Shown here piece after piece: positions 1 through 64,000 of a stretch of DNA of 64,000 nt. The position numbers and the translations under genes are program-made. The stretch is taken from positions 448 through 64,447 of the forward strand of contig PAOY01000035.1 of assembly GCA_002710135.1 (NCBI GenBank), in the 5' to 3' direction. Position 1 is the first letter of the stretch. The number at the start of each line of letters is the position of its first letter. This DNA comes from Dehalococcoidia bacterium (GTDB lineage: Bacteria; Chloroflexota; Dehalococcoidia; Lucifugimonadales; Lucifugimonadaceae). Under the pieces are notes generated by a model. The model worked only from the letters and a program-made list of their open reading frames with translations, was not told the DNA's origin and did no database searches.

Positions 1-385
1 CTGAATATATTCTTTTTTTCTTTTCTTCTTGATTATCTAAACCATATGTTGAGCTGCATAATATAAGTTTATTTATTTTATTTTGAAAAACTGAAGCTAG
101 ATGCATAGCTGTTCTTCCTCCAAGTGAATACCCTAATACGTTGACCATTTGTAAATTAAGCTTTTCTATGATTTCTTTAATGGAATTTATAGAATTTTCA
201 AATGAATATTCTGACTCTTTGTAGGACATTGATTCGCCATGACCAACCAGATCTATTCTTATAATCTTAAAATATTGTTGTAAGTATTTAGACAGAATAT
301 CAAAAGATTTATTTGATCCAGTAAAACCATGAATTAGTAATAAAGGTAAACCTTTTCCTTCTAGGTTATAGTACAAATTACTCAT
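1..385 (-). CDS. menH: alpha/beta-hydrolase, probable SHCHC synthase MenH (N-terminal part; gene runs off the window start)
   Basis: Not in the ORF track because it is truncated. My minus-strand translation from the ATG at 385-383 reads MSNLYYNLEGKGLPLLLIHGFTGSNKSF...VLGYSLGGRTAMHLAS. It has the HGF motif and a G-x-S-x-G nucleophile elbow. The start codon abuts the menD stop (386-388), giving the order menF-menD-menH. Confidence 0.6.
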   Translation of the reverse strand, partial: MSNLYYNLEGKGLPLLLIHGFTGSNKSFDILSKYLQQYFKIIRIDLVGHGESMSYKESEYSFENSINSIKEIIEKLNLQMVNVLGYSLGGRTAMHLASVFQNKINKLILCSSTYGLDNQEEKKKRIYS

Positions 386-2074
386 CTAATTTATATCATC
401 TATTACTTTTTGAATTAGGGAGTTATAGGTTAAGTAGTCTTTTTTATTAAAATTCATTTCTACAACATTTAGGTTATTTGTAAAATTACTAGATATTATT
501 TTTTTTAGTTCATCTTCATTTTTTGGATTAAAATAATCGATACTTAAGCTTTTACATAAATCTTTGATATTTAGGTTTTGATGAGGTGTTATAAACCAAT
601 CTTCATATATTTCACTAAGATCTTTTGATTGAGGTAATAAGTTAAAAATTTGTCCTCCCTCATTATTATTTAGAAATATAGTTAAATTTTTTGAATTTCT
701 CTTTGCAGTTATTAATCCTCCAATATCATGAGTAAATGCTAAATCTCCCAAATCAAGAAAAACATTTTTATCAGTCATACTACTTACACCTGATGCAATT
801 GATATATTGCCATCAATTCCTGATAAACCCCTATTCCCTAAAAAAGTAATATTACTGCTTTTATTTAGGATGATGTCTAAAATTCTTATAGGTAAAGAGT
901 TCCCAGAAATATAAAATGAGTTATCCGGAACGTTGTTTAGTATAATTTTTTTAAAATTTACTTCTTTAAGTTTATAAAAATTTTCATGTAAGCTTTTTCT
1001 AGCTTTTTCATCTATTTTTGAGAAATTATTTTTCCAATTATTATCCTTCCTGTTAAAAAGATTTTTATGATTATCTAATTCAAAAATTAAAGAATCTAAA
1101 TTATGTAATTGTAAATCTATATTATAAAATCCATGAGATATTCTATTTGATGGATCAATAAAAATATGATTTTTTGAATTTTCTAATTTTTTTGAAATAA
1201 ATTTAGAAACTGGAAGAGAACCTATATGTATAATAGTTTCTGGTAATAAGTTTTGACTTTCACTTCTGTATAAGATGTCTCCAGTGTCGATGATAGTATT
1301 TTCATAATAATTTTTTGAGTTTCTTAAATTAGATAATGGGTCTGCAATAATTGGCCAATTAATCATTCTTGAAAGTTCTAGGATTTTACTATTTTGATAA
1401 TTGTGAGAACCAACAAGAATTATTCCCTTTTTATTTTTTACCAGATTTATAAAATTAGTGATTTTATCTTGTGATAGAATCATTTCCTTTTCGGATGTAA
1501 TTTTTTTGAATTCATTCAGTTCTATTTTTTTGATTTCTTTTTCTTCTTCATCAGATGTGAAAGGTTCTTCAAACTGCCAATTAATGTGAACAGGACCTTG
1601 AGGAGAATTTTCTGAGTTATAAATAGCTTTATATGCAATATTCGAAATAAAATTAGTTTTATCAGTTATCGGTATGTCAAAAAACCAATTAATATTATTT
1701 TTATAAATATTGTTTTGGTTTAAGGTTTGATTTGCTCCCGTTTCTCTATAGTCCATAGGTCTATCTGAGGTAATTATAATCAGAGGAACTTGAGAATAGT
1801 AAGATTCAGCTATGGCAGGACTATAATTTAGTGTTGCTGTACCTGATGTGCAAATTAATACCGTAGGTCTTTTCGATACTTTAGATTTTCCTAGTGCGAA
1901 AAAAGCAGCTGATCTTTCATCTAGCACTAAATCTAAGTTAAAAAAATCTTTATATTTTAGAAAATTATTAACTAATGGAGTTGATCTAGATCCAGGACTA
2001 ATAACAATATCTCTTATTGAATATTTTACTAATTGTTCTATAAAAATATTTATTTGTTTATTATGGATAATCAT
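386..2074 (-). CDS. menD: 2-succinyl-5-enolpyruvyl-6-hydroxy-3-cyclohexene-1-carboxylate (SEPHCHC) synthase, ThDP-dependent
   Basis: 562 aa. ThDP-enzyme motifs GSRSTPL, ICTSGTATLN, GNRGLSGIDG and LGDLAFTHD. Lies between an isochorismate synthase and a MenH-like hydrolase. Confidence 0.85.
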   Translation of the reverse strand: MIIHNKQINIFIEQLVKYSIRDIVISPGSRSTPLVNNFLKYKDFFNLDLVLDERSAAFFALGKSKVSKRPTVLICTSGTATLNYSPAIAESYYSQVPLIIITSDRPMDYRETGANQTLNQNNIYKNNINWFFDIPITDKTNFISNIAYKAIYNSENSPQGPVHINWQFEEPFTSDEEEKEIKKIELNEFKKITSEKEMILSQDKITNFINLVKNKKGIILVGSHNYQNSKILELSRMINWPIIADPLSNLRNSKNYYENTIIDTGDILYRSESQNLLPETIIHIGSLPVSKFISKKLENSKNHIFIDPSNRISHGFYNIDLQLHNLDSLIFELDNHKNLFNRKDNNWKNNFSKIDEKARKSLHENFYKLKEVNFKKIILNNVPDNSFYISGNSLPIRILDIILNKSSNITFLGNRGLSGIDGNISIASGVSSMTDKNVFLDLGDLAFTHDIGGLITAKRNSKNLTIFLNNNEGGQIFNLLPQSKDLSEIYEDWFITPHQNLNIKDLCKSLSIDYFNPKNEDELKKIISSNFTNNLNVVEMNFNKKDYLTYNSLIQKVIDDIN

Positions 2075-3271
2075 TTATTCTTCTAGAATAGATTTGTTTA
2101 TTGCATCAAATTTTGAGTTCAATTCCTCTATTTCATATTTTACTTTTGAATTTTCAATAATTCCGTTTCCAGCAAAAGAAATTAATTCTTTATACTTACT
2201 ACTATACTTAGCGCATCTTAATCCTGCAAAAAAGTATGAAGAATCATTTTCAACATAACCTATTGATCCTGTGTATAAACCTCTATCAAAAGGCTCATTA
2301 TTCTTTATCCATTCTTTAGCTTGTTCTACCGGAAATCCTGCTAGCGCAGGAGATGGATGTAGGTGATCAATAAATTCAAAGAAATTATTATCTTCGATAT
2401 TAGTTTCTAGCTCTATCAAAAGATGATTTATATTTCTTAGAGATTTAATTTTTAGCTTTGATTTGTTTATCTTATTTTTTGAAAGTTTTCCAAGTTCTTC
2501 TTCTAAAAACTCAACTACAATCTTATGTTCCTCTATTAGAGTTGTGTTGTTGAAATTCTTTTCTATTTCGTCCTTATTTTGTCCATAATTTGGAATAGAA
2601 CCAGCAAGTGCATCTGTGGTAAGTTTTTTATTTTTATATTCAAATACTTTTTCAGGAGTAGACCCAAAGAAATAATCATTTTTGTTTTGATAAAGAAATG
2701 TTATGCAGTCAGGATATTCTTTGGTCATATTCATCAATGTTTGTTTTATATTTATTTCTATATTTTTATATTTTTTGGAATCTCCAACAACTATTTTTTC
2801 AAGTTTGCTTTTAGAAATATCATTTTTTGCTTTTTGAACTAAATTAACCCATTTTTCACTTTCATTTTGATTTTTGTTTATAAAATTTTTTTTCTTATAA
2901 TCAGATCTAGAGGATTTATTAAATATTTTTTCATATAGTGTTTTATCTAAACCAAATTCTTTGACTTTTTCATTTTCAAAAATGATTGTATAAGATGGGA
3001 AGAAATATTCTGTAATAGGAAAATCTTTCCAAATAGATCCTTTGGTACTAGTAGTAGAAGTATCAAAAGAAATACTTGCAAATACTATTTTTTTTTGTTC
3101 TAGAGTCCTTAAAACTTCAGTTTTAAATTTATCTTGATTATTAAAATCTTCAAGTTTGATAGTTTTATATTTACCAAAAGAAGCCACTATTTTGTTCTCA
3201 GATGGAGAAATTAATAAACGATTAGGTTGGTTATCTAATATAGAGGATAATAAGTGAAAATAATTTTGCAT
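2075..3271 (-). CDS. menF: isochorismate synthase (chorismate-binding enzyme family)
   Basis: 398 aa. C-terminal chorismate-binding motifs HPSPALAGFP, DRGLYTGSIGY and GLRCA. Immediately upstream of menD with no spacer. Confidence 0.75.
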   Translation of the reverse strand: MQNYFHLLSSILDNQPNRLLISPSENKIVASFGKYKTIKLEDFNNQDKFKTEVLRTLEQKKIVFASISFDTSTTSTKGSIWKDFPITEYFFPSYTIIFENEKVKEFGLDKTLYEKIFNKSSRSDYKKKNFINKNQNESEKWVNLVQKAKNDISKSKLEKIVVGDSKKYKNIEINIKQTLMNMTKEYPDCITFLYQNKNDYFFGSTPEKVFEYKNKKLTTDALAGSIPNYGQNKDEIEKNFNNTTLIEEHKIVVEFLEEELGKLSKNKINKSKLKIKSLRNINHLLIELETNIEDNNFFEFIDHLHPSPALAGFPVEQAKEWIKNNEPFDRGLYTGSIGYVENDSSYFFAGLRCAKYSSKYKELISFAGNGIIENSKVKYEIEELNSKFDAINKSILEE

Positions 3272-3312
3272 ATTTTTTGAATCAAATAATTATTAGATTC
3301 ATTTCTATTATA

Positions 3313-4986
3313 CTATCTTCCAAATTGATTTGTAATATTTTCATAATCTAATTTTATTACTGCTGGTCTACCATGAGGATCCCATGGACTTTCAGTTTTT
3401 TCTAAGTCATTTATTAGTTTATTACATTCTTCTTTTGTCAATGAATCTCCTGCTCTGACAGCACTATGACATGCAAGTCTTTTTGAAATTATATCTTTAG
3501 GAGTATCGGTATTATTTTTTCCAATATCTTTTGAAATTAGATCTAACAAATAACTAATATCTGCTGATTTAGTTTTATAGATTCCTAAAAAGGGTACATT
3601 TCTTACAATAATTTGCCCAGTTGCTGATTCTTCTAAATCCCATCCTAAATCCTTAAATTTATCTAGATTTTCTATAATTTTAGAGTTCATTATAGTCCCT
3701 AAATCTATATATTTTTTTATACTCAACATTTGAAATTCCTTAGAAAACTTTTCTTCTCTATACTTTTCAAAGAGAATTCTTTCATGAGCCGCATGTTGAT
3801 CAATGATATAGATTCCATCTGGGCCCTCACATATGAGGAATGTATTCCTTATTTGTCCTATAAATCTTAATATAGGGAGACTTTCTTTTAGAGGATAATT
3901 TTTATTATTATCAAATAAATTTTCTTGTAAAAATTCATTATTCTCATAGATAGATAATTCTTTATTATTTTCGGAAAAAATCAATGAATTTGCTGGTATT
4001 TCTTGATTTAATGACTTTGAAATTGAATTATATATAAATGATAAGACTTCATTCTCATCAGAAAACTTAACTTCATGCTTTTGAGGATGAATATTTACGT
4101 CAACTAGATCGTAAGGGATGTGTATGTTTATTGATATTATGGGGAACTTTTTATGCTGAATAAATGGTCTATATGCATTTTCTATAGTGTATAAAATCTT
4201 GGAGTTATTTATAAGTCTGTTATTAACAAATATATTCATTCTTGACCTGTTGCCAAAATTTTTTTGAGGTTTAGATATGAACCCTGTAAGACCAAGTTTT
4301 TCTCTTTGTTCATTGATTGCAATTACATCATTCTTTGAAATTTTATAAAAGTTAGAAATCAAGAAAAATAAATCATCATCTCCACTGGTATTAATCTTAC
4401 TTTTTTTATCAATAATTAGTTCAAATGAAATTGAAGGATATGATTGAGATATTCCGTTTATAAAATTATTTATTTTTGATGCTTCAGATCTACTAGAGGA
4501 TAGAAATTTTAATCTTGCAGGAGTATTAGAAAAAATATCTTTTATAACTATTTTAGTACCATAATTAGAAGAAGTTTTGGTATTTTTTATAATTTCGCCG
4601 TGGCTAATTTGTATTTCCTGAGCAAAATCGTTTGTTCTTACTCTAGATGTGCAAATTATATTTGATATAGATGCAATTGAAGATAAAGCTTCTCCTCTAA
4701 AACCTAATGTATCTATGGAATATATTTCTTTTTTATTTTTTATTTTTGAGGTGGCATGTCTTTCAAAAGCCAATTCTATCTCATTAGGAAAAATCCCCTC
4801 TCCATCATCAGTTATTGATATATATTTTTTACCTCCATCTTCGATTTCAATTATTATTTTTTTTGAATTAGCATCTATGGAATTTTCAATTAATTCCTTA
4901 ATAATTGATAAAGGATTTTCAATAACTTCACCTGCTGCAATCAGTAATGAAATTTCTTTAGGTAATCTATTTATTTTTTTATTCAT
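3313..4986 (-). CDS. mutL: DNA mismatch repair protein MutL
   Basis: 557 aa. N-terminal GHKL ATPase motifs IAAGEVIENPLSIIKELIENSIDA, DDGEGI and GFRGEAL. C-terminal motifs ACHSAVRAGD and PHGRP. Confidence 0.95.
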   Translation of the reverse strand: MNKKINRLPKEISLLIAAGEVIENPLSIIKELIENSIDANSKKIIIEIEDGGKKYISITDDGEGIFPNEIELAFERHATSKIKNKKEIYSIDTLGFRGEALSSIASISNIICTSRVRTNDFAQEIQISHGEIIKNTKTSSNYGTKIVIKDIFSNTPARLKFLSSSRSEASKINNFINGISQSYPSISFELIIDKKSKINTSGDDDLFFLISNFYKISKNDVIAINEQREKLGLTGFISKPQKNFGNRSRMNIFVNNRLINNSKILYTIENAYRPFIQHKKFPIISINIHIPYDLVDVNIHPQKHEVKFSDENEVLSFIYNSISKSLNQEIPANSLIFSENNKELSIYENNEFLQENLFDNNKNYPLKESLPILRFIGQIRNTFLICEGPDGIYIIDQHAAHERILFEKYREEKFSKEFQMLSIKKYIDLGTIMNSKIIENLDKFKDLGWDLEESATGQIIVRNVPFLGIYKTKSADISYLLDLISKDIGKNNTDTPKDIISKRLACHSAVRAGDSLTKEECNKLINDLEKTESPWDPHGRPAVIKLDYENITNQFGR

Positions 4987-6198
4987 TTAAATTTTAGTAA
5001 GACTTTTAGCCCAATAAATACTTGATATAGAAAATAATAGAGTAATAATTGCTGTAAATAAAGTAGTGATTTCTGCTCCAAAATATTCAAAAGCCCATCC
5101 CATAGGTAGCATACTAATTGGCATCAATCCCCAAGACATCATTAATAAACTTATTACTCTGGCACGATACTCTTCACCTGCATTTTCCATCATTAATGCT
5201 TGCCCTAAACTCCATCTTCCAGTTTCTGAAAAACCAACAATTATCATTGCAATAATTCCAACTATGAAGAAGCTTAAAGTTGATGCCATCAATAAACCTA
5301 TCCCTGTAATAATTCCGATAATTATTAAGATCCAGCCTCGTTTTGACTCAGAACTTAATGATGCGATTAGTATTGAGGATAATATACCTCCAATACCTCC
5401 TGCTGCCATTAGGTTACCTACATCACCAGGAGACGAAAGATAAACATCTTTTGCAAATACAGGTATAAGCATTCTAAATGGTCCTGTACACATTGCTAAA
5501 ATTACAGCATGAATCCATATTAGCCGAATTAATTTATTTGTTCTTAAGTACTTAAATCCATTTATTATTTCTTGAATAGTTGATGTGTTTTTATTAGATA
5601 ATTTTGGAGGAAAATTAGGTACAAAACCCATAAATAATACTCCAACAGTCATCAAGATAGAAACTATTACATAAGAATTTAAAGGTCCAAAAAATTCATA
5701 AGTATAGCCTCCTATAGCCGGAGCAATCATAGTGGTTACACCCATTTGCATTGCATTTAATCCTATTGCATTGGTCAATAGTTTTTTCCCGACTAAATCT
5801 GGAATCAATGATTGCCTAGCAGGAACTTGAATAGCAAACATTGCTCCTTGAGTTACAGATACAAGGAGTAAATGACTCCAATGTAACATATTTAGATATA
5901 TTAGTATTCCAACAATTATACTTTGGATTACATTAACACTCTGAGCGAATTGAATTAGCCTTTTTTTATTTACTTTTTCGCCCAGCACTCCCCCAAACAT
6001 TGAAAAAAGTAACAAAGAAGGAGCAAATCCTGCTGATACAACGCCCGTTATAAACGCATCAGAAGTAATATCATAAACTAAAATACCTCTGACTGTCATT
6101 TGTATCTGAAAACCGGCCATTGAAAAACCTAAACTTAGCCAGACGTAAAGAAAATTTCTGTTTCCTAGGCTCTTGAAAATATTTTTAGAGTTTTTCAA
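4987..6198 (-). CDS. MFS-type transporter, substrate unknown
   Basis: 403 aa, hydrophobic throughout, about 12 predicted TM segments by eye. Short basic loops typical of MFS. Its stop abuts the mutL start. Confidence 0.65.
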   Translation of the reverse strand: MKNSKNIFKSLGNRNFLYVWLSLGFSMAGFQIQMTVRGILVYDITSDAFITGVVSAGFAPSLLLFSMFGGVLGEKVNKKRLIQFAQSVNVIQSIIVGILIYLNMLHWSHLLLVSVTQGAMFAIQVPARQSLIPDLVGKKLLTNAIGLNAMQMGVTTMIAPAIGGYTYEFFGPLNSYVIVSILMTVGVLFMGFVPNFPPKLSNKNTSTIQEIINGFKYLRTNKLIRLIWIHAVILAMCTGPFRMLIPVFAKDVYLSSPGDVGNLMAAGGIGGILSSILIASLSSESKRGWILIIIGIITGIGLLMASTLSFFIVGIIAMIIVGFSETGRWSLGQALMMENAGEEYRARVISLLMMSWGLMPISMLPMGWAFEYFGAEITTLFTAIITLLFSISSIYWAKSLTKI

Positions 6199-6202
6199 AT
6201 TG

Positions 6203-6937
6203 TTATTTCTCTAACTTTTGCAACAAATCTTCTAGTTCTTTTACTTTTATATAATCTTCATTAAGTAGACTGTATGCCCTACTTATATATGCAGTTATAA
6301 TATCTTCAGAATTAGGATTACTTAAGTCAACATATTCAAGTAGTTTATATATTTTTCTATTTTCAGGAATAATTGTGCTTATTATTTTAATTTCTCTTTT
6401 TAATTCATCTATCTCATTAATCTCATTATTATCTTTGGAAAAATTGATTTTTCCAATAAGTTTAGTTATTTCAGCTAAAAGATCAGATTCATCCATATCT
6501 TTATACTTATGATTATCGATTTCTTTTTTGTCTATTGGGATGTCACTAATTAACTTATCAAGATCATCAAAATTTTTCGAACTAGTTAAATCTGTATATT
6601 CATTAGCTAAAGAATTAAGTTTTGACATTGATGAAGTTACATCACTTGAATTAATACTTCCTCCATAAATTAGGTCATCTTCTCTTTTTTTTGCTAAAGA
6701 GTACAAATTTTCGTAATTTCCCACAAATTTTTCAGGAATGGGAGGGAAAATCATTTTTGTCATTTCTTCGTCAGGAATTTGATCCTTAAACATTTCAGGT
6801 ATATATTTAGTCAAATCTCCTGATATTGGGAAATCCATAACATAAGATGCATATAATTCATCATATTCTTCAAAATAAATAATGGCATGGCCTTTGGGAC
6901 TATTTTCATTGCCATATTTAAAATCTAAGTTAGACAT
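6203..6937 (-). CDS. hypothetical acidic protein (no family recognised)
   Basis: A 244-aa uninterrupted ORF that fills the gap exactly, 4 nt upstream of the MFS gene. Rich in D/E/K/N. No motif I can name. Confidence 0.55.
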   Translation of the reverse strand: MSNLDFKYGNENSPKGHAIIYFEEYDELYASYVMDFPISGDLTKYIPEMFKDQIPDEEMTKMIFPPIPEKFVGNYENLYSLAKKREDDLIYGGSINSSDVTSSMSKLNSLANEYTDLTSSKNFDDLDKLISDIPIDKKEIDNHKYKDMDESDLLAEITKLIGKINFSKDNNEINEIDELKREIKIISTIIPENRKIYKLLEYVDLSNPNSEDIITAYISRAYSLLNEDYIKVKELEDLLQKLEK

Positions 6938-6995
6938 ATAATATTTTTTCCTTGTTTTAAAAGTTATTAATACTAAAATAAATGTAGGAGTAAAA

Positions 6996-8018
6996 ATGCT
7001 TTACAAAATACTAGTATTACCAATTCTACAACTTATTAACCCAGAGTTCTCTCATTTAATAGCTGAAAAATTTTTTCAATTACATTTTTACAAAGTTTTT
7101 AATCTTTTTTTGTTTAGAAAAAAGTCCAATGAAATCCAAACTAATGTATTAGGCTTAGAGCTTAATTCTCCCATAGGGTTAGCTGCAGGGTATGATAAAA
7201 ATTGCAGAATATTATACCCTTTATTATCATTAAATTTCGGATTTGTTACGGGGGGAACAATTACATTGCAAGAAAGATTTGGAAACCCTAAGCCTAGACT
7301 TTTTCATATTCCAAAAGAAAAATCTTTAATTAATTCATTAGGCTTCCCAAGTCTAGGGCTTGAAAAAATAATTAAGAACTTGAGATCTGAAGCAGATCAA
7401 AGAATATTTTTATCAGTTTCTGGTATTAAACATGATGAGATAATTTCATGTATAAAATCATTAGAAAATAAAACTAGAGTTTTTGAAATAAATATTTCTA
7501 GTCCAAATACCGAAGGATTAAGATTATTTCATGATCCGAAAGAGTTATCTAAACTTATAAAAGAAATTAAAATTGTTACAAATAACAAAATTTTAGTAAA
7601 ACTACCTCCATGGTTAGAATCAGAAAATAATGATCTTTTAAACTTAGGTAAAACTGCGATTGATTCAGGAGCTGATGGATTAGTAGTTGCAAACAGTTTA
7701 CCTATAGATGATGAAAAATTAGCAGTTGGAAAAGGTGGTAAATCAGGAAAAATATTAACCAAAAATACTTTTAGAATGGTTTCAGAAGCCAGATCAGTTT
7801 TAGGACCAGATCCTATTATAGTAGCATGTGGAGGTATTTTTGAAGCAAAGGATGTATGGAATGCTTTAGCTTCAGGTGCAGATTTATGTCAGGGTTATAC
7901 AGGATTTATATACGAAGGTTTATCATACGCTCACAATATAAATAAAGAATTAAAAAAAATTATGGATGATAAAAAAATCAGATCTACAGAGGAGATTAAA
8001 GGGGAACCTTTATTATGA
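6996..8018 (+). CDS. pyrD: dihydroorotate dehydrogenase, class 2 (quinone-dependent) type
   Basis: 340 aa. Hydrophobic N-terminal extension, NSPIGLAAGYDKN, catalytic-Ser motif EINISSPNTEGLR and a GGI motif near the C-terminus. Confidence 0.85.
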   Translation: MLYKILVLPILQLINPEFSHLIAEKFFQLHFYKVFNLFLFRKKSNEIQTNVLGLELNSPIGLAAGYDKNCRILYPLLSLNFGFVTGGTITLQERFGNPKPRLFHIPKEKSLINSLGFPSLGLEKIIKNLRSEADQRIFLSVSGIKHDEIISCIKSLENKTRVFEINISSPNTEGLRLFHDPKELSKLIKEIKIVTNNKILVKLPPWLESENNDLLNLGKTAIDSGADGLVVANSLPIDDEKLAVGKGGKSGKILTKNTFRMVSEARSVLGPDPIIVACGGIFEAKDVWNALASGADLCQGYTGFIYEGLSYAHNINKELKKIMDDKKIRSTEEIKGEPLL

Positions 8019-8954
8019 TTTTTTCGTCATAATTTCATCGTAAAAAGGCATAGATTCTTGAGCTCCATATCTTGTTACACTAATGGCAGACCCAATAATT
8101 GCATTTTCTATTGATTCAAATAATTCTGCTCCTGAAGCTAAAAAGGCTCCTAAAATTCCAGTGAAAGCATCTCCAGCAGCTACACTTGCTCTAACTTTTG
8201 GAACCTCGTATGGTTCGAAGTATCTTTCTTCATTTTCATTCATAAAAAAAGCCCCATTTTCACCAAGAGTAATAATACAATTTTTTATTCCTTTTGATAT
8301 GAGTAAGTTACAAGATTTTTTTGCATCATAAATACTTTTGATTTTTATTCCTGTCATATACTCAGCTTCGGTTTCATTTGGAGTGATAAAATCTGCCATT
8401 TTATAATAATCAAACTTAAGATTTTCCCTGAAAGGTGCAGGGTCTAATATTATGGGAATCTTATTTTCTCTAGCAGTTTTCATAAATTCTCTAGTAATTT
8501 GTTCATCTAGTTCGTTTTGTGTTATTAATATTTTGCTTTTATTAATAATTTTCTTAAATGAATCAACTAGGTGTAAATCTTTTTTTTCATTAGCTCCATA
8601 AACTGCATTAACATGATTTTCTCCACTATTTGTTGTAAGAATAATAGCAATTCCCGAATGTAAATTTTCATCAACAAATATATTTGAAGTAATGATTTTT
8701 TCATTTTCTAAATAATTTTTTAATTCTGATCCGTAACTATCGTTACCTATAAAGCCGAAAAAATTTATAGATTCACTATTAGATACTCTAGCTGCAGCAA
8801 CAGCTTGATTACCTCCTTTTCCTCCCGGTGCTGTATAAAACTTATCGCCTACTACAGTTTCTCCTGGGTTTGCAGGTCTATCTAAATTCATTATTAAATC
8901 CATATTTAATGCACCTAATACAGATATTGAAGAATTTTTAGTATCTAATTTCAT
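8013..8954 (-). CDS. rbsK: ribokinase / PfkB-family sugar kinase
   Basis: 313 aa. Motifs GGKGGNQAVAAAR, TPNETEAE and AAGDAFTG (anion hole and catalytic Asp). Confidence 0.8.
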   Translation of the reverse strand: MKLDTKNSSISVLGALNMDLIMNLDRPANPGETVVGDKFYTAPGGKGGNQAVAAARVSNSESINFFGFIGNDSYGSELKNYLENEKIITSNIFVDENLHSGIAIILTTNSGENHVNAVYGANEKKDLHLVDSFKKIINKSKILITQNELDEQITREFMKTARENKIPIILDPAPFRENLKFDYYKMADFITPNETEAEYMTGIKIKSIYDAKKSCNLLISKGIKNCIITLGENGAFFMNENEERYFEPYEVPKVRASVAAGDAFTGILGAFLASGAELFESIENAIIGSAISVTRYGAQESMPFYDEIMTKKS

Positions 8955-9030
8955 ACGATAAGCCTAAAAGTTTATTATCAGTTATAATAATATAAATGTT
9001 TTATATCAACAAGTAATATAATTTAAAAAT

Positions 9031-9300
9031 ATGGCTAATGTAAAAATCCCCACTCCGTTAAGATCACTAACAAATAATGAAACATCTGTTGAAATAAACG
9101 GCGATAAAATTATAAATATTATTCAAAATCTTGATCAAAAATTTCCAGGTGTTAGTGAAAGAATAATGGAAAATAATGAATTAAAGCATTTCGTCAATAT
9201 TTACATAAATGGAGAAGATATAAGATATTTAGATTCATTAGAAACCAAGGTTAATTCATCTGATGAAATTGCTATAGTTCCTGCTGTAGCTGGTGGCTAA
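9031..9300 (+). CDS. ThiS/MoaD-family ubiquitin-like small sulfur-carrier protein
   Basis: 89 aa, ending in ...IAIVPAVAGG with a C-terminal Gly-Gly. Size and beta-grasp-like pattern match MoaD/CysO-type proteins. Confidence 0.6.
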   Translation: MANVKIPTPLRSLTNNETSVEINGDKIINIIQNLDQKFPGVSERIMENNELKHFVNIYINGEDIRYLDSLETKVNSSDEIAIVPAVAGG

Positions 9301-10400
9301 ATAATTATTTGTCTTAAGGAATCTATTACTATTGATTCCTCAACATCTTGAGAAATTATTGCGTTTCCAATTGAATCTAATAAAACCCATTTCACCTTTC
9401 CATTAGAAACTTTTTTATCCATTTTAATTGCATCTAAAATATTTTTAATATCAATATTTTCTATTTTGACAGGCAAATTATAAGCCTTTAATATATTTTC
9501 TTGCCGATCTACTATTTCCTTATTTATATAACCTTTTCTCATTGAAATATTTGCAGCTGCCATCATTCCAATACTTACAGCCTCACCGTGCAAATATTGG
9601 TTATAATTACTTATTTTTTCTATAGCATGTCCCACTGTGTGACCATAGTTTAATTTAATCCTTTCATCTCCTCTTTCAAATTCATCTTCTGATACTATTT
9701 TTGCTTTAATTGCAACGGATCTTTTTAGTATTTCAGCTGAATAGTCATTGTTTAGTTTATAAATTTTTTCGTGATTTTTTTCAAACTCAAGAAAAAGTTC
9801 TAAATCTTGAATTAGAGAATGCTTAATTGCTTCTGCCCATCCACTAGTTTTTTCTCTATCAGGTAGAGATCCTAAGAAGTCTAAGTCTTCAAAAACAAGC
9901 TTTGGTTGATAAAAAGAACCTACAAGATTTTTTCCTTCTGGTAAATTATAAGCTACTTTTCCTCCTATAGCCGCATCTGTCATCGAAGCAAGTGTTGTTG
10001 GAATTTGTATAAATGGAATCCCTCTAAGATAAGTAGAAGCTGCAAATCCTATGATATCTCCAGCTACCCCTCCTCCCATTGAAATTATAAAGTCTTTTCT
10101 TTCTGCTTTCATATCAGCCAACCAGTTATATATTTTTGAAACAGTTGAATGTGTTTTTAGTTCTTCAGAAAATTCCATTGATAATGAATTTGTTATAAAT
10201 CCTTGAGATTCTAATGACTCATGTAAGCTTTTTGTTTGTTTAGGAAACATAGATTTATCAGCTATCAGGAAGCATCTTTTGTTATTTAGGTTAGCTTTAT
10301 CAAGTTCTGTACCTAGTTCTCCAAGTATAGATTTCCCTACAATTACTCTATAATCTCCTTGAGATGTATTTATAGTTGATGCTAAGTATTTATTTCCCAT
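9297..10400 (-). CDS. aroB: 3-dehydroquinate synthase
   Basis: 367 aa. Motifs GGGVAGDIIGFAASTYLRGIPFIQIPTTL and NYGHTVGHAIE. Follows aroK. Confidence 0.9.
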   Translation of the reverse strand: MGNKYLASTINTSQGDYRVIVGKSILGELGTELDKANLNNKRCFLIADKSMFPKQTKSLHESLESQGFITNSLSMEFSEELKTHSTVSKIYNWLADMKAERKDFIISMGGGVAGDIIGFAASTYLRGIPFIQIPTTLASMTDAAIGGKVAYNLPEGKNLVGSFYQPKLVFEDLDFLGSLPDREKTSGWAEAIKHSLIQDLELFLEFEKNHEKIYKLNNDYSAEILKRSVAIKAKIVSEDEFERGDERIKLNYGHTVGHAIEKISNYNQYLHGEAVSIGMMAAANISMRKGYINKEIVDRQENILKAYNLPVKIENIDIKNILDAIKMDKKVSNGKVKWVLLDSIGNAIISQDVEESIVIDSLRQIII

Positions 10401-10914
10401 AAATTTTTCTTATTTCCATAACTATTTGATTTATATCTTTTTCGTTAGTATTAATCTTTATATTAGCAACATTGTAAACGCTTAGCCTACTATTGAATAA
10501 ATTTATAATATTTTCTTTTTTTACATTAGATCCTATAAGAGGTCTTATTTCACTAGATTTATTTAATCTTTTAAAAATAGAATCAACTGAAGCTTCTAAC
10601 CATATGATAAAACCTTTATCTTGCATAATACTAAGGTTTTTATCAATAGTTGGGATTCCTCCTCCTGTAGCAATAATATTATTTTTTGAAAAATCTATTT
10701 CAGATAAAACTTTCGTTTCAGTTTTTCTGAATTCATCTTCACCATTATCTAAAATTATTTCACCAATGGTTTTACCTTTTTGAATTTCTATGATTCTATC
10801 TGTATCAATGAAATTGTAGCTTAGAGACTTTGCCAAACTTTTTCCTACTGAACTTTTACCAGACCCAGAAAATCCTATCAAAAATAAATTTGATAAATCT
10901 TTTTTATTTTCCAT
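10390..10914 (-). CDS. aroK: shikimate kinase
   Basis: P-loop LIGFSGSGKSS, then DTD and GGG motifs. The track ORF starts at 10944. I prefer the ATG at 10914 (MENKKDL...) because it puts the P-loop at the usual distance and cuts the overlap with aroC to 11 nt. Confidence 0.85.
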   Translation of the reverse strand: MENKKDLSNLFLIGFSGSGKSSVGKSLAKSLSYNFIDTDRIIEIQKGKTIGEIILDNGEDEFRKTETKVLSEIDFSKNNIIATGGGIPTIDKNLSIMQDKGFIIWLEASVDSIFKRLNKSSEIRPLIGSNVKKENIINLFNSRLSVYNVANIKINTNEKDINQIVMEIRKIYGK

Positions 10915-12082
10915 ATTCTTTGAAGCTTTTGATATAAGAAACAAAGTTTCTTTTTATTTCCTGCAAACTGTCTCCTCCAAACTTTTCTAAAACTACTTCA
11001 GTTAATGCAAGAGCTAACATTGCTTCTCCAACTGGACAAGCTCTACTAACTTGGCAAATGTCTGATCTATTGTAAGCAGCTTCAACAACTTCTCCTGAAA
11101 TAATATCTACTGATGGAAGAGGACTGGTCATAGTTGCTATTGGCTTTATAGCGACATTCACGACGATACTATTCCCATTCGACATTCCCCCTTCTATCCC
11201 CCCTGAATGATTAGATATTTGAGAAAAGTTTCTTGGGTCTGATTTATTAGGTTCAATTACATCTTGAACTTCTTTTCCTAATTTTTTGGTATTTTCAAAT
11301 CCATTTCCTATTTCAACTCCTTTGACAGCATTTATAGAAATCATGGCTTGTGCAATTTTCCCATCCAATTTATTATCCCAATGAGTGTGGCTTCCTAGTC
11401 CTAGGGGAACATTTTGTGCAATCACTTGAAAAATACCACCTATGGTAGTTCTTTCTTTTTTTACTTGATCTATAACTTTCTTAAATCTATTGTCTTCTTC
11501 ACTATTTGATGCTCTTACCTCAGATTTTTCTACATAATTCCAATCAATATCATCTAAATTATTTATTTCAGATTCTTCCCAACCTACTGATTTAACTCTA
11601 GATTTTATTTCAACACCTAGTTCTGATAAAAATTTTTTACATATTGATGCAGCTGCTACTCTTGCTGCAGTTTCTCTTGCACTAGCTCTTTCAAGTACAT
11701 TTCTTACATCTTTGTGGTTGAATTTTAAAGTACCAGGAAAGTCTGCATGACCTGGGACTATTTTAGTTTGTAACTTTATATCTTCTTCTGGGTCTACTGG
11801 AGTTATTGACATGGGTGTCGTCCAATTTACCCAGTCCTTGTTTTCTATCCAGAGAGATATTGGAGAACCTAGTGTTTTTCCATGTCTTACACCTGTAAGA
11901 ATCTCCGCTTTATCTTTTTCAATTTTCATTCTTCCGCCTGATCCATATCCTTTTTGCCTTCTAGACATATCTTTTTCAATATAATCTTCGTCAATAGATA
12001 AATTTGAAGGAATTCCTTCAATTATTACGCTCAGGCCTTTACCATGAGATTCTCCAGCTGTTAAGAATCTAAATTTTCCCAT
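10904..12082 (-). CDS. aroC: chorismate synthase
   Basis: 392 aa. Motifs FRFLTAGESHGKGL, GYGSGGRMKIE and ERASARETAARVA. Confidence 0.95.
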   Translation of the reverse strand: MGKFRFLTAGESHGKGLSVIIEGIPSNLSIDEDYIEKDMSRRQKGYGSGGRMKIEKDKAEILTGVRHGKTLGSPISLWIENKDWVNWTTPMSITPVDPEEDIKLQTKIVPGHADFPGTLKFNHKDVRNVLERASARETAARVAAASICKKFLSELGVEIKSRVKSVGWEESEINNLDDIDWNYVEKSEVRASNSEEDNRFKKVIDQVKKERTTIGGIFQVIAQNVPLGLGSHTHWDNKLDGKIAQAMISINAVKGVEIGNGFENTKKLGKEVQDVIEPNKSDPRNFSQISNHSGGIEGGMSNGNSIVVNVAIKPIATMTSPLPSVDIISGEVVEAAYNRSDICQVSRACPVGEAMLALALTEVVLEKFGGDSLQEIKRNFVSYIKSFKEYGK

Positions 12083-12091
12083 TTTTAATCC

Positions 12092-12934
12092 TCAATTATT
12101 TTTGGTTATTCCAACCGCTTGTAGCATTTTTTTTACAGGGGCTTTTTCCCTTGTAACTAGTTCAAAGCCCTCTATTGCTTGAAAAACAAGCATTGTTATA
12201 CCACCTATTGTTTCAATATCGTTATCTTTTGCTTGTTCAATGAAAGGAGTTATTTCAGGAGAATAAACTAAGTCATAACATAAGGCTCTTTTATTAATAT
12301 TATCAGTATTTATTGGAGATTTGTTTGGATCAGGTCCACCATGCATTCCAACTGAAGTTGTATTAATTATCAAATCTAAGTCACTAACAAAATCTTTATC
12401 ACTAAGTTTTGATGAATCTATTATTTTGATATCTTTACCTACCTTATGAAAATTACTAACTAAATCTTTTGCATTTTTTTTAGTTCGATTATAAATATAA
12501 ATGCTATTTGCATTCTCATTAATTAATGCCATGCAAATTGCTTTTGCAGATCCTCCTGCTCCAAGTACAAGGCAATCCTTATTAGTGATTTGTTTCCCAT
12601 AATAGGTCAAGCTTTCTTTGAAACCTATCCAATCAGTATTGTATCCTTTCAATCTACCTTCAGAATTTACTACCCAATTTACAGCATTCATTTCTTTGGC
12701 TGAATCATCAATCTCTTCAATAAAAGAAATAATAGAATTTTTATGAGGTAGTGTTACACAAAATCCAAGGATATTAGGATTTCTTAATTCTTCGATTTTT
12801 TTTTCAAGATTCGATGGATTAACTTCCCATACGTTAAATTCAATGTCTAAATTTAATTCTTTAAACCCTGCTTCATGAATTTTAGGGGATAGAGTGTGAC
12901 CAAGAGGATATCCTAATATGCCGATCTGTTTCAT
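12092..12934 (-). CDS. aroE: shikimate 5-dehydrogenase
   Basis: 280 aa. Motifs GYPLGHTLSPKIH, GYNTDWIGF and the Rossmann motif LGAGGSAKA. Confidence 0.85.
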   Translation of the reverse strand: MKQIGILGYPLGHTLSPKIHEAGFKELNLDIEFNVWEVNPSNLEKKIEELRNPNILGFCVTLPHKNSIISFIEEIDDSAKEMNAVNWVVNSEGRLKGYNTDWIGFKESLTYYGKQITNKDCLVLGAGGSAKAICMALINENANSIYIYNRTKKNAKDLVSNFHKVGKDIKIIDSSKLSDKDFVSDLDLIINTTSVGMHGGPDPNKSPINTDNINKRALCYDLVYSPEITPFIEQAKDNDIETIGGITMLVFQAIEGFELVTREKAPVKKMLQAVGITKNN

Positions 12935-13344
12935 AAATTACCTTTTGATACTAGATAATTTTCCAAAATAAGTACAGCTGAAGCAGAATCAATCTTATCT
13001 TTGATTTTTCTTTTATTCGAGTCTAATTCCTTTAGGTATTTCTCAGCTTGCTTAGTTGTTAATCTTTCATCCCACATAATAACTTTAATTGTTTTGTGTT
13101 TGGATTTAATTAAGTTCGAAATTGATCTAGAATACTTAGCTCTTTCACCTTCCCTGCCACTTAATAACTTAGGCAGACCAATAATAATTTTTTCTACTTT
13201 CTTATCTTCAATAATTTTTGATATTTTTTCAAGAAAATTATCTTTAGAACTAATATAATCTAATGGAGTACATAAAGAAGATATTTCATTAGAAATTGCT
13301 ACTCCTGTTCTTTTTATACCTATATCTAATCCTAAGATAGTCAT
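12931..13344 (-). CDS. ruvX: YqgF/RuvX putative pre-16S rRNA nuclease (Holliday-junction-resolvase-like)
   Basis: 137 aa. Motifs ILGLDIGIKRTGVA and DERLTT. Has 4-nt overlaps with both alaS and aroE. Confidence 0.9.
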   Translation of the reverse strand: MTILGLDIGIKRTGVAISNEISSLCTPLDYISSKDNFLEKISKIIEDKKVEKIIIGLPKLLSGREGERAKYSRSISNLIKSKHKTIKVIMWDERLTTKQAEKYLKELDSNKRKIKDKIDSASAVLILENYLVSKGNL

Positions 13345-16052
13345 TTTTTTAGATTTTTTTCTAGAATATTTTTAGATTCATTAAAGAATTTCTCAAAATT
13401 TTTAATATCTTTGATTCCTACTTGTGCCGAAAGTTTATTTCCACCACCACCACCATTAGATTCTTTAGCAATTATTTTAGCTACTTGTCCTGCTTCAAAA
13501 TCTATATCATCAGTTGCCATTATGACAATCACTCCTTTATCTTCAATTATTGAACCCAATATAGCTAAACCACTGCCTAGTTTTGTTCTTAGATTATCTC
13601 CGGCATTTCTTAATGCTCCAATATTTGAAGCAGATACTTTTGAACATGAAATTTTTGTTGATCCAATATTAAATTCTTGACTAATAGATTTATCATTATT
13701 CCCCATTGATAAATTTGTAATTTGCATATTAAGATTTTCTATTTGCTTTTGTTGTTCTTTAGAAAGTTTTTGTAACTGATTAAATTTTTCAACTACATCT
13801 TCATTATTTGAACTAAGAGATTTCATTATTTCGTTTACAATTTTTTGGTTGCTATCTACGATATTTTCAGTTCCAATTCCAGTAGTAGCAAATATTCTCC
13901 TATTACCAGATCCAATCCCTGTCTCAGAAACAATTTTGAATAATCCTATTCCACCTGTTCTATCCATATGAGTTCCACCACATAATTCAAAACTCCATGG
14001 AGCATCAATCCTGATTGTTCTTACATCATTTTCATATTTATCATCGAAAAAAGCTATAGCACCTTCATCAATAGCTTTTTTGTAAGTAGTATTGCACACT
14101 TCAACTTTTATATTATTTCTTATATATTCATTAACCCTAAATTCAATATTTTTTATTGAAGATTCGTTAAGTGATTCTAGGTTAGTGAAATCAAATCTTA
14201 AGTAATCAGGATGCACAAGAGAACCTGACTGACGAACATGAATTCCGATTATTTCTCTAAGAGCTGCATGCAGTAAGTGAGTTGCAGTATGGTTTCTTTT
14301 TATCTTTTCTCTTCTTTCTTCATTAACTATTAATTTAATTAAAGAACCATTAGTAATTTCGCCTGATTTCATTTTAGATTTATGAATAAATAATCCTCCA
14401 TAGGGAGATACTGTATCTATAATTTCAAATTCTCCTGTTTTAGAGGTGCCAATTCCTTTGTCCCCTACTTGTCCACCCTTTTCAGCATAAAAAGGAGTTT
14501 TATCAGTAATAATCTCAAATTCATCATCCTGAATGATTTTTTCTACGATTTTATTGTCTTTAATAATTGCTAATATTTTAGATTCGGAATTAAGTGTTTC
14601 AAATCCAGTAAATTCTGTTGGTTTTAATTTTAAGGAGGAGTATAGTTTTTGGGATATATTCTCAGAATTTTTTTCACTGATGTTTTTTGAGGACATTTTC
14701 TGTTCTTCCATTATCCTCAAAAATTCATCTTTATCAACATCTAATCCATTTTCCATACATATTTCTGTTGTGATCTCTATAGGGAATCCATAAGTATCAT
14801 ACAATATAAAAGCTTCATTACCTGATATTAATTTATTTTTTTTCTTACTATCGTTTTTAGAAAATATTTCATTAGCCGCGTCCTCTGATGCCTTGAATCT
14901 TTCTACATTACTTAAATCAATTCCGCGTTTCTTCATTAGTTCATTCAATACTTGTGTACCAAAGTTTAATGTTTTATTGAAATTTTCCTCTTCCTTATTA
15001 AGAACTGAAGTTATAAATTTTAATTTTTCCTCTAGCTCAGGATAAACATGTTTAAGCTTTCTAGATGTAATATCTGCTATTGGAGACAATACAGGGAATT
15101 CTAAACCTAATTTTTTTGCAGTAATCATACCTCTTCTTATTAACCTTCTCAATACATATCCTCTGCCTGTATTTTCTGGTAATACACCATCTGCTATAAG
15201 AAAGGATGCTGATCTTCCATGTTCAGCTATGATTCTTTTAAATTTTAATGATTCAGAGTCTTGTTGTGGGGCTTTGTCATCTAGATATTCTAAATGATCC
15301 TTAAAAATATCAGTTTTATAAGCAGTCTCTTTGTTATTTAAAACAGCTACTGTTCTTTCTAGTCCCATGCCAGTATCTATATTATTGAAAGGGAGAGGCT
15401 TATCATTTCCACTTATGTCTCTATAAAATTGTGTAAAAACTAAATTATATAGTTCAATAAAATCATCATGTATATTTGGTCCCCAGTTTGGATTATCAAA
15501 TTCTAAATCATTCATTTTACCTTGATAATAATGTAATTCTGTACAAGGGCCACATGGACCTTCGTCTCCTGCAGGACCCCACCAGTTGTCCTCATCTCCA
15601 AACTTATATATATACTTTTCTTCTATACCTAAATCAATCCAAATCTGTTTAGTTTCATCATCATCTTTATATACCGTAAAAAAGAGCCTGTCTTTTTCAA
15701 ATCCAAGGACATCAATCATAAACTCCAATGCCCATTCACAAGCTTCTTTTTTGAAATAATCACCGAAACTAAAATTTCCAAGCATTTCAAATAAAGTTAG
15801 GTGAGTATCGTCTCCTACTTCTTCAATATCGGTGGTCCTAAAACATTTTTGAGAAGTTGTTATTCTTTTGTTCGGAGGCTCCTTTTCTCCAGAAAAATAT
15901 GCTTTAAATTGAGCCATACCAGAGTTTGTAAGCAATAGAGAAGGATCTCCACTTGGAATTAACGATGATGAAGGCATAATAAGATGATTTTTTGACTCAA
16001 AAAATTTCAAAAAACTATCTCTGAGTTGATCTGCTGTTTTCGGTGTGTTCAT
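13341..16052 (-). CDS. alaS: alanine--tRNA ligase
   Basis: 903 aa. Class II core (FLKFFESKNH, GNFSFGDYFK), editing-domain motifs HTATHLLHAAL and CGGTH, and a C-terminal DHHA1-like GGGGG region. Confidence 0.97.
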   Translation of the reverse strand: MNTPKTADQLRDSFLKFFESKNHLIMPSSSLIPSGDPSLLLTNSGMAQFKAYFSGEKEPPNKRITTSQKCFRTTDIEEVGDDTHLTLFEMLGNFSFGDYFKKEACEWALEFMIDVLGFEKDRLFFTVYKDDDETKQIWIDLGIEEKYIYKFGDEDNWWGPAGDEGPCGPCTELHYYQGKMNDLEFDNPNWGPNIHDDFIELYNLVFTQFYRDISGNDKPLPFNNIDTGMGLERTVAVLNNKETAYKTDIFKDHLEYLDDKAPQQDSESLKFKRIIAEHGRSASFLIADGVLPENTGRGYVLRRLIRRGMITAKKLGLEFPVLSPIADITSRKLKHVYPELEEKLKFITSVLNKEEENFNKTLNFGTQVLNELMKKRGIDLSNVERFKASEDAANEIFSKNDSKKKNKLISGNEAFILYDTYGFPIEITTEICMENGLDVDKDEFLRIMEEQKMSSKNISEKNSENISQKLYSSLKLKPTEFTGFETLNSESKILAIIKDNKIVEKIIQDDEFEIITDKTPFYAEKGGQVGDKGIGTSKTGEFEIIDTVSPYGGLFIHKSKMKSGEITNGSLIKLIVNEERREKIKRNHTATHLLHAALREIIGIHVRQSGSLVHPDYLRFDFTNLESLNESSIKNIEFRVNEYIRNNIKVEVCNTTYKKAIDEGAIAFFDDKYENDVRTIRIDAPWSFELCGGTHMDRTGGIGLFKIVSETGIGSGNRRIFATTGIGTENIVDSNQKIVNEIMKSLSSNNEDVVEKFNQLQKLSKEQQKQIENLNMQITNLSMGNNDKSISQEFNIGSTKISCSKVSASNIGALRNAGDNLRTKLGSGLAILGSIIEDKGVIVIMATDDIDFEAGQVAKIIAKESNGGGGGNKLSAQVGIKDIKNFEKFFNESKNILEKNLKK

Positions 16053-16093
16053 AAATTTTAGTACTAATTATATATATATTACGATAAAGAATG

Positions 16094-17152
16094 TTAGTTT
16101 GTCTTGGTTTTTATCTGCTCAAATATTTTCTTCCTCCATCCGCTTATTTGGATTTTATTTGATCCAAAATATTTTTCTAAATCTTTTTTATTTGCTACCA
16201 GTTGCTGAGATATATTAAGCTCTTCTGATAAATCAAGTAATAATTTTTGATATTTTTTAACATTTGTTCTTTTTTGTTTCAATTTTTTTGGAATATTTTC
16301 TGAAAAATCAAATTTTTTAAATAAATCGGAATAATCATTAGAATTAAAAAATTTATTTATATCTAATCTTTCTTTCTTTAATTCATCAATACTTAGATAT
16401 TTTTTTGAAGATAACTTAATAATATTTTTATCATTTAAGAACCAAGTCTTAGGTATATTTCTTTTCCTAGAAATATCTTCTCTATATTTAGAAAGCATTA
16501 TAAAGAGATTTTTATTTATTCCTGAAAAATCACTTAGTTTTATTTTTTTCCATGAATTTATTGGATCTTTTTTAGATTTATTATCCCGTAATACTTTTTC
16601 TAATTCTTCCTTGTACCAATTTCCCTTTTTTTCATTTTCTAGAATTATAGATATTTTTTGGTATATTTTTTCTAGATATATAACATCGTTTGCTGCATAA
16701 TTAATTTGTTTATTTGTCAATGGTCGCTTTATCCAATTGGAAGTTTGTAGCTCTTTATCAATTTCTATATTTAGATATTTTTTTACCAAATTTTTGTAAC
16801 TAATATGATGTTCTAGATCAATAAATGCATTTGCTAATTGGGTATCAAAAAAGTTGGTTGTTTCTATAGAAAAAAAATCATTAATAATGTCTAAATCTTG
16901 TTCATAATCATGAAATATTTTTTTATATTTTCTATTCTTAAATATATTTTTTAATACACTGACATTTTTATTCTTATCAAGGCAATCAAAAATAAATACA
17001 TTTCCATTTACCGCTAGTTGAATCAGACAAAGAATAGGATAGTAAGTTTTTTCTCTAATAAATTCTGTATCAACAGAAATGATTTGGCTTTTGTTTATCT
17101 CTTCTAAAAAAAAATTAATATTAGATTTATCTGTAATTAAGTTAATGTTCAT
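16094..17152 (-). CDS. rnd: ribonuclease D (DEDD 3'-5' exonuclease plus HRDC-like region)
   Basis: 352 aa. Exo motifs ISVDTEF, FHDYEQDLD and YAANDVIYL. Confidence 0.8.
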   Translation of the reverse strand: MNINLITDKSNINFFLEEINKSQIISVDTEFIREKTYYPILCLIQLAVNGNVFIFDCLDKNKNVSVLKNIFKNRKYKKIFHDYEQDLDIINDFFSIETTNFFDTQLANAFIDLEHHISYKNLVKKYLNIEIDKELQTSNWIKRPLTNKQINYAANDVIYLEKIYQKISIILENEKKGNWYKEELEKVLRDNKSKKDPINSWKKIKLSDFSGINKNLFIMLSKYREDISRKRNIPKTWFLNDKNIIKLSSKKYLSIDELKKERLDINKFFNSNDYSDLFKKFDFSENIPKKLKQKRTNVKKYQKLLLDLSEELNISQQLVANKKDLEKYFGSNKIQISGWRKKIFEQIKTKTN

Positions 17153-17171
17153 AATTAATATTTATAATGAC

Positions 17172-17957
17172 CTAGTTTAATATTTTTATCAGATCATAGA
17201 GTGTATTTATCACATAATCAGGCTTAATCTTTTTTTCATATGAATCATTTTTTCTGTCGATTAATACATTTTTTATATTGAGTTTTTTCGCTCCGGAGAT
17301 ATCCCCGTCTAAAGTATCTCCAATCATAATTATTTCTGAAAAATCTAGTGATAATTTTTTACAAATAAGTTCATATGGTTCGCTATGAGGTTTACCCTTA
17401 TTACATTCAGAAGAAGTTACTATTTCTGAATTCTCTGATGAAAAAAAACTCAATAGTCCTGAAACACTTATTTTTTTTCTTTGGTGAAATTGCATTCCAT
17501 TTGTAAGTATTCCAAGTTTATAATCTTTTAGTTTAGTAATTGTTGGAATTACATCTTTAAATGACTTAATTCCATCCCACATAAAAAATTTATAATTGTC
17601 TATGATATTTTTTACATTGATTCTACTTTTAGAAATACCTAAATTTTTAATTATCCCTAACCACATTTCATTTTGAGCATCCAAATATATATTATTTAGA
17701 TATTCAGCGATTTCACCGAAACCTCCGCAATCAGCCCATAAAATATCTCTTCCTCCAAATTTTGCATCTAAATACTCAGAAAAATATTTTTTTGACCCAA
17801 TCGTATCTATTGTTTCAATCATGATTTTTAATATTTCAGTATTAGGCATTTTAAAATCTGGGAAGAATGTATTGATAGTTCTTATATAATTGAAATCATA
17901 TAAATCATCGTGAACGGTCAATGTATCATCTAGGTCGAAAACTAAGCCTTTTATCAT
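17172..17957 (-). CDS. HAD-superfamily hydrolase/phosphatase
   Basis: 261 aa. Motif I is VFDLDDTL; the C-terminal motif is GDTLDGDISGA. Has a 4-nt overlap with the upstream dehydrogenase gene. Confidence 0.75.
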   Translation of the reverse strand: MIKGLVFDLDDTLTVHDDLYDFNYIRTINTFFPDFKMPNTEILKIMIETIDTIGSKKYFSEYLDAKFGGRDILWADCGGFGEIAEYLNNIYLDAQNEMWLGIIKNLGISKSRINVKNIIDNYKFFMWDGIKSFKDVIPTITKLKDYKLGILTNGMQFHQRKKISVSGLLSFFSSENSEIVTSSECNKGKPHSEPYELICKKLSLDFSEIIMIGDTLDGDISGAKKLNIKNVLIDRKNDSYEKKIKPDYVINTLYDLIKILN

Positions 17958-19015
17958 AAGTTAGAAATAATCGATTTTGTTACTTCTGATGTAGAGGAAT
18001 TTCCTCCAAGATCAGGAGATATTGATTCACCAAGTTCTAATACCTTTTTAACAGAATTTTCAATAATTTCTGCACTTTCATTTTCTCCTAGATGTTTCAT
18101 CATTATTCCTGCAGTTAGTATTTGAGCCATTGGATTTGCTATACCTTTTCCTGCAATATCAGGTGCTGATCCATGTGTTGGTTCAAACATAGAAGGGCTT
18201 GTTCTGGTAGGGTCTATATTTCCACTAGAAGCTAGACCCATTGAACCTGTGATAATTGCTCCTATATCAGTCAAAATATCACCAAAAAGATTACTAGCAA
18301 CTACAACATCAAAGTTTTCTGGTTTTCTTATAAAATCCATGCATGCAGCATCAATTAATAATGAATCTGTACTAACTTGAGGATAATCTTTTTTTACTTC
18401 TTCAAAAGTTCTATCCCATAAAACCATAGAGTATCCTTGAGCATTTGATTTTGTTATTGAAGTGACATGCATCTTTTTATTTCTTTCGATTGCTAAGTCA
18501 AAAGCATATCTAATTACTCTTTCACAGCCTTTTCTTGTAAAAACTGCACTTTGAACAGCTACTTCATCTGGGAAATTTTGATATTGAAATCCTCCTACGT
18601 TAGCATATTCTCCTTCAGTATTTTCTCTAACAACAACTAGGTCTATATCATATGGTTTCAAGTCCTTGAGGGGAGTATTTACTCCAGGATACAATATTGA
18701 AGGCCTTACACATGCAAATTGATCAAATGCTCTTCTGATTGGAAGGAGTAGGCCGTTAAGTGTAATATGATCTTGAATTTCTGGGTGCCCTACTGCTCCT
18801 AGAAAAATAGCATCAAATGATTCTAATTGTTGAATACCATCTTCTGGCATCATTATTCCATTTTTAAAATAATATTCAGAACTCCATTCAAACTCCTGGA
18901 AATCTAGATTGTAATTTTTGTTATTTTCTAAAGCCTTCAATACTTCAATCGAGCTATTTACAACTTCTACTCCAATACCATCTCCGGGAATTACTGCTAT
19001 TTTGTAAGTTTTCAT
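17954..19015 (-). CDS. tartrate dehydrogenase / D-malate dehydrogenase-type member of the isocitrate/isopropylmalate dehydrogenase family
   Basis: 353 aa. Motifs KIAVIPGDGIGVEV, VRENTEGEY and NLFGDILTDIGAIITGSMGLASSGNIDP. By recall this is closer to TtuC-type than LeuB-type sequences. Confidence 0.65.
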   Translation of the reverse strand: MKTYKIAVIPGDGIGVEVVNSSIEVLKALENNKNYNLDFQEFEWSSEYYFKNGIMMPEDGIQQLESFDAIFLGAVGHPEIQDHITLNGLLLPIRRAFDQFACVRPSILYPGVNTPLKDLKPYDIDLVVVRENTEGEYANVGGFQYQNFPDEVAVQSAVFTRKGCERVIRYAFDLAIERNKKMHVTSITKSNAQGYSMVLWDRTFEEVKKDYPQVSTDSLLIDAACMDFIRKPENFDVVVASNLFGDILTDIGAIITGSMGLASSGNIDPTRTSPSMFEPTHGSAPDIAGKGIANPMAQILTAGIMMKHLGENESAEIIENSVKKVLELGESISPDLGGNSSTSEVTKSIISNL

Positions 19016-19023
19016 TTTATCTC

Positions 19024-19905
19024 CTATTGTTTTTCTATTATTTGAATTATCCCTGCCATATCATCCATTTCTTTACCATCTTTTTTTAGTTCATCATATA
19101 ATTTTTTTGAAGTTTTTGTTAAAGGTAAGTTTACCGACAAATCTTTTCCTAGTTGATCAATTATTGAAATATCTTTATGAATATTTCTTGCAGGAACTGA
19201 TGATCCCTCAAATTCTCTATCTCTTATTATTGGAGCACATCTTTCTAACATTCTTGAAAAGCCAAAACTTACTTGTAATATTTCCATAGCTGAATCGATA
19301 TCGACATTTGATGCGTTAGTTAAGGCTAGTGCTTCAGCTGCAGCTGTTGTATGTACAGCTGTTAATAATTGATTTATTAGCTTCATTGAAGTTCCTGCTC
19401 CATTTTCACCCATATGTTTTACAGTCGTTCCCATCATTTTGAAATAATCTAAAGCTTTGTTGTAAGGTTCTATATTTCCTCCAACCATAATAGATAATGT
19501 TCCATCTTTAGCACCAATGGGTCCTCCAGAGATGGGAGCATCAAGAAATTCTGATCCTTTTTCTTTACAAAATTCAAAACATTTTTTAGAGGTTGCTAAA
19601 TCTACAGTTGAGTGGTCTATAATAATTTTTTTTTCAGAAGTTTTAGATAATAAGCCCTCATTGCCTGTTATTATTTCTATAGAAGTCTGAGTATCAGGTA
19701 AACATGTTAGTATAATGTCACTTTTTTCTGCTAGATCTTGTAAAGAGTATGCGCCTTTTGCTCCTCTTTTTTCCATAGAAGATATTTTTTCCTTATTTCT
19801 TGTATAAACTGTAAGATTTGCATTTTTTTCAAGAAGATTATTTGCCATTCCTTGCCCCATATTTCCCAGTCCAACAAAACCAATTCTTTTCATAATTTTC
19901 CTCAT
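19024..19905 (-). CDS. NAD(P)-dependent beta-hydroxyacid dehydrogenase (3-hydroxyisobutyrate / tartronate-semialdehyde reductase family)
   Basis: 293 aa. Rossmann motif IGFVGLGNMGQGMA, DAPISGGPIGA, and the catalytic Lys region GAGTSMKLINQ. Confidence 0.8.
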   Translation of the reverse strand: MRKIMKRIGFVGLGNMGQGMANNLLEKNANLTVYTRNKEKISSMEKRGAKGAYSLQDLAEKSDIILTCLPDTQTSIEIITGNEGLLSKTSEKKIIIDHSTVDLATSKKCFEFCKEKGSEFLDAPISGGPIGAKDGTLSIMVGGNIEPYNKALDYFKMMGTTVKHMGENGAGTSMKLINQLLTAVHTTAAAEALALTNASNVDIDSAMEILQVSFGFSRMLERCAPIIRDREFEGSSVPARNIHKDISIIDQLGKDLSVNLPLTKTSKKLYDELKKDGKEMDDMAGIIQIIEKQ

Positions 19906-20843
19906 TCTAAATTTATTTTTATATTTTCTATTAATTTATTTATACTTTTCTTTATAATTTCATGAGAATTTGCTGCATTATGAGGAGTTAGTATGACATT
20001 ATGTAAGCTTTTCAGCTGGTTATTTTTAGATAATGGCTCTTGCTCAAAAACATCAAGTGCTGCACCAGCTATTTTCCCACTTACTAAGGAATTATAAAGA
20101 GCCTGCTCGTTTATTAATTTACCCCTTGCAGTATTTATTATTATTGCGTTTGATTTCATCCTTGAAAATTCTTCAGAACTTATTAAGTATTCAGTTTCTT
20201 CAACTATTCTTGTATGAAGAGTTACTACATCAGAATTTTCTAGTAAAAATTCTAAATCAGAAACTTTTCCGAATTCTTGAAAACTTAATGTTCTGACATT
20301 ATCCATTCTGATTACTGGAGTAACAATTATTTTCATCCCCAAATTAGAGCCGATTCTTGCAACCTTTTCCCCAATTGCACCTGCTCCTACAATACCTAAC
20401 GTTTTTCCTTCAAAAAGATCAACTTCGATTGATGGCCATTCATTATTTCTAACCCTTCTGTCTAACTCTGGTATTTTTTTTAATAGAGATATCATTAATC
20501 CAATTGAGTGTTCTGCAACTGAGTTAGTTAAGATATCAGGGATATTAGTAACTGCTATTTTGTTTCTGTTTGCAGCATCTAAATCTATATGATCTAGTGC
20601 TATACCAAATACAGCTATATGCCTTAAGTTTGGTAGATTTTCTATAATGTTATTATTTATTTTTGTAGTAGCTTTAGTTATAACAGCTGTATGAGCTTCC
20701 CTCAGCCTTGATAACACTTCTCTTGATCCGGAAGGTAGCGATCTGAAAACTTCTATTTCATGATTAATTTTTAGATCACCAAATAATGAAGGATCATATG
20801 AAACTACTTGAGGTTCGTCATCAACTATTACTATTTTGGACAT
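19902..20843 (-). CDS. D-isomer-specific 2-hydroxyacid dehydrogenase (glycerate dehydrogenase/hydroxypyruvate reductase-like)
   Basis: 313 aa. Motifs LGIVGAGAIGEKVA, INTARGKLI, LDVFEQEP and LTPHNA. Confidence 0.8.
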   Translation of the reverse strand: MSKIVIVDDEPQVVSYDPSLFGDLKINHEIEVFRSLPSGSREVLSRLREAHTAVITKATTKINNNIIENLPNLRHIAVFGIALDHIDLDAANRNKIAVTNIPDILTNSVAEHSIGLMISLLKKIPELDRRVRNNEWPSIEVDLFEGKTLGIVGAGAIGEKVARIGSNLGMKIIVTPVIRMDNVRTLSFQEFGKVSDLEFLLENSDVVTLHTRIVEETEYLISSEEFSRMKSNAIIINTARGKLINEQALYNSLVSGKIAGAALDVFEQEPLSKNNQLKSLHNVILTPHNAANSHEIIKKSINKLIENIKINLE

Positions 20844-20908
20844 TATAAAAAAAACTCCATTGAAAATTCTATTATAATGTTCTTATCATCTATAAAAAAC
20901 ATTATTTC

Positions 20909-21241
20909 ATGTCAGCATATAAAATTTTGTACTGGAAAGAAATTCCTACACAACTTAAATATAAAGATAATGATGGAAATGAAGGATCATTCCCTCTGAG
21001 TCTCTTTTTTCAGACAGCAATAGATGCTGTTGCAATGCATGATGGATCTATAGAAAGTGGAGCTTATTTAGATGCTTGGGATTGGGGTCCAGAAATACAG
21101 ACTACTCTCGCTCCAGAAGAAATTATAAAACAATTTGATGATAATATTCCCAAGTCATTTATTAACAAAATAAAATCTTTAGAAGACGAAGGGAATAGAT
21201 CAGGTTTGCCTGGATCAATAGACTCATGGTTCAAAATTTAA
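20909..21241 (+). CDS. small conserved protein, resembles the 'virulence factor' family (PF13769, from memory)
   Basis: 110 aa. The N-terminus KILYWKEIPTQLKY...FQTAIDAVAM resembles the YWRDIPAQV...AIDRAAM pattern I recall for this family. First gene of the methyltransferase operon; overlaps the next gene by 16 nt. Confidence 0.45.
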   Translation: MSAYKILYWKEIPTQLKYKDNDGNEGSFPLSLFFQTAIDAVAMHDGSIESGAYLDAWDWGPEIQTTLAPEEIIKQFDDNIPKSFINKIKSLEDEGNRSGLPGSIDSWFKI

Positions 21242-22149
21242 AAGATAGTTCAAAAAAAATCTTAGATGATATTAATAAAGGTAAAATATTTTTACTTGAT
21301 GGAGCAACTGGTACTTTTCTTCAAAACAATGGTCTTGAAGCAGGCGGATGCCCAGAGCTAATGAATATTGAGTTTCCTGAAGTTATTTCAAAAATGGCTC
21401 ATAGCTATTTTTCTAATGGAAGCGATATTGTTCTTACAAATACTTTTGGAGGAAATTACTACCGATTGAAACATTATGGATTAGAAGAGAGAGTTATTGA
21501 AATAAATAAAATAGCTTCAGAAATTGCAAAAAAAGCTGCTTCGGACTATCAAGACAAATATGTTTTTGGTTCAATAGGTCCAACCGGTGAATTTCTAAAA
21601 CCTTTGGGAAATGTATCTGAAGAAGAAATGTATGAATGTCTCTATAATCAAATGAAAGGTTTATATGATGGCGGAGTTGATGCTTTTGTTATAGAAACTC
21701 AGATCGCGACAGAAGAAACTTTACTAGCATTAAGGGTTGCAAAAGAAAATTTTAATCTTTTGAATATAGTTTCATTTGTTTATGACAAGGGACCAAAAGG
21801 TTACTTTACAATGTTTGGCCTTTCACCTTCAGAAAGTGTTGATTTGTTTTTTAAGTCAGGAGCGGATATTGTCGGAGCAAATTGTGGCAATGGATCAGAA
21901 AAAATAGTAGAAATTTCTAAAGAAATTAGATCTAAAACAAAGAATCCTGTTTTGGTTCAAGCAAATGCAGGTATACCAATTATAAAGAAAAACGATATAA
22001 TTTATCCAGAATCACCAGAAGATATGGTTAAAGAATATAAAAAGTTAATAGAAATGAATATAAATATTTTAGGTGGATGTTGTGGAACAAATGAAGAGCA
22101 TATTAATGCCTTTTCAAAAATAATAAGGAGTCACAATGAAAGTATCTGA
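21226..22149 (+). CDS. stand-alone homocysteine S-methyltransferase domain protein (MetH N-terminal module / PF02574 type), Zn-dependent
   Basis: 307 aa. Motifs LLDGATGT and TNTFGG. Zn-ligand Cys in VGANCGNG and the Cys-Cys pair in LGGCCGTNEEHI (TGT TGT at 22078-22083). Confidence 0.8.
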   Translation: MVQNLKDSSKKILDDINKGKIFLLDGATGTFLQNNGLEAGGCPELMNIEFPEVISKMAHSYFSNGSDIVLTNTFGGNYYRLKHYGLEERVIEINKIASEIAKKAASDYQDKYVFGSIGPTGEFLKPLGNVSEEEMYECLYNQMKGLYDGGVDAFVIETQIATEETLLALRVAKENFNLLNIVSFVYDKGPKGYFTMFGLSPSESVDLFFKSGADIVGANCGNGSEKIVEISKEIRSKTKNPVLVQANAGIPIIKKNDIIYPESPEDMVKEYKKLIEMNINILGGCCGTNEEHINAFSKIIRSHNESI

Positions 22150-22780
22150 TGTAAAAATCAAATTTGGAAAATGTCTTGAACTTGTATCCATGGATCCTAA
22201 TTTTCATAACATTAGTGTAGGACTGTTTATCAAAAAAGATATCTTAACTGTATGGTCTTACAGTAAAAAAGAAGGAGTAGAGTCTAGATTAAATCAAATA
22301 AGAGACAAAATGGTTGAATTCGGAGGATTAAATCACTTAGATGAAGACTTTAAAATGACTGTTCCTAAAGGCGCTCTTATCGAAAGACCATTGAAATTTT
22401 TGTTTAGTCAATGTGTGGAAATGTCACCCGAAAAAAAATCTGACAAAGGTATTATTACTGCCAAAGACAATAAAACTAAACTGACCTTTAAAGTTAGTGG
22501 GTCTCAACAACAAGATAAATATATATATACTGTATCCGCTGAGGGTGAACATGAAAAACCAGGTCTTAGAATACGTGCTGTTGTTGGAGGTTTCATAAAA
22601 TATGGAGAATGCATTAGAAATGATGTAGATTCCTTTCATTTCCCAGATAACAATGCACATGAAGAATACGTAAGAGTATTACTTCCTTATGCAAGAAATG
22701 TAAGTGCTGTTGAACAGATGTTAGAAGCATCTGATCAAGCTGGACAAATGACTACTCAAAGCTTAGGGTTTTCACAATAA
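22136..22780 (+). CDS. hypothetical protein embedded in the corrinoid methyltransferase operon
   Basis: 214 aa. AAGGAG Shine-Dalgarno 7 nt upstream of the ATG at 22136. 14-nt overlap with the preceding gene and 10-nt gap to the next. No recognisable motif. Confidence 0.6.
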   Translation: MKVSDVKIKFGKCLELVSMDPNFHNISVGLFIKKDILTVWSYSKKEGVESRLNQIRDKMVEFGGLNHLDEDFKMTVPKGALIERPLKFLFSQCVEMSPEKKSDKGIITAKDNKTKLTFKVSGSQQQDKYIYTVSAEGEHEKPGLRIRAVVGGFIKYGECIRNDVDSFHFPDNNAHEEYVRVLLPYARNVSAVEQMLEASDQAGQMTTQSLGFSQ

Positions 22781-22790
22781 AGGGGAAAAA

Positions 22791-23822
22791 ATGATAAAAC
22801 AAATGACAAAAAAAGAAAGAGTTTTAGCAGCCCTAAATAGATTAGAAGTTGATAGACCTCCGGTTGCGAACCCAACTTCTGTTGCTACTGTAGAAATGAT
22901 GGATTTAGTAGATGCTCCATTTCCAGAAGCATGTAGATCGGCAGAATTAAATGCAAGGCTTGCAGCGACAGAAATTACTGAATTCGATTTTGATGCAATT
23001 GCTCCATATTTTTCAATTATTCAAGAATCTAGTGCAATTGGATGTGAAATGCAGTGGGAGCAAAAAGATAACTGGCCTACTGTTAGAATGAGTAATCCTA
23101 TTTGGAAAACATCAAGTGATATAAAAGTTCCATCAGATTTCTTAAATCATCCTGATGTTAAGGTTATAACTGATTCTATTAGAATCTTGAAAAAGGAGTT
23201 TGGAGATGATGTCCCAATTATTGGAAAAACAATGGGGCCATGGACTTTAGCTTACCATGTTTTTGGTGTTGAGACATTCCTATTGGGATCAGTAGATAAT
23301 CCTGATGAAACTATTAAGTCTCTGGAAAAACTTCAAGAATTTACATACTTATTTGGAGAGGCTCAAGTTGATGCTGGCGCAGATGTTCTAACTATACCAG
23401 ACCATGCCACAGGAGATTTAGTATCAGGTCAATACTATCAAAAATTTTTACAGGATATTCATACTGAAATGGCACAAAGATTTACAGTCCCTCTAATACT
23501 TCATATTTGCGGTAGAACAGTAGATAGAATGCCTTATATTGCTGAAACTGGCATGCATGCATTTCATTTTGATTCCAAGAATTCACCTCAAGAAGCAATG
23601 GATGCAGTAAATAATAAAATTGCTCTTGTAGGAAATATTAATAATCCAGAAACTTTATACTCAAAGGAAGCAGACGATGTTAAGAAAGAAGTTTTTGAGT
23701 GCTTAAATGCTGGAGTCCAGCTTATTGCTCCAGAATGTGCTATTCCATTAAAAACAAAAGCTGAAAATCTTGTAGCAATAAATGAAGGTATTACTGACTG
23801 GCTAGCGGAAACAAATTCGTAG
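22791..23822 (+). CDS. URO-D-family (MtaA/MtbA/CmuA-type) corrinoid methyltransferase, Zn-dependent
   Basis: 343 aa. N-terminus MTKKERVLAALNRLEVDRPPVANP is typical of MtaA-like proteins. The H-x-C...C Zn signature is present (LILHICGR and IAPECAIP). AGGGG Shine-Dalgarno motif upstream. Confidence 0.75.
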   Translation: MIKQMTKKERVLAALNRLEVDRPPVANPTSVATVEMMDLVDAPFPEACRSAELNARLAATEITEFDFDAIAPYFSIIQESSAIGCEMQWEQKDNWPTVRMSNPIWKTSSDIKVPSDFLNHPDVKVITDSIRILKKEFGDDVPIIGKTMGPWTLAYHVFGVETFLLGSVDNPDETIKSLEKLQEFTYLFGEAQVDAGADVLTIPDHATGDLVSGQYYQKFLQDIHTEMAQRFTVPLILHICGRTVDRMPYIAETGMHAFHFDSKNSPQEAMDAVNNKIALVGNINNPETLYSKEADDVKKEVFECLNAGVQLIAPECAIPLKTKAENLVAINEGITDWLAETNS

Positions 23823-23874
23823 ATTTGATAAAATAAAAATATAATTAACATATTCATTAAAAATAGGACTATTT

Positions 23875-24618
23875 ATGTTTGATCATGAAGGACTTTCAAA
23901 AGAATTTGAGTGGGTAACTAAAGAAAGTGAAAAAAAACATATTGGTGGGGCTATATCAAATACCTCCTACGAAATGCAAGAGATTTCATATGCTCTAATT
24001 ACTGGAGATAATAATGCAGTTGATGAGTTAACAAAAAAAGCTCTAGATAATGGATCTACAGCAAACGAAATACTTGATGATGGATTATTAAATGGTATGG
24101 CAATAGTAGGTGTTAAGTTTAGAGATAATGTTATATTTGTTCCCGAAGTATTGATATCTGCAAGAGCGATGAAAGCTGGTATGACTCATATCGAACCAAT
24201 TTTATCTGAATCTGGAATTGAACCTCAAGGAATAGTTCTTATGGGTACAGTTAAGGGTGATTTACATGATATTGGAAAAAATTTGTGTATCATGATGCTA
24301 AGAGGAGCAGGTTTTACTGTTCATGATTTAGGAGTAGATACATCTCCAGAAGACTTTGTTGATGGTTTTGAAGAACATGAACCTGACGTAATTGGAATGT
24401 CAGCGCTTTTGACAACAACAATGCCTAATATGGGAAGGACTATCCAATATTTTGAAGATATTGGATTAAGAGAAGAAGTTAGAATGATGGTTGGCGGAGC
24501 TCCAGTTACTCAAGAATTTGCTGATGAAATGGGTGCAGATGGATATGGAGAAAGTGCCGTTGATGCAGTTGATAAAGCAAAAGAGCTTGTAGAGCTTCTT
24601 AAAGATTTAAAGAGTTAG
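23875..24618 (+). CDS. corrinoid (cobalamin-binding) methyl-carrier protein, B12 cap plus Rossmann-like B12 domain
   Basis: 247 aa. D-x-H-x-x-G motif is GDLHDIGKN (D129, H131, G134; nt 24259-24276). Also S-x-L (GMSALLTTT) and G-G (MVGGAPV). Confidence 0.9.
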   Translation: MFDHEGLSKEFEWVTKESEKKHIGGAISNTSYEMQEISYALITGDNNAVDELTKKALDNGSTANEILDDGLLNGMAIVGVKFRDNVIFVPEVLISARAMKAGMTHIEPILSESGIEPQGIVLMGTVKGDLHDIGKNLCIMMLRGAGFTVHDLGVDTSPEDFVDGFEEHEPDVIGMSALLTTTMPNMGRTIQYFEDIGLREEVRMMVGGAPVTQEFADEMGADGYGESAVDAVDKAKELVELLKDLKS

Positions 24619-24624
24619 ATTTAT

Positions 24625-24903
24625 ATGACTTATAAAAAGTCTAATTCTAATAATAAAAAGCAATTAAAAAAGAGTTTAGATAACTTATATAATATTTTTC
24701 AGGACATATCATTTCACGCTGATGAAATAAGTAAAACTAGATGCCCATACAAAAATGCTAAAAATTTATGTACTGCAACCTTCTCTTGCAGGAATCAGCA
24801 TTTTACTGCTAAGGGATTAGATTTACCGATTTGTGTTGGTTCACATAAGTTAGATTACAGATTTGCATGGGAAGTGGATAAACCTATTAAAAAAAATGAG
24901 TGA
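24625..24903 (+). CDS. small Cys-containing hypothetical protein
   Basis: 92 aa. Basic N-terminus, with four Cys spaced C-x8-C-x5-C-x13-C (RCPYKNAKNLCTATFSC...PICVG). Its TGA stop overlaps the ATG of the next gene (ATGAGTGA). Confidence 0.5.
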   Translation: MTYKKSNSNNKKQLKKSLDNLYNIFQDISFHADEISKTRCPYKNAKNLCTATFSCRNQHFTAKGLDLPICVGSHKLDYRFAWEVDKPIKKNE

Positions 24904-26527
24904 AAAAAAATTTATTAATGAAAAAAAATCTATAGAATTATCAAAAAATAGATCTCTTTTCGAATATGCAGATCAAATAAAAATGAGAATTCCAACATCA
25001 TGTGGAAGATTTGGAGATTGTCACGAATGTATAGTTGAGGTATCTGAAGGTTATGATATCTTATCCAAGCCAACTGAACACGAAAACTTCCTTAAAGAAC
25101 CATTTAGATTAGCATGTCAGGCTAACACTGTTTCGAAAGACTCAAACTTAAAATTTAGTCCTAGAAAGAGAGATAGAAAAATTTTGACAAATTTTTCTCA
25201 AGAATCTTCATATGATGTAGATCATAATTATATCTATAAAGACAATACTCTAATTTATAAATCTGAAAATAAAGAAACAGTATTATCAAAATCAAAAAAA
25301 ATCTATGGATTAGCTATAGATGTAGGAACTACCACTGTAGCAATTAATTTAGTTGATATAAATATCGGTAAAGTTCTTATGACTTCATCTTTTGAAAACC
25401 CTCAAATTTTTGGAGGTTCAGATGTTATGAACCGTATTTCTTATGACTCATCTAGCTATAAAGGAGAACTGTCAAAAGCAATAATTTCTTCAGTAAATTT
25501 TGAAATTGGTGAATTTGTTAAGAAATTAAAGATAAGAAGAAATGAAATTGTTGAAGTTACTATAGTAGGGAATTCTACAATGAGAGATTTATTTTTCAAT
25601 CTAGATGTAGAACCTATCGGTGTAAAGCCTTATAAATCAATAATCGAAACTGATTATTTAGATTCTAAAATCTCAAGTACAGAATTAATCACTTCAGCAA
25701 AAGATCTAAACTTAAGAATTAATTCTGAAGCATTAATTTATAGTCCTCCATTAATTGCATCTCATATAGGTTCAGATGTTTCTGCTGGTCTCATAGCTAC
25801 AGATTTTTTTGAAAATAATAATACAAAAATGTTAATAGATATTGGTACAAATACTGAAGTTGTTTTGGGAACACCTCAAAAAATGCTTGCGGCGTCATGC
25901 CCTGCAGGGCCTGCCTTTGAAGGAGGAGAGATAACATATGGTATGCCTGGTTATGAGGGTGCTATAGAGAAAGTTGATTTTGAAAGTAATAATTTTACAT
26001 ACCAAACTATTGGGAATTCAAAGCCATTAGGACTTTGTGGATCTGGATTAATTGATTTTCTTTCAATTTTAGTTGAAAACAAAATTATGAATCCTTTGGG
26101 TAAATTCGAACAAGAAAAAGATTATATTTTTATTGATAATGATGAATCTATAAACTTGTCAAGGAGAGATGTATCTAGCCTTGCACAAGAAAAAGCAGCA
26201 AACGTATGCGGACAAGCATTAGTTATTAAAGATTTTGGAACAAATATGGATGATATAGATAATGTTTATCTTGCTGGAGGATTTGCAAACTATATTGATA
26301 TTGAAAATGCTAAAAATATAGGCTTCATACTTAATTTCCCTATAGAAAAAATAAAAAAAATAGGCAATACAGCTTTAGAAGGTGCAACAAAATTATTATT
26401 ATCAAATAAACTTAGAAAAAATCTTGTTGATTATGTGAAAAAAATAGATCACTTAGAACTTGAAACAAAACCAGAGTTTTTCGATTATTTTGTTGAAGGT
26501 TGTCAATTTAAAAAGATTTCAGTATAA
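24896..26527 (+). CDS. RACo/RamA-type ATP-dependent reductive activase of corrinoid proteins (2Fe-2S ferredoxin plus ASKHA/DUF4445 domains)
   Basis: N-terminal plant-type 2Fe-2S pattern SCGRFGDCHEC...LACQA. ASKHA phosphate motifs GLAIDVGTTTVA and IDIGTNTEV, plus LCGSGLID. The track ORF starts at 24863. I prefer the ATG at 24896 (MSEKKF...), which is translationally coupled to the upstream stop. Confidence 0.8.
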   Translation: MSEKKFINEKKSIELSKNRSLFEYADQIKMRIPTSCGRFGDCHECIVEVSEGYDILSKPTEHENFLKEPFRLACQANTVSKDSNLKFSPRKRDRKILTNFSQESSYDVDHNYIYKDNTLIYKSENKETVLSKSKKIYGLAIDVGTTTVAINLVDINIGKVLMTSSFENPQIFGGSDVMNRISYDSSSYKGELSKAIISSVNFEIGEFVKKLKIRRNEIVEVTIVGNSTMRDLFFNLDVEPIGVKPYKSIIETDYLDSKISSTELITSAKDLNLRINSEALIYSPPLIASHIGSDVSAGLIATDFFENNNTKMLIDIGTNTEVVLGTPQKMLAASCPAGPAFEGGEITYGMPGYEGAIEKVDFESNNFTYQTIGNSKPLGLCGSGLIDFLSILVENKIMNPLGKFEQEKDYIFIDNDESINLSRRDVSSLAQEKAANVCGQALVIKDFGTNMDDIDNVYLAGGFANYIDIENAKNIGFILNFPIEKIKKIGNTALEGATKLLLSNKLRKNLVDYVKKIDHLELETKPEFFDYFVEGCQFKKISV

Positions 26528-26535
26528 AGGTAACT

Positions 26536-27528
26536 ATGAAATATAAAGCAGTAATTACAGATTATGTATGGCCTAATCTTGATATAGAATCTAAGATCTT
26601 AAATGATAACGATATTGAGGTCGTTGATTGTAATAACAAAAGTGATAAAGAACTCAAGAAAGAATTGGAAGATGCAGATGCATTGCTTTTTTGTTTTAGA
26701 GAAATATCTACAGATTTGCTAGAATCAGCTACTAAATGCAAAGTTGCGTCAAGATATGGAATTGGTGTAGATAATATTGATATAAATAAATGTACTGAAT
26801 TAGGTATAGTTGTTACAAATATACCTGATTATTGTTTAGAAGAAGTTTCAGATCATGCTATTGCAATGATACTTAGTTTGAATAGAAGAATAAATGATCA
26901 TTCCAATATGGTAAAAAATGGTGGTTGGAACGACTTAGACTTGAATATCCCTGTACAAAGACTGAGTGAATCAACTTTAGGGATTGTTGGTTTTGGACGA
27001 ATAGGAAAAACCATAGCTTCAAGGGTTTCAGCGCTAGGTATAAGATCGATAGCTTATGATCCATTATTAGAAACTGGAAAAAAAGTAGATAATGTAGAAA
27101 TTGTTTCATTTGAAAATTTATTGAGAAATTCAGATTTTGTTACAATTCATGTGCCATTAAATGAACACACTCATCACCTTTTTTCAGAAAAAGAATTTAA
27201 TCAAATGAAAAATAACTCTATTATAGTTAATTGTGCAAGAGGTGGATTAATTGATGAAAAAGCTGCCTCAGAAGCTATTTCAAGAGGTCAAATTGGAGGG
27301 ATTGGATTAGATGTTATTGAAGACACTTCTAAAACACCTACTAGTCCATTATTTAATAATCAAAACGTAATAATAACTCCTCATACAGCTTTTTTTTCTA
27401 AAGCTTCAGGTGAAGAGCTTCAAAAAAGAACAGCAGAGGAAATAGTCAGAGTTATTAATAATAAGAAACCTGAGAACTTTATAAACCCTGAGGTCTTAGG
27501 AAATACACGTTCTAATTTAATTGTCTAA
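26536..27528 (+). CDS. D-isomer-specific 2-hydroxyacid dehydrogenase (phosphoglycerate dehydrogenase/CtBP-like)
   Basis: 330 aa. Motifs LGIVGFGRIGKTIA, VNCARGGLID, LDVIE and ITPHTAF. Only 8 nt after the RACo gene, with an AAGGT Shine-Dalgarno motif. Confidence 0.75.
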   Translation: MKYKAVITDYVWPNLDIESKILNDNDIEVVDCNNKSDKELKKELEDADALLFCFREISTDLLESATKCKVASRYGIGVDNIDINKCTELGIVVTNIPDYCLEEVSDHAIAMILSLNRRINDHSNMVKNGGWNDLDLNIPVQRLSESTLGIVGFGRIGKTIASRVSALGIRSIAYDPLLETGKKVDNVEIVSFENLLRNSDFVTIHVPLNEHTHHLFSEKEFNQMKNNSIIVNCARGGLIDEKAASEAISRGQIGGIGLDVIEDTSKTPTSPLFNNQNVIITPHTAFFSKASGEELQKRTAEEIVRVINNKKPENFINPEVLGNTRSNLIV

Positions 27529-28677
27529 GGTCATCTGTCCCTGATTGTCATTAACTTTTTTCTTTAGAACTTCCTCATCGAGAACTTCATCAATAACAGA
27601 GACATCAATAGCTTTATCAGGGTTTTTGTCTAATTGTGTTTCAAGATCTTTAACTGCACTAAATTTTCTGTCTAAAGCTTTTCTTCTTCTTCCTTCCAAA
27701 TATTCAAAATGAGTACTTGCTGTTTTTAATGCCCTACTAACAACAGACTGCTCTTCTATATAATTGTCCCATTCTTTTTTCAATTCATCTAAAATGGTCA
27801 TAATTTGATTTTGATTTTCTCCAATAGTTACAACTTTCATAAATTCTTTTATTACTCCTACAACTAGCAGTAAATTACCTGGTGATGTTATAGTAACTTT
27901 TTTACTTTGTGCATATTGAATAAGGTCCATTCTTTTCTCATAAATAAAAGAGAGTATATGATCACTTGGAACAAAAACAATTACATTATCTAAAGTATTT
28001 TCTTTAGTATTTATATACTTTGTACCTACTTCATCAATTATTTTTTTTAGTGAATCAAAAAATTTCTTTTCTCTATTCTGGGAATCAATAACTTCTGTTT
28101 TTTCATCCATAAGAGGTTGAAAATATTCCCATACAAATTTTGAATCCATATGAATCACTTTCCCATCAGGAAGATTGATTGTGAAATCAGGTCTTGTGCC
28201 ATTTTCTAAAACTTGTTGAGTTTCATATTGAACACCTTTGATAAAACCTGCGCTTCTAAATATATCCTCAGCCATAAGTTCTCCAAGTTGACCTCTGGTT
28301 TGACTACCTGAAAGAACATTTGTTAGTTTGCTAAATTCATCTTTTGCTATATTTATGGCATCTTCTGTACTCTTATTCTGTTTTCTCAAGAGATCATTTG
28401 TAGTTACAAGCTTAACGGTTTCTTGCATTGTTTTATCATATTGCCTAGTCATAAGATCTTTGACTGTTTGTAAATCTTTATTAAATTTATCATCTTTTTC
28501 AGAAAGTAATTCTTTTACTTTATTTTGAACTCCTTCAGTTGTGTCATCAGCGAATTCTTTAAATTTCAATCCAGAAAAATATTTAGAGAATCTTATAAAA
28601 AATAGAGTAGATATTCCCAAAATTGAAAAAATTAGTATAAATAGAAGAAAAATTATAGTTAGATTGAATGCGTTCAT
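27517..28677 (-). CDS. rmuC: DNA recombination protein RmuC
   Basis: 386 aa. N-terminal TM helix, a long coiled-coil-like region, and a PD-(D/E)xK-like core RPDFTINLPDGKVIHMDSKF. Confidence 0.8.
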   Translation of the reverse strand: MNAFNLTIIFLLFILIFSILGISTLFFIRFSKYFSGLKFKEFADDTTEGVQNKVKELLSEKDDKFNKDLQTVKDLMTRQYDKTMQETVKLVTTNDLLRKQNKSTEDAINIAKDEFSKLTNVLSGSQTRGQLGELMAEDIFRSAGFIKGVQYETQQVLENGTRPDFTINLPDGKVIHMDSKFVWEYFQPLMDEKTEVIDSQNREKKFFDSLKKIIDEVGTKYINTKENTLDNVIVFVPSDHILSFIYEKRMDLIQYAQSKKVTITSPGNLLLVVGVIKEFMKVVTIGENQNQIMTILDELKKEWDNYIEEQSVVSRALKTASTHFEYLEGRRRKALDRKFSAVKDLETQLDKNPDKAIDVSVIDEVLDEEVLKKKVNDNQGQMTLDN

Positions 28678-28788
28678 AAAGGTATTCTAAATCATGATAT
28701 AAGATTATTTTAGAGTTTTTATATTAGATAAGTCAAATTACATTTTCATTTGTTATAGGTATTAAGATAAATAAGTTAGAATATATTT

Positions 28789-29943
28789 ATGATCTTAAAA
28801 GCTCCAAACTACAGAGAATATTTTAATATAGACCCCAATATTTCATACTTAAATAGTGCTTACATGGGATTACTTCCAAAAAAATCTGTTCAGAAAGGAA
28901 GTGATGGTTTTAGTTTAAAATCTAGATCATGGGAAATTCAGTGGAGCGATTTTTATACTAAACCTGAGAATACTAGGAAATTATTTTCAAACTTAGTTAA
29001 CGCAAATATTGATTCTGTTTTTTTTGTTCCATCTGCCAGTTATGGTTTTTCAGTATTTGCTAATAATTTTAAGTTAGACACGCGAAAAACAATATTAATT
29101 CTAGAAGAAGAATTCCCTTCAAATGTTTGGATCTGGAAAGATTTAGTTAAGAAACAAAATGGTAATCTTGCTTTTGTTAAGAGACCTTTAGATGATGATT
29201 GGACCTCTGCTATATTAGATTCAATTAATTCAGATACAGCATTAGTTTCTGTACCAAACTGCCATTGGACTGATGGAGGATATATTGATTTAGAAAAACT
29301 ATCTAATGAGTTAAGAAAAGAAAATATTTCATTGGCAATAGATGGCACCCAATCAGTTGGAGTAATGCCATTAGATATTGAAAAAATAAAACCTGATTTT
29401 ATGGTTGTTTCAGGATATAAATGGTGTTTAGGACCATATAGTTTAGGTTTAGCTTATATTGACGAAAAATACCATCATGGTGAGCCAATTGAATATAATT
29501 GGTTATCTAAACTTCCTATCCCAAATGGTTCTGACTTTCCAATCATGACTGAATATAAAGATTTTGATTTTGATAATGCTAGAAAATTTGATTTTGGTCA
29601 AAGAGGTAATTTTCATCTAATACCTGCTTTAGAATCCTCATTAGAATTGATTACAAACATTGGACCTGAAAATATTTATAACTATGTAGACAAATTAAAT
29701 CAAGAAATTATAAAAAATACGTTAGATTTAGGTTTTTCTAATATTGATAGAAAATTTAGAGCAAAGCATTATCTTGGTTTGAGATTTGAAAAAGAGATAC
29801 CAAATAACTTTGTTGAAAACTTAGCCAAAGTTAACGTATTTATAAGCGCAAGAGGAAAAAAAGCGATAAGAGTTACTCCACATATTTGGAATAATCAAAA
29901 TGATATTGATATATTAATTAGCGGTTTAAGGAAGGTTTTATAA
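28789..29943 (+). CDS. class V aminotransferase-fold PLP-dependent enzyme
   Basis: 384 aa. N-terminus YLNSAYMGLLP. Putative PLP-Lys region VVSGYKWCLGPYSLG. Confidence 0.7.
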   Translation: MILKAPNYREYFNIDPNISYLNSAYMGLLPKKSVQKGSDGFSLKSRSWEIQWSDFYTKPENTRKLFSNLVNANIDSVFFVPSASYGFSVFANNFKLDTRKTILILEEEFPSNVWIWKDLVKKQNGNLAFVKRPLDDDWTSAILDSINSDTALVSVPNCHWTDGGYIDLEKLSNELRKENISLAIDGTQSVGVMPLDIEKIKPDFMVVSGYKWCLGPYSLGLAYIDEKYHHGEPIEYNWLSKLPIPNGSDFPIMTEYKDFDFDNARKFDFGQRGNFHLIPALESSLELITNIGPENIYNYVDKLNQEIIKNTLDLGFSNIDRKFRAKHYLGLRFEKEIPNNFVENLAKVNVFISARGKKAIRVTPHIWNNQNDIDILISGLRKVL

Positions 29944-29945
29944 AA

Positions 29946-30875
29946 ATGACGATTATTATTTCAGAAGAACAAGTAGGTGAAATACTAACTGTAAAAACTT
30001 CTGTTAGTTTACTTGAAGAAGCTATGAAATCAATTTCTACGGGTATGGGTTTTAATAGCCCTCGTAAAAGACTTCCTACTAGTTACAACGGAGGTAATTT
30101 ACATTTCATGGCTGCATCATGGCCAGAAAAAGGAATTGCTGGTCATAAAAGTTATGTTGTTACTAAAGGAAAAGCAACATTTGTTGTAGTTTTATATTCA
30201 ACAAAAGGAGATGGATTATTAGCAGTTGTTGAGGCTAACTTATTAGGTCAAATAAGAACAGGCGCTGCATCAGGATTGGCTTCAAAATATTTAGCTAATC
30301 CTAATGCAAAAACATTAGCTGTTATAGGTTCTGGTTTTCAAGCTGAAACTCAACTTGAAGCAATTAATTCACAGTTCAATTTAGATGAAGCAAGAATTTA
30401 TTCTAGAAACAAAGAAAATAGAGATTCTTTTGTAGATAAAATGAAAAAAAAATTAGACTTAAATATAATTGGTTGTAATTCTTCAGATGAAGCTACAAAT
30501 AATTCAGATATTATTTCACTTATAACTAATTCAACTACCCCAGTGATCTCAGATGAACAAATCACTCAAGGGATTCATGTAAATGCAGCCGGTGGCAATA
30601 GTTGGTTAAGATCAGAATTATCTACTAATTCTATAAAAAAGTTTGATTTTATTTCTTGTGATGACTTGGATCAAGCTAAAACAGAATCTAAAGAATTGAT
30701 GGAAGCAACTGAAAAAGGTATTACTTCTTGGAATAAAATTCATGAACTTTCTGATGTAATAAATAAAAAAATTATTGGACGAAAAAATAACCAAGATTCC
30801 ACCTTATATCAGTCATTGGGAATAGCAATCCAAGACATAGCAGTAGCTAAATATGTTTACGATCAGATAAAATAA
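29946..30875 (+). CDS. ornithine cyclodeaminase / mu-crystallin family protein
   Basis: 309 aa. Motifs LGQIRTGAASGLASKYLA and the Rossmann motif LAVIGSGFQAETQLEA. Lies 2 nt after the aminotransferase gene. Confidence 0.75.
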   Translation: MTIIISEEQVGEILTVKTSVSLLEEAMKSISTGMGFNSPRKRLPTSYNGGNLHFMAASWPEKGIAGHKSYVVTKGKATFVVVLYSTKGDGLLAVVEANLLGQIRTGAASGLASKYLANPNAKTLAVIGSGFQAETQLEAINSQFNLDEARIYSRNKENRDSFVDKMKKKLDLNIIGCNSSDEATNNSDIISLITNSTTPVISDEQITQGIHVNAAGGNSWLRSELSTNSIKKFDFISCDDLDQAKTESKELMEATEKGITSWNKIHELSDVINKKIIGRKNNQDSTLYQSLGIAIQDIAVAKYVYDQIK

Positions 30876-31473
30876 GATTTTTATATTCTTCCAAGATCTT
30901 TTGGTTTAATGATTTCAAATTTGAATTATTATTTATTAAAGTAAATGGAATATTATCTTTTTCTAAAATTTTGATCATATTTTTTACGTTGTTTTGATTC
31001 TTCAAAATTTTGTTAAAATTATTTTCTGATAAATTTCTATTATTAATCACTCTTTCTTTTGATAATTCTAAATCAGAATTAATTATCCAAATATGATCGA
31101 AAATTTTATGCCAATTTGCTTCAATAATGATAGCGCCTTCAAAAGCAATTAATTCTGATGAATTATTTTTTATTTTATTTAGTATAAAATTCTTAAGACT
31201 TGGCCATACTATGTTTTGTAAATTATTAAGATTCTTTGGGTTATTAAATACTAATTTACCCAGCACATTTGTGTCTATCTGATTACCTTTTGATACTGCA
31301 TTAGGGAAAGAATTAATGACTTTCTGCTTTATTTTTTCTTCTGTTTTGTAGAACTCTTTAGCAACTTTATCTAAATCATAAGTTGAGGTTCTATTGTTAC
31401 TTAAAAAACTTAATACAGAAGATTTTCCACTTCCTATATTTCCAGTTATTCCTAATGATTTCATAATTCCCAA
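30847..31473 (-). CDS. coaE: dephospho-CoA kinase
   Basis: 208 aa. P-loop LGITGNIGSGKSS. Size and layout typical of CoaE. Confidence 0.75.
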   Translation of the reverse strand: MGIMKSLGITGNIGSGKSSVLSFLSNNRTSTYDLDKVAKEFYKTEEKIKQKVINSFPNAVSKGNQIDTNVLGKLVFNNPKNLNNLQNIVWPSLKNFILNKIKNNSSELIAFEGAIIIEANWHKIFDHIWIINSDLELSKERVINNRNLSENNFNKILKNQNNVKNMIKILEKDNIPFTLINNNSNLKSLNQKILEEYKNLILSDRKHI

Positions 31474-31558
31474 ATCTTGTTTTTAACTAAACATGCAATT
31501 ATATATGATATTTAATAATATAAAAAAATACCCCCAGAGGTCTGAGCAATTAGATAAT

Positions 31559-31580
31559 AAGCTCTATTAGTTTAGAGCTT
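31559..31580 (-). terminator. possible hairpin terminator or RNA-stabilising stem just after the stop of the 31586-31909 gene
   Basis: Perfect 8-bp inverted repeat AAGCTCTA (31559-31566) / TAGAGCTT (31573-31580) with a 6-nt loop, 5 nt from the stop codon. The T-run (TTTTTAT) lies on the + strand side and only an A/U-rich tail follows on the - strand, so the orientation is ambiguous. Confidence 0.3.
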
Positions 31581-31585
31581 TTTAT

Positions 31586-31909
31586 CTAGAGACCCCTTCC
31601 TCTTAGTTTTTCATTTGTAACAACTTCATGAAATTCAATTTCGTATTTTTCAATATTGTTCTGTAACTCCTCTGATAACTTATTCCGTATTTTATCCGGA
31701 ACATTAGGGAAATTATTAGATTCTAATTTTTCTTGAGTCCATTCAGCAGAAACTGAATAATCATTTGAAGGAGTTCCCCACCCTGATACATATATTGTAG
31801 CTTTACTTCTACCCTTTTCTTCATATTCAGAGCAAATCTGTTTTAATAAACTTGCAACTTTCCATAGTTTGTCCCTACTAGTGGTACATTTTCTTCTGAT
31901 CAAAAACAT
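31586..31909 (-). CDS. hypothetical protein
   Basis: The track ORF runs to 31978. I prefer the ATG at 31909 (MFLIRRKCTTSRDKLWKV...), which has an AAGGAAA motif upstream and does not overlap the divergent EamA gene. No family recognised. Confidence 0.45.
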   Translation of the reverse strand: MFLIRRKCTTSRDKLWKVASLLKQICSEYEEKGRSKATIYVSGWGTPSNDYSVSAEWTQEKLESNNFPNVPDKIRNKLSEELQNNIEKYEIEFHEVVTNEKLRGRGL

Positions 31910-31941
31910 CTTATTTCCTTTCTTTAGTATAAAATAACTGA

Positions 31942-32781
31942 ATGCCAGTACTAATAATTGTCTTAGTTTTAATATCAACCTTTTTACATGCTACATGGAA
32001 TTTTTTAATAAAAAAATCTGAGCATCCTTATGAATATGTTCAATTATTAGCTCTTACAAGTGGAGCTATTTCTTTACCTCTAGCTATAATTTTTCTTTTT
32101 ACTGATGAGTTCACTATTTTAGGTGTTGCGCTTAGTATATTATCGGGTCTAATCCATGTTTTCTATTTCTATTTTTTGGGGACAGCTTATAGAAAAGCTG
32201 ATTTATCATTTGTTTACCCTATTGCCAGAGGAACGGCTGTTGCTTTAGTCCCAATATTTGGTCTTTTTATAATAGGCGAATCAGTTTCAAACCTCTCTCT
32301 TTTTGGAATTTTCATTGTATTTATTGGAATATTATCTTTAGGAAATATAACTCACATGAAATCTGTAAATCTAAACGATTTTATATTATCCTTAATTACT
32401 GGAGTAACAGTAACCTCTTATACTATTGTTGACAAATACGCTGTTTCTTTAGTCAATCCATTTTTTGTTTTTTCAATTTCGTCTTTTATAGGTGGATTTT
32501 TATCAATAACCTTAATTGATAAAAGAATTAATCATTTTTATATTGTGGCAAAAAACAATATAAAAACTGTAATATTAATATCCGTTTTAAGTGCAACTGC
32601 TTATACATTAGTTCTGTACGCTTACAAATATTCTGATGTCTCATTAGTAACACCATTAAGAGAAATTCAAACAGCTATAGCAGCAATTATGGGAATAGTT
32701 ATATTGAAGGAAAAACTCCAGTTATTTAAAATAATCGGGATATTATTTATAGTAGTTGGAGGAATTCTAATTACTTCTTAG
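31942..32781 (+). CDS. EamA/DMT-superfamily transporter
   Basis: 279 aa, about 10 TM segments. Two-repeat architecture typical of EamA proteins. Confidence 0.65.
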   Translation: MPVLIIVLVLISTFLHATWNFLIKKSEHPYEYVQLLALTSGAISLPLAIIFLFTDEFTILGVALSILSGLIHVFYFYFLGTAYRKADLSFVYPIARGTAVALVPIFGLFIIGESVSNLSLFGIFIVFIGILSLGNITHMKSVNLNDFILSLITGVTVTSYTIVDKYAVSLVNPFFVFSISSFIGGFLSITLIDKRINHFYIVAKNNIKTVILISVLSATAYTLVLYAYKYSDVSLVTPLREIQTAIAAIMGIVILKEKLQLFKIIGILFIVVGGILITS

Positions 32782-32782
32782 T

Positions 32783-33289
32783 TTATTTTTCTTCGATTTC
32801 AATAGAGTTTATTTTATCTCCAGGTTCAGGATCACTCATAGGGTCTCTTTCTCGAATACTTAAGACAACTTCCATACTTTTTTTATCTAATACCTTGCCA
32901 AATACTGTGTGTGCTCCGTCTAGATGAGGAGTTGGAGCATGAGTAATAAAAAATTGAGAACCATTCGTTCCGGGTCCTGCGTTAGCCATCGATAATATTC
33001 CTTCTGAATCATGCTTCAAAGAAGAAACAAATTCATCTTCAAACTGATATCCTGGACCTCCAGCTCCTGTGCCAGTTGGATCTCCACCTTGAACCATAAA
33101 TCCTGGAATGACTCTATGAAAGGTAGTTCCGTTATAATATCCAGATTTAGCTAAATTAATGAAATTTTCACATGTAATTGGAGTTTGGTCTGAATATAAA
33201 TGAATATTTATTTCACCTTTTTCTGTATTGATTTTGGCCTTATATGTTTTTGAAGTATCTAAGTTACCTTTTGGTGGTTCTAAATTCAT
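32783..33289 (-). CDS. ppiB: cyclophilin-type peptidyl-prolyl cis-trans isomerase
   Basis: 168 aa. Motifs [31 protein letters not shown] and HTVFGKV. Confidence 0.9.
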
Positions 33290-33513
33290 ATTTTTTATTC
33301 CTATTCTTAAATTTATAGTTCTAATTTTACCTAATTATTGATAGTTTTATTATGAAGTTATTACGAATATTTATTTCATTTTGAAGGGTTTTGCAAACTC
33401 TTTCGCATATCAATCAGTTATATAAGTCTAAAATTATTGATATACGATACTTAGATTGCTTTGTAGTTTAATATTACAATAACAAAATACTTTAATTTTT
33501 AAGAAAATTACTT

Positions 33514-34245
33514 ATGACAAAAAAATATATTTATACTTCTTACAAAGAAGCAATAAAAGATCTAAAAGATGATTCAAGTATCATGATTGGAGGCTTTGGG
33601 GTTCAGGGAGGCCAACCTACTAATCTAATGTTAGCTCTGAGGGACTTGAATTTAAGTAATCTAACTTTGATTGGAAATGTTGCAGGTATTTCAATGGTTA
33701 CCGGATATGGATGGAAAGAATCAGATAAGGATAAGATAATAGATCAAAGTATTTTTTTTAAGGATAAACAAGTAAAAAAAATCATTTGTTCTTTTCCTAT
33801 ACCATCTTCAAGAAATACTTTATCTGAAATTGAGAAAGCTTGGATAAATGAAGAGGCAGAAATAGAGATTATACCCCAAGGAACTTTAGCTGAAAAAATA
33901 CGAGCTGGAGGTTCAGGAATACCTGCTTTTTATACCAAAACAGGTGTGGGAACAATTGTTGAGAAAGAGAAAGAATCAAAAATAATTAATGGAGAAAAAT
34001 TTCTATTGGAATATGCCTTGAATGCTGATGTTTCTTTAATTAAAGCTTTCATATCAGATGAAAAAGGAAATTTAATTTACAAAGGTACATCTAGAGCTTT
34101 TAATCCAATAATGGCTACTGCGTCTAAGCTAACTATAGTAGAGGTAGATAAAATAGTTTCATCAAAAGATATTGACCCCGAGAGAATTGGAACTCCTGGT
34201 ATTTATGTGGATAGAATAGTGACAAAAAATAATGAGTTATCCTAA
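33514..34245 (+). CDS. scoA: 3-oxoacid CoA-transferase, subunit A
   Basis: 243 aa. Motifs IMIGGFGVQGGQP, QGTLAEKIRAGGSGIPAFYT and GNLIYKGTSRAFNP. Confidence 0.85.
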   Translation: MTKKYIYTSYKEAIKDLKDDSSIMIGGFGVQGGQPTNLMLALRDLNLSNLTLIGNVAGISMVTGYGWKESDKDKIIDQSIFFKDKQVKKIICSFPIPSSRNTLSEIEKAWINEEAEIEIIPQGTLAEKIRAGGSGIPAFYTKTGVGTIVEKEKESKIINGEKFLLEYALNADVSLIKAFISDEKGNLIYKGTSRAFNPIMATASKLTIVEVDKIVSSKDIDPERIGTPGIYVDRIVTKNNELS

Positions 34246-34903
34246 AAAATTAAATAAAGAAGATATTGCATTTAGAGCATCATTAGAATTACCTTCAGAT
34301 TCATATGTAAATTTAGGTATTGGAATGCCGTCTTTATGTGCAAAATATTTACAAAAAGAAAAAAATATAACATTTCAAGCTGAAAATGGAATTCTAGGCT
34401 TTAATGAAATTTCAAAAGAAGATGAACAAGATGAAAACTTAATTGATGCTGGAGGCCAATTCTTAGTAAAAGCTCCAGGAATGTCATTTTTTGACTCAGC
34501 TGAATCTTTTGGTATGATCAGGGGGAATCATTTAGATATGACCGTGCTAGGAGCTCTTCAAGTTTCCGAAAAAGGAGATTTAGCCAATTGGATGATAAAA
34601 GATAGAGGGATTGGTTCTATAGGTGGTGCGATGGATTTAGTTGTTGGTGCAAAGGAAGTAATAGTTACAATGGATCATGTTACAAAAGAAAATAAACCTA
34701 AAATTTTGAAAGAATGTGATTTTCCATTAACTGGTATAAATTGCGTGAATAAAATAATTACAGATATTGCTGTAATTATTGTTGAGGACCAAGGATTAAT
34801 TCTTACAGAAATTGCTGAAGGATGGTCAACTGAACAAGTTCAGTCTCTTACTGAGCCAAAATTAATTGTTAGTAATAAATTAATTAGATATATAACTAAA
34901 TAA
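34232..34903 (+). CDS. scoB: 3-oxoacid CoA-transferase, subunit B
   Basis: 223 aa. Catalytic Glu motif FQAENGILG and GGAMDLVVGAK. Overlaps subunit A by 14 nt. Confidence 0.85.
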   Translation: MSYPKKLNKEDIAFRASLELPSDSYVNLGIGMPSLCAKYLQKEKNITFQAENGILGFNEISKEDEQDENLIDAGGQFLVKAPGMSFFDSAESFGMIRGNHLDMTVLGALQVSEKGDLANWMIKDRGIGSIGGAMDLVVGAKEVIVTMDHVTKENKPKILKECDFPLTGINCVNKIITDIAVIIVEDQGLILTEIAEGWSTEQVQSLTEPKLIVSNKLIRYITK

Positions 34904-34907
34904 ATGT

Positions 34908-35912
34908 TTATCTAACATCAACTATTAGTTTTCCAAAATTCTCTCCTTCAAATAACTTCATGAAAATTGAAGGGATACTATCGAATCCTTTATAAATATC
35001 TTCTTTATATATTATTTCACCAGATTTTATCCATCTCGAAATTGAATTCATTGCTTCATCATATTTATGTTCAAAATTAAAAACTATAAATCCTTGCATT
35101 GTTGATTGCTTGGTTAATAAAGTTCTTGCAACTCTTGGCCCTTGTGGTGGAACTTTAGCATTATAATTTGCTATTTGTCCGCATATAGCTGTTCTTGAGA
35201 AATTAGATAAATGATTTAATACAGCATCAGATATTTCTCCGCCTACATTATCAAAATACATATTTACAAAATTTTCCCCCAATGATCCCAATTCTTTATC
35301 AATATCTTGAGTTTTATAATTTATGCAATGATCAAAATTTAGCTTATCTAAACAATATTTTACTTTTTCGCTAGAACCAGCTATACCAATTACTTTACAT
35401 CCCATAAGTTTTGCAATTTGACCAACAATTGACCCTACTGCACCAGATGCAGCTGAAACAACGATTGTTTCACCCGGCTTTGGTTTACAAACCTCTAAGA
35501 AACCTAAATAAGCTGTTCTTCCAGGCATTCCCAATACTCCTAAAGAATATGTAATGGGTAAAGATTTATCTTGTGTTATTTTAGTTATATTTTTTTCGTT
35601 TAAGGTTGCATATTTTTGCCAACCAGATTTTGCATTAACCATATCTCCTACATCAAATAATTTAGATTTTGATTCAACAATTTTTCCAACAATTTCTCCT
35701 TCCATTACTCCTCCAATTTCTACTGGAGCAGAATATGAAGGCCCTGCATTCATTCTTCCTCTCATATATGGATCCAGCGATAAATATTGAGCTTCGATTA
35801 AAACATCTCCATAATCAAGTGATTGAGTATCTGTTATATTTATTTTTAAATCTTCTTCAATATTAGGTGTTCCTGAAGGTCTTTTATTAAGAACCCATTG
35901 TTTATTTTTCAT
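34908..35912 (-). CDS. NADP-dependent oxidoreductase, zinc-independent MDR (alkenal/enone reductase, YncB/CurA/PTGR-like)
   Basis: 334 aa. Motifs MPGRTAYLGF and VSAASGAVGSIVGQIAK. C-terminus is GKLIV. Confidence 0.8.
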   Translation of the reverse strand: MKNKQWVLNKRPSGTPNIEEDLKINITDTQSLDYGDVLIEAQYLSLDPYMRGRMNAGPSYSAPVEIGGVMEGEIVGKIVESKSKLFDVGDMVNAKSGWQKYATLNEKNITKITQDKSLPITYSLGVLGMPGRTAYLGFLEVCKPKPGETIVVSAASGAVGSIVGQIAKLMGCKVIGIAGSSEKVKYCLDKLNFDHCINYKTQDIDKELGSLGENFVNMYFDNVGGEISDAVLNHLSNFSRTAICGQIANYNAKVPPQGPRVARTLLTKQSTMQGFIVFNFEHKYDEAMNSISRWIKSGEIIYKEDIYKGFDSIPSIFMKLFEGENFGKLIVDVR

Positions 35913-36105
35913 TGATACATCCTTTAGTTAATAAAATTATTAATTAATTTATAGAAATAATTATATTACTTACAAAAAATCATATTTTGAAGATAAGATT
36001 TTATTTCTTTTTATATCTTCTGAAATTTGTTTATTATTAATTTTATTTAATTTAATATTTACGTTATGCTAAGTATAATACTAACTACAATTTAGTGAGG
36101 TATGA

Positions 36106-36966
36106 TTGAAAAGCTTAATTGATTTAGATTTAAAAAACCCAATACTATTATGTAGTTGGCAAGGTTGGCCAGATGCTGCGGAATCAGCAACTAAATCACT
36201 TGAAGAAATTATTTCACAATTAGAAATTATTGATACTTACAAAATATCTTCTGAAGAATATTATATTTATTCAGATAAAAGACCACATGTATCTAATCCT
36301 AAACCTGAAAAAAGGAAAATTGATTGGCCTGAAAATAAATTCTCGTTTGTAAAAACTAATCAAGATAATGATCTTATTTTATTCGAAGGTATAGAGCCTG
36401 ACTTATATTGGAAAAAATATATAAAAGAATTTTTATCAGTTGTGAATTTTTACAATGTAAATCAGGTTATTATGGTTGGATCATTATTAGATTCAGTTCC
36501 TCATACTAGAGAACCTAGAATTAGTGTTACGGCTACAAGATCAGAAAATAATAAGATTTTAGAAGGTATAAAATTTTTACCTCCAACATATGAGGGACCT
36601 GCTGGAATAACTTCTGCTATTGGAGAAAAGCTTGACTCCAAAAAAATATCAGCTATTTCAATTTGGGGGCATACTCCTCATTATTTGCAAGTAACACATA
36701 ATCCTATATTATCTGCTGCAATCATGAGAGAAATAGATAAAATGCTAAACCTTAATCTAAATTTTGATAAAATTTCAAAAAAATCTGAAGAATTCAGATC
36801 TTCATTAAATTTAGCACTTGAAGATCACAAAGAAATAACAAAATATGTTGAAAGACTTGAAGAATCATATGACACAGAAGAAATGTCTAAAATTGATCCT
36901 GAACCAAAGCTAATTATAAAAGATCTTGAAAATTTCCTAAAAGAATCTAGAGAAAATCAAAATTGA
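36106..36966 (+). CDS. PAC2 (proteasome assembly chaperone 2-like) family protein
   Basis: 286 aa. TTG start with TGAGGT 5 nt upstream. LLCSWQGWPDAAESAT matches the FEGWNDAGDAA motif I recall for bacterial PAC2 proteins. Confidence 0.6.
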   Translation: MKSLIDLDLKNPILLCSWQGWPDAAESATKSLEEIISQLEIIDTYKISSEEYYIYSDKRPHVSNPKPEKRKIDWPENKFSFVKTNQDNDLILFEGIEPDLYWKKYIKEFLSVVNFYNVNQVIMVGSLLDSVPHTREPRISVTATRSENNKILEGIKFLPPTYEGPAGITSAIGEKLDSKKISAISIWGHTPHYLQVTHNPILSAAIMREIDKMLNLNLNFDKISKKSEEFRSSLNLALEDHKEITKYVERLEESYDTEEMSKIDPEPKLIIKDLENFLKESRENQN

Positions 36967-37592
36967 AATCCCTCGATAAACTATTAAACTCAAATTTATC
37001 TGAAATTGGCTTTTTTAATAAATCTAATAAATCCTCAGATAAATTGAATATTTTAGGAGTTTCTAAAAGTCAATCTGATTTAGAAAAATATAGTTGTGAT
37101 GCATACATTTCTACAGATACTGTAAAGAAATCAATAAAAAGTATTGGTAAATATTTTGATTCTAATGACACTGAAAAGTCTATTGAAAATTTTGATTTTA
37201 TAATTTTAGAAAATACAAAAGAAGTAAAAATAAATTTATTGATTTATGAAATCCCAATTTGTATTCAAATAAATCATCAAGATTTATTATCTGAACAAAG
37301 ATTAGCTACTTTTGATTCGTTTGATTTTGATTTTTTCATTTATAAAATTGAAAAGGATTTTATATTTAATTTTCAAGAAGTAATTACAATTAAGGAAAGG
37401 TTAAATTCAATAAGATCTAATTGGTTTATTTACTTAGATAATAATAATTTGACAGATGAAGACTTACAATATATTTATGATCTTGGATTTGTAGGCTTAA
37501 TTGTCGATTTAGATAAACTTAAAATGAAAGATTTCAATAAAATTAAGGCAAGTATAAAAAAAATAGAAGAAAAGAAAAATGGGAAAATTTGA
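36963..37592 (+). CDS. hypothetical protein
   Basis: 209 aa. TTG start overlapping the PAC2 stop (TTGA). Overlaps the downstream tyrA-like gene by 14 nt. No family recognised. Confidence 0.5.
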   Translation: MKSLDKLLNSNLSEIGFFNKSNKSSDKLNILGVSKSQSDLEKYSCDAYISTDTVKKSIKSIGKYFDSNDTEKSIENFDFIILENTKEVKINLLIYEIPICIQINHQDLLSEQRLATFDSFDFDFFIYKIEKDFIFNFQEVITIKERLNSIRSNWFIYLDNNNLTDEDLQYIYDLGFVGLIVDLDKLKMKDFNKIKASIKKIEEKKNGKI

Positions 37593-38565
37593 TAATACAA
37601 ACATATCTATATTTGGATTAGGAAATCTAGGATACAACATTTCTCAAAAATTAATGGAGCAGAATAACAATATAAACCTTCGAGGATTTGATATAAACAG
37701 AGAAAAATCAAGTATTGCTAAACATTCTAAAGTTATAACAAAAGAAATGAAGAGTTATATAGATTCTATACATGAAAGTGATTTAATTATAATTTGTACT
37801 CCTACCTCTTCTACCTATGAGATATTTGAATCATTGCAAAATTCCATAACTGAAAATACTTTAATATTTGATATATGTTCTTCTAAAAGAGCAATAAATG
37901 AATGGTCAAATGAGCTTTTACCTAATAACCAAATAATAGGTCTCTATCCATTTATCAATCATAATTCACTCTTAAATAATAACTGGGGTGTTGTATCTTA
38001 CAAAAATACAAAATCACAAGTCACTGATATGGCTAACACTTTTATACATGAAATGGAAGGATTAGTTGTAAACCTAGATATCTCTGAACACGATAGTTTT
38101 ATTGCATTGACTGAAACAATGCCAATGATACTTACTTCAAATCTACTAAATTTATCAAATAATAATTCTTCTTGGAAAGAACTGTACAAATATTATAATA
38201 ATGAGGATTTTAAATTATTTTCTAATCCTTTAGATAATGATCCCGTAAAAATATTTTCTTCGATTTCAACTAATAATGATTTACTTCTTGATTGGATAAA
38301 AATTTATATAAATGAGTTAGTTAAATTTCAGAAATTATTAGAAAACAACTCTGAATCTGACATCGCAGATTTAGTCAAAAAGACTTGGGAGGATAGATTG
38401 AAATTAACAAATAATATAGATCCTAGTCTTGATTCAGGAGAAAATATAATACCGTCATCTTCAGAAAATATTTTATCTTTATTCATAGGATCTAGAGCTG
38501 CCAGATTTTTTACAAAATCAAAAGAAATTGATAAAGATAAATATGGATTTGAAAAAAGGATTTGA
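37579..38565 (+). CDS. prephenate/arogenate dehydrogenase-like protein (divergent)
   Basis: 328 aa. Rossmann motif ISIFGLGNLGYNIS. FDICSSKR resembles the D-x-x-S-x-K motif. The usual G-x-HP-x-x-G His motif reads IGLYPFINH. Its position directly upstream of aroA supports the call. Confidence 0.5.
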   Translation: MGKFDNTNISIFGLGNLGYNISQKLMEQNNNINLRGFDINREKSSIAKHSKVITKEMKSYIDSIHESDLIIICTPTSSTYEIFESLQNSITENTLIFDICSSKRAINEWSNELLPNNQIIGLYPFINHNSLLNNNWGVVSYKNTKSQVTDMANTFIHEMEGLVVNLDISEHDSFIALTETMPMILTSNLLNLSNNNSSWKELYKYYNNEDFKLFSNPLDNDPVKIFSSISTNNDLLLDWIKIYINELVKFQKLLENNSESDIADLVKKTWEDRLKLTNNIDPSLDSGENIIPSSSENILSLFIGSRAARFFTKSKEIDKDKYGFEKRI

Positions 38566-38568
38566 TAA

Positions 38569-39849
38569 ATGGACTACTCTCTTTCTAGTAAAAAATCATT
38601 AAGAGGAGATATAACAATTCCTCCAGATAAATCTTTGTCTCATAGAGCAGTTATGTTTAATTCGTTGGCAGATGGAAATGCTAAAATATCTAATTTTCTA
38701 ATGGGAGAGGACTGTCTGTCTACTATTTCTGTTCTTAGAGAATTGGGGGTGAAAATTGAAGTTTCTTCCGATAGCGTAATTACTTATGGTAAAGGAATCA
38801 ATTCTTTGTCAGAACCCAACAAAATACTAGATGTAGGAAACTCTGGTACTACTATAAGGCTTATGTCAGGAATTCTTGCAGGTAGAAATTTTGAATGTAC
38901 TCTTGATGGAGATTCATCTATAAGAAAGCGACCAATGAACAGAATAATCAAACCATTAAATATGATGGGTGCAAAAATTTCTGCAAATAATAATAATGAA
39001 AATGCACCAATACATTTCAATGGAGGGAATCTTCAAAAAATTGAATATGAATTACCAGTTGCAAGTGCTCAATTAAAAAGTGCCTTGATTTTAGCTGGTT
39101 TGAGATCTGAAAATGGTATCAAAATTAATGAAAAGGCTACTTCAAGAGATCACACCGAAAGACTTTTATCTAATATGGGTGCAGATATAACAACGGATGG
39201 CCTTGAAATCACTGTAAAACCCTCTGAAATTGAATCAAGAGACATAACAGTGCCAGGAGATATATCTAGTGCATCCTTTTGGCTTGTAGCAGCTTGTATA
39301 CACAAAGATGCAGAGTTAACGATTAGGAATGTTGGAATAAATAAAACTAGATCAGGGATTATAAGTGTCTTAGAAAGGATGGGAGCTTCAATAGAATTTT
39401 TTAATGAAAAAGATTATTCTGGAGAACCAGCTTGTGATATTCATATTAAGACATCATATCTTAAAGGTACTGAAATCTCGGGCAGTGAAATTCCTCTACT
39501 AATAGATGAAATCCCTATTCTAGCTTTAGCTGCAGTATTTGCTGAAGGTCAAACAAAAATTATAGATGCAGAAGAACTAAGGTATAAGGAATCTGATAGG
39601 ATTTCCCTAACTGTTAATTGGATGAAAAAAGCTGGAGCAATTGTTGAAGAACTACAAGATGGAATGATAATTACTGGAAATCAAATGATAAATGGAGGTA
39701 CTTTTTCTTCAAATGGTGACCATAGATTAGCTATGACACTAGGAATTGCAAGCTTGGTATCTAAAGATAATATAATTGTTAATAATCCAGAGGCTTCTAA
39801 TGTCTCTTATCCAGGTTTTTGGGAAAAATTAAACTTATTAGGTGAATAA
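38569..39849 (+). CDS. aroA: 3-phosphoshikimate 1-carboxyvinyltransferase (EPSP synthase)
   Basis: 426 aa. Motifs PPDKSLSHRA, LDVGNSGTTIRLMSG, RKRPM and GDHRLAM. Confidence 0.95.
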   Translation: MDYSLSSKKSLRGDITIPPDKSLSHRAVMFNSLADGNAKISNFLMGEDCLSTISVLRELGVKIEVSSDSVITYGKGINSLSEPNKILDVGNSGTTIRLMSGILAGRNFECTLDGDSSIRKRPMNRIIKPLNMMGAKISANNNNENAPIHFNGGNLQKIEYELPVASAQLKSALILAGLRSENGIKINEKATSRDHTERLLSNMGADITTDGLEITVKPSEIESRDITVPGDISSASFWLVAACIHKDAELTIRNVGINKTRSGIISVLERMGASIEFFNEKDYSGEPACDIHIKTSYLKGTEISGSEIPLLIDEIPILALAAVFAEGQTKIIDAEELRYKESDRISLTVNWMKKAGAIVEELQDGMIITGNQMINGGTFSSNGDHRLAMTLGIASLVSKDNIIVNNPEASNVSYPGFWEKLNLLGE

Positions 39850-40420
39850 TTTGAAAGAAAATAAACCTAAAATATTTTTGATTTCTGGACCATCAGGTGT
39901 TGGAAAAGATTCAGTTATAGAAGAAATAAGAAAATTATATAAAAATTTTCATTTCGTTATTACAGCTGTAACAAGAGATAAAAGATCAGATGAAAAAGAT
40001 GGTGTTAATCATTTTTTTATCTCAAATGAAAAATTTAAATCTATGATTGAGAATGATGAATTTATTGAATGGTCAAAAGTATATGAAAATTTTTATGGTG
40101 TTCCAAAATCTCAAATTGAAATTCCAATTAATCAAGGAAACTCTGTTATATTGAGAGTAGATGTACAAGGGGCTCAAAAAATCAAACAAATGATCCCAGA
40201 TCTCATTATGATATTCATTAAGCCCGAAAGCCTAGATTTTATAGATAAAAATATTAGGAATAGAGGAGAAAATTCTGAGGATGAAATAAAAAGAAGATTA
40301 GATACTGCTGAAAAAGAATTATCCTTATCCCATCATTTTGATTATATTATTACTAATCCAGAGGGTAATATTAAGTATGTTATTGAGAGTGTAAAAGATA
40401 TAATTAATAAAAATTTATAA
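39842..40420 (+). CDS. gmk: guanylate kinase
   Basis: 192 aa. P-loop ISGPSGVGKDS and VTRDKRSDEKDGVNHFFIS. GTG start overlapping the aroA stop; an in-frame TTG at 39851 is an alternative start. Confidence 0.8.
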   Translation: MNNLKENKPKIFLISGPSGVGKDSVIEEIRKLYKNFHFVITAVTRDKRSDEKDGVNHFFISNEKFKSMIENDEFIEWSKVYENFYGVPKSQIEIPINQGNSVILRVDVQGAQKIKQMIPDLIMIFIKPESLDFIDKNIRNRGENSEDEIKRRLDTAEKELSLSHHFDYIITNPEGNIKYVIESVKDIINKNL

Positions 40421-40424
40421 AAAT

Positions 40425-41561
40425 ATGCATATTAAAAAAATCTTAATATCTCCACAAGAATTTAAGGAAAGTTTAACCGGACTTGAGGTTGCTAAAGCTA
40501 TTCAACTTGGAATAAATAATATTGATTCTGATATTGATACAATTTTGGTTCCTGTTGCTGATGGAGGAGATGGAACATTACAGACAATGGTAGATGTTAC
40601 TGGTGGTGAAATCATCAAAGAAACTGTAAGTGATCCCTTAGGTAGAAAAATATCATCTGAATGGGGTAAATTAGGAGATGACAATAGTGCCGTCATAGAA
40701 ATGGCAAAAGCCTCTGGTTTAGCTTTGTTGAAAGAAAATGAGAAATCTGCATTACGCACATCTACTTATGGAACAGGAGAGCTGTTTAAGAAAGCTCTTG
40801 ATAATGGAATTTCTAATTTTATAGTTGGTATTGGTGGAAGTGCCACCAATGATGGCGGGGCAGGTTTTGTTTCAGCGCTTGGAGCAAAACTTTTCGATAA
40901 AAATAATAATCTAGTAGAACCTTGTGGGGAAAATCTTAATAAAATAAAAAAGATTGATATGGCTGATTTTGATCAAAGAATTAAGAACGTAACAGTAAGA
41001 GTTGCGTGTGATGTAACTAATCCTCTATGTGGTAATGAGGGAGCTTCGTCTATTTTTGGTCCTCAAAAAGGTGCTTCTCCTTCAGAAGTTAGCTTTCTTG
41101 ATGATAATCTAGCCCATTGGGCTCAATTGATAAAAGATCAAATAGGTCAAGATATTATGGATATTCCTGGATCCGGAGCAGCAGGAGGTTTAGGTGCAGG
41201 ACTAATGGCTTTTACGAACGCTGAATTATCTATTGGGGCTGATATAGTTTTAGATTCATTAGATTATGAAAAACAATTAAGTGGTGTTGATTTAGTTATA
41301 GTTGGTGAAGGTAGAACTGACAAATCAACTCAATTTAATAAATCTCCAGTTGCTGTGGCTATGAGAGCTAAAAAACTTGGGATTCCAGTTATTTGTCTAT
41401 CTGGTTCAATTGGTGAAGGCTATGAAGATTCAAGAGAATTGGGGATATCTTCTTTTTTTAGTATCGTCTCTGGGCCAACAGATTTACAATTTGCAATTGA
41501 TAATGCTCATGACTTAATAATTAAGTCATCTGAAGAAATTATAAGATCAGTTTTAATTTAG
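40425..41561 (+). CDS. glycerate kinase (GlxK/GarK family)
   Basis: 378 aa. Motifs VPVADGGDGT, GIGGSATNDGGAG, GSGAAGGLGAG and VGEGRTD. Confidence 0.85.
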   Translation: MHIKKILISPQEFKESLTGLEVAKAIQLGINNIDSDIDTILVPVADGGDGTLQTMVDVTGGEIIKETVSDPLGRKISSEWGKLGDDNSAVIEMAKASGLALLKENEKSALRTSTYGTGELFKKALDNGISNFIVGIGGSATNDGGAGFVSALGAKLFDKNNNLVEPCGENLNKIKKIDMADFDQRIKNVTVRVACDVTNPLCGNEGASSIFGPQKGASPSEVSFLDDNLAHWAQLIKDQIGQDIMDIPGSGAAGGLGAGLMAFTNAELSIGADIVLDSLDYEKQLSGVDLVIVGEGRTDKSTQFNKSPVAVAMRAKKLGIPVICLSGSIGEGYEDSRELGISSFFSIVSGPTDLQFAIDNAHDLIIKSSEEIIRSVLI

Positions 41562-41569
41562 GAGTAAAA

Positions 41570-42781
41570 ATGTTAAAAGAAAATATTGATTTAGTGATAA
41601 TAGGTGGAGGTATTATTGGACTTGCTACCGCAAATGAAATACTCAGAACAAAAAAGAATATAAATATTGTTGTATTAGAAAAAAGCTCATCTGTAGCCTC
41701 CCAACAATCAGGTCATAATTCTGGTGTTATTCATTCTGGAATATATTACAAACCAGGTTCTTTTAAAGCGCAATTTTGTGTTGAAGGAAGAAAAACCATG
41801 ACAGAGTTTTGTGAAAAAAATGAGATACCTGTTTGGACATGTGGAAAATTAATCGTAGCCACTAAAGAATCTGATTTAGATAAAATTGATAATCTCTATG
41901 AAAGAGGTACAGCCAATAAAGTAGAAGGGCTAAGAGTAGTTTCTCAGGATGAAATGAAAGAAATAGAACCTCATGTTAGCGCGCTGAAGGCACTGCATGC
42001 TCCTGGAACAGGAATTGTTGATTACATAAAAGTTACTGAAGTTTATGCAGATCAATTTAGGCACAATGGAGGAGAAGTTTTTTTAGACACTGAAGTTATT
42101 GGAGTTGAAAAATCTAATGGTAAGCTAATTATTAAAACAAATAAGGGTGACATCGAAACAAATAAAGTAATTAACTGTGCTGGTCTACACTCAGATAGAA
42201 TCGCTAAAATGTTTGGTATGCAAACTGATCTAAAAATAATTCCTTTCAGAGGGGAATATTACACATTGAAAAAATCAAAAGAATATCTTGTGAAAGGTCT
42301 AATTTATCCTGTTCCTAATCCTGAACTCCCATTTTTAGGTGTTCATTTTACACAAACTATGAAGGGATTTGTTGAAGCTGGCCCAAATGCTGTACTTGCT
42401 ACTAAACGAGAGGGTTACAGAAAAAGAGATATATCCTTACGTGACACATTAGAAACATTTACATACAAAGGTTTTTGGAATCTTCTAAAAAATGATTGGA
42501 AAACTGGAATTTGGGAAATAAATCGTTCCCTCAGAAAATCCGTTTTTGTCAAAAGCCTTCGTGAATTGATACCAGAAGTAAATAGTTCTGATTTAGATGT
42601 AGGTGGATCAGGAGTAAGAGCTCAAGCTGTAGCACCTGATGGATCATTGATTGATGATTTCAAAATAGAAGGATCAGAAAATGCTATCCATGTATTAAAT
42701 GCACCCTCCCCAGGAGCTACATCTTCATTAGTTATAGGAAAATATATTAGTAATCTAGCAGTTAAGGAACTAGGGATTTAA
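41570..42781 (+). CDS. lhgO: FAD-dependent L-2-hydroxyglutarate oxidase/dehydrogenase (LhgO-like)
   Basis: 403 aa. DVIIGGG-type dinucleotide fold LVIIGGGIIGLATA, then GHNSGVIHSGIYY and VLNAPSPGATSS. Confidence 0.7.
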   Translation: MLKENIDLVIIGGGIIGLATANEILRTKKNINIVVLEKSSSVASQQSGHNSGVIHSGIYYKPGSFKAQFCVEGRKTMTEFCEKNEIPVWTCGKLIVATKESDLDKIDNLYERGTANKVEGLRVVSQDEMKEIEPHVSALKALHAPGTGIVDYIKVTEVYADQFRHNGGEVFLDTEVIGVEKSNGKLIIKTNKGDIETNKVINCAGLHSDRIAKMFGMQTDLKIIPFRGEYYTLKKSKEYLVKGLIYPVPNPELPFLGVHFTQTMKGFVEAGPNAVLATKREGYRKRDISLRDTLETFTYKGFWNLLKNDWKTGIWEINRSLRKSVFVKSLRELIPEVNSSDLDVGGSGVRAQAVAPDGSLIDDFKIEGSENAIHVLNAPSPGATSSLVIGKYISNLAVKELGI

Positions 42782-42943
42782 TTATTCTACAAAAAATGAA
42801 TCTACCAAAAATACTAATGGTACTGCCAAAATAAAGAATAATATTAGTCCGAATATTCCATTTACACTTGCTCCTACAATACCTGAGAAAAGTATTGCAA
42901 TTACTAAGGCTGGATATGATAATTTATCGTTTTTAAGATTCAT
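42782..42943 (-). CDS. possible small membrane protein (53 aa), below the ORF-track size cut-off
   Basis: My translation: MNLKNDKLSYPALVIAILFSGIVGASVNGIFGLILFFILAVPLVFLVDSFFVE. Two hydrophobic segments. Begins 11 nt after the tRNA-Sec 3' end, and its stop abuts the lhgO stop. It could be a chance ORF. Confidence 0.3.
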   Translation of the reverse strand: MNLKNDKLSYPALVIAILFSGIVGASVNGIFGLILFFILAVPLVFLVDSFFVE

Positions 42944-42954
42944 AATAATTTCCT

Positions 42955-43047
42955 TGGCGGGAGAGAAAGGGAATCGAACCCTCCTTGATAAATAATACCA
43001 ATCATAGTTTTGAAGACTAGAAAATTCACCAGAATATACTCACTCCC
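42955..43047 (-). tRNA. selC: selenocysteine tRNA (anticodon UCA), 93 nt with encoded CCA
   Basis: Hand-folded minus-strand sequence: GGGAGTGA GT ATATTC TGGT GAATTT TCTAGT CTTCAAA ACTATG A TTGGTA TTATT TATCAA G GAGGG TTCGATT CCCTT TCTCTCCC G CCA.
- Acceptor stem: 8 bp with one U-U mismatch.
- T stem: 5 bp with a TTCGATT loop, giving the bacterial 8/5 form.
- D stem: 6 bp (one mismatch) with a 4-nt loop.
- Anticodon stem: 6 bp, with loop CU-UCA-AA.
- Variable arm: 6 bp.
- Discriminator: G. Confidence 0.85.
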
Positions 43048-43054
43048 AAATTTT

Positions 43055-43378
43055 TTATACTACAGAATTAAGTTTTTCTTCGAAATGTTGTTTACCAACA
43101 GCTCCAACAATTTGATCAACAGGTTTACCATCCTTAAATATTACATTCATAGGGATAGATCTAACAAAAAATTTAACTGAAAGATTAGGATTACTATCAA
43201 CATCAACCTTAGCAAAAAGAACTTTTCCATCGTATTCTTCTGCTAGCTGGTCTATTGTGGGAGCAATCATTTTACAAGGTCCACACCAATCAGCCCAAAA
43301 ATCTACCATTACTGGTATTTCTGAATTTTCTACTAATTGTTCAAAATCTGCTTCAGTTACAGTTATAGGCTTAGACAT
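43055..43378 (-). CDS. trxA: thioredoxin
   Basis: 107 aa. Active site WADWCGPCK and the typical C-terminal GAVGK... region. Confidence 0.95.
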   Translation of the reverse strand: MSKPITVTEADFEQLVENSEIPVMVDFWADWCGPCKMIAPTIDQLAEEYDGKVLFAKVDVDSNPNLSVKFFVRSIPMNVIFKDGKPVDQIVGAVGKQHFEEKLNSVV

Positions 43379-43387
43379 ATTAACCTC

Positions 43388-45943
43388 TCATTTTATAATT
43401 TTTATTTTTTTACATTCAAGCTGAGGCACAATAGAAGAAAAATCAGGATTATTACTAGATTCTAGATCTGTAACCATTCTCCCAAAATAATCAGTTGAAG
43501 TTATCATTCCTTCAATTTCACCATCAGTTATAATCTCAGAAGAAATTATGGTATTTCCATTCTCATCTTCCAAAGTTATTTTTGTTGAATCTTTTAAATT
43601 GTACGCTGTTGCATCATTAGGATGCAATCTTAATTTCATAGGTGTTGTAATTTTGTTCATATCTGATTCAACCTCAACATTTATCTCTTCTGGTCTATTT
43701 AGTATCCTTCCAGGAGAATAATAAAGTGATTTTGATTCATATTTATCTATTTCAGTGGAAGAAAATTTCAAATTCTTTAGTAGCTTATTTTTTCTAACAT
43801 TTTCGCTATCATCAGATATTTTAGATATGTACGAATTCTTGGCATTTTCTATGTCTAATTTAGTATCACTATAAATTTTTTCAGAGATTTCTAAGATAGA
43901 TAAAAGATTATCATTTACTGGATTTACCATTTTAGGTGCTTTTTTAATCTTTCCTGCTAGATTGATTATAGTAGAATTTTGTTCAGCATAAGTTTTGGTA
44001 GGAATAACGTAATCTGCAATTTCAAATATTTCATTTTTCAAATGATTTGAGTAGACTAAAACATCTAGGTTTTCTGAAATTTTATCTAATCCCTCATCAA
44101 AAATAACATTTGGATTAATTCCATCACCAAATATAATCAAAGCCTTGATAGATTTATCTAAAATTTTCTTAGAAATTTCTTTTGTGTTGGAGAATTCTTG
44201 TTTATTAATCTGAAAAATTTGATAAAAAGATGATGATCCGATTCCATTAAAAGTAGGATATAAACCCTTCCCCTCTCCTTCTAAGCTATCTGTTATTACT
44301 GCTAAGTTATAAATTGAATCTATATAATCAGATGTTTCTGATTCGCTAATTGTGTCTTGTCCAAATGTAAAAGAAGTTTTACTTGATTTAGAAATCAATT
44401 CAGCTGCTTCATAGAGCTGTTGTTCAGGAACTTTTGTTAGGGATGAAATTTTAACAGGATCAAAATTCCACATAAACTTCTTGAAACTATCTATTTGATC
44501 TGAATCAAGATCTTTATATTCTAAATTTTGATCAAAAATTATTTTACTTATAGTATTTATCACTAAACCTTCTGTTCCAGGAACTGGTTTTAACCAAAGT
44601 TTTGCATACCTAGTAAGATCAATCTCTCGAGGATCTATAACAATTAAATCTGATTGCTCTTTTGATGCTTTTTTAATAGGTAGTGAAATCAAGTTATTAT
44701 CTTCTGTAATATTTGAAGATATAACAACATTACAGTTTGATTTTTCAAGATTCCATACATTTGAAGAGGAAGATAAATAACCAAGCCTTTCTGACAATGA
44801 TTTATAATATGGCTTATTATTCAGATATGCGCTAGCTACATACTTTGTATTTACTTTTTTTGCTAAATTTAGCACTCCTATATTATCTTCAACTGATGCC
44901 CTAGGTGAAGTAATAATAGCAATTTCATTTGATTCATAATTCGAAAGCTTAGTGTTTATTTCTGAAAATGCTAATTCATTGTCAACTGATTTATGTTTAT
45001 ATACCTCTTTTACATATGATTTTTTTATTCTTGATGTTGAGTTTGGATAGTCATATCCAAATTTACCTTTATAGCATAATTGACCTCTAGTTGACTCTGA
45101 TGACAAATCTCCTTTGAACCTAACAAGTTTTTCAGATTTATTAACTTCAACAAGAGCATCACATCCTCCAGCACAGTTAAAGCAAGTTGCACTAAACTCT
45201 TTATCAGATTTTTCCCACTTATAATTTCTTTCAACTAATGCACCAGTTGGGCAAACATCTATACATGCTCCACAAAACTCACAACCTGATTCAAGAAGTG
45301 ATGTACCATTAGATGTTCCAACTAAAGACACTCCGGACCTAGAAACTAAAGTAAGTGCTGAGTCAATTCTAATTTCATCACAAACTCTGACACATCTTGC
45401 ACAGACTATACATAAGTTATAGTCTCTATCATAAAAAGGGTCATCAACATGAATAGGTAGATCTCGTCTGTTATAGTTCAATGGAATTGTCATATCTAGT
45501 TGAACAAATCTAGCAGTATCTTTAAGCTCACATCGTTCATTTTTGGGACAAATTGTACATCTATCAGTTACGGCAACATGTCTTTGACAAATATCTTGAG
45601 GGCCACACAACTCTATACGATGACAAGTCAAGCACCCGTGAGGATGTTCACTCATTAGTAATTCAACTACACCTTTTCTAAGGTCATTAACAGAATCATT
45701 ATCACTTTCAACTTTCATCGAATCACCAGCAGGTGTAGTACAAGAAGCAACTGTCATTTTTCTTCCATTCGGCATTTCTACTTCAACTAGACATGCTCTG
45801 CATGCACCATAAGGTTTCATGCTCGGATAGTAACATAAGTAAGGAATATAAATATCGTTATCCATGGCAACTTGAAGTATAGTTTGACCAGATTGAATAT
45901 CTAATTCTTTACCATCTATATTTATTTTTTGCACATCAGCCAC
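43388..45943 (-). CDS. NuoG / formate-dehydrogenase-alpha-like Fe-S subunit with a molybdopterin-oxidoreductase-like domain lacking a Cys/Sec active-site ligand
   Basis: 851 aa.
- N-terminal 2Fe-2S cluster: CYYPSMKPYGACRAC...C.
- His-ligated cluster motif: HPHGCLTCHRIELCGPQ.
- Two ferredoxin-type 4Fe-4S motifs: CIVCARCVRVC and CEFCGACIDVCP.
- MopB-type cluster: CFNCAGGCD...LCYKG.
- C-terminal beta-barrel-like region: LRLHPNDATAYNLKDSTKITL.
- Where FDHs carry ...AR-x-(C/U)-H..., the by-eye alignment gives VASAYLNNK. Confidence 0.75.
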   Translation of the reverse strand: MADVQKINIDGKELDIQSGQTILQVAMDNDIYIPYLCYYPSMKPYGACRACLVEVEMPNGRKMTVASCTTPAGDSMKVESDNDSVNDLRKGVVELLMSEHPHGCLTCHRIELCGPQDICQRHVAVTDRCTICPKNERCELKDTARFVQLDMTIPLNYNRRDLPIHVDDPFYDRDYNLCIVCARCVRVCDEIRIDSALTLVSRSGVSLVGTSNGTSLLESGCEFCGACIDVCPTGALVERNYKWEKSDKEFSATCFNCAGGCDALVEVNKSEKLVRFKGDLSSESTRGQLCYKGKFGYDYPNSTSRIKKSYVKEVYKHKSVDNELAFSEINTKLSNYESNEIAIITSPRASVEDNIGVLNLAKKVNTKYVASAYLNNKPYYKSLSERLGYLSSSSNVWNLEKSNCNVVISSNITEDNNLISLPIKKASKEQSDLIVIDPREIDLTRYAKLWLKPVPGTEGLVINTISKIIFDQNLEYKDLDSDQIDSFKKFMWNFDPVKISSLTKVPEQQLYEAAELISKSSKTSFTFGQDTISESETSDYIDSIYNLAVITDSLEGEGKGLYPTFNGIGSSSFYQIFQINKQEFSNTKEISKKILDKSIKALIIFGDGINPNVIFDEGLDKISENLDVLVYSNHLKNEIFEIADYVIPTKTYAEQNSTIINLAGKIKKAPKMVNPVNDNLLSILEISEKIYSDTKLDIENAKNSYISKISDDSENVRKNKLLKNLKFSSTEIDKYESKSLYYSPGRILNRPEEINVEVESDMNKITTPMKLRLHPNDATAYNLKDSTKITLEDENGNTIISSEIITDGEIEGMITSTDYFGRMVTDLESSNNPDFSSIVPQLECKKIKIIK

Positions 45944-45947
45944 TTTA

Positions 45948-47651
45948 TTACTCCGCAGAATTTGGTCTTGTTCTAGTTGGTGTAAGCATTTTTTCTAACG
46001 GTTCTACCTTGTTATTTATAGAATCTATTATTTCAGATTCAAAGTATTTCAATGAAGAGGATATTGGATTGTAACCTAATTGTCCATGTCCACAAAGTGA
46101 TCCTATTTTCATACTTTTACCGATTCTATCAAGTAGTTCTAAATCTTTAGAATTACTTTTTGAATCAGCTAGTCTTTGCAAAACATCATACATATGGGTA
46201 TTTCCAAGTCTACATGGAAAACATTTTCCACATGATTCAAATTGATTAAATGCAACAAGATTTCTAATTAAGTCGACTACGGATACAGAATCATTACAAA
46301 CAATTATTCCTCCAGAACCTAGAATAGCACCAGATTGAGCCATTTCATCAAAATCTATCTTAGTTGCAAATGCTTCTTTTCCAAGTACACCTCCAAGTGG
46401 TCCTCCTGTTTGAAGCATTTTTATTGGTTTATTAGAATTAGAACCTCCTCCTACTTCTTCCAATACTTCCTCGATTGTCATTCCCATTGGAATTTCATAC
46501 ATACCGGGTCTGCTTATATGTCCAGACAAGCAAACTATTGCTGTTCCACTAGATTTTTCAGTTCCTGTAGATTTGAACCATTCAGAACCATTCTTTATTA
46601 TTTGTGGAACATATGAAATTGTTTTTACATTATTAATATTAGTTGGTTTTTTCCATAATCCAGATGCGGCAGGAAAAGGAGGTTTGAAACGAGGAGGAGA
46701 TCTTTTCCCTTCAATTGCTTCCATCAAAGCAGTTTCTTCACCTGCTACATAGGAATCTCCTGTTAGAGAAACTTCCATATCAAAAGAAAAATTTGAACCT
46801 AATATATTTTCTCCAAGTAATCCTTTATCGTAAGCTTCAGAAATAGCTCTTTCGATAGCATTAATTGGAATATCATGACCTTGTCTTATAAAGACATATG
46901 ATTTATTTGAGTTAGTTGCATATCCATTTAATATGAGTCCTTCAACAAGTGTATGAGGATCAGTTTCTAAAATACCTTTATCATTATATGCACCAGGGTC
47001 ACCTTCTTCACAGTTACAAAGTACATATTTTACAGGTGCTTTATTTGGAGCTAAGAAGCTCCATTTAACACCAGTTGGAAATGCTGCGCCACCTCTACCT
47101 CTTAAGCCAGAGTTTTTAACTTCCTCAACAACATCTTCGGGAGTCATCTCAAAAAGAGCTTTGTTAAGAGCTGAATATCCTCCTGTAGAAATATATTGTA
47201 ATATATCTCCAGGTGTTACTTCTCCAAAATTCCTAGTTGCTATACGAAGTTGTTTAGAAAATTGAGGTAATTCGTTTAACTTTGGTATAGACTCATCTAA
47301 ATTTCTTGAAGACTCATAAGCAAATGAATTCTCCTTTAAAATTTCATTTGTTGTTGAATAATGTTCAAATATCTTTTCTGTTAGTTTTTCGTCTACATTT
47401 GCATAAAATATTTGATCATTAGTAGGTAATACAACTACGACCAAAGGTTCCAAATACATCAATCCCATAGAACCAACTTCTATAACATTAATATTGTCAG
47501 ATTTTTTTGAACTAAGTAGTGAAAATATTTCATCAGCGCCCACAGCTTGACCTGAGGTTCCTGTTTGAACTTTAATTACAGTCTTATTCTTATATAAGTC
47601 ATCTAAATATTTATTTGCTAATTCTTCTAATTTTTTATATTGTTCAGTCAT
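45948..47651 (-). CDS. NuoF-like NAD(H)-binding FMN/4Fe-4S flavoprotein subunit with an N-terminal extension
   Basis: 567 aa. Motifs GLRGRGGAAFPTGVKW, CNCEEGDPGA and the N3 cluster motif CGKCFPCRLG...LCGHG. The first ~130 aa form an extra domain with no Cys. Confidence 0.85.
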   Translation of the reverse strand: MTEQYKKLEELANKYLDDLYKNKTVIKVQTGTSGQAVGADEIFSLLSSKKSDNINVIEVGSMGLMYLEPLVVVVLPTNDQIFYANVDEKLTEKIFEHYSTTNEILKENSFAYESSRNLDESIPKLNELPQFSKQLRIATRNFGEVTPGDILQYISTGGYSALNKALFEMTPEDVVEEVKNSGLRGRGGAAFPTGVKWSFLAPNKAPVKYVLCNCEEGDPGAYNDKGILETDPHTLVEGLILNGYATNSNKSYVFIRQGHDIPINAIERAISEAYDKGLLGENILGSNFSFDMEVSLTGDSYVAGEETALMEAIEGKRSPPRFKPPFPAASGLWKKPTNINNVKTISYVPQIIKNGSEWFKSTGTEKSSGTAIVCLSGHISRPGMYEIPMGMTIEEVLEEVGGGSNSNKPIKMLQTGGPLGGVLGKEAFATKIDFDEMAQSGAILGSGGIIVCNDSVSVVDLIRNLVAFNQFESCGKCFPCRLGNTHMYDVLQRLADSKSNSKDLELLDRIGKSMKIGSLCGHGQLGYNPISSSLKYFESEIIDSINNKVEPLEKMLTPTRTRPNSAE

Positions 47652-47653
47652 TT

Positions 47654-48133
47654 CTAATTTTTTAAAGTATTAATAATTTTAGTTACTTTTGTTTCATCAA
47701 GTTTTCCGAACATTTTATGATCAATCGCAAAAACAGGACTTTGAGCGCAGGCGCCCAAGCAGGTTGAGTATCTGAGTGTAACTTTTTTATCTTCAGATTC
47801 TCCTTCTCCCTTTATATCTAATTCATCATGAGCTTGATTTATAAGTTTCTGGGCTCCATTTATATGACAACTAGGCCCCCAGCAAACATCAAGAGTTTTG
47901 TCCCCAGGAGGTGTAAATCTAAAATTGGTGTAAAAGGAAGCAACACTCCAAACATCATTAATTGTTACTTTACAATGTTTAGAAATTTCCTCTATAGCTT
48001 CATCAGGAATATAATGAAGACTATCTTGCACTGCTAAAAGTGAAGATAGTACCGTTACAGTTTTTCTTTTTTGATTAGAAATAGAATCTTTAATTATATT
48101 TCTTAATTTTTCAGAATTATGCTTTTCTGACAA
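47654..48133 (-). CDS. NuoE-like thioredoxin-fold 2Fe-2S subunit
   Basis: 159 aa. TTG start preceded by AGGAGA. Cluster ligands in DVCWGPSCHING and STCLGACAQSP. Confidence 0.8.
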   Translation of the reverse strand: MSEKHNSEKLRNIIKDSISNQKRKTVTVLSSLLAVQDSLHYIPDEAIEEISKHCKVTINDVWSVASFYTNFRFTPPGDKTLDVCWGPSCHINGAQKLINQAHDELDIKGEGESEDKKVTLRYSTCLGACAQSPVFAIDHKMFGKLDETKVTKIINTLKN

Positions 48134-48210
48134 ATTCTCTCCTGAGTTTATAATCTAATTTTATCAATTCAATTTTTAGCTAACAAGATATTATTGTTGC
48201 AAATTGGGTA

Positions 48211-48987
48211 TTATTTCTTACCTAACGATTTTGCAATTTTCATATCTTCACTAACGTCTCTCTGTATCGTAGGACTAACAATTACATCTTGAACTATAGT
48301 TCTCTGTGGCATTCTCATACACAATAGTATAGTTTCTGCTATATCTTCTGGCATCATCATAGTAGCTCTTGCTTCAGCATCAGGAGGAAGCGGTCTATTA
48401 TCTAAAATTGGCGTATCTACTTCTGCTGGATATACTGTACAAGTTCTTATATTATGTTCTCTTAATTCTTGTCTCATTGCAGTCATCATAGCAGCAACAG
48501 CCGCTTTAGCAGAAGAATAAGGAACTCCTCCCATCAAACCTGGTGTAACAGCAGCCATAGAAGAGACTGTAACTATTGTTCCTTCTCCATTTTGAATCAT
48601 ATTAGGTATTATTGCTTGAGATAGCCTGTAAACTCCTTCAACATTAACGTTGAAAACTGATTGCCAGTCTTCTTTTTCAACATATCTTATGGCTCTAACC
48701 TTACTACTGTGACCAGCGTTATTCACTAAATATTGTATTTTCCCAAATTCCTTGATTGCTTCTTCTGCGACATTTGCAGCAGCATCACCATCTTCTAAGT
48801 CAGCAGATATATATCCAGCATTACCTCCTGCTTGTTCAATCTCTTTAGCTGATTCTTTAAGTAAGTTTTCTCTTCTGCCAACTATAAATACATTAGCTCC
48901 TTGTTCACCTAGCATTTTTGCAGTTATTCTTCCTATACCTGAACCTGCTCCAGTTAAGATTACTGATTTATCTCTCAATGATTCCAT
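48211..48987 (-). CDS. short-chain dehydrogenase/reductase (SDR)
   Basis: 258 aa. Motifs TGAGSGIGR and NNAG, plus the catalytic motif YSSAKAA. Confidence 0.9.
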   Translation of the reverse strand: MESLRDKSVILTGAGSGIGRITAKMLGEQGANVFIVGRRENLLKESAKEIEQAGGNAGYISADLEDGDAAANVAEEAIKEFGKIQYLVNNAGHSSKVRAIRYVEKEDWQSVFNVNVEGVYRLSQAIIPNMIQNGEGTIVTVSSMAAVTPGLMGGVPYSSAKAAVAAMMTAMRQELREHNIRTCTVYPAEVDTPILDNRPLPPDAEARATMMMPEDIAETILLCMRMPQRTIVQDVIVSPTIQRDVSEDMKIAKSLGKK

Positions 48988-49103
48988 ATCTCCCCCTAAA
49001 TTAGTTTGAAAACTATTTATATATTATTCACTATAAAAATGACATATCCAACATAATTTGGCAATATATTGAATTTTTTACTTTAATAAGATGATTTAAG
49101 TTT

Positions 49104-50420
49104 TTATTTCTTATAATCAGATTCAATCAAGGTTATTATTTTATTAGCTATGTCAACAGAATAATTTGTTCCTCTATCTTCAGGATAAATTTGAGCCGTA
49201 TTACCACTGTATAATCCTCTTACAGGTAATTTAAGTGGGATTATTTTTTCTGAATAATTAAGTGGGAAAATAGGTTGTGCGTAGTTTATTTTGCTGAATC
49301 TAAAATCTTTGATCCATTTCTTATCAAAACTATTGTTAATCTTTTTTATAAAAGGTAAATATTTTTCTAATAATTCTTCATAATTTAACTCAAGTAAAGG
49401 ATTTTCTTTTTCTACATAATTAGTTATGTATAAAATATTTCGATTAGAATAGAATTTTTTAGGAATTAGATTCGTATGCTCAATTAATCCAAGAAAAGGG
49501 AAACTATTGTCAGCAATTGATAGCCAATAAAAATCAGAAACTTTTTTTTCAAGAACTAAAATCATTACAATAGCAGACATATATTCTACTTCATTCATAT
49601 CTTTACTTAATGATGAGTTAAGTGATATTAATTTCCCCAGTATGTTGTAAGGAACTGTAGAAATAACAATATCAAATTTTATATTTGTGACATTATCATC
49701 TCGGTCTATTATGTTAATTGATTCTATTTCATTAGATTTTTTCTTGATTTCGGTAACTTTTGTATTTAGAAATATCTCTCCTCCATTATTAGTAATCTCT
49801 TTTTCTAAAGTCTGAATTAAATTAGAGAATGATTTTTCTGGATAGCAAAGAACTTCCTGAAGTTTATAATTTCTAGACGATACCCTTGTTTGAATCTTAG
49901 ACCAAAACCAAGGCATTGGAATTTTATTGTAATATCTTCCAAATTTTCCTTCTAAAAGAGGTTTAAAAATTATCTCAAATGTTTTATTTTTCACTCTTTT
50001 AGAGAGCCAATCAAAAGCAGTCTCATTCTCAATCTTTTTCCAATTTTTCATCATTTTTAATTTAATTGAAATAAAAAAAAGATTTACTCTTTCTTTGAAT
50101 GGGATTAAAGATAATTTTAATAAATCTAAAGGAGATGTAGTTTTCCAGATTTTTCCTTCGGAGTATGTAGCTACTGAAGATTTATACCAATTAAGTTCAT
50201 TATTTATACCTAGTTCTTTATATAAATTAAGAATAGATTTATCTGTAGCAAATAAATGATGATATGCTTTCTCAATCTCAAAATCCTCAATTTTGATTGT
50301 AGAAGCTTGTCCTCCAAGAAATGATCCTGATTCAAAAATAGAAACTTGGTGTCCAGATTTTGACAGTTTATATCCAGCAGAAAGGCCGGTTATTCCTCCA
50401 CCAATTATACATATTTTCAT
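49104..50420 (-). CDS. FAD/NAD(P)-binding oxidoreductase (amine-oxidase / phytoene-desaturase / protoporphyrinogen-oxidase-like fold)
   Basis: 438 aa. N-terminal motif KICIIGGGITGLSAGYKL...FESGSFLGGQA. Confidence 0.7.
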   Translation of the reverse strand: MKICIIGGGITGLSAGYKLSKSGHQVSIFESGSFLGGQASTIKIEDFEIEKAYHHLFATDKSILNLYKELGINNELNWYKSSVATYSEGKIWKTTSPLDLLKLSLIPFKERVNLFFISIKLKMMKNWKKIENETAFDWLSKRVKNKTFEIIFKPLLEGKFGRYYNKIPMPWFWSKIQTRVSSRNYKLQEVLCYPEKSFSNLIQTLEKEITNNGGEIFLNTKVTEIKKKSNEIESINIIDRDDNVTNIKFDIVISTVPYNILGKLISLNSSLSKDMNEVEYMSAIVMILVLEKKVSDFYWLSIADNSFPFLGLIEHTNLIPKKFYSNRNILYITNYVEKENPLLELNYEELLEKYLPFIKKINNSFDKKWIKDFRFSKINYAQPIFPLNYSEKIIPLKLPVRGLYSGNTAQIYPEDRGTNYSVDIANKIITLIESDYKK

Positions 50421-50421
50421 A

Positions 50422-51384
50422 TTATTTCTTTTGAGCTAATTTTTGCATTGATATTATTATAAATCCAAGAATAGAAATTGGAATAAATAAAACAAGGTGA
50501 ACAATAATTATTACAGTAGCTCCAATAGAAGAAGAAATACCCATTGCTAAAAATGATAATGTCCCAAAGAATTCAAAATTACCTAAATTTCCTGGAAGAG
50601 AAGGAATTATGCCTGATAAATTCGTAATCGAACAAACAATCAATATTATAGTAAATAAATATTTTCTTGAAATATCTAGAATAAAATAGTCAGCAATTAC
50701 ATAGTAAACAATACTCTCAATTATCCAAATTAATATAGAAAGAACACTTATAAATAAATACTTTTTATAAGATCTGCATTCATAAAAAAAAGATAACAAA
50801 TCATTAAATAAAAATATTAATTTTTGAATTAATATTTCAAAAAAAATTATTTTTCTTAGAAATAATAGAGTTACTATGCTTATTATTATTAGAATTGAAA
50901 TAAATATTGCAGTGTTAGATAATTCAAATAACTTGAAATCAAATTGATTCACAAAAGGCAATGCTAATACTAATAAGAGAACTAATGCAACAACATCAAA
51001 AAGTCTTTCAGTAAATATAGTAGATAAAACTCTTACAAAAGAATTATGTTCTTTTTTTGATATTCTGTTTACTCTGTATAATTCACCTAATCTAAACGGC
51101 AAAAGATTGTTAGCCATATATCCAATTATAGTTTCATTAATCATATTGAATTTATAATTTTCAAATAATTCTAAATAAACAATTTTCCATCGAATGTATC
51201 TTAGAATTACAGATAAAAAATATATAAATGTAGCTAAGCTCAATATAGGAAGAGTTATTTTAGAAATATTGTCTATTATTTGACCAAAATCATTAATTAT
51301 TTTATATATACCAAATAAAAATAATGAAGAAAAAATAATAGGAAGTAAATTATTCAGTTTTATGATTCTATTCAATGCTTTCAA
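50422..51384 (-). CDS. membrane protein of the lysylphosphatidylglycerol-synthase-TM-region / flippase-like family (UPF0104, PF03706-like)
   Basis: 320 aa, about 8 TM segments. Hallmark RYIRWK...GYMANNLLPFRLGELYRV. Confidence 0.6.
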   Translation of the reverse strand: MKALNRIIKLNNLLPIIFSSLFLFGIYKIINDFGQIIDNISKITLPILSLATFIYFLSVILRYIRWKIVYLELFENYKFNMINETIIGYMANNLLPFRLGELYRVNRISKKEHNSFVRVLSTIFTERLFDVVALVLLLVLALPFVNQFDFKLFELSNTAIFISILIIISIVTLLFLRKIIFFEILIQKLIFLFNDLLSFFYECRSYKKYLFISVLSILIWIIESIVYYVIADYFILDISRKYLFTIILIVCSITNLSGIIPSLPGNLGNFEFFGTLSFLAMGISSSIGATVIIIVHLVLFIPISILGFIIISMQKLAQKK

Positions 51385-53371
51385 ATTCTTTGGATTTTAA
51401 TAAAACAAAATTAGTAGATCCTAAATTAGATTTAAAATTTCTATGTAAATAAAATTTTTGAATTAAAACTCTGTTTTCATTAAGTTTAACTAAGTCAATA
51501 ATGTCATTAATCCCCTTATTTCTATATATATTTTCAGGGAACCATTTCCTGTGAGAAATTGTTCTCTTAAAGTTATATTTATCTAAAAATTCATCAGATA
51601 ATTTATCTATATTTTTTGTATTTACAAGCAAATAATCATAGTTATGTTCCAAGGATTCAAAATTGTCCATCCAAATAACATTTTTATTTTCTCGTAAGTA
51701 CCACATCCATGGCCAAGCAAATCCATCAAGAGTATCGACACCCACAACTAAATTTTCTTTCTTGATATAAGAATCTTGAATTTCTTTATTAAGTTGATGA
51801 AGAGAATTAGATGTTTGTGTGTATATCAACATATCATATGGTTCATCTGATAAATCAAAAATAACTTTTGAACTAGTTTTTATTGTAAGTAAACTAAAAA
51901 AAATAAAAATTACTAATGATAGCGATAACGAAAATTGCTTAATTGAAAAATTTTCTTTTGATAAAAAAGTAAATGAAATAATCAATATTGAAATAATAAG
52001 AAATATAAAATCGTAAAAGTAATTATTATTTTCATATCTATAATCTGTAAAAACCAGTCGCAAAACTATGAATAGAATTACAAAACCTGAGATGAAATAA
52101 AATAACAAAATTTCTTTTGATTTTTCTAATAAATTAATTACCTTAGATAAATAAAGTCCAACAAGAAATATAAATGGTATTACTAGATTTACCACAAGCC
52201 AAGGCATCTTTTCGCCAGCTATAGAAAATGCTATAAGAGAAAAAATTGCAGTAAATGATACAAATCTTTCAAAGATATCCCCTCTAATAAGAAAATAAAT
52301 TGATAAAGGAATACCAAAAATAAAAACTAAGAATTCGTTTGTAAATAATATAACAATGTAATAATAAAAAGGTTGTCCACCTCTTGCAACATCATGTTGT
52401 GACAACCAATAACCTAATGATTGCCAATGACCAGTTATAAGTCCAGATGGATTTATAAAAAAACTTGTAAACATAAGTATAAAAATAATTGAAAATATAC
52501 TTATAGATGTAAACCATAATTTCTTGTTAAACATATATCCAAAAATATTTGATAGTAGTAACAAAAAAAATGTAATCAAAATTGCAAAAATAATACCATT
52601 ACCAACTGGTAATCCTGCAGGTACTCCTGGGTAACTATCAGGAGTAGCTAAAATAACTCCTAGAGATGATTGAAAAACAGATAACATAGGAGCAGCTAAT
52701 GGGATAGTGATTAATGATAATATGAGAAATAATTTAGAGATATGCCCTATTTCTTTAATACTGATCTTACCTAAAGCAACATATAGCAAATCCCGAATTG
52801 AATAAAATGATAGAAAGATCAAAACTCCTAAAAGATTAAGGTACATGCTTTCTTTGATTGTAAAACCAAGTGCTATAATTCCAACGATTAGAAATAGCCA
52901 AATATCTTTTTTAGTATTTAGGAACTTTAGAATAAAAATAAATAAAAGTATTAGAATCCCAGACATAAATACGTCATTTCTAGCAAATCTACTAAAATAA
53001 GCAAGTGAGGGTGAAATTGAAATTAGAAAGGCTATTATCAATGTTGATCTATCGCCTATTTCTTTTCTTATTATTATTGGAGCTAATACAACTAAAACTC
53101 CAACTAATGCAAATGGAAATCTTAGTAAAAATTCACTACTACCCACCAACCAAAATAAACCAGAAAGAATGTTAAATAAAAACATACCATGCGTTAGGGG
53201 ATTATGTGCATAATAATCTCCATTTGATGTTACGTATGAAAAATAACCATGCAAACTCTCATCATGATGGACTGCTCTATTGCCTAGTTCAATAAATCTA
53301 AATAAAAAAGCAACAATTAAAATATTGAAGTAAGAAAATAGATAAATATTATTTTTAATTAGATTATTCAT
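51368..53371 (-). CDS. large polytopic GT-C-fold glycosyltransferase-like membrane protein (ArnT/PMT-like; TIGR03663-like)
   Basis: 667 aa, more than 12 TM segments. First-loop acidic motif AVHHDESLHGYFSY, then GGQPFYYYIV. Soluble C-terminal domain of about 150 aa. Confidence 0.5.
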   Translation of the reverse strand: MNNLIKNNIYLFSYFNILIVAFLFRFIELGNRAVHHDESLHGYFSYVTSNGDYYAHNPLTHGMFLFNILSGLFWLVGSSEFLLRFPFALVGVLVVLAPIIIRKEIGDRSTLIIAFLISISPSLAYFSRFARNDVFMSGILILLFIFILKFLNTKKDIWLFLIVGIIALGFTIKESMYLNLLGVLIFLSFYSIRDLLYVALGKISIKEIGHISKLFLILSLITIPLAAPMLSVFQSSLGVILATPDSYPGVPAGLPVGNGIIFAILITFFLLLLSNIFGYMFNKKLWFTSISIFSIIFILMFTSFFINPSGLITGHWQSLGYWLSQHDVARGGQPFYYYIVILFTNEFLVFIFGIPLSIYFLIRGDIFERFVSFTAIFSLIAFSIAGEKMPWLVVNLVIPFIFLVGLYLSKVINLLEKSKEILLFYFISGFVILFIVLRLVFTDYRYENNNYFYDFIFLIISILIISFTFLSKENFSIKQFSLSLSLVIFIFFSLLTIKTSSKVIFDLSDEPYDMLIYTQTSNSLHQLNKEIQDSYIKKENLVVGVDTLDGFAWPWMWYLRENKNVIWMDNFESLEHNYDYLLVNTKNIDKLSDEFLDKYNFKRTISHRKWFPENIYRNKGINDIIDLVKLNENRVLIQKFYLHRNFKSNLGSTNFVLLKSKEFESIE

Positions 53372-55559
53372 TTAGGCTAAAAATCTTAAATTCTTTGTTT
53401 TCAAAAATTAAATTAAAGTCCTTAAATTTTGAATCATTGTTAAGATCATATCTCTTTTTTTCAAATGTTGATAATAAAATATATTTAACGTTATATTCTT
53501 TTAGCATTTGATTTTCTTGTGATGGATTTAAGTAAAAATTTTCAATTTTATTATTAAGATCTAATATCAATTCTGATTCTGATCTCCATTGTAATTGATG
53601 ATTAATCCAAGCTAATACAGTTGAACGACCAGTTGCTGCAGAAATTATATTTGATCTAGTATAAGATTTCCCTACTCCTTCAAGAATAATAGACTCTTTA
53701 GGAATATTGTTTTTTATAAAATCAATAACTTCTATTTCCGATTGATTTAAATAACTTAATCCATTTATACCAAAATAACCAATATTATCTATCGATCTAG
53801 ATCTGATTGCTGATACTCCCCACCAGACTGATGGAACGATGACTAAAACTATAAATAAACTTCCTATATATCTTTTGAAATGATTTAATGATTTTAAGAA
53901 ATTATAAATCAGATAAATTGAGACTAAATTTAAAATGATGTAATTTATGAAATAAAACTTAAACACAGTATTCATTCTATTGTTGAACTTATCTACGATA
54001 TAAATAAATTCTGTTCCATAAATTACAACAAGACTCGAAAATAAAAGAATCATAATATGTTTCATAAGAGATTTTTCATTTTTTATGATGAATATTACTG
54101 AAGATAGAATAAAAGAGTAAAAAATATTATTAATTAAGAAATTAATAAAAAGTTCAAAATTCAGATAAAAATTAGGTAAAAATAAGGGGAATACTAAAGA
54201 AAAAGATAATATAAGTATAAATATTTTAATATGATCTTTTGAAAAACCTAATCTTAATATTCTTACTAAAATAAAGAGAAAAATTGGTATATAAGAAAAT
54301 CCCCAATATAGGAATAATTGATGAAACCTAGATATGATTTTAACGTTAGAAATATATGGAAAATCTAATAAATTATTAGGATTAATTAGAAAAATAAAAA
54401 TACTAAGTTCAATAATCAATACAACTGCTAAATATAATAAATTCTTATTTTCAAAATTAATGTTTTTTCTGTAGAAGAAAACGCTACATATAACATACCA
54501 AATCAATATAACTGAGTACCAAGGATTTATTAAGATAGTGAATATTATTACTAAATTCAGCCATATAGTAGAAACAAGAGTAAATTCTTTCTTATAAAAT
54601 ATGTCAAATATCATTGAAAATCCTAAAATTACAAAAGGAATAACAAGAATATGTGGATGAATATCGCCTAAGATAAATGAAAAACTAGGGAATTCATTAA
54701 TTGTGTAATCACTAAAAAATATATCAGGTTTGTTATAACTTATTATTCTAGAAATAGAAAACCACCACCAGTTATCATTTGGCCAGAATAATTCAAAATT
54801 TTCTTTTTTTGTAATTCCTTCGATATCAATCAATTTATATATATAATCTGTACCTAAAGTTGAATGACTAAGTATTTCTAAAATACTTGCAAAAGGAGTA
54901 ATAAAATAAATATATATAAATATAAAGGGTAAAAATAAATATATTTTATTTTTTGGAATTTCAAAAATTCTTGTTATCAATCCATATGTTGAAAGAAATG
55001 TTATCGATAAAACAGATGGAAGTATAAAATTATATGCCATAGAGCTTTCCATATCCAAAATAGAAGGGATAGCTGAATAAACAAAATAACCATAAGAATA
55101 ATAAGAAACAGGATTATTGTGAAACCATAGGTCTTCAGGAATTATAGACGTAGATGACATAGAGGAAGATAAGATCATAAATTCCATTATCTTTTCAGTA
55201 TTCAATATATCAGAATTACTCATTCTTAGTAAAAGAATTAATCCAAAAATTATAATGAAAATTAAGTATTTAATATCAAAAAATGATTTTATCAATTCTT
55301 TGTGCAAAAATTTTTTACTTATTATAAAAATTGAGAAAAAAATTATAAATATATAAGAAATTTTCCAAACATTAGAATTAGATATTTGATCAAATGATAA
55401 AAGTGAAAACAGAGTTCCTGAAATAATCAAAAATATAAATCCAATTAAAACATATGGTAGATTTATACTTAACCTTTTGTCTAAAGTGTGATTATAGGCA
55501 AAACCTACTACATTGAGTGATAATAAGATTAATAAAAAAAATATTGTTTCAATCATCAT
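53364..55559 (-). CDS. very large polytopic membrane protein, DUF2298 / 'Chlor_Arch_YYY' (TIGR03662)-like
   Basis: 731 aa, about 18 or more TM segments. Tyr-rich motif PVSYYSYGYFVYS. Soluble C-terminal domain. 8-nt overlap with the downstream GT-C gene. Confidence 0.5.
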   Translation of the reverse strand: MMIETIFFLLILLSLNVVGFAYNHTLDKRLSINLPYVLIGFIFLIISGTLFSLLSFDQISNSNVWKISYIFIIFFSIFIISKKFLHKELIKSFFDIKYLIFIIIFGLILLLRMSNSDILNTEKIMEFMILSSSMSSTSIIPEDLWFHNNPVSYYSYGYFVYSAIPSILDMESSMAYNFILPSVLSITFLSTYGLITRIFEIPKNKIYLFLPFIFIYIYFITPFASILEILSHSTLGTDYIYKLIDIEGITKKENFELFWPNDNWWWFSISRIISYNKPDIFFSDYTINEFPSFSFILGDIHPHILVIPFVILGFSMIFDIFYKKEFTLVSTIWLNLVIIFTILINPWYSVILIWYVICSVFFYRKNINFENKNLLYLAVVLIIELSIFIFLINPNNLLDFPYISNVKIISRFHQLFLYWGFSYIPIFLFILVRILRLGFSKDHIKIFILILSFSLVFPLFLPNFYLNFELFINFLINNIFYSFILSSVIFIIKNEKSLMKHIMILLFSSLVVIYGTEFIYIVDKFNNRMNTVFKFYFINYIILNLVSIYLIYNFLKSLNHFKRYIGSLFIVLVIVPSVWWGVSAIRSRSIDNIGYFGINGLSYLNQSEIEVIDFIKNNIPKESIILEGVGKSYTRSNIISAATGRSTVLAWINHQLQWRSESELILDLNNKIENFYLNPSQENQMLKEYNVKYILLSTFEKKRYDLNNDSKFKDFNLIFENKEFKIFSLNE

Positions 55560-56231
55560 TTATAATTTTTTAGAATATATTTCTAATGCTTCTTTAGCAG
55601 CCATCTTTTCTGCATCAATTTTTTTTCTTCCTTTACCAATCGATATTTTTTTGTCATTAATGAATAATTTTATTAAGAACGAACCATTTTCTAACTGTTG
55701 GGATTTATAAACAGGTAATTCTTCTCCAAGTTCTTGAAGTTTTTCTTGGAGTAATGATTTTGAATCGAAATAAGACTTAGAATTATAAATATCACCAATT
55801 TGATCTTTGAATAAATCAACTAAATAATTAGATGTTTCATGAAGACCTATACTGATTGAAATGTATCCTATTACGGATTCAAATAAATTACATAATGTAG
55901 AAATTTTATTTCTTCCATTATTCATTTCTTCGCCCTTGCCCAAGATGATATAACGACCAAGTTGAAGATCTTTAGAGTAATTTGATAATGATTTTTGATT
56001 AACTACTTCAGATCTAATTTTTGATAAATCTCCTTCAGGTAAACTCGGATAATGTTTATATAAATATTCACTTACAACATAACTTATTACAGAATCACCT
56101 AAATATTCTAATCGTTCATTTGATTCTAAATCCTTAATTGTAGAATTTTCATTTAGATAAGAACTATGTGTTAAGGCAACTTTGAAGTTATCAAAGTCTT
56201 CATGTATAAGCTTTTGAATTAATTCAAACAT
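55560..56231 (-). CDS. rnc: ribonuclease III
   Basis: 223 aa. Signature NERLEYLGDSV. C-terminal dsRBD ending GKGRKKIDAEKMAAKEAL. Confidence 0.9.
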   Translation of the reverse strand: MFELIQKLIHEDFDNFKVALTHSSYLNENSTIKDLESNERLEYLGDSVISYVVSEYLYKHYPSLPEGDLSKIRSEVVNQKSLSNYSKDLQLGRYIILGKGEEMNNGRNKISTLCNLFESVIGYISISIGLHETSNYLVDLFKDQIGDIYNSKSYFDSKSLLQEKLQELGEELPVYKSQQLENGSFLIKLFINDKKISIGKGRKKIDAEKMAAKEALEIYSKKL

Positions 56232-56854
56232 TACAATTGATGTTGTTTAGGCCAAGGAGGCTGGGGTTTTTTTAATTCACCAAAATATGTATTATTAGCA
56301 GACAAGATTTTTATTGCATTAAAAAATTCTAAAGAATCATTGTATGGAGGGGTAAAAGTTTTCAAAAAAACAGTATTTTCATCAGAAAATTCTATTGTTG
56401 GAGTTCCGAATATACCTTTTCCTTCAGCTTCTAAATGTGAGGATGCAATAAAATCTAAAGAATTTTTAGAATGTAAGTCTTCATTAAATTTTTCTGAAAA
56501 AATATCTAGTGATTTTGCTAGATTTATAATATATTCTTCACTTCTAACATCTATTCTTTTAACATGCTTGTCCTCAAAAATTGCCCTCATATATAATTGC
56601 CCTGCCTCTTTAGATATATTTCTTGCTGCGATCCCTCCTAAATGAGGCCAAATACCTCTACTTATATATTCAGATAAGTTTTGTTCCCAGGCTAACCAAT
56701 TATCTTCATTTTCAGAGTTTATTTGTTCTAATAGAAATGGTTGCCATGATATATCTATCTCTGATTTATCTTCAAGATCAAGTAGCCAAAATCCTGCTTG
56801 TCTTACCCATGGACAGGTATAATCAAAAAATACTTTCACTTTCTCAGTAGTCAT
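56231..56854 (-). CDS. DsbA-like thioredoxin-fold protein with a monothiol C-P-W-V motif
   Basis: 207 aa. The N-terminus KVFFDYTCPWVRQA sits where DsbA/HCCA-isomerase-like proteins carry CxxC. GIFGTPT lies near the cis-Pro region. Confidence 0.55.
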   Translation of the reverse strand: MTTEKVKVFFDYTCPWVRQAGFWLLDLEDKSEIDISWQPFLLEQINSENEDNWLAWEQNLSEYISRGIWPHLGGIAARNISKEAGQLYMRAIFEDKHVKRIDVRSEEYIINLAKSLDIFSEKFNEDLHSKNSLDFIASSHLEAEGKGIFGTPTIEFSDENTVFLKTFTPPYNDSLEFFNAIKILSANNTYFGELKKPQPPWPKQHQL

Positions 56855-56896
56855 AATTTTCTCCTTTAGATTAGAATAAATATAAAAAAAAATAAT

Positions 56897-57901
56897 TTGA
56901 ACAGCTCTTTAGACAAAATAAACACATTTATTCAATCAAACAATAATCTTTCTTCTATTATAGATTATTGCAGAGAGTACAAAAGTAAAAATGAAATAAA
57001 AATATATTTGGTGGGAGGCATTATTAGAGACATTATATTAGACTCTAAGTATAGCTTTTTTGATTTAGACTTAATTATTGATGGTAATATAGATCATTTT
57101 GCTAAAAACTTTTCTGAAGATTTGAATTGCAGAATCAATAAAATTCATAATTTTCCTAACTATAAATTATTTTTTAATGATGATCTTGAAATAGATATAG
57201 CTCACGCTAGGTCAGAACAATATAAATCACCTGGTTCATTGCCTGTTTGGAAAAAATCTACAATTAATGATGATTTATTTAGAAGAGATTTCAGCATAAA
57301 TTCAGTTGCAGTAGAAATCCATTCAGATTTTCTGAAAATTATTGATCCCATAAATGGTATAGAGGACATAGAAAATGAAATTATTAAAGTTTTACATAAT
57401 AACTCATTTAGTGATGATCCTACGAGAATATATAGAGCCATAAGGTATAGATCTAGACTTCAATTTGATTTTGATAAAAACACAAAATTATTATTTTATG
57501 ATTCAATTAAAGATTTAAATAATCTATCTATCTTTAGAAAGAATAAGGAAATTTTAAAGTTCTTAGAAGAAGAAAATATTGAAAATTTTCTAAGTATAAA
57601 AGGCAAAGATAGTATTGTTGACTCATTATTTCCTAAAAATTTTTTGAATAAGTTAAGTTTTGTTGATAAGAATTTCTGGAAAAAATCTAATATAAAAGAA
57701 AAAATATTCTTTGCTTTTTTTTCAGTTGAAAATCAAACTAGAAATGATTTTCTTAATTCTATGAATTTTTCTAAAAATGATATGAAGGAAATTTCATTAT
57801 TTTTCGAAATTAAAGAAATTGTAGAAAACAATAATTTACAAAACCCTGAAGATTTGAGTTTAGATAAAGATTTTATTTCTAATTTATATCATTGTTTATA
57901 G
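56897..57901 (+). CDS. class II tRNA nucleotidyltransferase / poly(A) polymerase-family protein (short form)
   Basis: 334 aa, TTG start. Motif A is LVGGIIRDIIL...DLDL, motif B is FRRDFSINSVA, and motif D-like is FSDDPTRIYRAIRY. Confidence 0.7.
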   Translation: MNSSLDKINTFIQSNNNLSSIIDYCREYKSKNEIKIYLVGGIIRDIILDSKYSFFDLDLIIDGNIDHFAKNFSEDLNCRINKIHNFPNYKLFFNDDLEIDIAHARSEQYKSPGSLPVWKKSTINDDLFRRDFSINSVAVEIHSDFLKIIDPINGIEDIENEIIKVLHNNSFSDDPTRIYRAIRYRSRLQFDFDKNTKLLFYDSIKDLNNLSIFRKNKEILKFLEEENIENFLSIKGKDSIVDSLFPKNFLNKLSFVDKNFWKKSNIKEKIFFAFFSVENQTRNDFLNSMNFSKNDMKEISLFFEIKEIVENNNLQNPEDLSLDKDFISNLYHCL

Positions 57902-58760
57902 CATGAACTAAATGGTCTCCACCCCACATATCTGCCCTACTTGCTAATCTTTGTCTGTGAAAAATATATTGCTGTGCATGTGATGAAAGATTTCCAAATT
58001 TCTTTTTTGCTTTATCGCTAGCTTTTTCAGGAGTGATTTTTTTTGGATATTTGTACCAGCGTATAAGTCCTTTTAAAACATGCCTGTCTACTGGAAAAGA
58101 TTCTTTTTTATCGAAAGAATAAGCTAATATGCAATCTGCAACTTTTCTTCCTATTCCTTTGATTTTTACTAGACTATTAAGGGATTCTTCATACGTGGAT
58201 CTTCGTAATTTATCTATACTTGTTTCTTCATCAATTAATGATTTGGCCAAATTAATAATGTAAGGAGCTCTGAATCCAAAACCTAACTCTCTAAGCCTAT
58301 TTTCACCAATTTGATAAGTTTTGGCAGGATCTGGGAATATATCATTATTGATTTGTCTAAGTAATCTCATATGATATTTAATTCTTTCAAGGTTTGAACA
58401 AGAAGATGTTATGAATCCAACCATACATTCCCATTCCTCTTGCTTTAGAATTCTTAATCTTGGATATTTTTCAATCACAGGTGAAATAACGCTATCTTCA
58501 AGTAATATATTAAAATTTTCAAGTGAGTATGGGTCTTCTCCTAAATAGTATAAAAACCTTTCTTTTAGATCGTCTTCTAAAACTCCATTAAGAACTTCAA
58601 CATGAATAGATTCATCTTTTTCGGTTACAAGCAGTTCAGAATTTCTAAAATATCCTCTATATGAATTTTCTTTTTCTATTATTTTTTGCCAGGCAAAAGA
58701 CTGACCTGAATCTAGAGTATTTAATAAATCTATATTTTCTTTTAATACAAAATTATTCAT
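57879..58760 (-). CDS. ogg: 8-oxoguanine DNA glycosylase/AP lyase (Ogg1-type HhH-GPD)
   Basis: 293 aa. HhH-GPD motif IKGIGRKVADCILAYSF...FPVDRHV carries the Ogg1-type Lys and Asp. Confidence 0.75.
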   Translation of the reverse strand: MNNFVLKENIDLLNTLDSGQSFAWQKIIEKENSYRGYFRNSELLVTEKDESIHVEVLNGVLEDDLKERFLYYLGEDPYSLENFNILLEDSVISPVIEKYPRLRILKQEEWECMVGFITSSCSNLERIKYHMRLLRQINNDIFPDPAKTYQIGENRLRELGFGFRAPYIINLAKSLIDEETSIDKLRRSTYEESLNSLVKIKGIGRKVADCILAYSFDKKESFPVDRHVLKGLIRWYKYPKKITPEKASDKAKKKFGNLSSHAQQYIFHRQRLASRADMWGGDHLVHAINNDIN

Positions 58761-59154
58761 ATTTATCGAAAGCCAATGACAGTAATATCGGATAAATAAA
58801 GGTTATATTTACTAGACTTATCAAAACAAGTATAAAAATATGCTTCAATCCAACCTTTTCAAAAATATATAAATAAATACCATAGATTGTTAGTATCCAA
58901 AAAGTTAGCAAAATTAAGAAAAAATAGGACAAATATTCAAAAGACTTTATTGAATTAAAATGAAAATAAATATTAGGTAATATGTACGATATGGATAAAA
59001 AGACAAAAGTAAAAATATTAATTATAAGAATATTTTTGGGTAAATCATCATTGCCCTTATATGAAAAAAATTTATATATATTTATGTAGGATGATATAAA
59101 TAACCAGTTTGAAAATAACAATATCATAGATAAAGCAATATTATATATACTCAT
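58753..59154 (-). CDS. small integral membrane protein, unknown function
   Basis: 133 aa with 4 hydrophobic segments. Overlaps ispE by 4 nt and ogg by 8 nt, so it is probably translated. Confidence 0.5.
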   Translation of the reverse strand: MSIYNIALSMILLFSNWLFISSYINIYKFFSYKGNDDLPKNILIINIFTFVFLSISYILPNIYFHFNSIKSFEYLSYFFLILLTFWILTIYGIYLYIFEKVGLKHIFILVLISLVNITFIYPILLSLAFDKYE

Positions 59155-59984
59155 AGTAACTGTGCCTTGATAGCTAAGATATCTAAACCTGAACTATCCA
59201 CTAATGACTTGACTTTATTAGAGTTTTCTTCAGAATTTTGAATCGAATAATAGGTTGGACCAGCTCCAGACATTGAAAGATCCTTAATACCCAAAGATTC
59301 TAATTTATATTTCATTTCCTTCAGATTCTTAAATAAACCTAATGCTGAATTTTCTAATCCGTTGAACAAAGGACCTTTTATTATTTCATTACTATTTATT
59401 TTTTCTAATAATTCTTTTTGTTTCATTCCATCAGTAAACTTAAGATTATTATTGAAAATCTGTTTAGTTTTTTCATAGATTTCATGCTTAAAATGGAAAA
59501 TAACAATATGTTTTATTGAAGGATTTTTAATAAATTTAATTATATCTCCTCTACCTGAAATATTTGCAGATGAATTTGATAAAAAAAATGGAATATCTGA
59601 ACCGAATTTTAATGCTATGTCAAACTTTTCTTTAGAATCTAAATTTAGCTTAAATATCTGATTTACAGCTTCAATAGTAGTTGCAGCATTTGAAGAACCT
59701 CCACCCATTCCGGAGGAGTAAGGAATATTTTTTAATACTTTAATAGATAACTTATTCTTTGTTTTATACTTATCAGTCATAAAATTTAATATTCTAAAAA
59801 CAATATTATTTTCTTGGTTTATTCCTTCTTGATGAACTGAATTTATATCAGAACTTAACAATGTTATTTCATCATAAAGATTAATTTTTGAAATTATTGT
59901 TGATATTTCATGAAATCCATCTGTTCTTTTACCCAATACCTCCAAACCTAGATTTATTTTTGCATAACTTTTATATTTGTTCAT
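59151..59984 (-). CDS. ispE: 4-diphosphocytidyl-2-C-methyl-D-erythritol kinase
   Basis: 277 aa. Motif AKINLGLEVLGKRTDGFHEI and the GHMP motif PYSSGMGGGSSNAA. Confidence 0.85.
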   Translation of the reverse strand: MNKYKSYAKINLGLEVLGKRTDGFHEISTIISKINLYDEITLLSSDINSVHQEGINQENNIVFRILNFMTDKYKTKNKLSIKVLKNIPYSSGMGGGSSNAATTIEAVNQIFKLNLDSKEKFDIALKFGSDIPFFLSNSSANISGRGDIIKFIKNPSIKHIVIFHFKHEIYEKTKQIFNNNLKFTDGMKQKELLEKINSNEIIKGPLFNGLENSALGLFKNLKEMKYKLESLGIKDLSMSGAGPTYYSIQNSEENSNKVKSLVDSSGLDILAIKAQLL

Positions 59985-60729
59985 ATTTTTTATAATTTTT
60001 ATAAATATTTTCCCAATTTTCTAACTCAAGATGTTGAGGTCTTAAATCATCCTTAACTTTGGATTCTTCTAGTAATTTTTTTACATTTAGTAAACTTAAT
60101 TTTAATCCCATGCTCAGTGAATTTGAAATTTTTTTTCGTGGATTAGAAAATCCTTTTTTTAGAAATTCCACATAATCATTATCGATCTTAACATTTTTAG
60201 GGGTTATTTTAACTGTCATAGAATCAACTTTGGGAATTGGGTAAAATTCATGATTCTTAATTATTAATAGTTTTTCAACATCAGAAAAAGACTGAATTAA
60301 TAAGCTTAGAAAACTTTTTTTTCCAGTTCCAGCAACAATTTGTTCTCCAACTTCTTTTTGGACTGTAAAAACCATAGAATTTACATTTTCTTGGCTCATA
60401 AAATTCCTAATTATTATATTTGATGCATAATATGGCAGGTTGCCAATTATATTTATTTTTGAATTACTTCTCACTTTATAAGTTCTTGCATCTTCATGAA
60501 TTATTTTTACATTATATTTTTTATATCTGTTACTTAGTGGTGTAATCAAATCCGAATCAAATTCTAAAAGAGTGATATTTTTATACTTTTCTACCAAGAA
60601 ATCTGTTAAGGCTCCATCTCCAGGGCCAATTTCCATAATATCTATATCTTTTTCGAATTTAGATAATTCAACAATACTTTCAGAGATTACTATATTTCTC
60701 AAGAAATTTTGACCTAATTTTTTTTTCAT
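59971..60729 (-). CDS. rsmA: 16S rRNA (adenine1518/1519-N6)-dimethyltransferase
   Basis: 252 aa. Motif KKLGQNFL, SAM motif EIGPGDGALT, and GNLPYY. Confidence 0.9.
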   Translation of the reverse strand: MKKKLGQNFLRNIVISESIVELSKFEKDIDIMEIGPGDGALTDFLVEKYKNITLLEFDSDLITPLSNRYKKYNVKIIHEDARTYKVRSNSKINIIGNLPYYASNIIIRNFMSQENVNSMVFTVQKEVGEQIVAGTGKKSFLSLLIQSFSDVEKLLIIKNHEFYPIPKVDSMTVKITPKNVKIDNDYVEFLKKGFSNPRKKISNSLSMGLKLSLLNVKKLLEESKVKDDLRPQHLELENWENIYKNYKKYEQI

Positions 60730-60745
60730 ACAATTTTATAGATAT

Positions 60746-61933
60746 CTAATATATTCTTCTGCCTAATGATGGAGAATCAATTTTAATTACATTACCGACT
60801 GTAAAACTATCCAAAGCTTTTTCATCAACTTCAATCCCTAGACCATTTCCAGTTGGAAGATCTATTCTACTATTTTTATGAGTAAAAATATCATTAGTCA
60901 GGTTTTCTCTTACAGGATGAGGAGTTCTATCGCATTCTAAGACTGATTCATTCTCATAAGGTATATCTTTCATACCTATTTGTGTAATTGGTTGAACTGA
61001 TAATGAATGAAGCGCAGCAGCAAATGATATTCCTGTACCCCAAAAGTGTGGATTGAACTTTTTTCCTAAAGTTTGCGCTATTATTCCAACTTTATTCATT
61101 TCAGAAGGGCCTCCAACAGCGCATATATCAGGTTGAATAATATCAAATACATTATTTATCATTCTTGGCACAATATCCCATCTAGTTGAAAGGCTTTCGG
61201 CACCAGAAATCGGTATCAGTGAGTTATTTCTAACATAAGTATTTGCTGCATCATCTCTCGAAGCGCATGGTTCTTCAAACCATTCTAATTCAACTTCAGA
61301 TACCAGTTTTGTAAATTTTATAGCTGAAATTGGATCGTATGCTTCATTTGCATCAAACATTAATTTTATACCATCACCAATAGCTTTTTTTACTTCTATT
61401 ACCCGTTCAGCATCTTCTTTTAGGGTTAGAGCTCCAATCTTCATTTTCATACCTTTGTAACCGCATGATGCATGTTCTTCAGCTTCTTTAATTAGATCAT
61501 TGAAAGAATAATCATTTACATAGTATAAACCTGTGGCATAAACAGGAATTGAATTTCTAAAATTACCTCCTAAAATTTGAGAAGCAGTCTTATTTTCATA
61601 TTTTCCTACTATGTCGTATAAAGCAGTATCTAAAGCACTTATAGCATACACTGCTGATTTAGCAAAAACATGACCTTGAAATGTCGATCTATACAATTTA
61701 TTCCATATTTTTTGAATATTTCTTGGATCTTCTCCAATTGAAAATTTTAAAACGGAAGATATAGAATCTAAGTTTTCTAATGAACCAAATGTTTCTCCCC
61801 AGCCGATTATGTCGTTGTCAGTAAATACTTTGATATTTATTACACTTCTAGTATCTGTCCATCTTTGAGACCAAGCAAAAGGATATTTGAGTTTCCCTTC
61901 TAAGTATCTAATTTCAATTTTTTCTATTTTCAT
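60746..61933 (-). CDS. enolase-superfamily enzyme (mandelate racemase/muconate lactonising enzyme family; acid-sugar dehydratase-like)
   Basis: 395 aa. K-x-K motif GYKGMKMKIG. Metal ligands in FDANEAY, WFEEP and a later acidic residue. Specificity cannot be assigned. Confidence 0.75.
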   Translation of the reverse strand: MKIEKIEIRYLEGKLKYPFAWSQRWTDTRSVINIKVFTDNDIIGWGETFGSLENLDSISSVLKFSIGEDPRNIQKIWNKLYRSTFQGHVFAKSAVYAISALDTALYDIVGKYENKTASQILGGNFRNSIPVYATGLYYVNDYSFNDLIKEAEEHASCGYKGMKMKIGALTLKEDAERVIEVKKAIGDGIKLMFDANEAYDPISAIKFTKLVSEVELEWFEEPCASRDDAANTYVRNNSLIPISGAESLSTRWDIVPRMINNVFDIIQPDICAVGGPSEMNKVGIIAQTLGKKFNPHFWGTGISFAAALHSLSVQPITQIGMKDIPYENESVLECDRTPHPVRENLTNDIFTHKNSRIDLPTGNGLGIEVDEKALDSFTVGNVIKIDSPSLGRRIY

Positions 61934-62058
61934 AAATTTTTGATTAAATATTTTTTAATAATAAAGTATGAGTTATTTTTTTATAACATTTTTTGCTATT
62001 TTTTCATTTTATATTTATCATGGGTTCATGAGGGCAAATTTTAAAATCATTAAGATTT

Positions 62059-62877
62059 ATGATTAATAACAAACTTAATTGGGCTGTAATCCCATGTGCA
62101 GGTTTGGGTACCAGGCTTTATCCTGTTACTAAATCGGTTCCAAAATCAATGCTACCTGTAGGAAATTATCCTATTATTCATTTTGCAGTAAAAGAAGCTA
62201 TATCTGTAGGTATAGAAAATATTTTAATCATCATTGGAGATGGAATGGATTCAGTAAGATCCTATTTTACAGAATCTACTAAAAATAATTTAGATAATGA
62301 TGATGAAAATATAGATATTGAGCAGATGATAAAATCATCTGATATAAGATTCTTACTTCAAGAAAAACCTTTGGGTGTAGGGCATGCTATAAAATTAACT
62401 AAACGAATTATTGGAGATAATTCGTTTGCTGTTATTTTGCCTGATGATCTTATTTTTTCCAAGCCCAATTCTTTAGCTCAATTGAAAGATTTATATCTGA
62501 AGTATGGTGGTCACGTTCTAGGTCTTAATAAACTGAAAAAGAATGAAATTGAAAAAAAAGGTATTGTTGAATTTGATGAAGAACAAGATCGATTTAAGAT
62601 CAAATCTTTAGTTGAAAAACCAAAGTTTTCTGATGCTCCTTCTGATATTGGAATTTTAGGAAGGTATATACTTCACTATAGTATTTTTGATGACATTATT
62701 GATAATGATCAGGGAGAGACCAACATAACTGATGCTATCTCAGAAAAACTAGGAAAAGCAGAAATTTCAGGGAAAATTTTAGATGGTTATCACTTTGATA
62801 CAGGAAATCCTAGTGGATTAGTTAAGGCTTCTAATTTCTTTATGAAAAATTCAAAACTTATTTTAGAAAAATATTAA
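62059..62877 (+). CDS. galU: UTP--glucose-1-phosphate uridylyltransferase
   Basis: 272 aa. Motifs AVIPCAGLGTRLYPVTKSVPKSMLPV, GVGHAI, VILPDD and VEKP. Confidence 0.8.
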   Translation: MINNKLNWAVIPCAGLGTRLYPVTKSVPKSMLPVGNYPIIHFAVKEAISVGIENILIIIGDGMDSVRSYFTESTKNNLDNDDENIDIEQMIKSSDIRFLLQEKPLGVGHAIKLTKRIIGDNSFAVILPDDLIFSKPNSLAQLKDLYLKYGGHVLGLNKLKKNEIEKKGIVEFDEEQDRFKIKSLVEKPKFSDAPSDIGILGRYILHYSIFDDIIDNDQGETNITDAISEKLGKAEISGKILDGYHFDTGNPSGLVKASNFFMKNSKLILEKY

Positions 62878-64000
62878 TCTATTTTTAAGACTGCCATAAA
62901 TGCTTCTTGAGGAACTTCAACTGCCCCAATCATTTTCATTCTTCTTTTTTTACCTTTAGCCTGTTGTTCTAATAATTTTCTTTTTCTAGTAACATCTCCC
63001 CCATAGCATTTAGCAAGAACATTTTTTCTTAGTGCACTGATATTTTCTCTCGCAACTATCTTACCTCCAATTGCTGCTTGTACTGGAACTTGAAACATTT
63101 GTCTTGGAATTAATTCTTTTAATTTACTAACAAGATCTCTTCCTTTATATGGTGCTCGAGATTTCTCAGTAATTAATGATAATGAATCTACATTTTCATG
63201 ATTAACTAGAATATCTAACTTTACTAAATTAGCATTTCGCTCTTCTATCAATTCATAATCCATAGAAGCATAGCCAGACGAGCAAGATTTAAGACCATCA
63301 AAAAAATCAATTAAAATTTCAGAAAGAGGTAAATAGTGGGTAATTATAACTCTTTGATTTGATATATTTTTTGAATTTTGAATGTAATCAATCTGGCCAA
63401 ACTCTCCTCTTTTATTTGATAAAAATTCTGTGACTTTACCTATATAATTTTCTGGGGTTATAATAGTGGTTTTTACCCATGGCTCAGTAATATAATCAAT
63501 AAATTGTGTTTCAGGCCATTCTGAAGGGTTTTGAATTTTATTAATTTCTCCATTTTTCATATATACACTGTGAGTTACACTTGGTGCTGTTGTTATTAGC
63601 TCAAGGTCATATTCTCTCTCTAACCTCTCTTGTATAATTTCCATATGTAACATTCCTAAAAATCCACACCTAAATCCAAATCCAAGAGCTGCAGAAGTTT
63701 CAGGTTCATAAACTAAACTAGGATCATTTAAGAATAATTTATCAAGAGCATCTCTTAACTCTTGATATTTATCAGAGTCTACAGGGTACAGGCCTGTGTA
63801 AACTGTAGGTGAAGATTCCTTATACCCAATCAAGGGCTCAGAATCTTTATGATCAACATCAAATATCGTGTCTCCAACTTTTATATCCTTTAAGTTTTTG
63901 ATTCCTGTTTCAACGTAGCCAACGTATCCTGTTTCTAATGTTGATGATGAAACTTGATTAGGTTTTAAGTAACCGATATCTATTGCTTCAAGTTCAGTCT
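62874..64000 (-). CDS. lepA: elongation factor 4 (LepA), C-terminal about 375 aa; gene continues past the window end
   Basis: The track ORF (62874-63833) begins at an internal TTG. The same frame stays open to nt 64000 (my translation ...GYVGYVETGIKNLKDIKVGDTIFDVDHKDSEPLIGYKE...). Motifs GFRCGFLGMLHMEIIQERLEREY and the C-terminal LepA domain. Confidence 0.95.
   Translation of the reverse strand, partial: TELEAIDIGYLKPNQVSSSTLETGYVGYVETGIKNLKDIKVGDTIFDVDHKDSEPLIGYKESSPTVYTGLYPVDSDKYQELRDALDKLFLNDPSLVYEPETSAALGFGFRCGFLGMLHMEIIQERLEREYDLELITTAPSVTHSVYMKNGEINKIQNPSEWPETQFIDYITEPWVKTTIITPENYIGKVTEFLSNKRGEFGQIDYIQNSKNISNQRVIITHYLPLSEILIDFFDGLKSCSSGYASMDYELIEERNANLVKLDILVNHENVDSLSLITEKSRAPYKGRDLVSKLKELIPRQMFQVPVQAAIGGKIVARENISALRKNVLAKCYGGDVTRKRKLLEQQAKGKKRRMKMIGAVEVPQEAFMAVLKID

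Follow-up and report, generated by a model that had tools for sequence, protein, structure and literature searches.

A tightly packed operon in the 64 kb stretch of Dehalococcoidia DNA analysed here (the window) may well encode proteins that move a methyl group from a non-folate donor, via a corrinoid protein, to homocysteine, giving methionine. We hold with moderate confidence that it represents a corrinoid ‘methyl hub’ of the MT I/corrinoid protein/MT II/activase kind. The initial annotation knew of no characterized system of such composition, and a search of the literature likewise found no paper describing the combination of ORFs 1 to 7.

Organization of the operon

Seven forward-strand ORFs are packed within positions 20909–26527, with overlaps of 16 nt between ORF1 and ORF2 (21226–21241), 14 nt between ORF2 and ORF3 (22136–22149) and, provided that ORF7 starts at the ATG at 24896, 8 nt between ORF6 and ORF7; the remaining intergenic gaps are 10, 52 and 6 nt. 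The ORF listing thus agrees with the coordinates, overlaps and gaps first described, Pfam and NCBIfam profile scans show the domain assignments of the encoded proteins to be right, and the catalytic motifs reported as intact are 97–100 % conserved in about 80 orthologous clusters. Together with the 2-hydroxyacid dehydrogenase gene that follows them, the ORFs evidently constitute a real eight-gene operon and not an accidental array, since the same gene order is found in dozens of species of 28–66 % G+C; a gene-neighbourhood check found it conserved across 67 loci with enough flanking sequence, selected by the orphan gene (ORF3). The 65 nt divergent intergenic region upstream of ORF1 contains a weak promoter-like site, TTGAAA-18-TATCAT (20860–20889, forward strand, 10 of 12 matches), and the count of such sites in this region is not above shuffled expectation. 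No riboswitch was found in a search of the upstream region.

The two methyltransferases and the orphan protein

ORF2 (21226–22149, forward strand, 307 aa) encodes a stand-alone MetH-type homocysteine-binding Zn methyltransferase (PF02574, 202 bits), and its closest solved relative is the homocysteine domain of Thermotoga maritima MetH (1q7m, 174 bits; BHMT scores 60 bits), so that its original designation as a homocysteine-type Zn methyltransferase stands. Residues C220, C285 and C286 and the DGAxG and E157-T158 motifs are all 100 % conserved in the approximately 80 orthologous clusters. We propose that ORF2 is a methyl-corrinoid:homocysteine methyltransferase and acts as the exit module.

ORF4 (22791–23822, forward strand, 343 aa) belongs to the MtaA/CmuA family of Zn methyltransferases within the URO-D superfamily (PF01208, 220 bits). 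Its scores exceed the cut-offs of the NCBIfam MtaA/CmuA models TIGR01463 (241.5, cut-off 235.4) and PRK06252 (262.8, cut-off 244) and reach only 83.5 with the hemE model (cut-off 303), which rules against a true uroporphyrinogen decarboxylase and upholds the earlier MtaA-type designation. Its best solved relative is MtaA (4ay7, 173 bits), with which the LHICG and APxC motifs align, and H238, C240 and C316 are approximately 100 % conserved in the same set of about 80 clusters. ORF4 (145 of 343 positions at least 97 % conserved) and ORF5 (112 of 247) are the most conserved parts of the operon. Near relatives of ORF4, at 42 % identity, are fusions of URO-D with a B12-binding domain, in the CmuA/MtsD-F-H architecture. 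Within the MtaA/UroD superfamily there are donor-side precedents in MtpA, an MMPA:cob(I)alamin methyltransferase (10.1101/548461), and in CdmB, CmuA and the O-demethylases (PMC13222342). We propose that ORF4 is a methyl-X:cob(I)amide methyltransferase, the loader of the system. MtaA proper is an acceptor-side enzyme that transfers methyl from cobalt to a thiol, so the direction of transfer is not readable from the family membership of ORF4 and has to be sought in the architecture of related clusters (see below).

ORF3 (22136–22780, forward strand, 214 aa) is an orphan that always adjoins the URO-D gene and serves as the marker of this cluster family. It matches nothing in Pfam or NCBIfam, a scan of 44 homologues at E≤10 likewise yielded no family, and its 118 homologues are all unnamed proteins of SAR202/Dehalococcoidia. 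An AF2 model (pLDDT 88, pTM 0.82) predicts a duplicated beta-beta-beta-alpha fold with no significant match among PDB folds (best E 0.27). The C-terminal tail, GQM-T--LGF, is invariant and disordered, which suggests a docking or adaptor role, and we propose that ORF3 is a partner or specificity subunit of ORF4. A quite different assignment, in which ORF3 is itself a new substrate-activating MT I and the URO-D protein and the homocysteine methyltransferase are two alternative MT II enzymes, could draw on its invariant presence, its translational coupling, its want of a known fold relative and four invariant residues that could bind metal (Cys13, Glu15, Asp20 and Asp111). However, ORF3 is small, its predicted fold is unlike the TIM-barrel MT I enzymes, it has no recognizable catalytic motif and its tail points to docking; the universal presence of the URO-D gene also becomes harder to explain, and we regard this assignment as very improbable.

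The corrinoid protein and its activation

ORF5 (23875–24618, forward strand, 247 aa) encodes a corrinoid (cobamide-binding) methyl-carrier protein with PF02607 and PF02310 domains, for which the nearest NCBIfam models, MtgC and pyl_corrinoid, each score below cut-off. Its motifs D129-x-H131-x-x-G134, S176-x-L178 and G207-G208 are 97–100 % conserved in the approximately 80 clusters. ORF7 (24896–26527, forward strand) encodes a RACo/RamA-type ATP-dependent reductive activase with a 2Fe-2S domain and an ASKHA portion (Fer2, RACo_middle and RACo_C_ter), and its 2Fe-2S cysteines C47, C53, C56 and C85 are 100 % conserved in these clusters. The ORF listing offers an upstream TTG start at 24863, but the homologues are 541–543 aa long and the 11 N-terminal residues that the TTG start would add are not conserved; translation probably begins at the ATG at 24896.

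Between the corrinoid and RACo genes there is always ORF6 (24625–24903, forward strand, 92 aa), which has no family match in Pfam or NCBIfam; its four cysteines, C40, C49, C55 and C70, are present in every one of 74 sequences, its AF2 model (pLDDT 60) is too low in confidence to use, and it may have a metal-binding accessory role in activation. ORF1 (20909–21241, forward strand, 110 aa) carries a PF13769 domain (31.4 bits, cut-off 25). In the alphaproteobacterium Terrarubrum flagellatum, plasmid NZ_CP091854.1 encodes a 760 aa PF13769-Fer2-RACo_linker-RACo_middle-RACo_C fusion, with PF13769 at the N-terminus, directly after genes for a B12-binding protein and a DUF1638 protein. This fusion places ORF1 with the activation machinery, and ORF1 is likely to serve the RACo-type reductive activase as a detached accessory module.

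Cluster architectures and the pterin-binding module

The orphan occurs in 387 species-representative genomes, the titles seen being almost all Chloroflexota, and marks the cluster in hundreds of marine SAR202/Dehalococcoidia species; the 80 loci closest to the window orphan were surveyed. The cluster types share a core of PF13769, orphan, URO-D, corrinoid, four-Cys and RACo proteins. Among the 71 loci with adequate flank the URO-D gene is present at every one, as is the orphan (the selection marker), with ORF1 homologues at 67 and ORF6 homologues at 65. Identities of the components co-vary (r 0.84–0.95), and these comparisons mark the cluster as ancient, with strong purifying selection acting on it. 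Three architectures are seen. The window type, with both the homocysteine methyltransferase and URO-D genes and no PF00809 gene within about 9 kb, accounts for 63 of 67 loci, a figure biased towards this type by sampling according to closeness to the window orphan (examples are OZ244715.1, OZ220681.1, OZ253497.1, OY282385.1 and OZ253938.1); the arrangement first noted in the window is thus a conserved one. Type B combines the homocysteine methyltransferase with PF00809 (L003/L004, L072, L074, L088, L089, L090, L092 and L093), and type C, seen in three genomes only (L086, L087 and L094), has PF00809 and a MetV-MTHFR and lacks the ORF2 homologue.

Between the three types the URO-D orthologues are 60–76 % identical, a level that speaks for a shared substrate, and an invariant core combined with a swapped acceptor module favours the URO-D protein, acting together with the orphan, as donor-side loader, this being the sole assignment that leaves all three architectures self-contained. 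These modular exits support the initial suggestion that the MtaA-type enzyme loads the corrinoid, with a direction of transfer that we infer and do not take as proven. The converse, that the URO-D protein acts on the acceptor side like methanogen MtaA and methylates a thiol or selenol, or sulfide or selenide, seems unlikely. Types B and C would then draw on methyl-THF, and the window type on a donor module encoded in trans or on methionine through a reversed ORF2. In favour of this reading, ORF4 does pass the MtaA models and has retained a His-Cys-Cys Zn site of the kind typical of enzymes that methylate thiols. The genes of type C (those for URO-D, corrinoid protein, PF00809 and MetV-MTHFR) also form a coherent set in this direction, and in vitro ClMlp2 can use methylcobalamin to methylate selenide and sulfide (PMC10418091). 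The dominant window type, however, would then encode a pair of acceptor enzymes and lack any donor enzyme in cis, and the mutual substitution of the homocysteine methyltransferase and the PF00809/MTHFR pair would go unexplained. Moreover, we know of no precedent for demethylation of methionine by a MetH-type homocysteine domain.

No PF00809 domain was found among the ORFs of the window scanned with Pfam, and a tblastn search of the window with a SAR202 PF00809 query (E≤10) returned nothing beyond a noise match of 21 residues, which bears out the reported absence of a pterin module from the operon and the whole window. The argument originally built on this, that split MetH systems keep the pterin module, fails for operon content, since in the genetically proven split MetH of Phaeobacter the pterin piece and a RamA-like activase, the latter being genetically required, are encoded away from the homocysteine methyltransferase/corrinoid operon (PMC5764234). 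An ordinary split cobalamin-dependent methionine synthase is thus a possible, though less probable, explanation: ORF2, ORF5, ORF7 and ORF1 would be MetH pieces, the URO-D protein and orphan a side-function add-on, and methyl-THF the donor through a pterin protein encoded elsewhere. The Phaeobacter arrangement shows that such unlinked pieces work, and the nearest match of ORF2 is the homocysteine domain of a genuine MetH. In an appreciable minority of the orthologous clusters a PF00809 gene separates the URO-D and corrinoid genes, which means that some lineages do couple this corrinoid protein to folate, and some PF00809-bearing SAR202 clusters also hold MTHFR or a YitJ-like PF02574+MTHFR fusion, completing a metF-metH-like methionine branch. 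On the other hand, it is URO-D and the orphan whose genes are invariant, rather than those of the MetH pieces, and the URO-D and corrinoid proteins are the most conserved; the homocysteine methyltransferase is missing from type C, as is PF00809 from 63 of 67 window-like loci. Sampled stand-alone PF00809 genes of this SAR202 family lie inside orphan/URO-D clusters in eight of eight cases and, more weakly, among the top 120 PF00809 clusters no longest contig is a complete chromosome with a window-type cluster. The term ‘folate-bypassing’ may thus suit the window-type variant, if it has no partner encoded in trans, but does not suit relatives with an in-cluster PF00809 gene.

Flanking dehydrogenases

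Profile scans confirm 2-hydroxyacid dehydrogenases on both flanks of the operon. The downstream D-2-hydroxyacid dehydrogenase (26536–27528, forward strand; PF02826 and PF00389) starts 8 nt after ORF7, and a same-strand 2-hydroxyacid dehydrogenase is found at 48 of 71 loci, type B and C clusters included; its nearest PDB relatives, CtBP (177 bits), PGDH (171) and glyoxylate reductase (165), permit no specific call. The divergent neighbour operon (17172–20843, reverse strand) comprises, by Pfam and NCBIfam, four genes for a 2-hydroxyacid dehydrogenase (19902–20843), a beta-hydroxyacid dehydrogenase of the tartronate-semialdehyde-reductase type (19024–19905), a tartrate dehydrogenase (17954–19015; TIGR02089 482.7, cut-off 470.4) and a HAD hydrolase (17172–17957). 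Its synteny with the cluster extends to many species, down to 45–55 % orphan identity, and the two may be functionally linked. Conserved synteny lends some support to the earlier suggestion of a role for the flanking dehydrogenases in processing the demethylated product, although their relatives do not point to a substrate.

Proposed pathway and comparison with known systems

In the pathway that we favour, RACo (ORF7) would reduce Co(II) to Co(I) on ORF5 using ATP and a low-potential electron, aided by the detached PF13769 module (ORF1) and possibly by ORF6. ORF4, probably with ORF3, would then transfer methyl to Co(I) from a non-folate donor, for which an S- or Se-methyl compound, a sulfonium or a methyl halide are candidates, and ORF2, holding homocysteine at its Cys3-Zn site, would take the methyl group from CH3-Co(III) to form methionine. 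The 2-hydroxyacid dehydrogenase encoded in the same operon probably works on the donor's carbon skeleton or on the demethylated product. In related SAR202 genomes the loaded corrinoid protein would be unloaded by the in-cluster PF00809 pterin-binding methyltransferase, the resulting methyl-THF passing to MetV-MTHFR beside or instead of the homocysteine branch. If this is true, the SAR202 relatives route to folate the same methyl group that the window type routes to homocysteine.

A further donor-side precedent is offered by Mlp clusters, which have been proposed to demethylate methyl-S/Se compounds, with recycling of the methyl group into methionine (PMC10418091). In the window operon a MetH-type homocysteine methyltransferase would take the place that the folate-dependent MT II has in bacterial MT I/MT II systems.

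Organization of the corrinoid methyltransferase cluster

The region from 20909 to 26527 contains seven ORFs, all on the + strand. ORF1 (20909–21241) and ORF2 (21226–22149) overlap by 16 nt, ORF2 and ORF3 (22136–22780) overlap by 14 nt, and the gaps preceding ORF4 (22791–23822), ORF5 (23875–24618) and ORF6 (24625–24903) are 10, 52 and 6 nt respectively. ORF7 (24896–26527) overlaps ORF6 by 8 nt if its start is the ATG at 24896; an alternative upstream TTG at 24863 would add 11 unconserved residues, and the homologues are 541–543 aa long. Profile searches of Pfam and NCBIfam confirmed the domain content that the initial annotation had claimed for these genes. ORF1 matches PF13769 (31 bits, cut-off 25), ORF2 matches the homocysteine methyltransferase family PF02574 (202 bits), ORF4 matches the URO-D family PF01208 (220 bits) and scores above the MtaA/CmuA subfamily cut-offs but far under that of hemE, ORF5 carries PF02607 and PF02310, and ORF7 carries Fer2, RACo_middle and RACo_C_ter; ORF3, an orphan of 214 aa, and ORF6, a four-Cys protein, match no family in either collection.

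ORF5 consists of cobalamin cap and Rossmann B12-binding domains with the DxHxxG motif, as in split MetH systems, and the residues of its DxHxxG/SxL/GG signature (D129, H131, G134, S176, L178, G207 and G208) are at least 97% conserved across about 80 orthologous clusters. In the same clusters the four Cys of ORF6 and the 2Fe-2S Cys of ORF7 are 97–100% conserved, the latter protein being a RamA-like activase of the kind that serves for reactivation in split MetH. The presence in one cluster of a UroD-superfamily donor-side methyltransferase (MT I), a corrinoid protein and a RACo-type activase is also the arrangement of corrinoid demethylase systems, and it is conserved in at least 56 of 71 loci. 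A search of the window for riboswitches and regulatory RNAs found nothing except a tRNA-Sec gene, and promoter and terminator scans gave counts not above the shuffled expectation.

The two methyltransferases

The closest solved structure to ORF2 is the homocysteine domain of Thermotoga MetH (1q7m), at 174 bits as against 60 for BHMT, and its three zinc ligands (C220, C285 and C286) are invariant in the roughly 80 orthologous clusters; together with the PF02574 match this upholds its earlier identification as an Hcy-type zinc methyltransferase. A BHMT-type enzyme acting directly on betaine and homocysteine is less likely, both from these structure scores and because ORF2 falls under the cut-off of the bacterial betaine-homocysteine S-methyltransferase model NF005718 (217.5, cut-off 338). 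A direct sulfonium:homocysteine activity is a possible alternative.

ORF4 belongs to the MtaA/CmuA family, with scores of 241.5 against TIGR01463 (cut-off 235.4) and 262.8 against PRK06252 (cut-off 244), and its closest structure is MtaA (4ay7, 173 bits), UROD structures scoring at most 58.6. Residues H238, C240 and C316, which are 97–100% conserved, align with the LHICG and APGC motifs of MtaA and make up a His-Cys-Cys zinc site. ORF4 is nevertheless well under the equivalog cut-offs for the coenzyme M enzymes MtaA_Meth (236.7, cut-off 400) and MtbA (198.6, cut-off 600). That it might be a true uroporphyrinogen decarboxylase, the case that would have undone its assignment as an MtaA-type methyltransferase, is ruled out by its score against hemE (83.5, cut-off 303). 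The strongest constraint in the cluster falls on ORF4 and ORF5, in which 145 of 343 and 112 of 247 positions respectively are at least 97% conserved. The near out-group relatives, 42% identical to ORF4, are fusions of URO-D and B12-binding domains with the architecture of CmuA and MtsD/F/H. A search of a plasmid collection with ORF4 gave a sole match, from Acetoanaerobium, with 27% identity.

Accessory proteins

On a Terrarubrum flagellatum plasmid (NZ_CP091854.1, 7688–11268) PF13769 forms the N-terminus of a 760-aa PF13769-Fer2-RACo_linker-RACo_middle-RACo_C protein, whose gene directly follows those for a B12-binding protein and DUF1638. Given this fusion to RACo in Terrarubrum, the most plausible reading of ORF1 is that of an activase module that has become detached; the Pfam name of PF13769, 'Virulence factor', is probably a misnomer for a domain whose place is in corrinoid reductive activation.

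The predicted model of ORF3 (pLDDT 88) has two beta-beta-beta-alpha repeats and a helical hairpin, with an invariant C-terminal tail (GQM-T--LGF) that is disordered in the model. Comparison of this model with PDB folds gave nothing significant, the top matches to Arp2/3 subunits and PUR repeats being dismissed as meaningless (E-value 0.27 or worse), and a Pfam search of 44 ORF3 homologues at E-values up to 10 gave no consistent family. Because the orphan always adjoins the URO-D gene, we propose that it is an adaptor or specificity protein of the URO-D enzyme; that it is itself a novel MT I seems highly improbable. ORF6 always lies between the corrinoid protein and RACo genes. Only nine homologues of it were retrieved, and its model (pLDDT 60) is too poor to use. 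We note that in one locus (L091, Ga0066388_100519123, 718–1613) a very distant homologue of the orphan (22% identity, tblastn, E-value 1.6e-10) is followed directly by a four-Cys homologue, and this pair may thus occur outside the canonical cluster.

Distribution and genomic context

The orphan has 118 homologues, none with a protein name, and those with a named source are from SAR202, Dehalococcoidia or Chloroflexota metagenome-assembled genomes. When one genome per species was scanned, it turned up in 387 genomes; of the 80 records listed among these, 78 are titled as Chloroflexota and the other two as 'Candidatus Entotheonella'. When 80 fetched loci were searched by tblastn with the window proteins, the order PF13769, homocysteine methyltransferase, orphan, URO-D, corrinoid protein, four-Cys protein, RACo and 2-hydroxyacid dehydrogenase was found to be kept down to 43–76% identity and across loci of 28–66% GC, so the gene neighbourhood is indeed conserved among relatives. 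The identities of the components to those of the window co-vary (r 0.84–0.95), and the cluster genes therefore evolve as a unit.

Some otherwise intact clusters contain mobile or selfish genes (L001, 11533–12861; L002, 8788–9709; L003, 8692–10428; L092, 6336–7667), mostly between the orphan and URO-D genes or ahead of the pterin or RACo gene; these include IS transposases, a DUF433/DUF5615 toxin-antitoxin-like pair and a GmrSD-type nuclease. The distance from orphan to URO-D exceeds 150 nt in 23 of 87 loci.

The window itself has a GC content of about 29% and carries housekeeping genes such as alaS, mutL, shikimate-pathway genes and menD. Genes for menaquinone synthesis (menD and isochorismate synthase) are dispersed, along with those of the shikimate and aromatic amino-acid pathways (aroB, aroC, aroA and prephenate dehydrogenase), over 386–3271 (−), 9297–12082 (−) and 37579–39849 (+). 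This content is consistent with the chromosome of a free-living, biosynthetically competent organism and not with a mobile element.

Cluster architectures and the pterin-binding module

No pterin-binding homologue was found in the 64 kb window by a six-frame search, nor in those of its ORFs to which Pfam was applied. From the absence of this module the initial annotation had argued for a route independent of folate. The absence stands for both operon and window, but it is not diagnostic: a 346-aa gene for PF00809, the pterin-binding module, lies between the URO-D and corrinoid genes in some orthologous clusters (L003/L004, L072 and L074), and in the three-part MetH of Phaeobacter inhibens, which is genetically proven, neither the pterin piece nor the RamA-like activase is encoded in the homocysteine methyltransferase/corrinoid operon (PMC5764234), so that operon content alone does not settle the matter. 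A split MetH with a pterin partner encoded in trans is the strongest rival reading of the cluster, albeit in our judgement a rather unlikely one. When the PF00809 protein of L003 was used as a probe, 2576 homologues were found (E<1e-20), and the genes sampled for context (seven, plus that of L003) all lie within versions of the same cluster (8/8). There was no match on a complete chromosome of the window type among the best 120 of these 2576 relatives, which argues weakly against a partner in trans.

Three architectures can be distinguished by their exit module. Type A, that of the window, has the homocysteine methyltransferase and no PF00809 within about 9 kb, and accounts for 63 of the 67 orphan-selected loci with adequate flank; PF02574 here stands in place of the pterin-binding acceptor-side methyltransferase (MT II) that passes the methyl group to tetrahydrofolate in demethylase systems. 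Type B has both modules within the cluster (L003/L004, L072, L074, L088, L089, L090, L092 and L093), and one of its members, L093, has the exact gene order of the window with an inserted PF00809 gene. Type C, found in three genomes (L086, L087 and L094), has MetV(DUF5981)-MTHFR upstream and PF00809, but no homocysteine methyltransferase. The 225-aa protein of type C is an orphan homologue (44–45% identity) and its URO-D protein is 60% identical to ORF4; a metagenome search with the type C orphan found two loci, one with a type B arrangement and one a fragment. Invariant throughout are thus PF13769, orphan, URO-D, corrinoid protein, four-Cys protein and RACo, to which the 2-hydroxyacid dehydrogenase is usually added; what varies is the machinery that accepts the methyl group. 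Some type B clusters (L089, 5716–7910 and 10406–12301; L092, 3926–6053) hold further genes, namely two tandem URO-D paralogues and, in L089, a YitJ-like PF02574+MTHFR fusion as well, an indication that donors and exits have diversified further.

If the conserved URO-D protein is assumed to do the same job in all three types, then only donor-side loading leaves every architecture self-contained. The chief new evidence for a donor-side role is this comparison among types; it favours, rather than demonstrates, the route from a non-folate donor through Co(I) to homocysteine that was put forward initially. The URO-D protein would draw on a non-folate donor to load the corrinoid protein, and the homocysteine methyltransferase would unload it to give methionine; alternatively, PF00809 would unload it to give methyl-THF, to be oxidised by MTHFR. 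Such a scheme agrees with that of the bacterial MT I/corrinoid protein/MT II/activating enzyme demethylases and of the cmuA/cmuB/metF2 pathway. A URO-D protein acting on the acceptor side would fit type C, but the dominant type A would be left without a donor enzyme, and we regard this possibility as quite improbable. Returning to donor-side loading, we tentatively propose that in SAR202/Dehalococcoidia the MtaA-type enzyme and the orphan harvest a methyl group from an abundant non-folate marine compound and that it passes directly to homocysteine in the window type, as a folate-independent synthesis of methionine by MetH-type chemistry, or to the folate C1 pool in the sister types. On this reading the exit modules would have been swapped in evolution, and the orphan, a new protein family, and the four-Cys protein would be obligatory parts of corrinoid methyl transfer not described before.

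Possible methyl donors and neighbouring hydroxy-acid genes

ORF4 keeps the His-Cys-Cys zinc site that Kountz and Balskus (PMC10418091) tied to S- or Se-methyl chemistry. MtaA-family enzymes demethylate thioethers, the substrate of MtpA being MMPA (bioRxiv 10.1101/548461), and aryl methyl ethers and methyl halides are likewise substrates for MT I enzymes of the UroD superfamily (PMC13222342). Candidate donors are S- or Se-methyl compounds, sulfoniums and methyl halides.

The 2-hydroxyacid dehydrogenase at 26536–27528, which is co-transcribed with the cluster, and a divergent operon at 17172–20843 (−) give a hint of a hydroxy-acid or oxo-acid skeleton. Besides a HAD hydrolase, the divergent operon encodes a second 2-hydroxyacid dehydrogenase, a dehydrogenase resembling tartronate-semialdehyde reductase and a tartrate dehydrogenase that scores above the TIGR02089 equivalog cut-off; it stays beside the methyltransferase cluster in many Dehalococcoidia, to about 45% orphan identity. 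Human CtBP prefers 4-methylthio-2-oxobutyrate, and CtBPs are the top PDB matches of the 26536–27528 dehydrogenase; a guess at the donor from this likeness was dropped, since PGDH and glyoxylate reductase score almost equally. Elsewhere in the window (40425–42781, +) a glycerate kinase gene adjoins an L-2-hydroxyglutarate oxidase equivalog (546 bits, cut-off 299); taken with the tartrate dehydrogenase operon, this indicates that hydroxy acids are catabolised by this organism. The genome also uses selenocysteine: the tRNA-Sec gene (42955–43047, −) lies beside genes (43388–47651, −) for a formate-dehydrogenase-like molybdopterin oxidoreductase (Fer2_4, Molybdopterin, Fe4S4) and a NuoF-like subunit.

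Implications

SAR202/Dehalococcoidia are among the most abundant dark-ocean bacteria. If the proposed route is correct, MetH-type methionine formation would be fed by an environmental methyl donor in place of methyl-folate in hundreds of species belonging to an ocean lineage of global abundance, and SAR202 would be tied to the turnover of a methylated sulfur, selenium or halide compound, little being known of what consumes it in oxic and deep seawater. It would also give a function to the orphan and four-Cys families and to the 'virulence factor' PF13769, make the methyl acceptor of corrinoid systems an exchangeable module, and require revision of annotations of such genomes as 'missing methionine synthase' or 'split MetH'. 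Were the split MetH reading correct instead, the cluster would still represent split MetH in an elaborated and very widespread form.

Comparison with known systems

Full-text literature searches turned up no account of such a gene set, in line with the initial remark that no characterized system of this composition was known. Like the cluster, the split MetH of P. inhibens (Price et al. 2018, PMC5764234) has PF02574 and PF02607+PF02310 (corrinoid) proteins that stand alone, a Fer2+DUF4445/RACo activase that substitutes for the SAM-dependent reactivation domain, and no pterin piece in the operon. The Phaeobacter system has a proven PF00809 partner and DUF1638 but no URO-D/MtaA enzyme, whereas in the SAR202 cluster a highly conserved MtaA/CmuA-type enzyme, the orphan and the four-Cys protein are integral, and PF00809 occurs neither in the window nor in most orthologous clusters.

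MesA–D are MetE-like, and MesA and MesB use MtrA or CoFeSP of methanogenesis or the Wood–Ljungdahl pathway (Price et al. 2021, PMC7857596). A methyl-corrinoid protein, rather than methyl-folate, as the immediate donor for conversion of homocysteine to methionine is common to MesA/MesB and, as proposed, to the window cluster, for which we suggest a dedicated MtaA-type loader; since ORF2 is a MetH-like PF02574 protein and not MetE-like, the cluster is not a Mes-type core methionine synthase. Type 1 mlp clusters have been proposed to demethylate methyl-S/Se compounds, the methyl group possibly ending in methionine; they have at least two Mlps (Mlp2 and Mlp3), are found in obligate anaerobes (mostly Firmicutes) and lack PF02574 (PMC10418091). 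In contrast, the window cluster has a homocysteine methyltransferase, the orphan, a SAR202/Dehalococcoidia host and a single Mlp-like enzyme, and for this last reason is not a type 1 mlp cluster; two URO-D genes occur in a few relatives (L089 and L092).

In methanogens, MtsA and MtpA/MtpC (bioRxiv 10.1101/548461) employ an MtaA-family zinc enzyme to move a thioether methyl group (from DMS or MMPA) to a corrinoid protein, and donor-side chemistry is therefore feasible for this family, although those enzymes serve methanogenesis, with coenzyme M as acceptor, whereas here the putative acceptor enzyme is a homocysteine methyltransferase and the host a bacterium. With the four-component demethylases (Odm/Vdm/Mtv and CdmBCA, PMC13222342; CmuA/CmuB/MetF2) the cluster shares a donor-side UroD-superfamily methyltransferase, a corrinoid protein and a RACo-type activase, and types B and C also share the pterin-binding MT II, with the MTHFR of type C as in the cmu pathway. 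It differs in that ORF4 is of the MtaA/CmuA clade with a His-Cys-Cys zinc site and not of the O-demethylase or CdmB clades, in having the additional conserved orphan, four-Cys and PF13769 proteins, and in that the MT II of the window is a MetH-type homocysteine methyltransferase rather than a pterin-binding protein. Judged from its gene content, the window cluster lacks the pterin-binding feature by which both split MetH and the four-component demethylases are defined, and would work like a demethylase of the MT I/corrinoid protein/MT II/activating enzyme kind with a MetH-type homocysteine domain replacing MT II or, equivalently, like a split MetH with an MtaA-type loader replacing the pterin module.

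Follow-up and report, generated by a model that had tools for sequence, protein, structure and literature searches.

Introduction

Bacterial tRNA-Sec, as described by the Rfam family RF01852 and exemplified by selC of E. coli, carries the anticodon UCA, an 8-bp acceptor stem together with a 5-bp T stem, a 6-bp D stem with a 4-nt loop, a long variable arm, the discriminator G73 and an encoded CCA end. The selC gene we investigated resembles this family in all of these respects. The first pair of its T stem is a G.U pair as in bacterial tRNA-Sec, a feature kept in 17 of the 19 SAR202 sequences compared here. It differs from other bacterial tRNA-Sec in being far more AT-rich (38% GC), in its U.U and C.U mismatches and in its shortened variable arm, and it differs from stand-alone bacterial selC genes in being wedged between two coding genes, at 7 nt from the one upstream and 11 nt from the one downstream.

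tRNA genes inside protein-coding operons are known from the E. coli thrU-tyrU-glyT-thrT-tufB operon and from the mitochondrial 'tRNA punctuation' model. The selC described here is similar to these in being flanked by coding DNA of the same strand with near-zero spacers, so that its excision would set mRNA ends. It is unlike them in that a single tRNA-Sec sits between two unrelated small genes, an arrangement that would have arisen through secondary loss of spacers. The most closely related described genes are the tRNA-Sec genes of Ca. Lucifugimonas marina JH545 and of SAR202 bacteria of about 50% GC (e.g., locus L033), which are orthologous in their position after nuoEFG-like genes and trxA and in their fold. 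In Lucifugimonas and the ~50% GC SAR202, unlike in the DNA studied here, a terminator-like hairpin and about 70 nt with a conserved promoter-like block part trxA from selC. In the literature that we searched, no paper meaningfully links SAR202 with selenocysteine.

Here we analyse a 64-kb stretch of DNA, in its entirety referred to as the window. We consider it very probable that its only tRNA gene is a functional selC for tRNA-Sec (UCA) from a SAR202 bacterium of the surface ocean (Chloroflexota, Dehalococcoidia) with a streamlined, AT-rich genome, and that this bacterium has its selenocysteine machinery elsewhere in the genome and likely expresses the tRNA together with trxA. The gene leaves our knowledge of the mechanism of Sec decoding unchanged; noteworthy are the deep conservation of the linkage between trxA and selC, the shrinkage of the spacer between them to 7 nt and the extent of the AT erosion that the tRNA tolerates.

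The host lineage and the tRNA-Sec gene

The window has a GC content of about 29% and is extremely compact, with 64 called genes. Over 20 kb it is 99.84% identical to the Tara Oceans contig ERR594349 k127_1721300; for four of the six window proteins that we tried, no exact match was found. Close relatives of its nuoG-like protein (67-87% identity) are found only in metagenome-assembled genomes (MAGs) of marine Chloroflexota/Dehalococcoidia/SAR202, and more distant relatives, at ~43% identity, come from other SAR202, one of which is the cultured Ca. Lucifugimonas marina JH545. The relatives of this protein and the match to the Tara contig therefore identify the host as a streamlined, AT-rich, surface-ocean (epipelagic) bacterium of the SAR202 type.

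ARAGORN reports a single tRNA in the window, a tRNA-SeC at 42955..43047 on the minus strand with the anticodon tca at tRNA position 35. These coordinates are identical to those in a preliminary description of this DNA, which had recognized the tRNA from the letters alone, and Rfam concurs: RF01852 matches 42959..43047 (minus strand) over the full model (1-91 of 91) with 68.4 bits and E = 7.6e-12. The score lies 21 bits above the gathering score of 47, RF01852 is the best match to selC among the models of the tRNA clan (CL00001), and no other Rfam family exceeds its threshold anywhere in the window. The covariance model, with this score and this rank within the clan, does not reject tRNA-Sec.

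The individual parts of the 93-nt tRNA, all on the minus strand, agree with this assignment. The acceptor stem (5' strand 43047-43040, 3' strand 42966-42959; positions 1-8 with 82-89) has eight positions, seven of them standard pairs and one a U6.U mismatch, and a 2-nt linker separates it from the D stem. The D arm (43037-43022) consists of six stem positions (AUAUUC/GAAUUU), five paired and one a U.U mismatch, around the 4-nt loop UGGU. In the anticodon arm (43021-43003; anticodon UCA at 43013-43011), four standard pairs, one C.U mismatch and one U.G pair support the 7-nt loop CU-UCA-AA. The variable arm (43001-42985) forms 6 bp (UUGGUA/UAUCAA) with a 5-nt loop, and the T arm (42983-42967) is paired at five of five positions (GAGGG/CCCUU). 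The acceptor/T branch has the bacterial 8/5 (13-bp) arrangement. The 3' end consists of the discriminator G at 42958 (G73, an identity element for SerRS) and an encoded CCA at 42957-42955. The architecture given in the preliminary description (an 8/5 branch, a D arm of 6 bp with 4 nt, the loop CU-UCA-AA, a 6-bp variable arm, the G and the CCA) is thus borne out, whereas the stems themselves are slightly less perfect than it had them, with U.U mismatches in both the acceptor and the D stem. selC is a canonical bacterial-type tRNA-Sec in which all the structural family-defining features tested here are present.

The gene is eroded toward AT, yet intact in these family-defining features. Its GC content of 38% compares with ~63%, counted from the sequence, in the tRNA-Sec of Lucifugimonas; relative to other SAR202, the variable arm is reduced from 9 bp to 6 bp and the total length from 98 nt to 93 nt. 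The predicted folding energies differ accordingly. The Lucifugimonas orthologue is predicted to be most stable as a cloverleaf (minimum energy -45.8 kcal/mol), whereas the cloverleaf of the window's selC has -17.6 kcal/mol and the predicted minimum-energy structure is an alternative, non-cloverleaf fold of -25.6. Folding of the single sequence misses the cloverleaf, and we relied on comparative evidence instead. The gene illustrates how far a tRNA-Sec can drift toward AT while its defining architecture is kept.

Gene neighbourhood and loss of spacers

selC is preceded by trxA (43055..43378, minus strand), which encodes a thioredoxin of 107 aa (Pfam Thioredoxin, E = 2.6e-31; NCBIfam TIGR01068, 119.7 bits, cut-off 96.8). 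The active site of this protein, WCGPC, contains Cys, not Sec. Closely packed upstream of trxA on the same strand (43388..48133) are three genes recognized through Pfam, nuoE-like (47654-48133), nuoF-like (45948-47651) and nuoG-like (43388-45943); their best NCBIfam matches are to NuoE/F/G or to the gamma subunit of FDH, with none reaching the curated cut-off. On the other side of selC lies orf53 (42782..42943, minus strand), a gene for a hydrophobic protein of 53 aa (MNLKNDKLSYP...VDSFFVE). It is conserved at the protein level and in its length of 53 aa, and is found 8-22 nt past selC in 10 of 10 relatives from the AT-rich clade; a search of Pfam and NCBIfam returned no family for it. The convergent gene lhgO (41570..42781, plus strand) encodes an L-2-hydroxyglutarate oxidase (LhgO; NCBIfam NF008726, 546 bits, cut-off 299). 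lhgO and orf53 stand back to back without a single intergenic base, and the transcription unit of the minus strand is bounded by lhgO. The synteny of lhgO is shared with L021 and with the Lucifugimonas locus.

The spacers that separate selC from its neighbours are minimal. trxA closes with the stop codon TAA, whose last base is 43055, the 7-nt spacer AAAATTT follows (43048..43054, minus strand), and position 1 of the tRNA is at 43047, exactly the 7-nt spacing that had been noted for this DNA before. On the 3' side, 11 nt (AGGAAATTATT; 42944..42954, minus strand) lie between the CCA and the ATG of orf53, and these include an AGGA ribosome-binding site directly 3' of the CCA.

Comparison with related loci reveals that the short spacer goes with the AT-rich genomes. 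In AT-rich relatives the trxA-selC spacer measures 5-15 nt (7-15 nt in the window's clade), whereas it measures 99-132 nt, and 356 nt in one genome, in SAR202 of ~44-62% GC. L021, which represents a second AT-rich lineage, combines a 5-nt spacer with a tRNA that, despite the short spacer, has kept the long form typical of the GC-richer genomes. Most loci of the ~44-62% GC group continue after the trxA stop with a hairpin, whose two arms show compensatory changes, and then a run of T. The hairpin is followed, upstream of selC, by a conserved block with the invariant motif GTAnTCT. We read the hairpin and T-run as a probable intrinsic terminator, relying on the alignment with its compensatory changes; a simple terminator scanner missed the hairpin of Lucifugimonas.

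These observations suggest the following history. The order of nuoEFG-like genes, trxA and selC is older than the SAR202 radiation, and the site of selC beside trxA has been inherited. The ancestral arrangement would be the one seen in large-genome relatives, in which trxA appears to be closed by the terminator-like hairpin and selC to stand alone behind its own conserved upstream block. The changes during STREAMLINING took the trxA-selC spacer from the ~100 nt of the large-genome relatives to 5-15 nt in the AT-rich clade. Genome reduction, which in the window would have shortened this spacer from ~100 nt to 7 nt, would have left selC between trxA and orf53 without a visible terminator or a promoter of its own. 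The locus may thus provide a clean example of streamlining in which the terminator and promoter ahead of a tRNA gene are lost and the gene ends up enclosed by coding sequences. The retention of selC in so reduced a genome, which the preliminary description had singled out, is less striking in this light because the linkage of trxA and selC is inherited from large-genome SAR202 ancestors.

Expression and processing

How selC is expressed can be judged from its surroundings. A terminator scan of the minus strand from nuoE to lhgO found no terminator-like site besides one inside nuoE. A promoter-like element, TTGTTA-17-TAAAAT with a TG, is located at 48186..48158 in the 77-nt gap upstream of nuoE; promoter-like matches are at chance level (32 found versus 28.5 expected in shuffled sequence), and scans for consensus promoters are uninformative at 29% GC. 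Co-transcription of selC with trxA is plausible because the spacers in the clade measure 5-15 nt, a terminator is absent, and the conserved orf53, with its own ribosome-binding site, begins 11 nt past the CCA. The most likely form of expression would be a single transcript that comprises the nuoEFG-like genes, trxA, selC and orf53.

From such a transcript, RNase P would release the 5' end of selC, and this is the safe part of the processing scheme proposed earlier for this locus. The second part, a cleavage of the RNase Z type at the 3' end, is doubtful because the CCA is encoded. In bacteria an encoded CCA usually blocks RNase Z, and the 3' end is then generated by another endonuclease and exonucleases. 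The CCA end of this tRNA would likewise be made by another endonuclease followed by exonuclease trimming. Processing of the tRNA would also part the trxA message from that of orf53.

An alternative explanation is that a functional selC is transcribed alone, outside the nuoEFG-like-trxA message, from a promoter in the 3' part of trxA or in the AT-rich spacer. This would preserve the ancestral state seen in the ~50% GC SAR202, where an independent selC stands behind the terminator-like hairpin and the conserved upstream block; the hexamer TATAAA, which overlaps the stop codon of trxA, ends 6 nt short of tRNA position 1, and a promoter-like TTGAAT-18-TAAAAT is present at 43419..43390, just upstream of trxA. 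However, the scan found no pair of -35 and -10 elements inside trxA on the minus strand, its matches overall do not exceed chance, and the AT-rich spacers of the relatives share no -10 box that is conserved in position. Furthermore, no terminator separates trxA from selC, and therefore read-through transcripts would be expected even if selC had its own promoter. We regard separate transcription as rather unlikely.

If selC is indeed part of a shared transcript, its excision might do more than produce a tRNA. The tRNA-Sec could act as an RNA punctuation mark whose removal creates the 3' end of the trxA message and a very short 5' end, beginning with the Shine-Dalgarno sequence, for orf53, and which ties the supply of tRNA-Sec to the transcription of a redox (NuoEFG-like/thioredoxin) operon. 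If this were the case, then the linkage of trxA and selC across the SAR202 radiation would represent co-regulation of Sec decoding with the demand for thiol-redox functions instead of chance synteny. We offer this as speculation and consider it quite unlikely to be correct.

Conservation of the tRNA and selection

Of 35 related SAR202 loci, 26 have a tRNA-Sec shortly after the nuoEFG-like genes, among them the locus of Ca. Lucifugimonas marina; most of the other nine are on contigs too short to reach the site. A thioredoxin with the WCGPC motif directly precedes the tRNA-Sec in every one of the 24 loci examined for it. In the MAG PBHC01 (SP3041), whose nuoG-like protein is 87% identical to that of the window, the tRNA has the identical sequence. 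To count covariation, 19 distinct SAR202 tRNA-Sec sequences were aligned on the 8/5 cloverleaf with its 34 base pairs. Standard pairs fill 89.5% of the cells of this alignment, as compared to 43-64% after a shift of the 3' partners by 1-3 columns. Both sides have changed in 18 of the 34 pairs, and 500 shuffles all fell short of the observed values. In the acceptor helix 89.5% of cases are paired and two pairs have changed at both partners; the T stem is paired throughout (100%). Covariation is found at five of the six pairs of the D stem and at eight of the nine pairs of the variable arm. The centre of the anticodon loop, UUCAA, and the 3' GCCA are invariant in 19 of 19 homologues.

The strong covariation of the 8/5 fold across 19 distinct sequences reveals that selC is under selection. 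Chance is not a sufficient explanation, because the gene is located likewise in 26 related loci and 18 of 34 pairs have changed on both sides. The alignment thus carries what we read as the signature of purifying selection, not that of a chance hairpin or a pseudogene.

The same comparison bears on the question whether selC is decaying, as the relic of a selenocysteine system that its lineage is giving up, and persists only through linkage or because there was too little time for its deletion. The mismatches in three of its stems, the low GC content of 38% and the fact that the cloverleaf is not the minimum-energy fold are what one would expect of such a relic. The window encodes neither a selenoprotein nor Sec machinery, and in a sister AT-rich lineage (L039/L040) trxA is present and selC is absent at the corresponding site. 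However, within the AT-rich clade, down to 67% identity of the nuoG-like protein, the length of the tRNA and all functional positions are kept, and the changes that did occur are compensatory: the U6.U mismatch is repaired in two clade members, to A6-U in L015 and to U6-G in L036, and pairs of the variable arm covary. In addition, so compact a genome would hardly be expected to retain 93 bases without a use, and SelA is retained in the clade, including the MAG TMED70. These observations make decay highly improbable.

UGA codons in the window

TGA is the stop codon of 13 of the 64 called genes in the window, and the TGA codons at 22147, 24901 and 36964, which the preliminary description had cited as stops, are real gene ends. 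TGA is a normal stop in this DNA, and therefore UGA has not been reassigned, as had also been concluded before.

None of the TGA stops in the window is a convincing candidate for a Sec codon when the extensions upstream and downstream are considered; these are short and not conserved. Three arrangements that might suggest a selenoprotein were inspected and rejected. The TGA at 43390-43388, between the nuoG-like gene and trxA, is in frame with trxA, which could indicate a fusion expressed through Sec read-through; relatives have TAA or TAG at this place, the frame varies among them, and a GAGG ribosome-binding site lies between the two genes. At 12094, aroE and aroC are joined in frame by a TGA and are two ordinary separate genes. 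In the DsbA-like protein encoded in the window, CPWV provides the single Cys, and Sec is absent. A comparative UGA/Cys scan of 36 SAR202 sequences, which amount to ~630 kb or a small part of a genome, returned no selenoprotein; its matches could all be traced to neighbouring genes, read antisense or out of frame, or to near-identical intergenic DNA. The SelA loci described below and the right flank of the window were also searched for selenoproteins, with nothing found.

That the tRNA only resembles tRNA-Sec and has another job, be it as a UGA suppressor, as a Cys- or Ser-inserting tRNA of the 'selC*'/allo-tRNA type or as a marker of UGA reassignment, is barely credible. Altered tRNA-Sec-like species with an 8/4 branch are on record for Actinobacteria and Chloroflexi (PMC5389517), but in the window's tRNA the branch is of the canonical 8/5 type (13 bp), the D stem of 6 bp closes a loop of 4 nt, G73 and UCA are present, and the score exceeds the RF01852 threshold by 21 bits. 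TGA ends 13 of 64 genes with only short, non-conserved extensions, and in place of the in-frame TGA that separates the nuoG-like gene from trxA, relatives have TAA or TAG and a varying frame.

Selenocysteine machinery in the clade

If selC functions in selenocysteine incorporation, then the established bacterial route would apply. SerRS would charge the tRNA with serine, SelA would turn the serine into selenocysteine using selenophosphate from SelD, and SelB would bring the tRNA to UGA codons with a downstream SECIS hairpin in selenoprotein genes elsewhere in the genome. At all other positions UGA would remain a stop codon.

A Pfam search for SelA, SelB-wing and SelD-type proteins found none in the window; it covered 50 of the 64 called genes and the genes of the 33.5-42.8 kb region, together all but a few short ORFs. 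The ~9 kb beyond the right end of the window (L046) and the flanks of the Lucifugimonas locus contain no sel genes, and neither SelB nor SelD is encoded in the window, in its right flank, in the ~630 kb of related SAR202 loci or in the other flanks inspected. The expectation that the machinery is located elsewhere than in the window agrees with this result and with the presence of SelA in the clade.

To find SelA, metagenomes were scanned with an AT-biased back-translation of the PLP motif of SelA, and a profile search followed. Two candidates for the window's clade, L142 and L119, turned out to be Marinimicrobia. Another group of SelA sequences is assigned to Dehalococcoidia/SAR202 by NCBI names, and therefore SelA occurs in SAR202. 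The loci inspected from it (L133, L168, L174, L177, L178) belong to other low-GC lineages of Dehalococcoidia than the window's clade; they have 32-35% GC, their CoaE is only 28-38% identical to that of the window, and their tetranucleotide correlation with it is 0.72-0.89. The profile search then recovered a very AT-biased representative; the contigs with its genes have 28-29% GC and correlate with the window at 0.94 in their tetranucleotides. Tetranucleotide similarity is only weakly specific for lineage, because a Marinimicrobia contig reaches r = 0.907.

The relatives of this AT-biased SelA include a protein named 'L-seryl-tRNA(Sec) selenium transferase [Chloroflexi bacterium TMED70]' at NCBI. 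TMED70 (NHDX01) is the MAG that contains locus L019, with orthologous nuoEFG-like genes, trxA, selC and orf53; its nuoG-like protein is 72% identical to that of the window. SelA is therefore present in the window's clade. The sequences fall into three subgroups that are 57-64% identical to one another, and their NCBI organism names ('Chloroflexota bacterium', 'TMED70' and 'Dehalococcoidia/Dehalococcoidales bacterium') parallel the three subclades of selC loci. The 'Chloroflexota bacterium' subgroup contains many near-identical genes on Tara surface contigs (31% GC, r = 0.91) from the same project as the near-identical contig of the window. From the TMED70 MAG, together with the matching names and composition for the closer subgroup, we infer that the window's own species probably encodes SelA as well.

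selC and at least SelA are kept in abundant surface-ocean SAR202, even in the most AT-rich of them, and therefore these bacteria are likely users of selenium. At the level of the lineage, the link between SAR202 and selenocysteine is new but unsurprising, as SelA is already named in public MAG annotations.

Retention and Absence of selC Downstream of trxA

The site downstream of trxA has different occupants in the AT-rich SAR202 lineages that we compared. In the 29.6% GC lineage represented by locus L021 (CAZBHC010000034.1), the second AT-rich lineage, a long, GC-type tRNA-Sec of 98 nt is retained (region 12968-13071), directly followed by the convergent L-2-hydroxyglutarate oxidase gene lhgO, and the 53-aa ORF orf53 is absent. 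Only 5 nt separate trxA from this tRNA, and therefore the spacer has shrunk in the L021 lineage as well as in the clade of the window. A separate AT-rich SAR202 lineage, represented by L039 (PBKW01000022.1) and L040 (PAOU01000005.1), retains the nuoEFG-like genes and trxA, but no tRNA-Sec is present 3' of trxA at either locus (approximately 12680-13400), and a membrane transporter-like ORF occupies the place after trxA. The missing selC at this site could reflect a loss or a relocation of the gene.

The cloverleaf of the window's tRNA-Sec (42955-43047, minus strand) has a calculated energy of -17.6 kcal/mol, which falls 8 kcal/mol short of the predicted minimum-energy fold, in which the variable arm pairs with the 3' half of the D-arm and part of the anticodon arm. 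Unlike this tRNA, the orthologue from the cultured Candidatus Lucifugimonas marina has the cloverleaf as its predicted minimum-energy structure, with -45.8 kcal/mol.

The nuoEFG-like Genes and the TGA Upstream of trxA

The nuoE/F/G-like trio (43388-48133, minus strand) stands alone, with none of nuoA-D or nuoH-N found within the 64 kb. None of the three genes reaches the cut-off of the NCBIfam models NuoE, NuoF and NuoG; formate dehydrogenase gamma is the top-scoring NCBIfam model for the E-like subunit, and the G-like subunit contains a molybdopterin domain in which no Cys or Sec ligand is obvious. The nuoG-like gene ends in a TGA (43388-43390, minus strand) that lies in the same frame as trxA, three codons ahead of the trxA ATG. 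This arrangement mimics a nuoG-like/trxA fusion produced by Sec read-through; however, the relatives carry TAA or TAG as the stop and the frames vary among them, so the in-frame TGA is a coincidence and we reject the fusion.

SelA Neighbourhoods

The gene neighbourhood of SelA is conserved in five Dehalococcoidia loci (L168, L174, L178, L181 and L189): VWA, in some cases NUDIX, a CbbQ-type AAA gene and, in some cases, CoaE lie on the first strand, followed on the opposite strand by SelA and an MgsA-like AAA gene, and then by a Beta_elim_lyase-family aminotransferase. In the clade of 28-31% GC this block lacks CoaE, and the CoaE gene of the window is located elsewhere (30847-31473).

In L142 (MDTE01174836.1, 3590-6855), a marine contig of 25.7% GC, the start of a 628-aa ORF, probably selB, overlaps with the SelA gene. 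Judged by the NCBI names of its relatives, this SelA belongs to Candidatus Marinimicrobia. The tetranucleotide correlation between L142 and the window is 0.907, which warns that this measure is not lineage-specific.

Other Genes in the Window

The window also encodes a PAC2-family (proteasome assembly chaperone-like) protein (36106-36966, plus strand), a DsbA-like protein whose CPWV motif has a single Cys (56231-56854, minus strand), and a PolyA_pol-head protein of the CCA-adding or poly(A) polymerase family (56897-57901, plus strand), whose gene adjoins that for RNase III. A corrinoid-dependent methyltransferase cluster (21226-26527, plus strand) comprises a homocysteine S-methyltransferase-like gene, an unknown 214-aa ORF, a URO-D/MtaA-like methyltransferase, a B12-binding corrinoid protein, a 92-aa ORF and a RACo-type reductive activase. 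This gene content suggests that a streamlined surface SAR202 demethylates a methylated compound.
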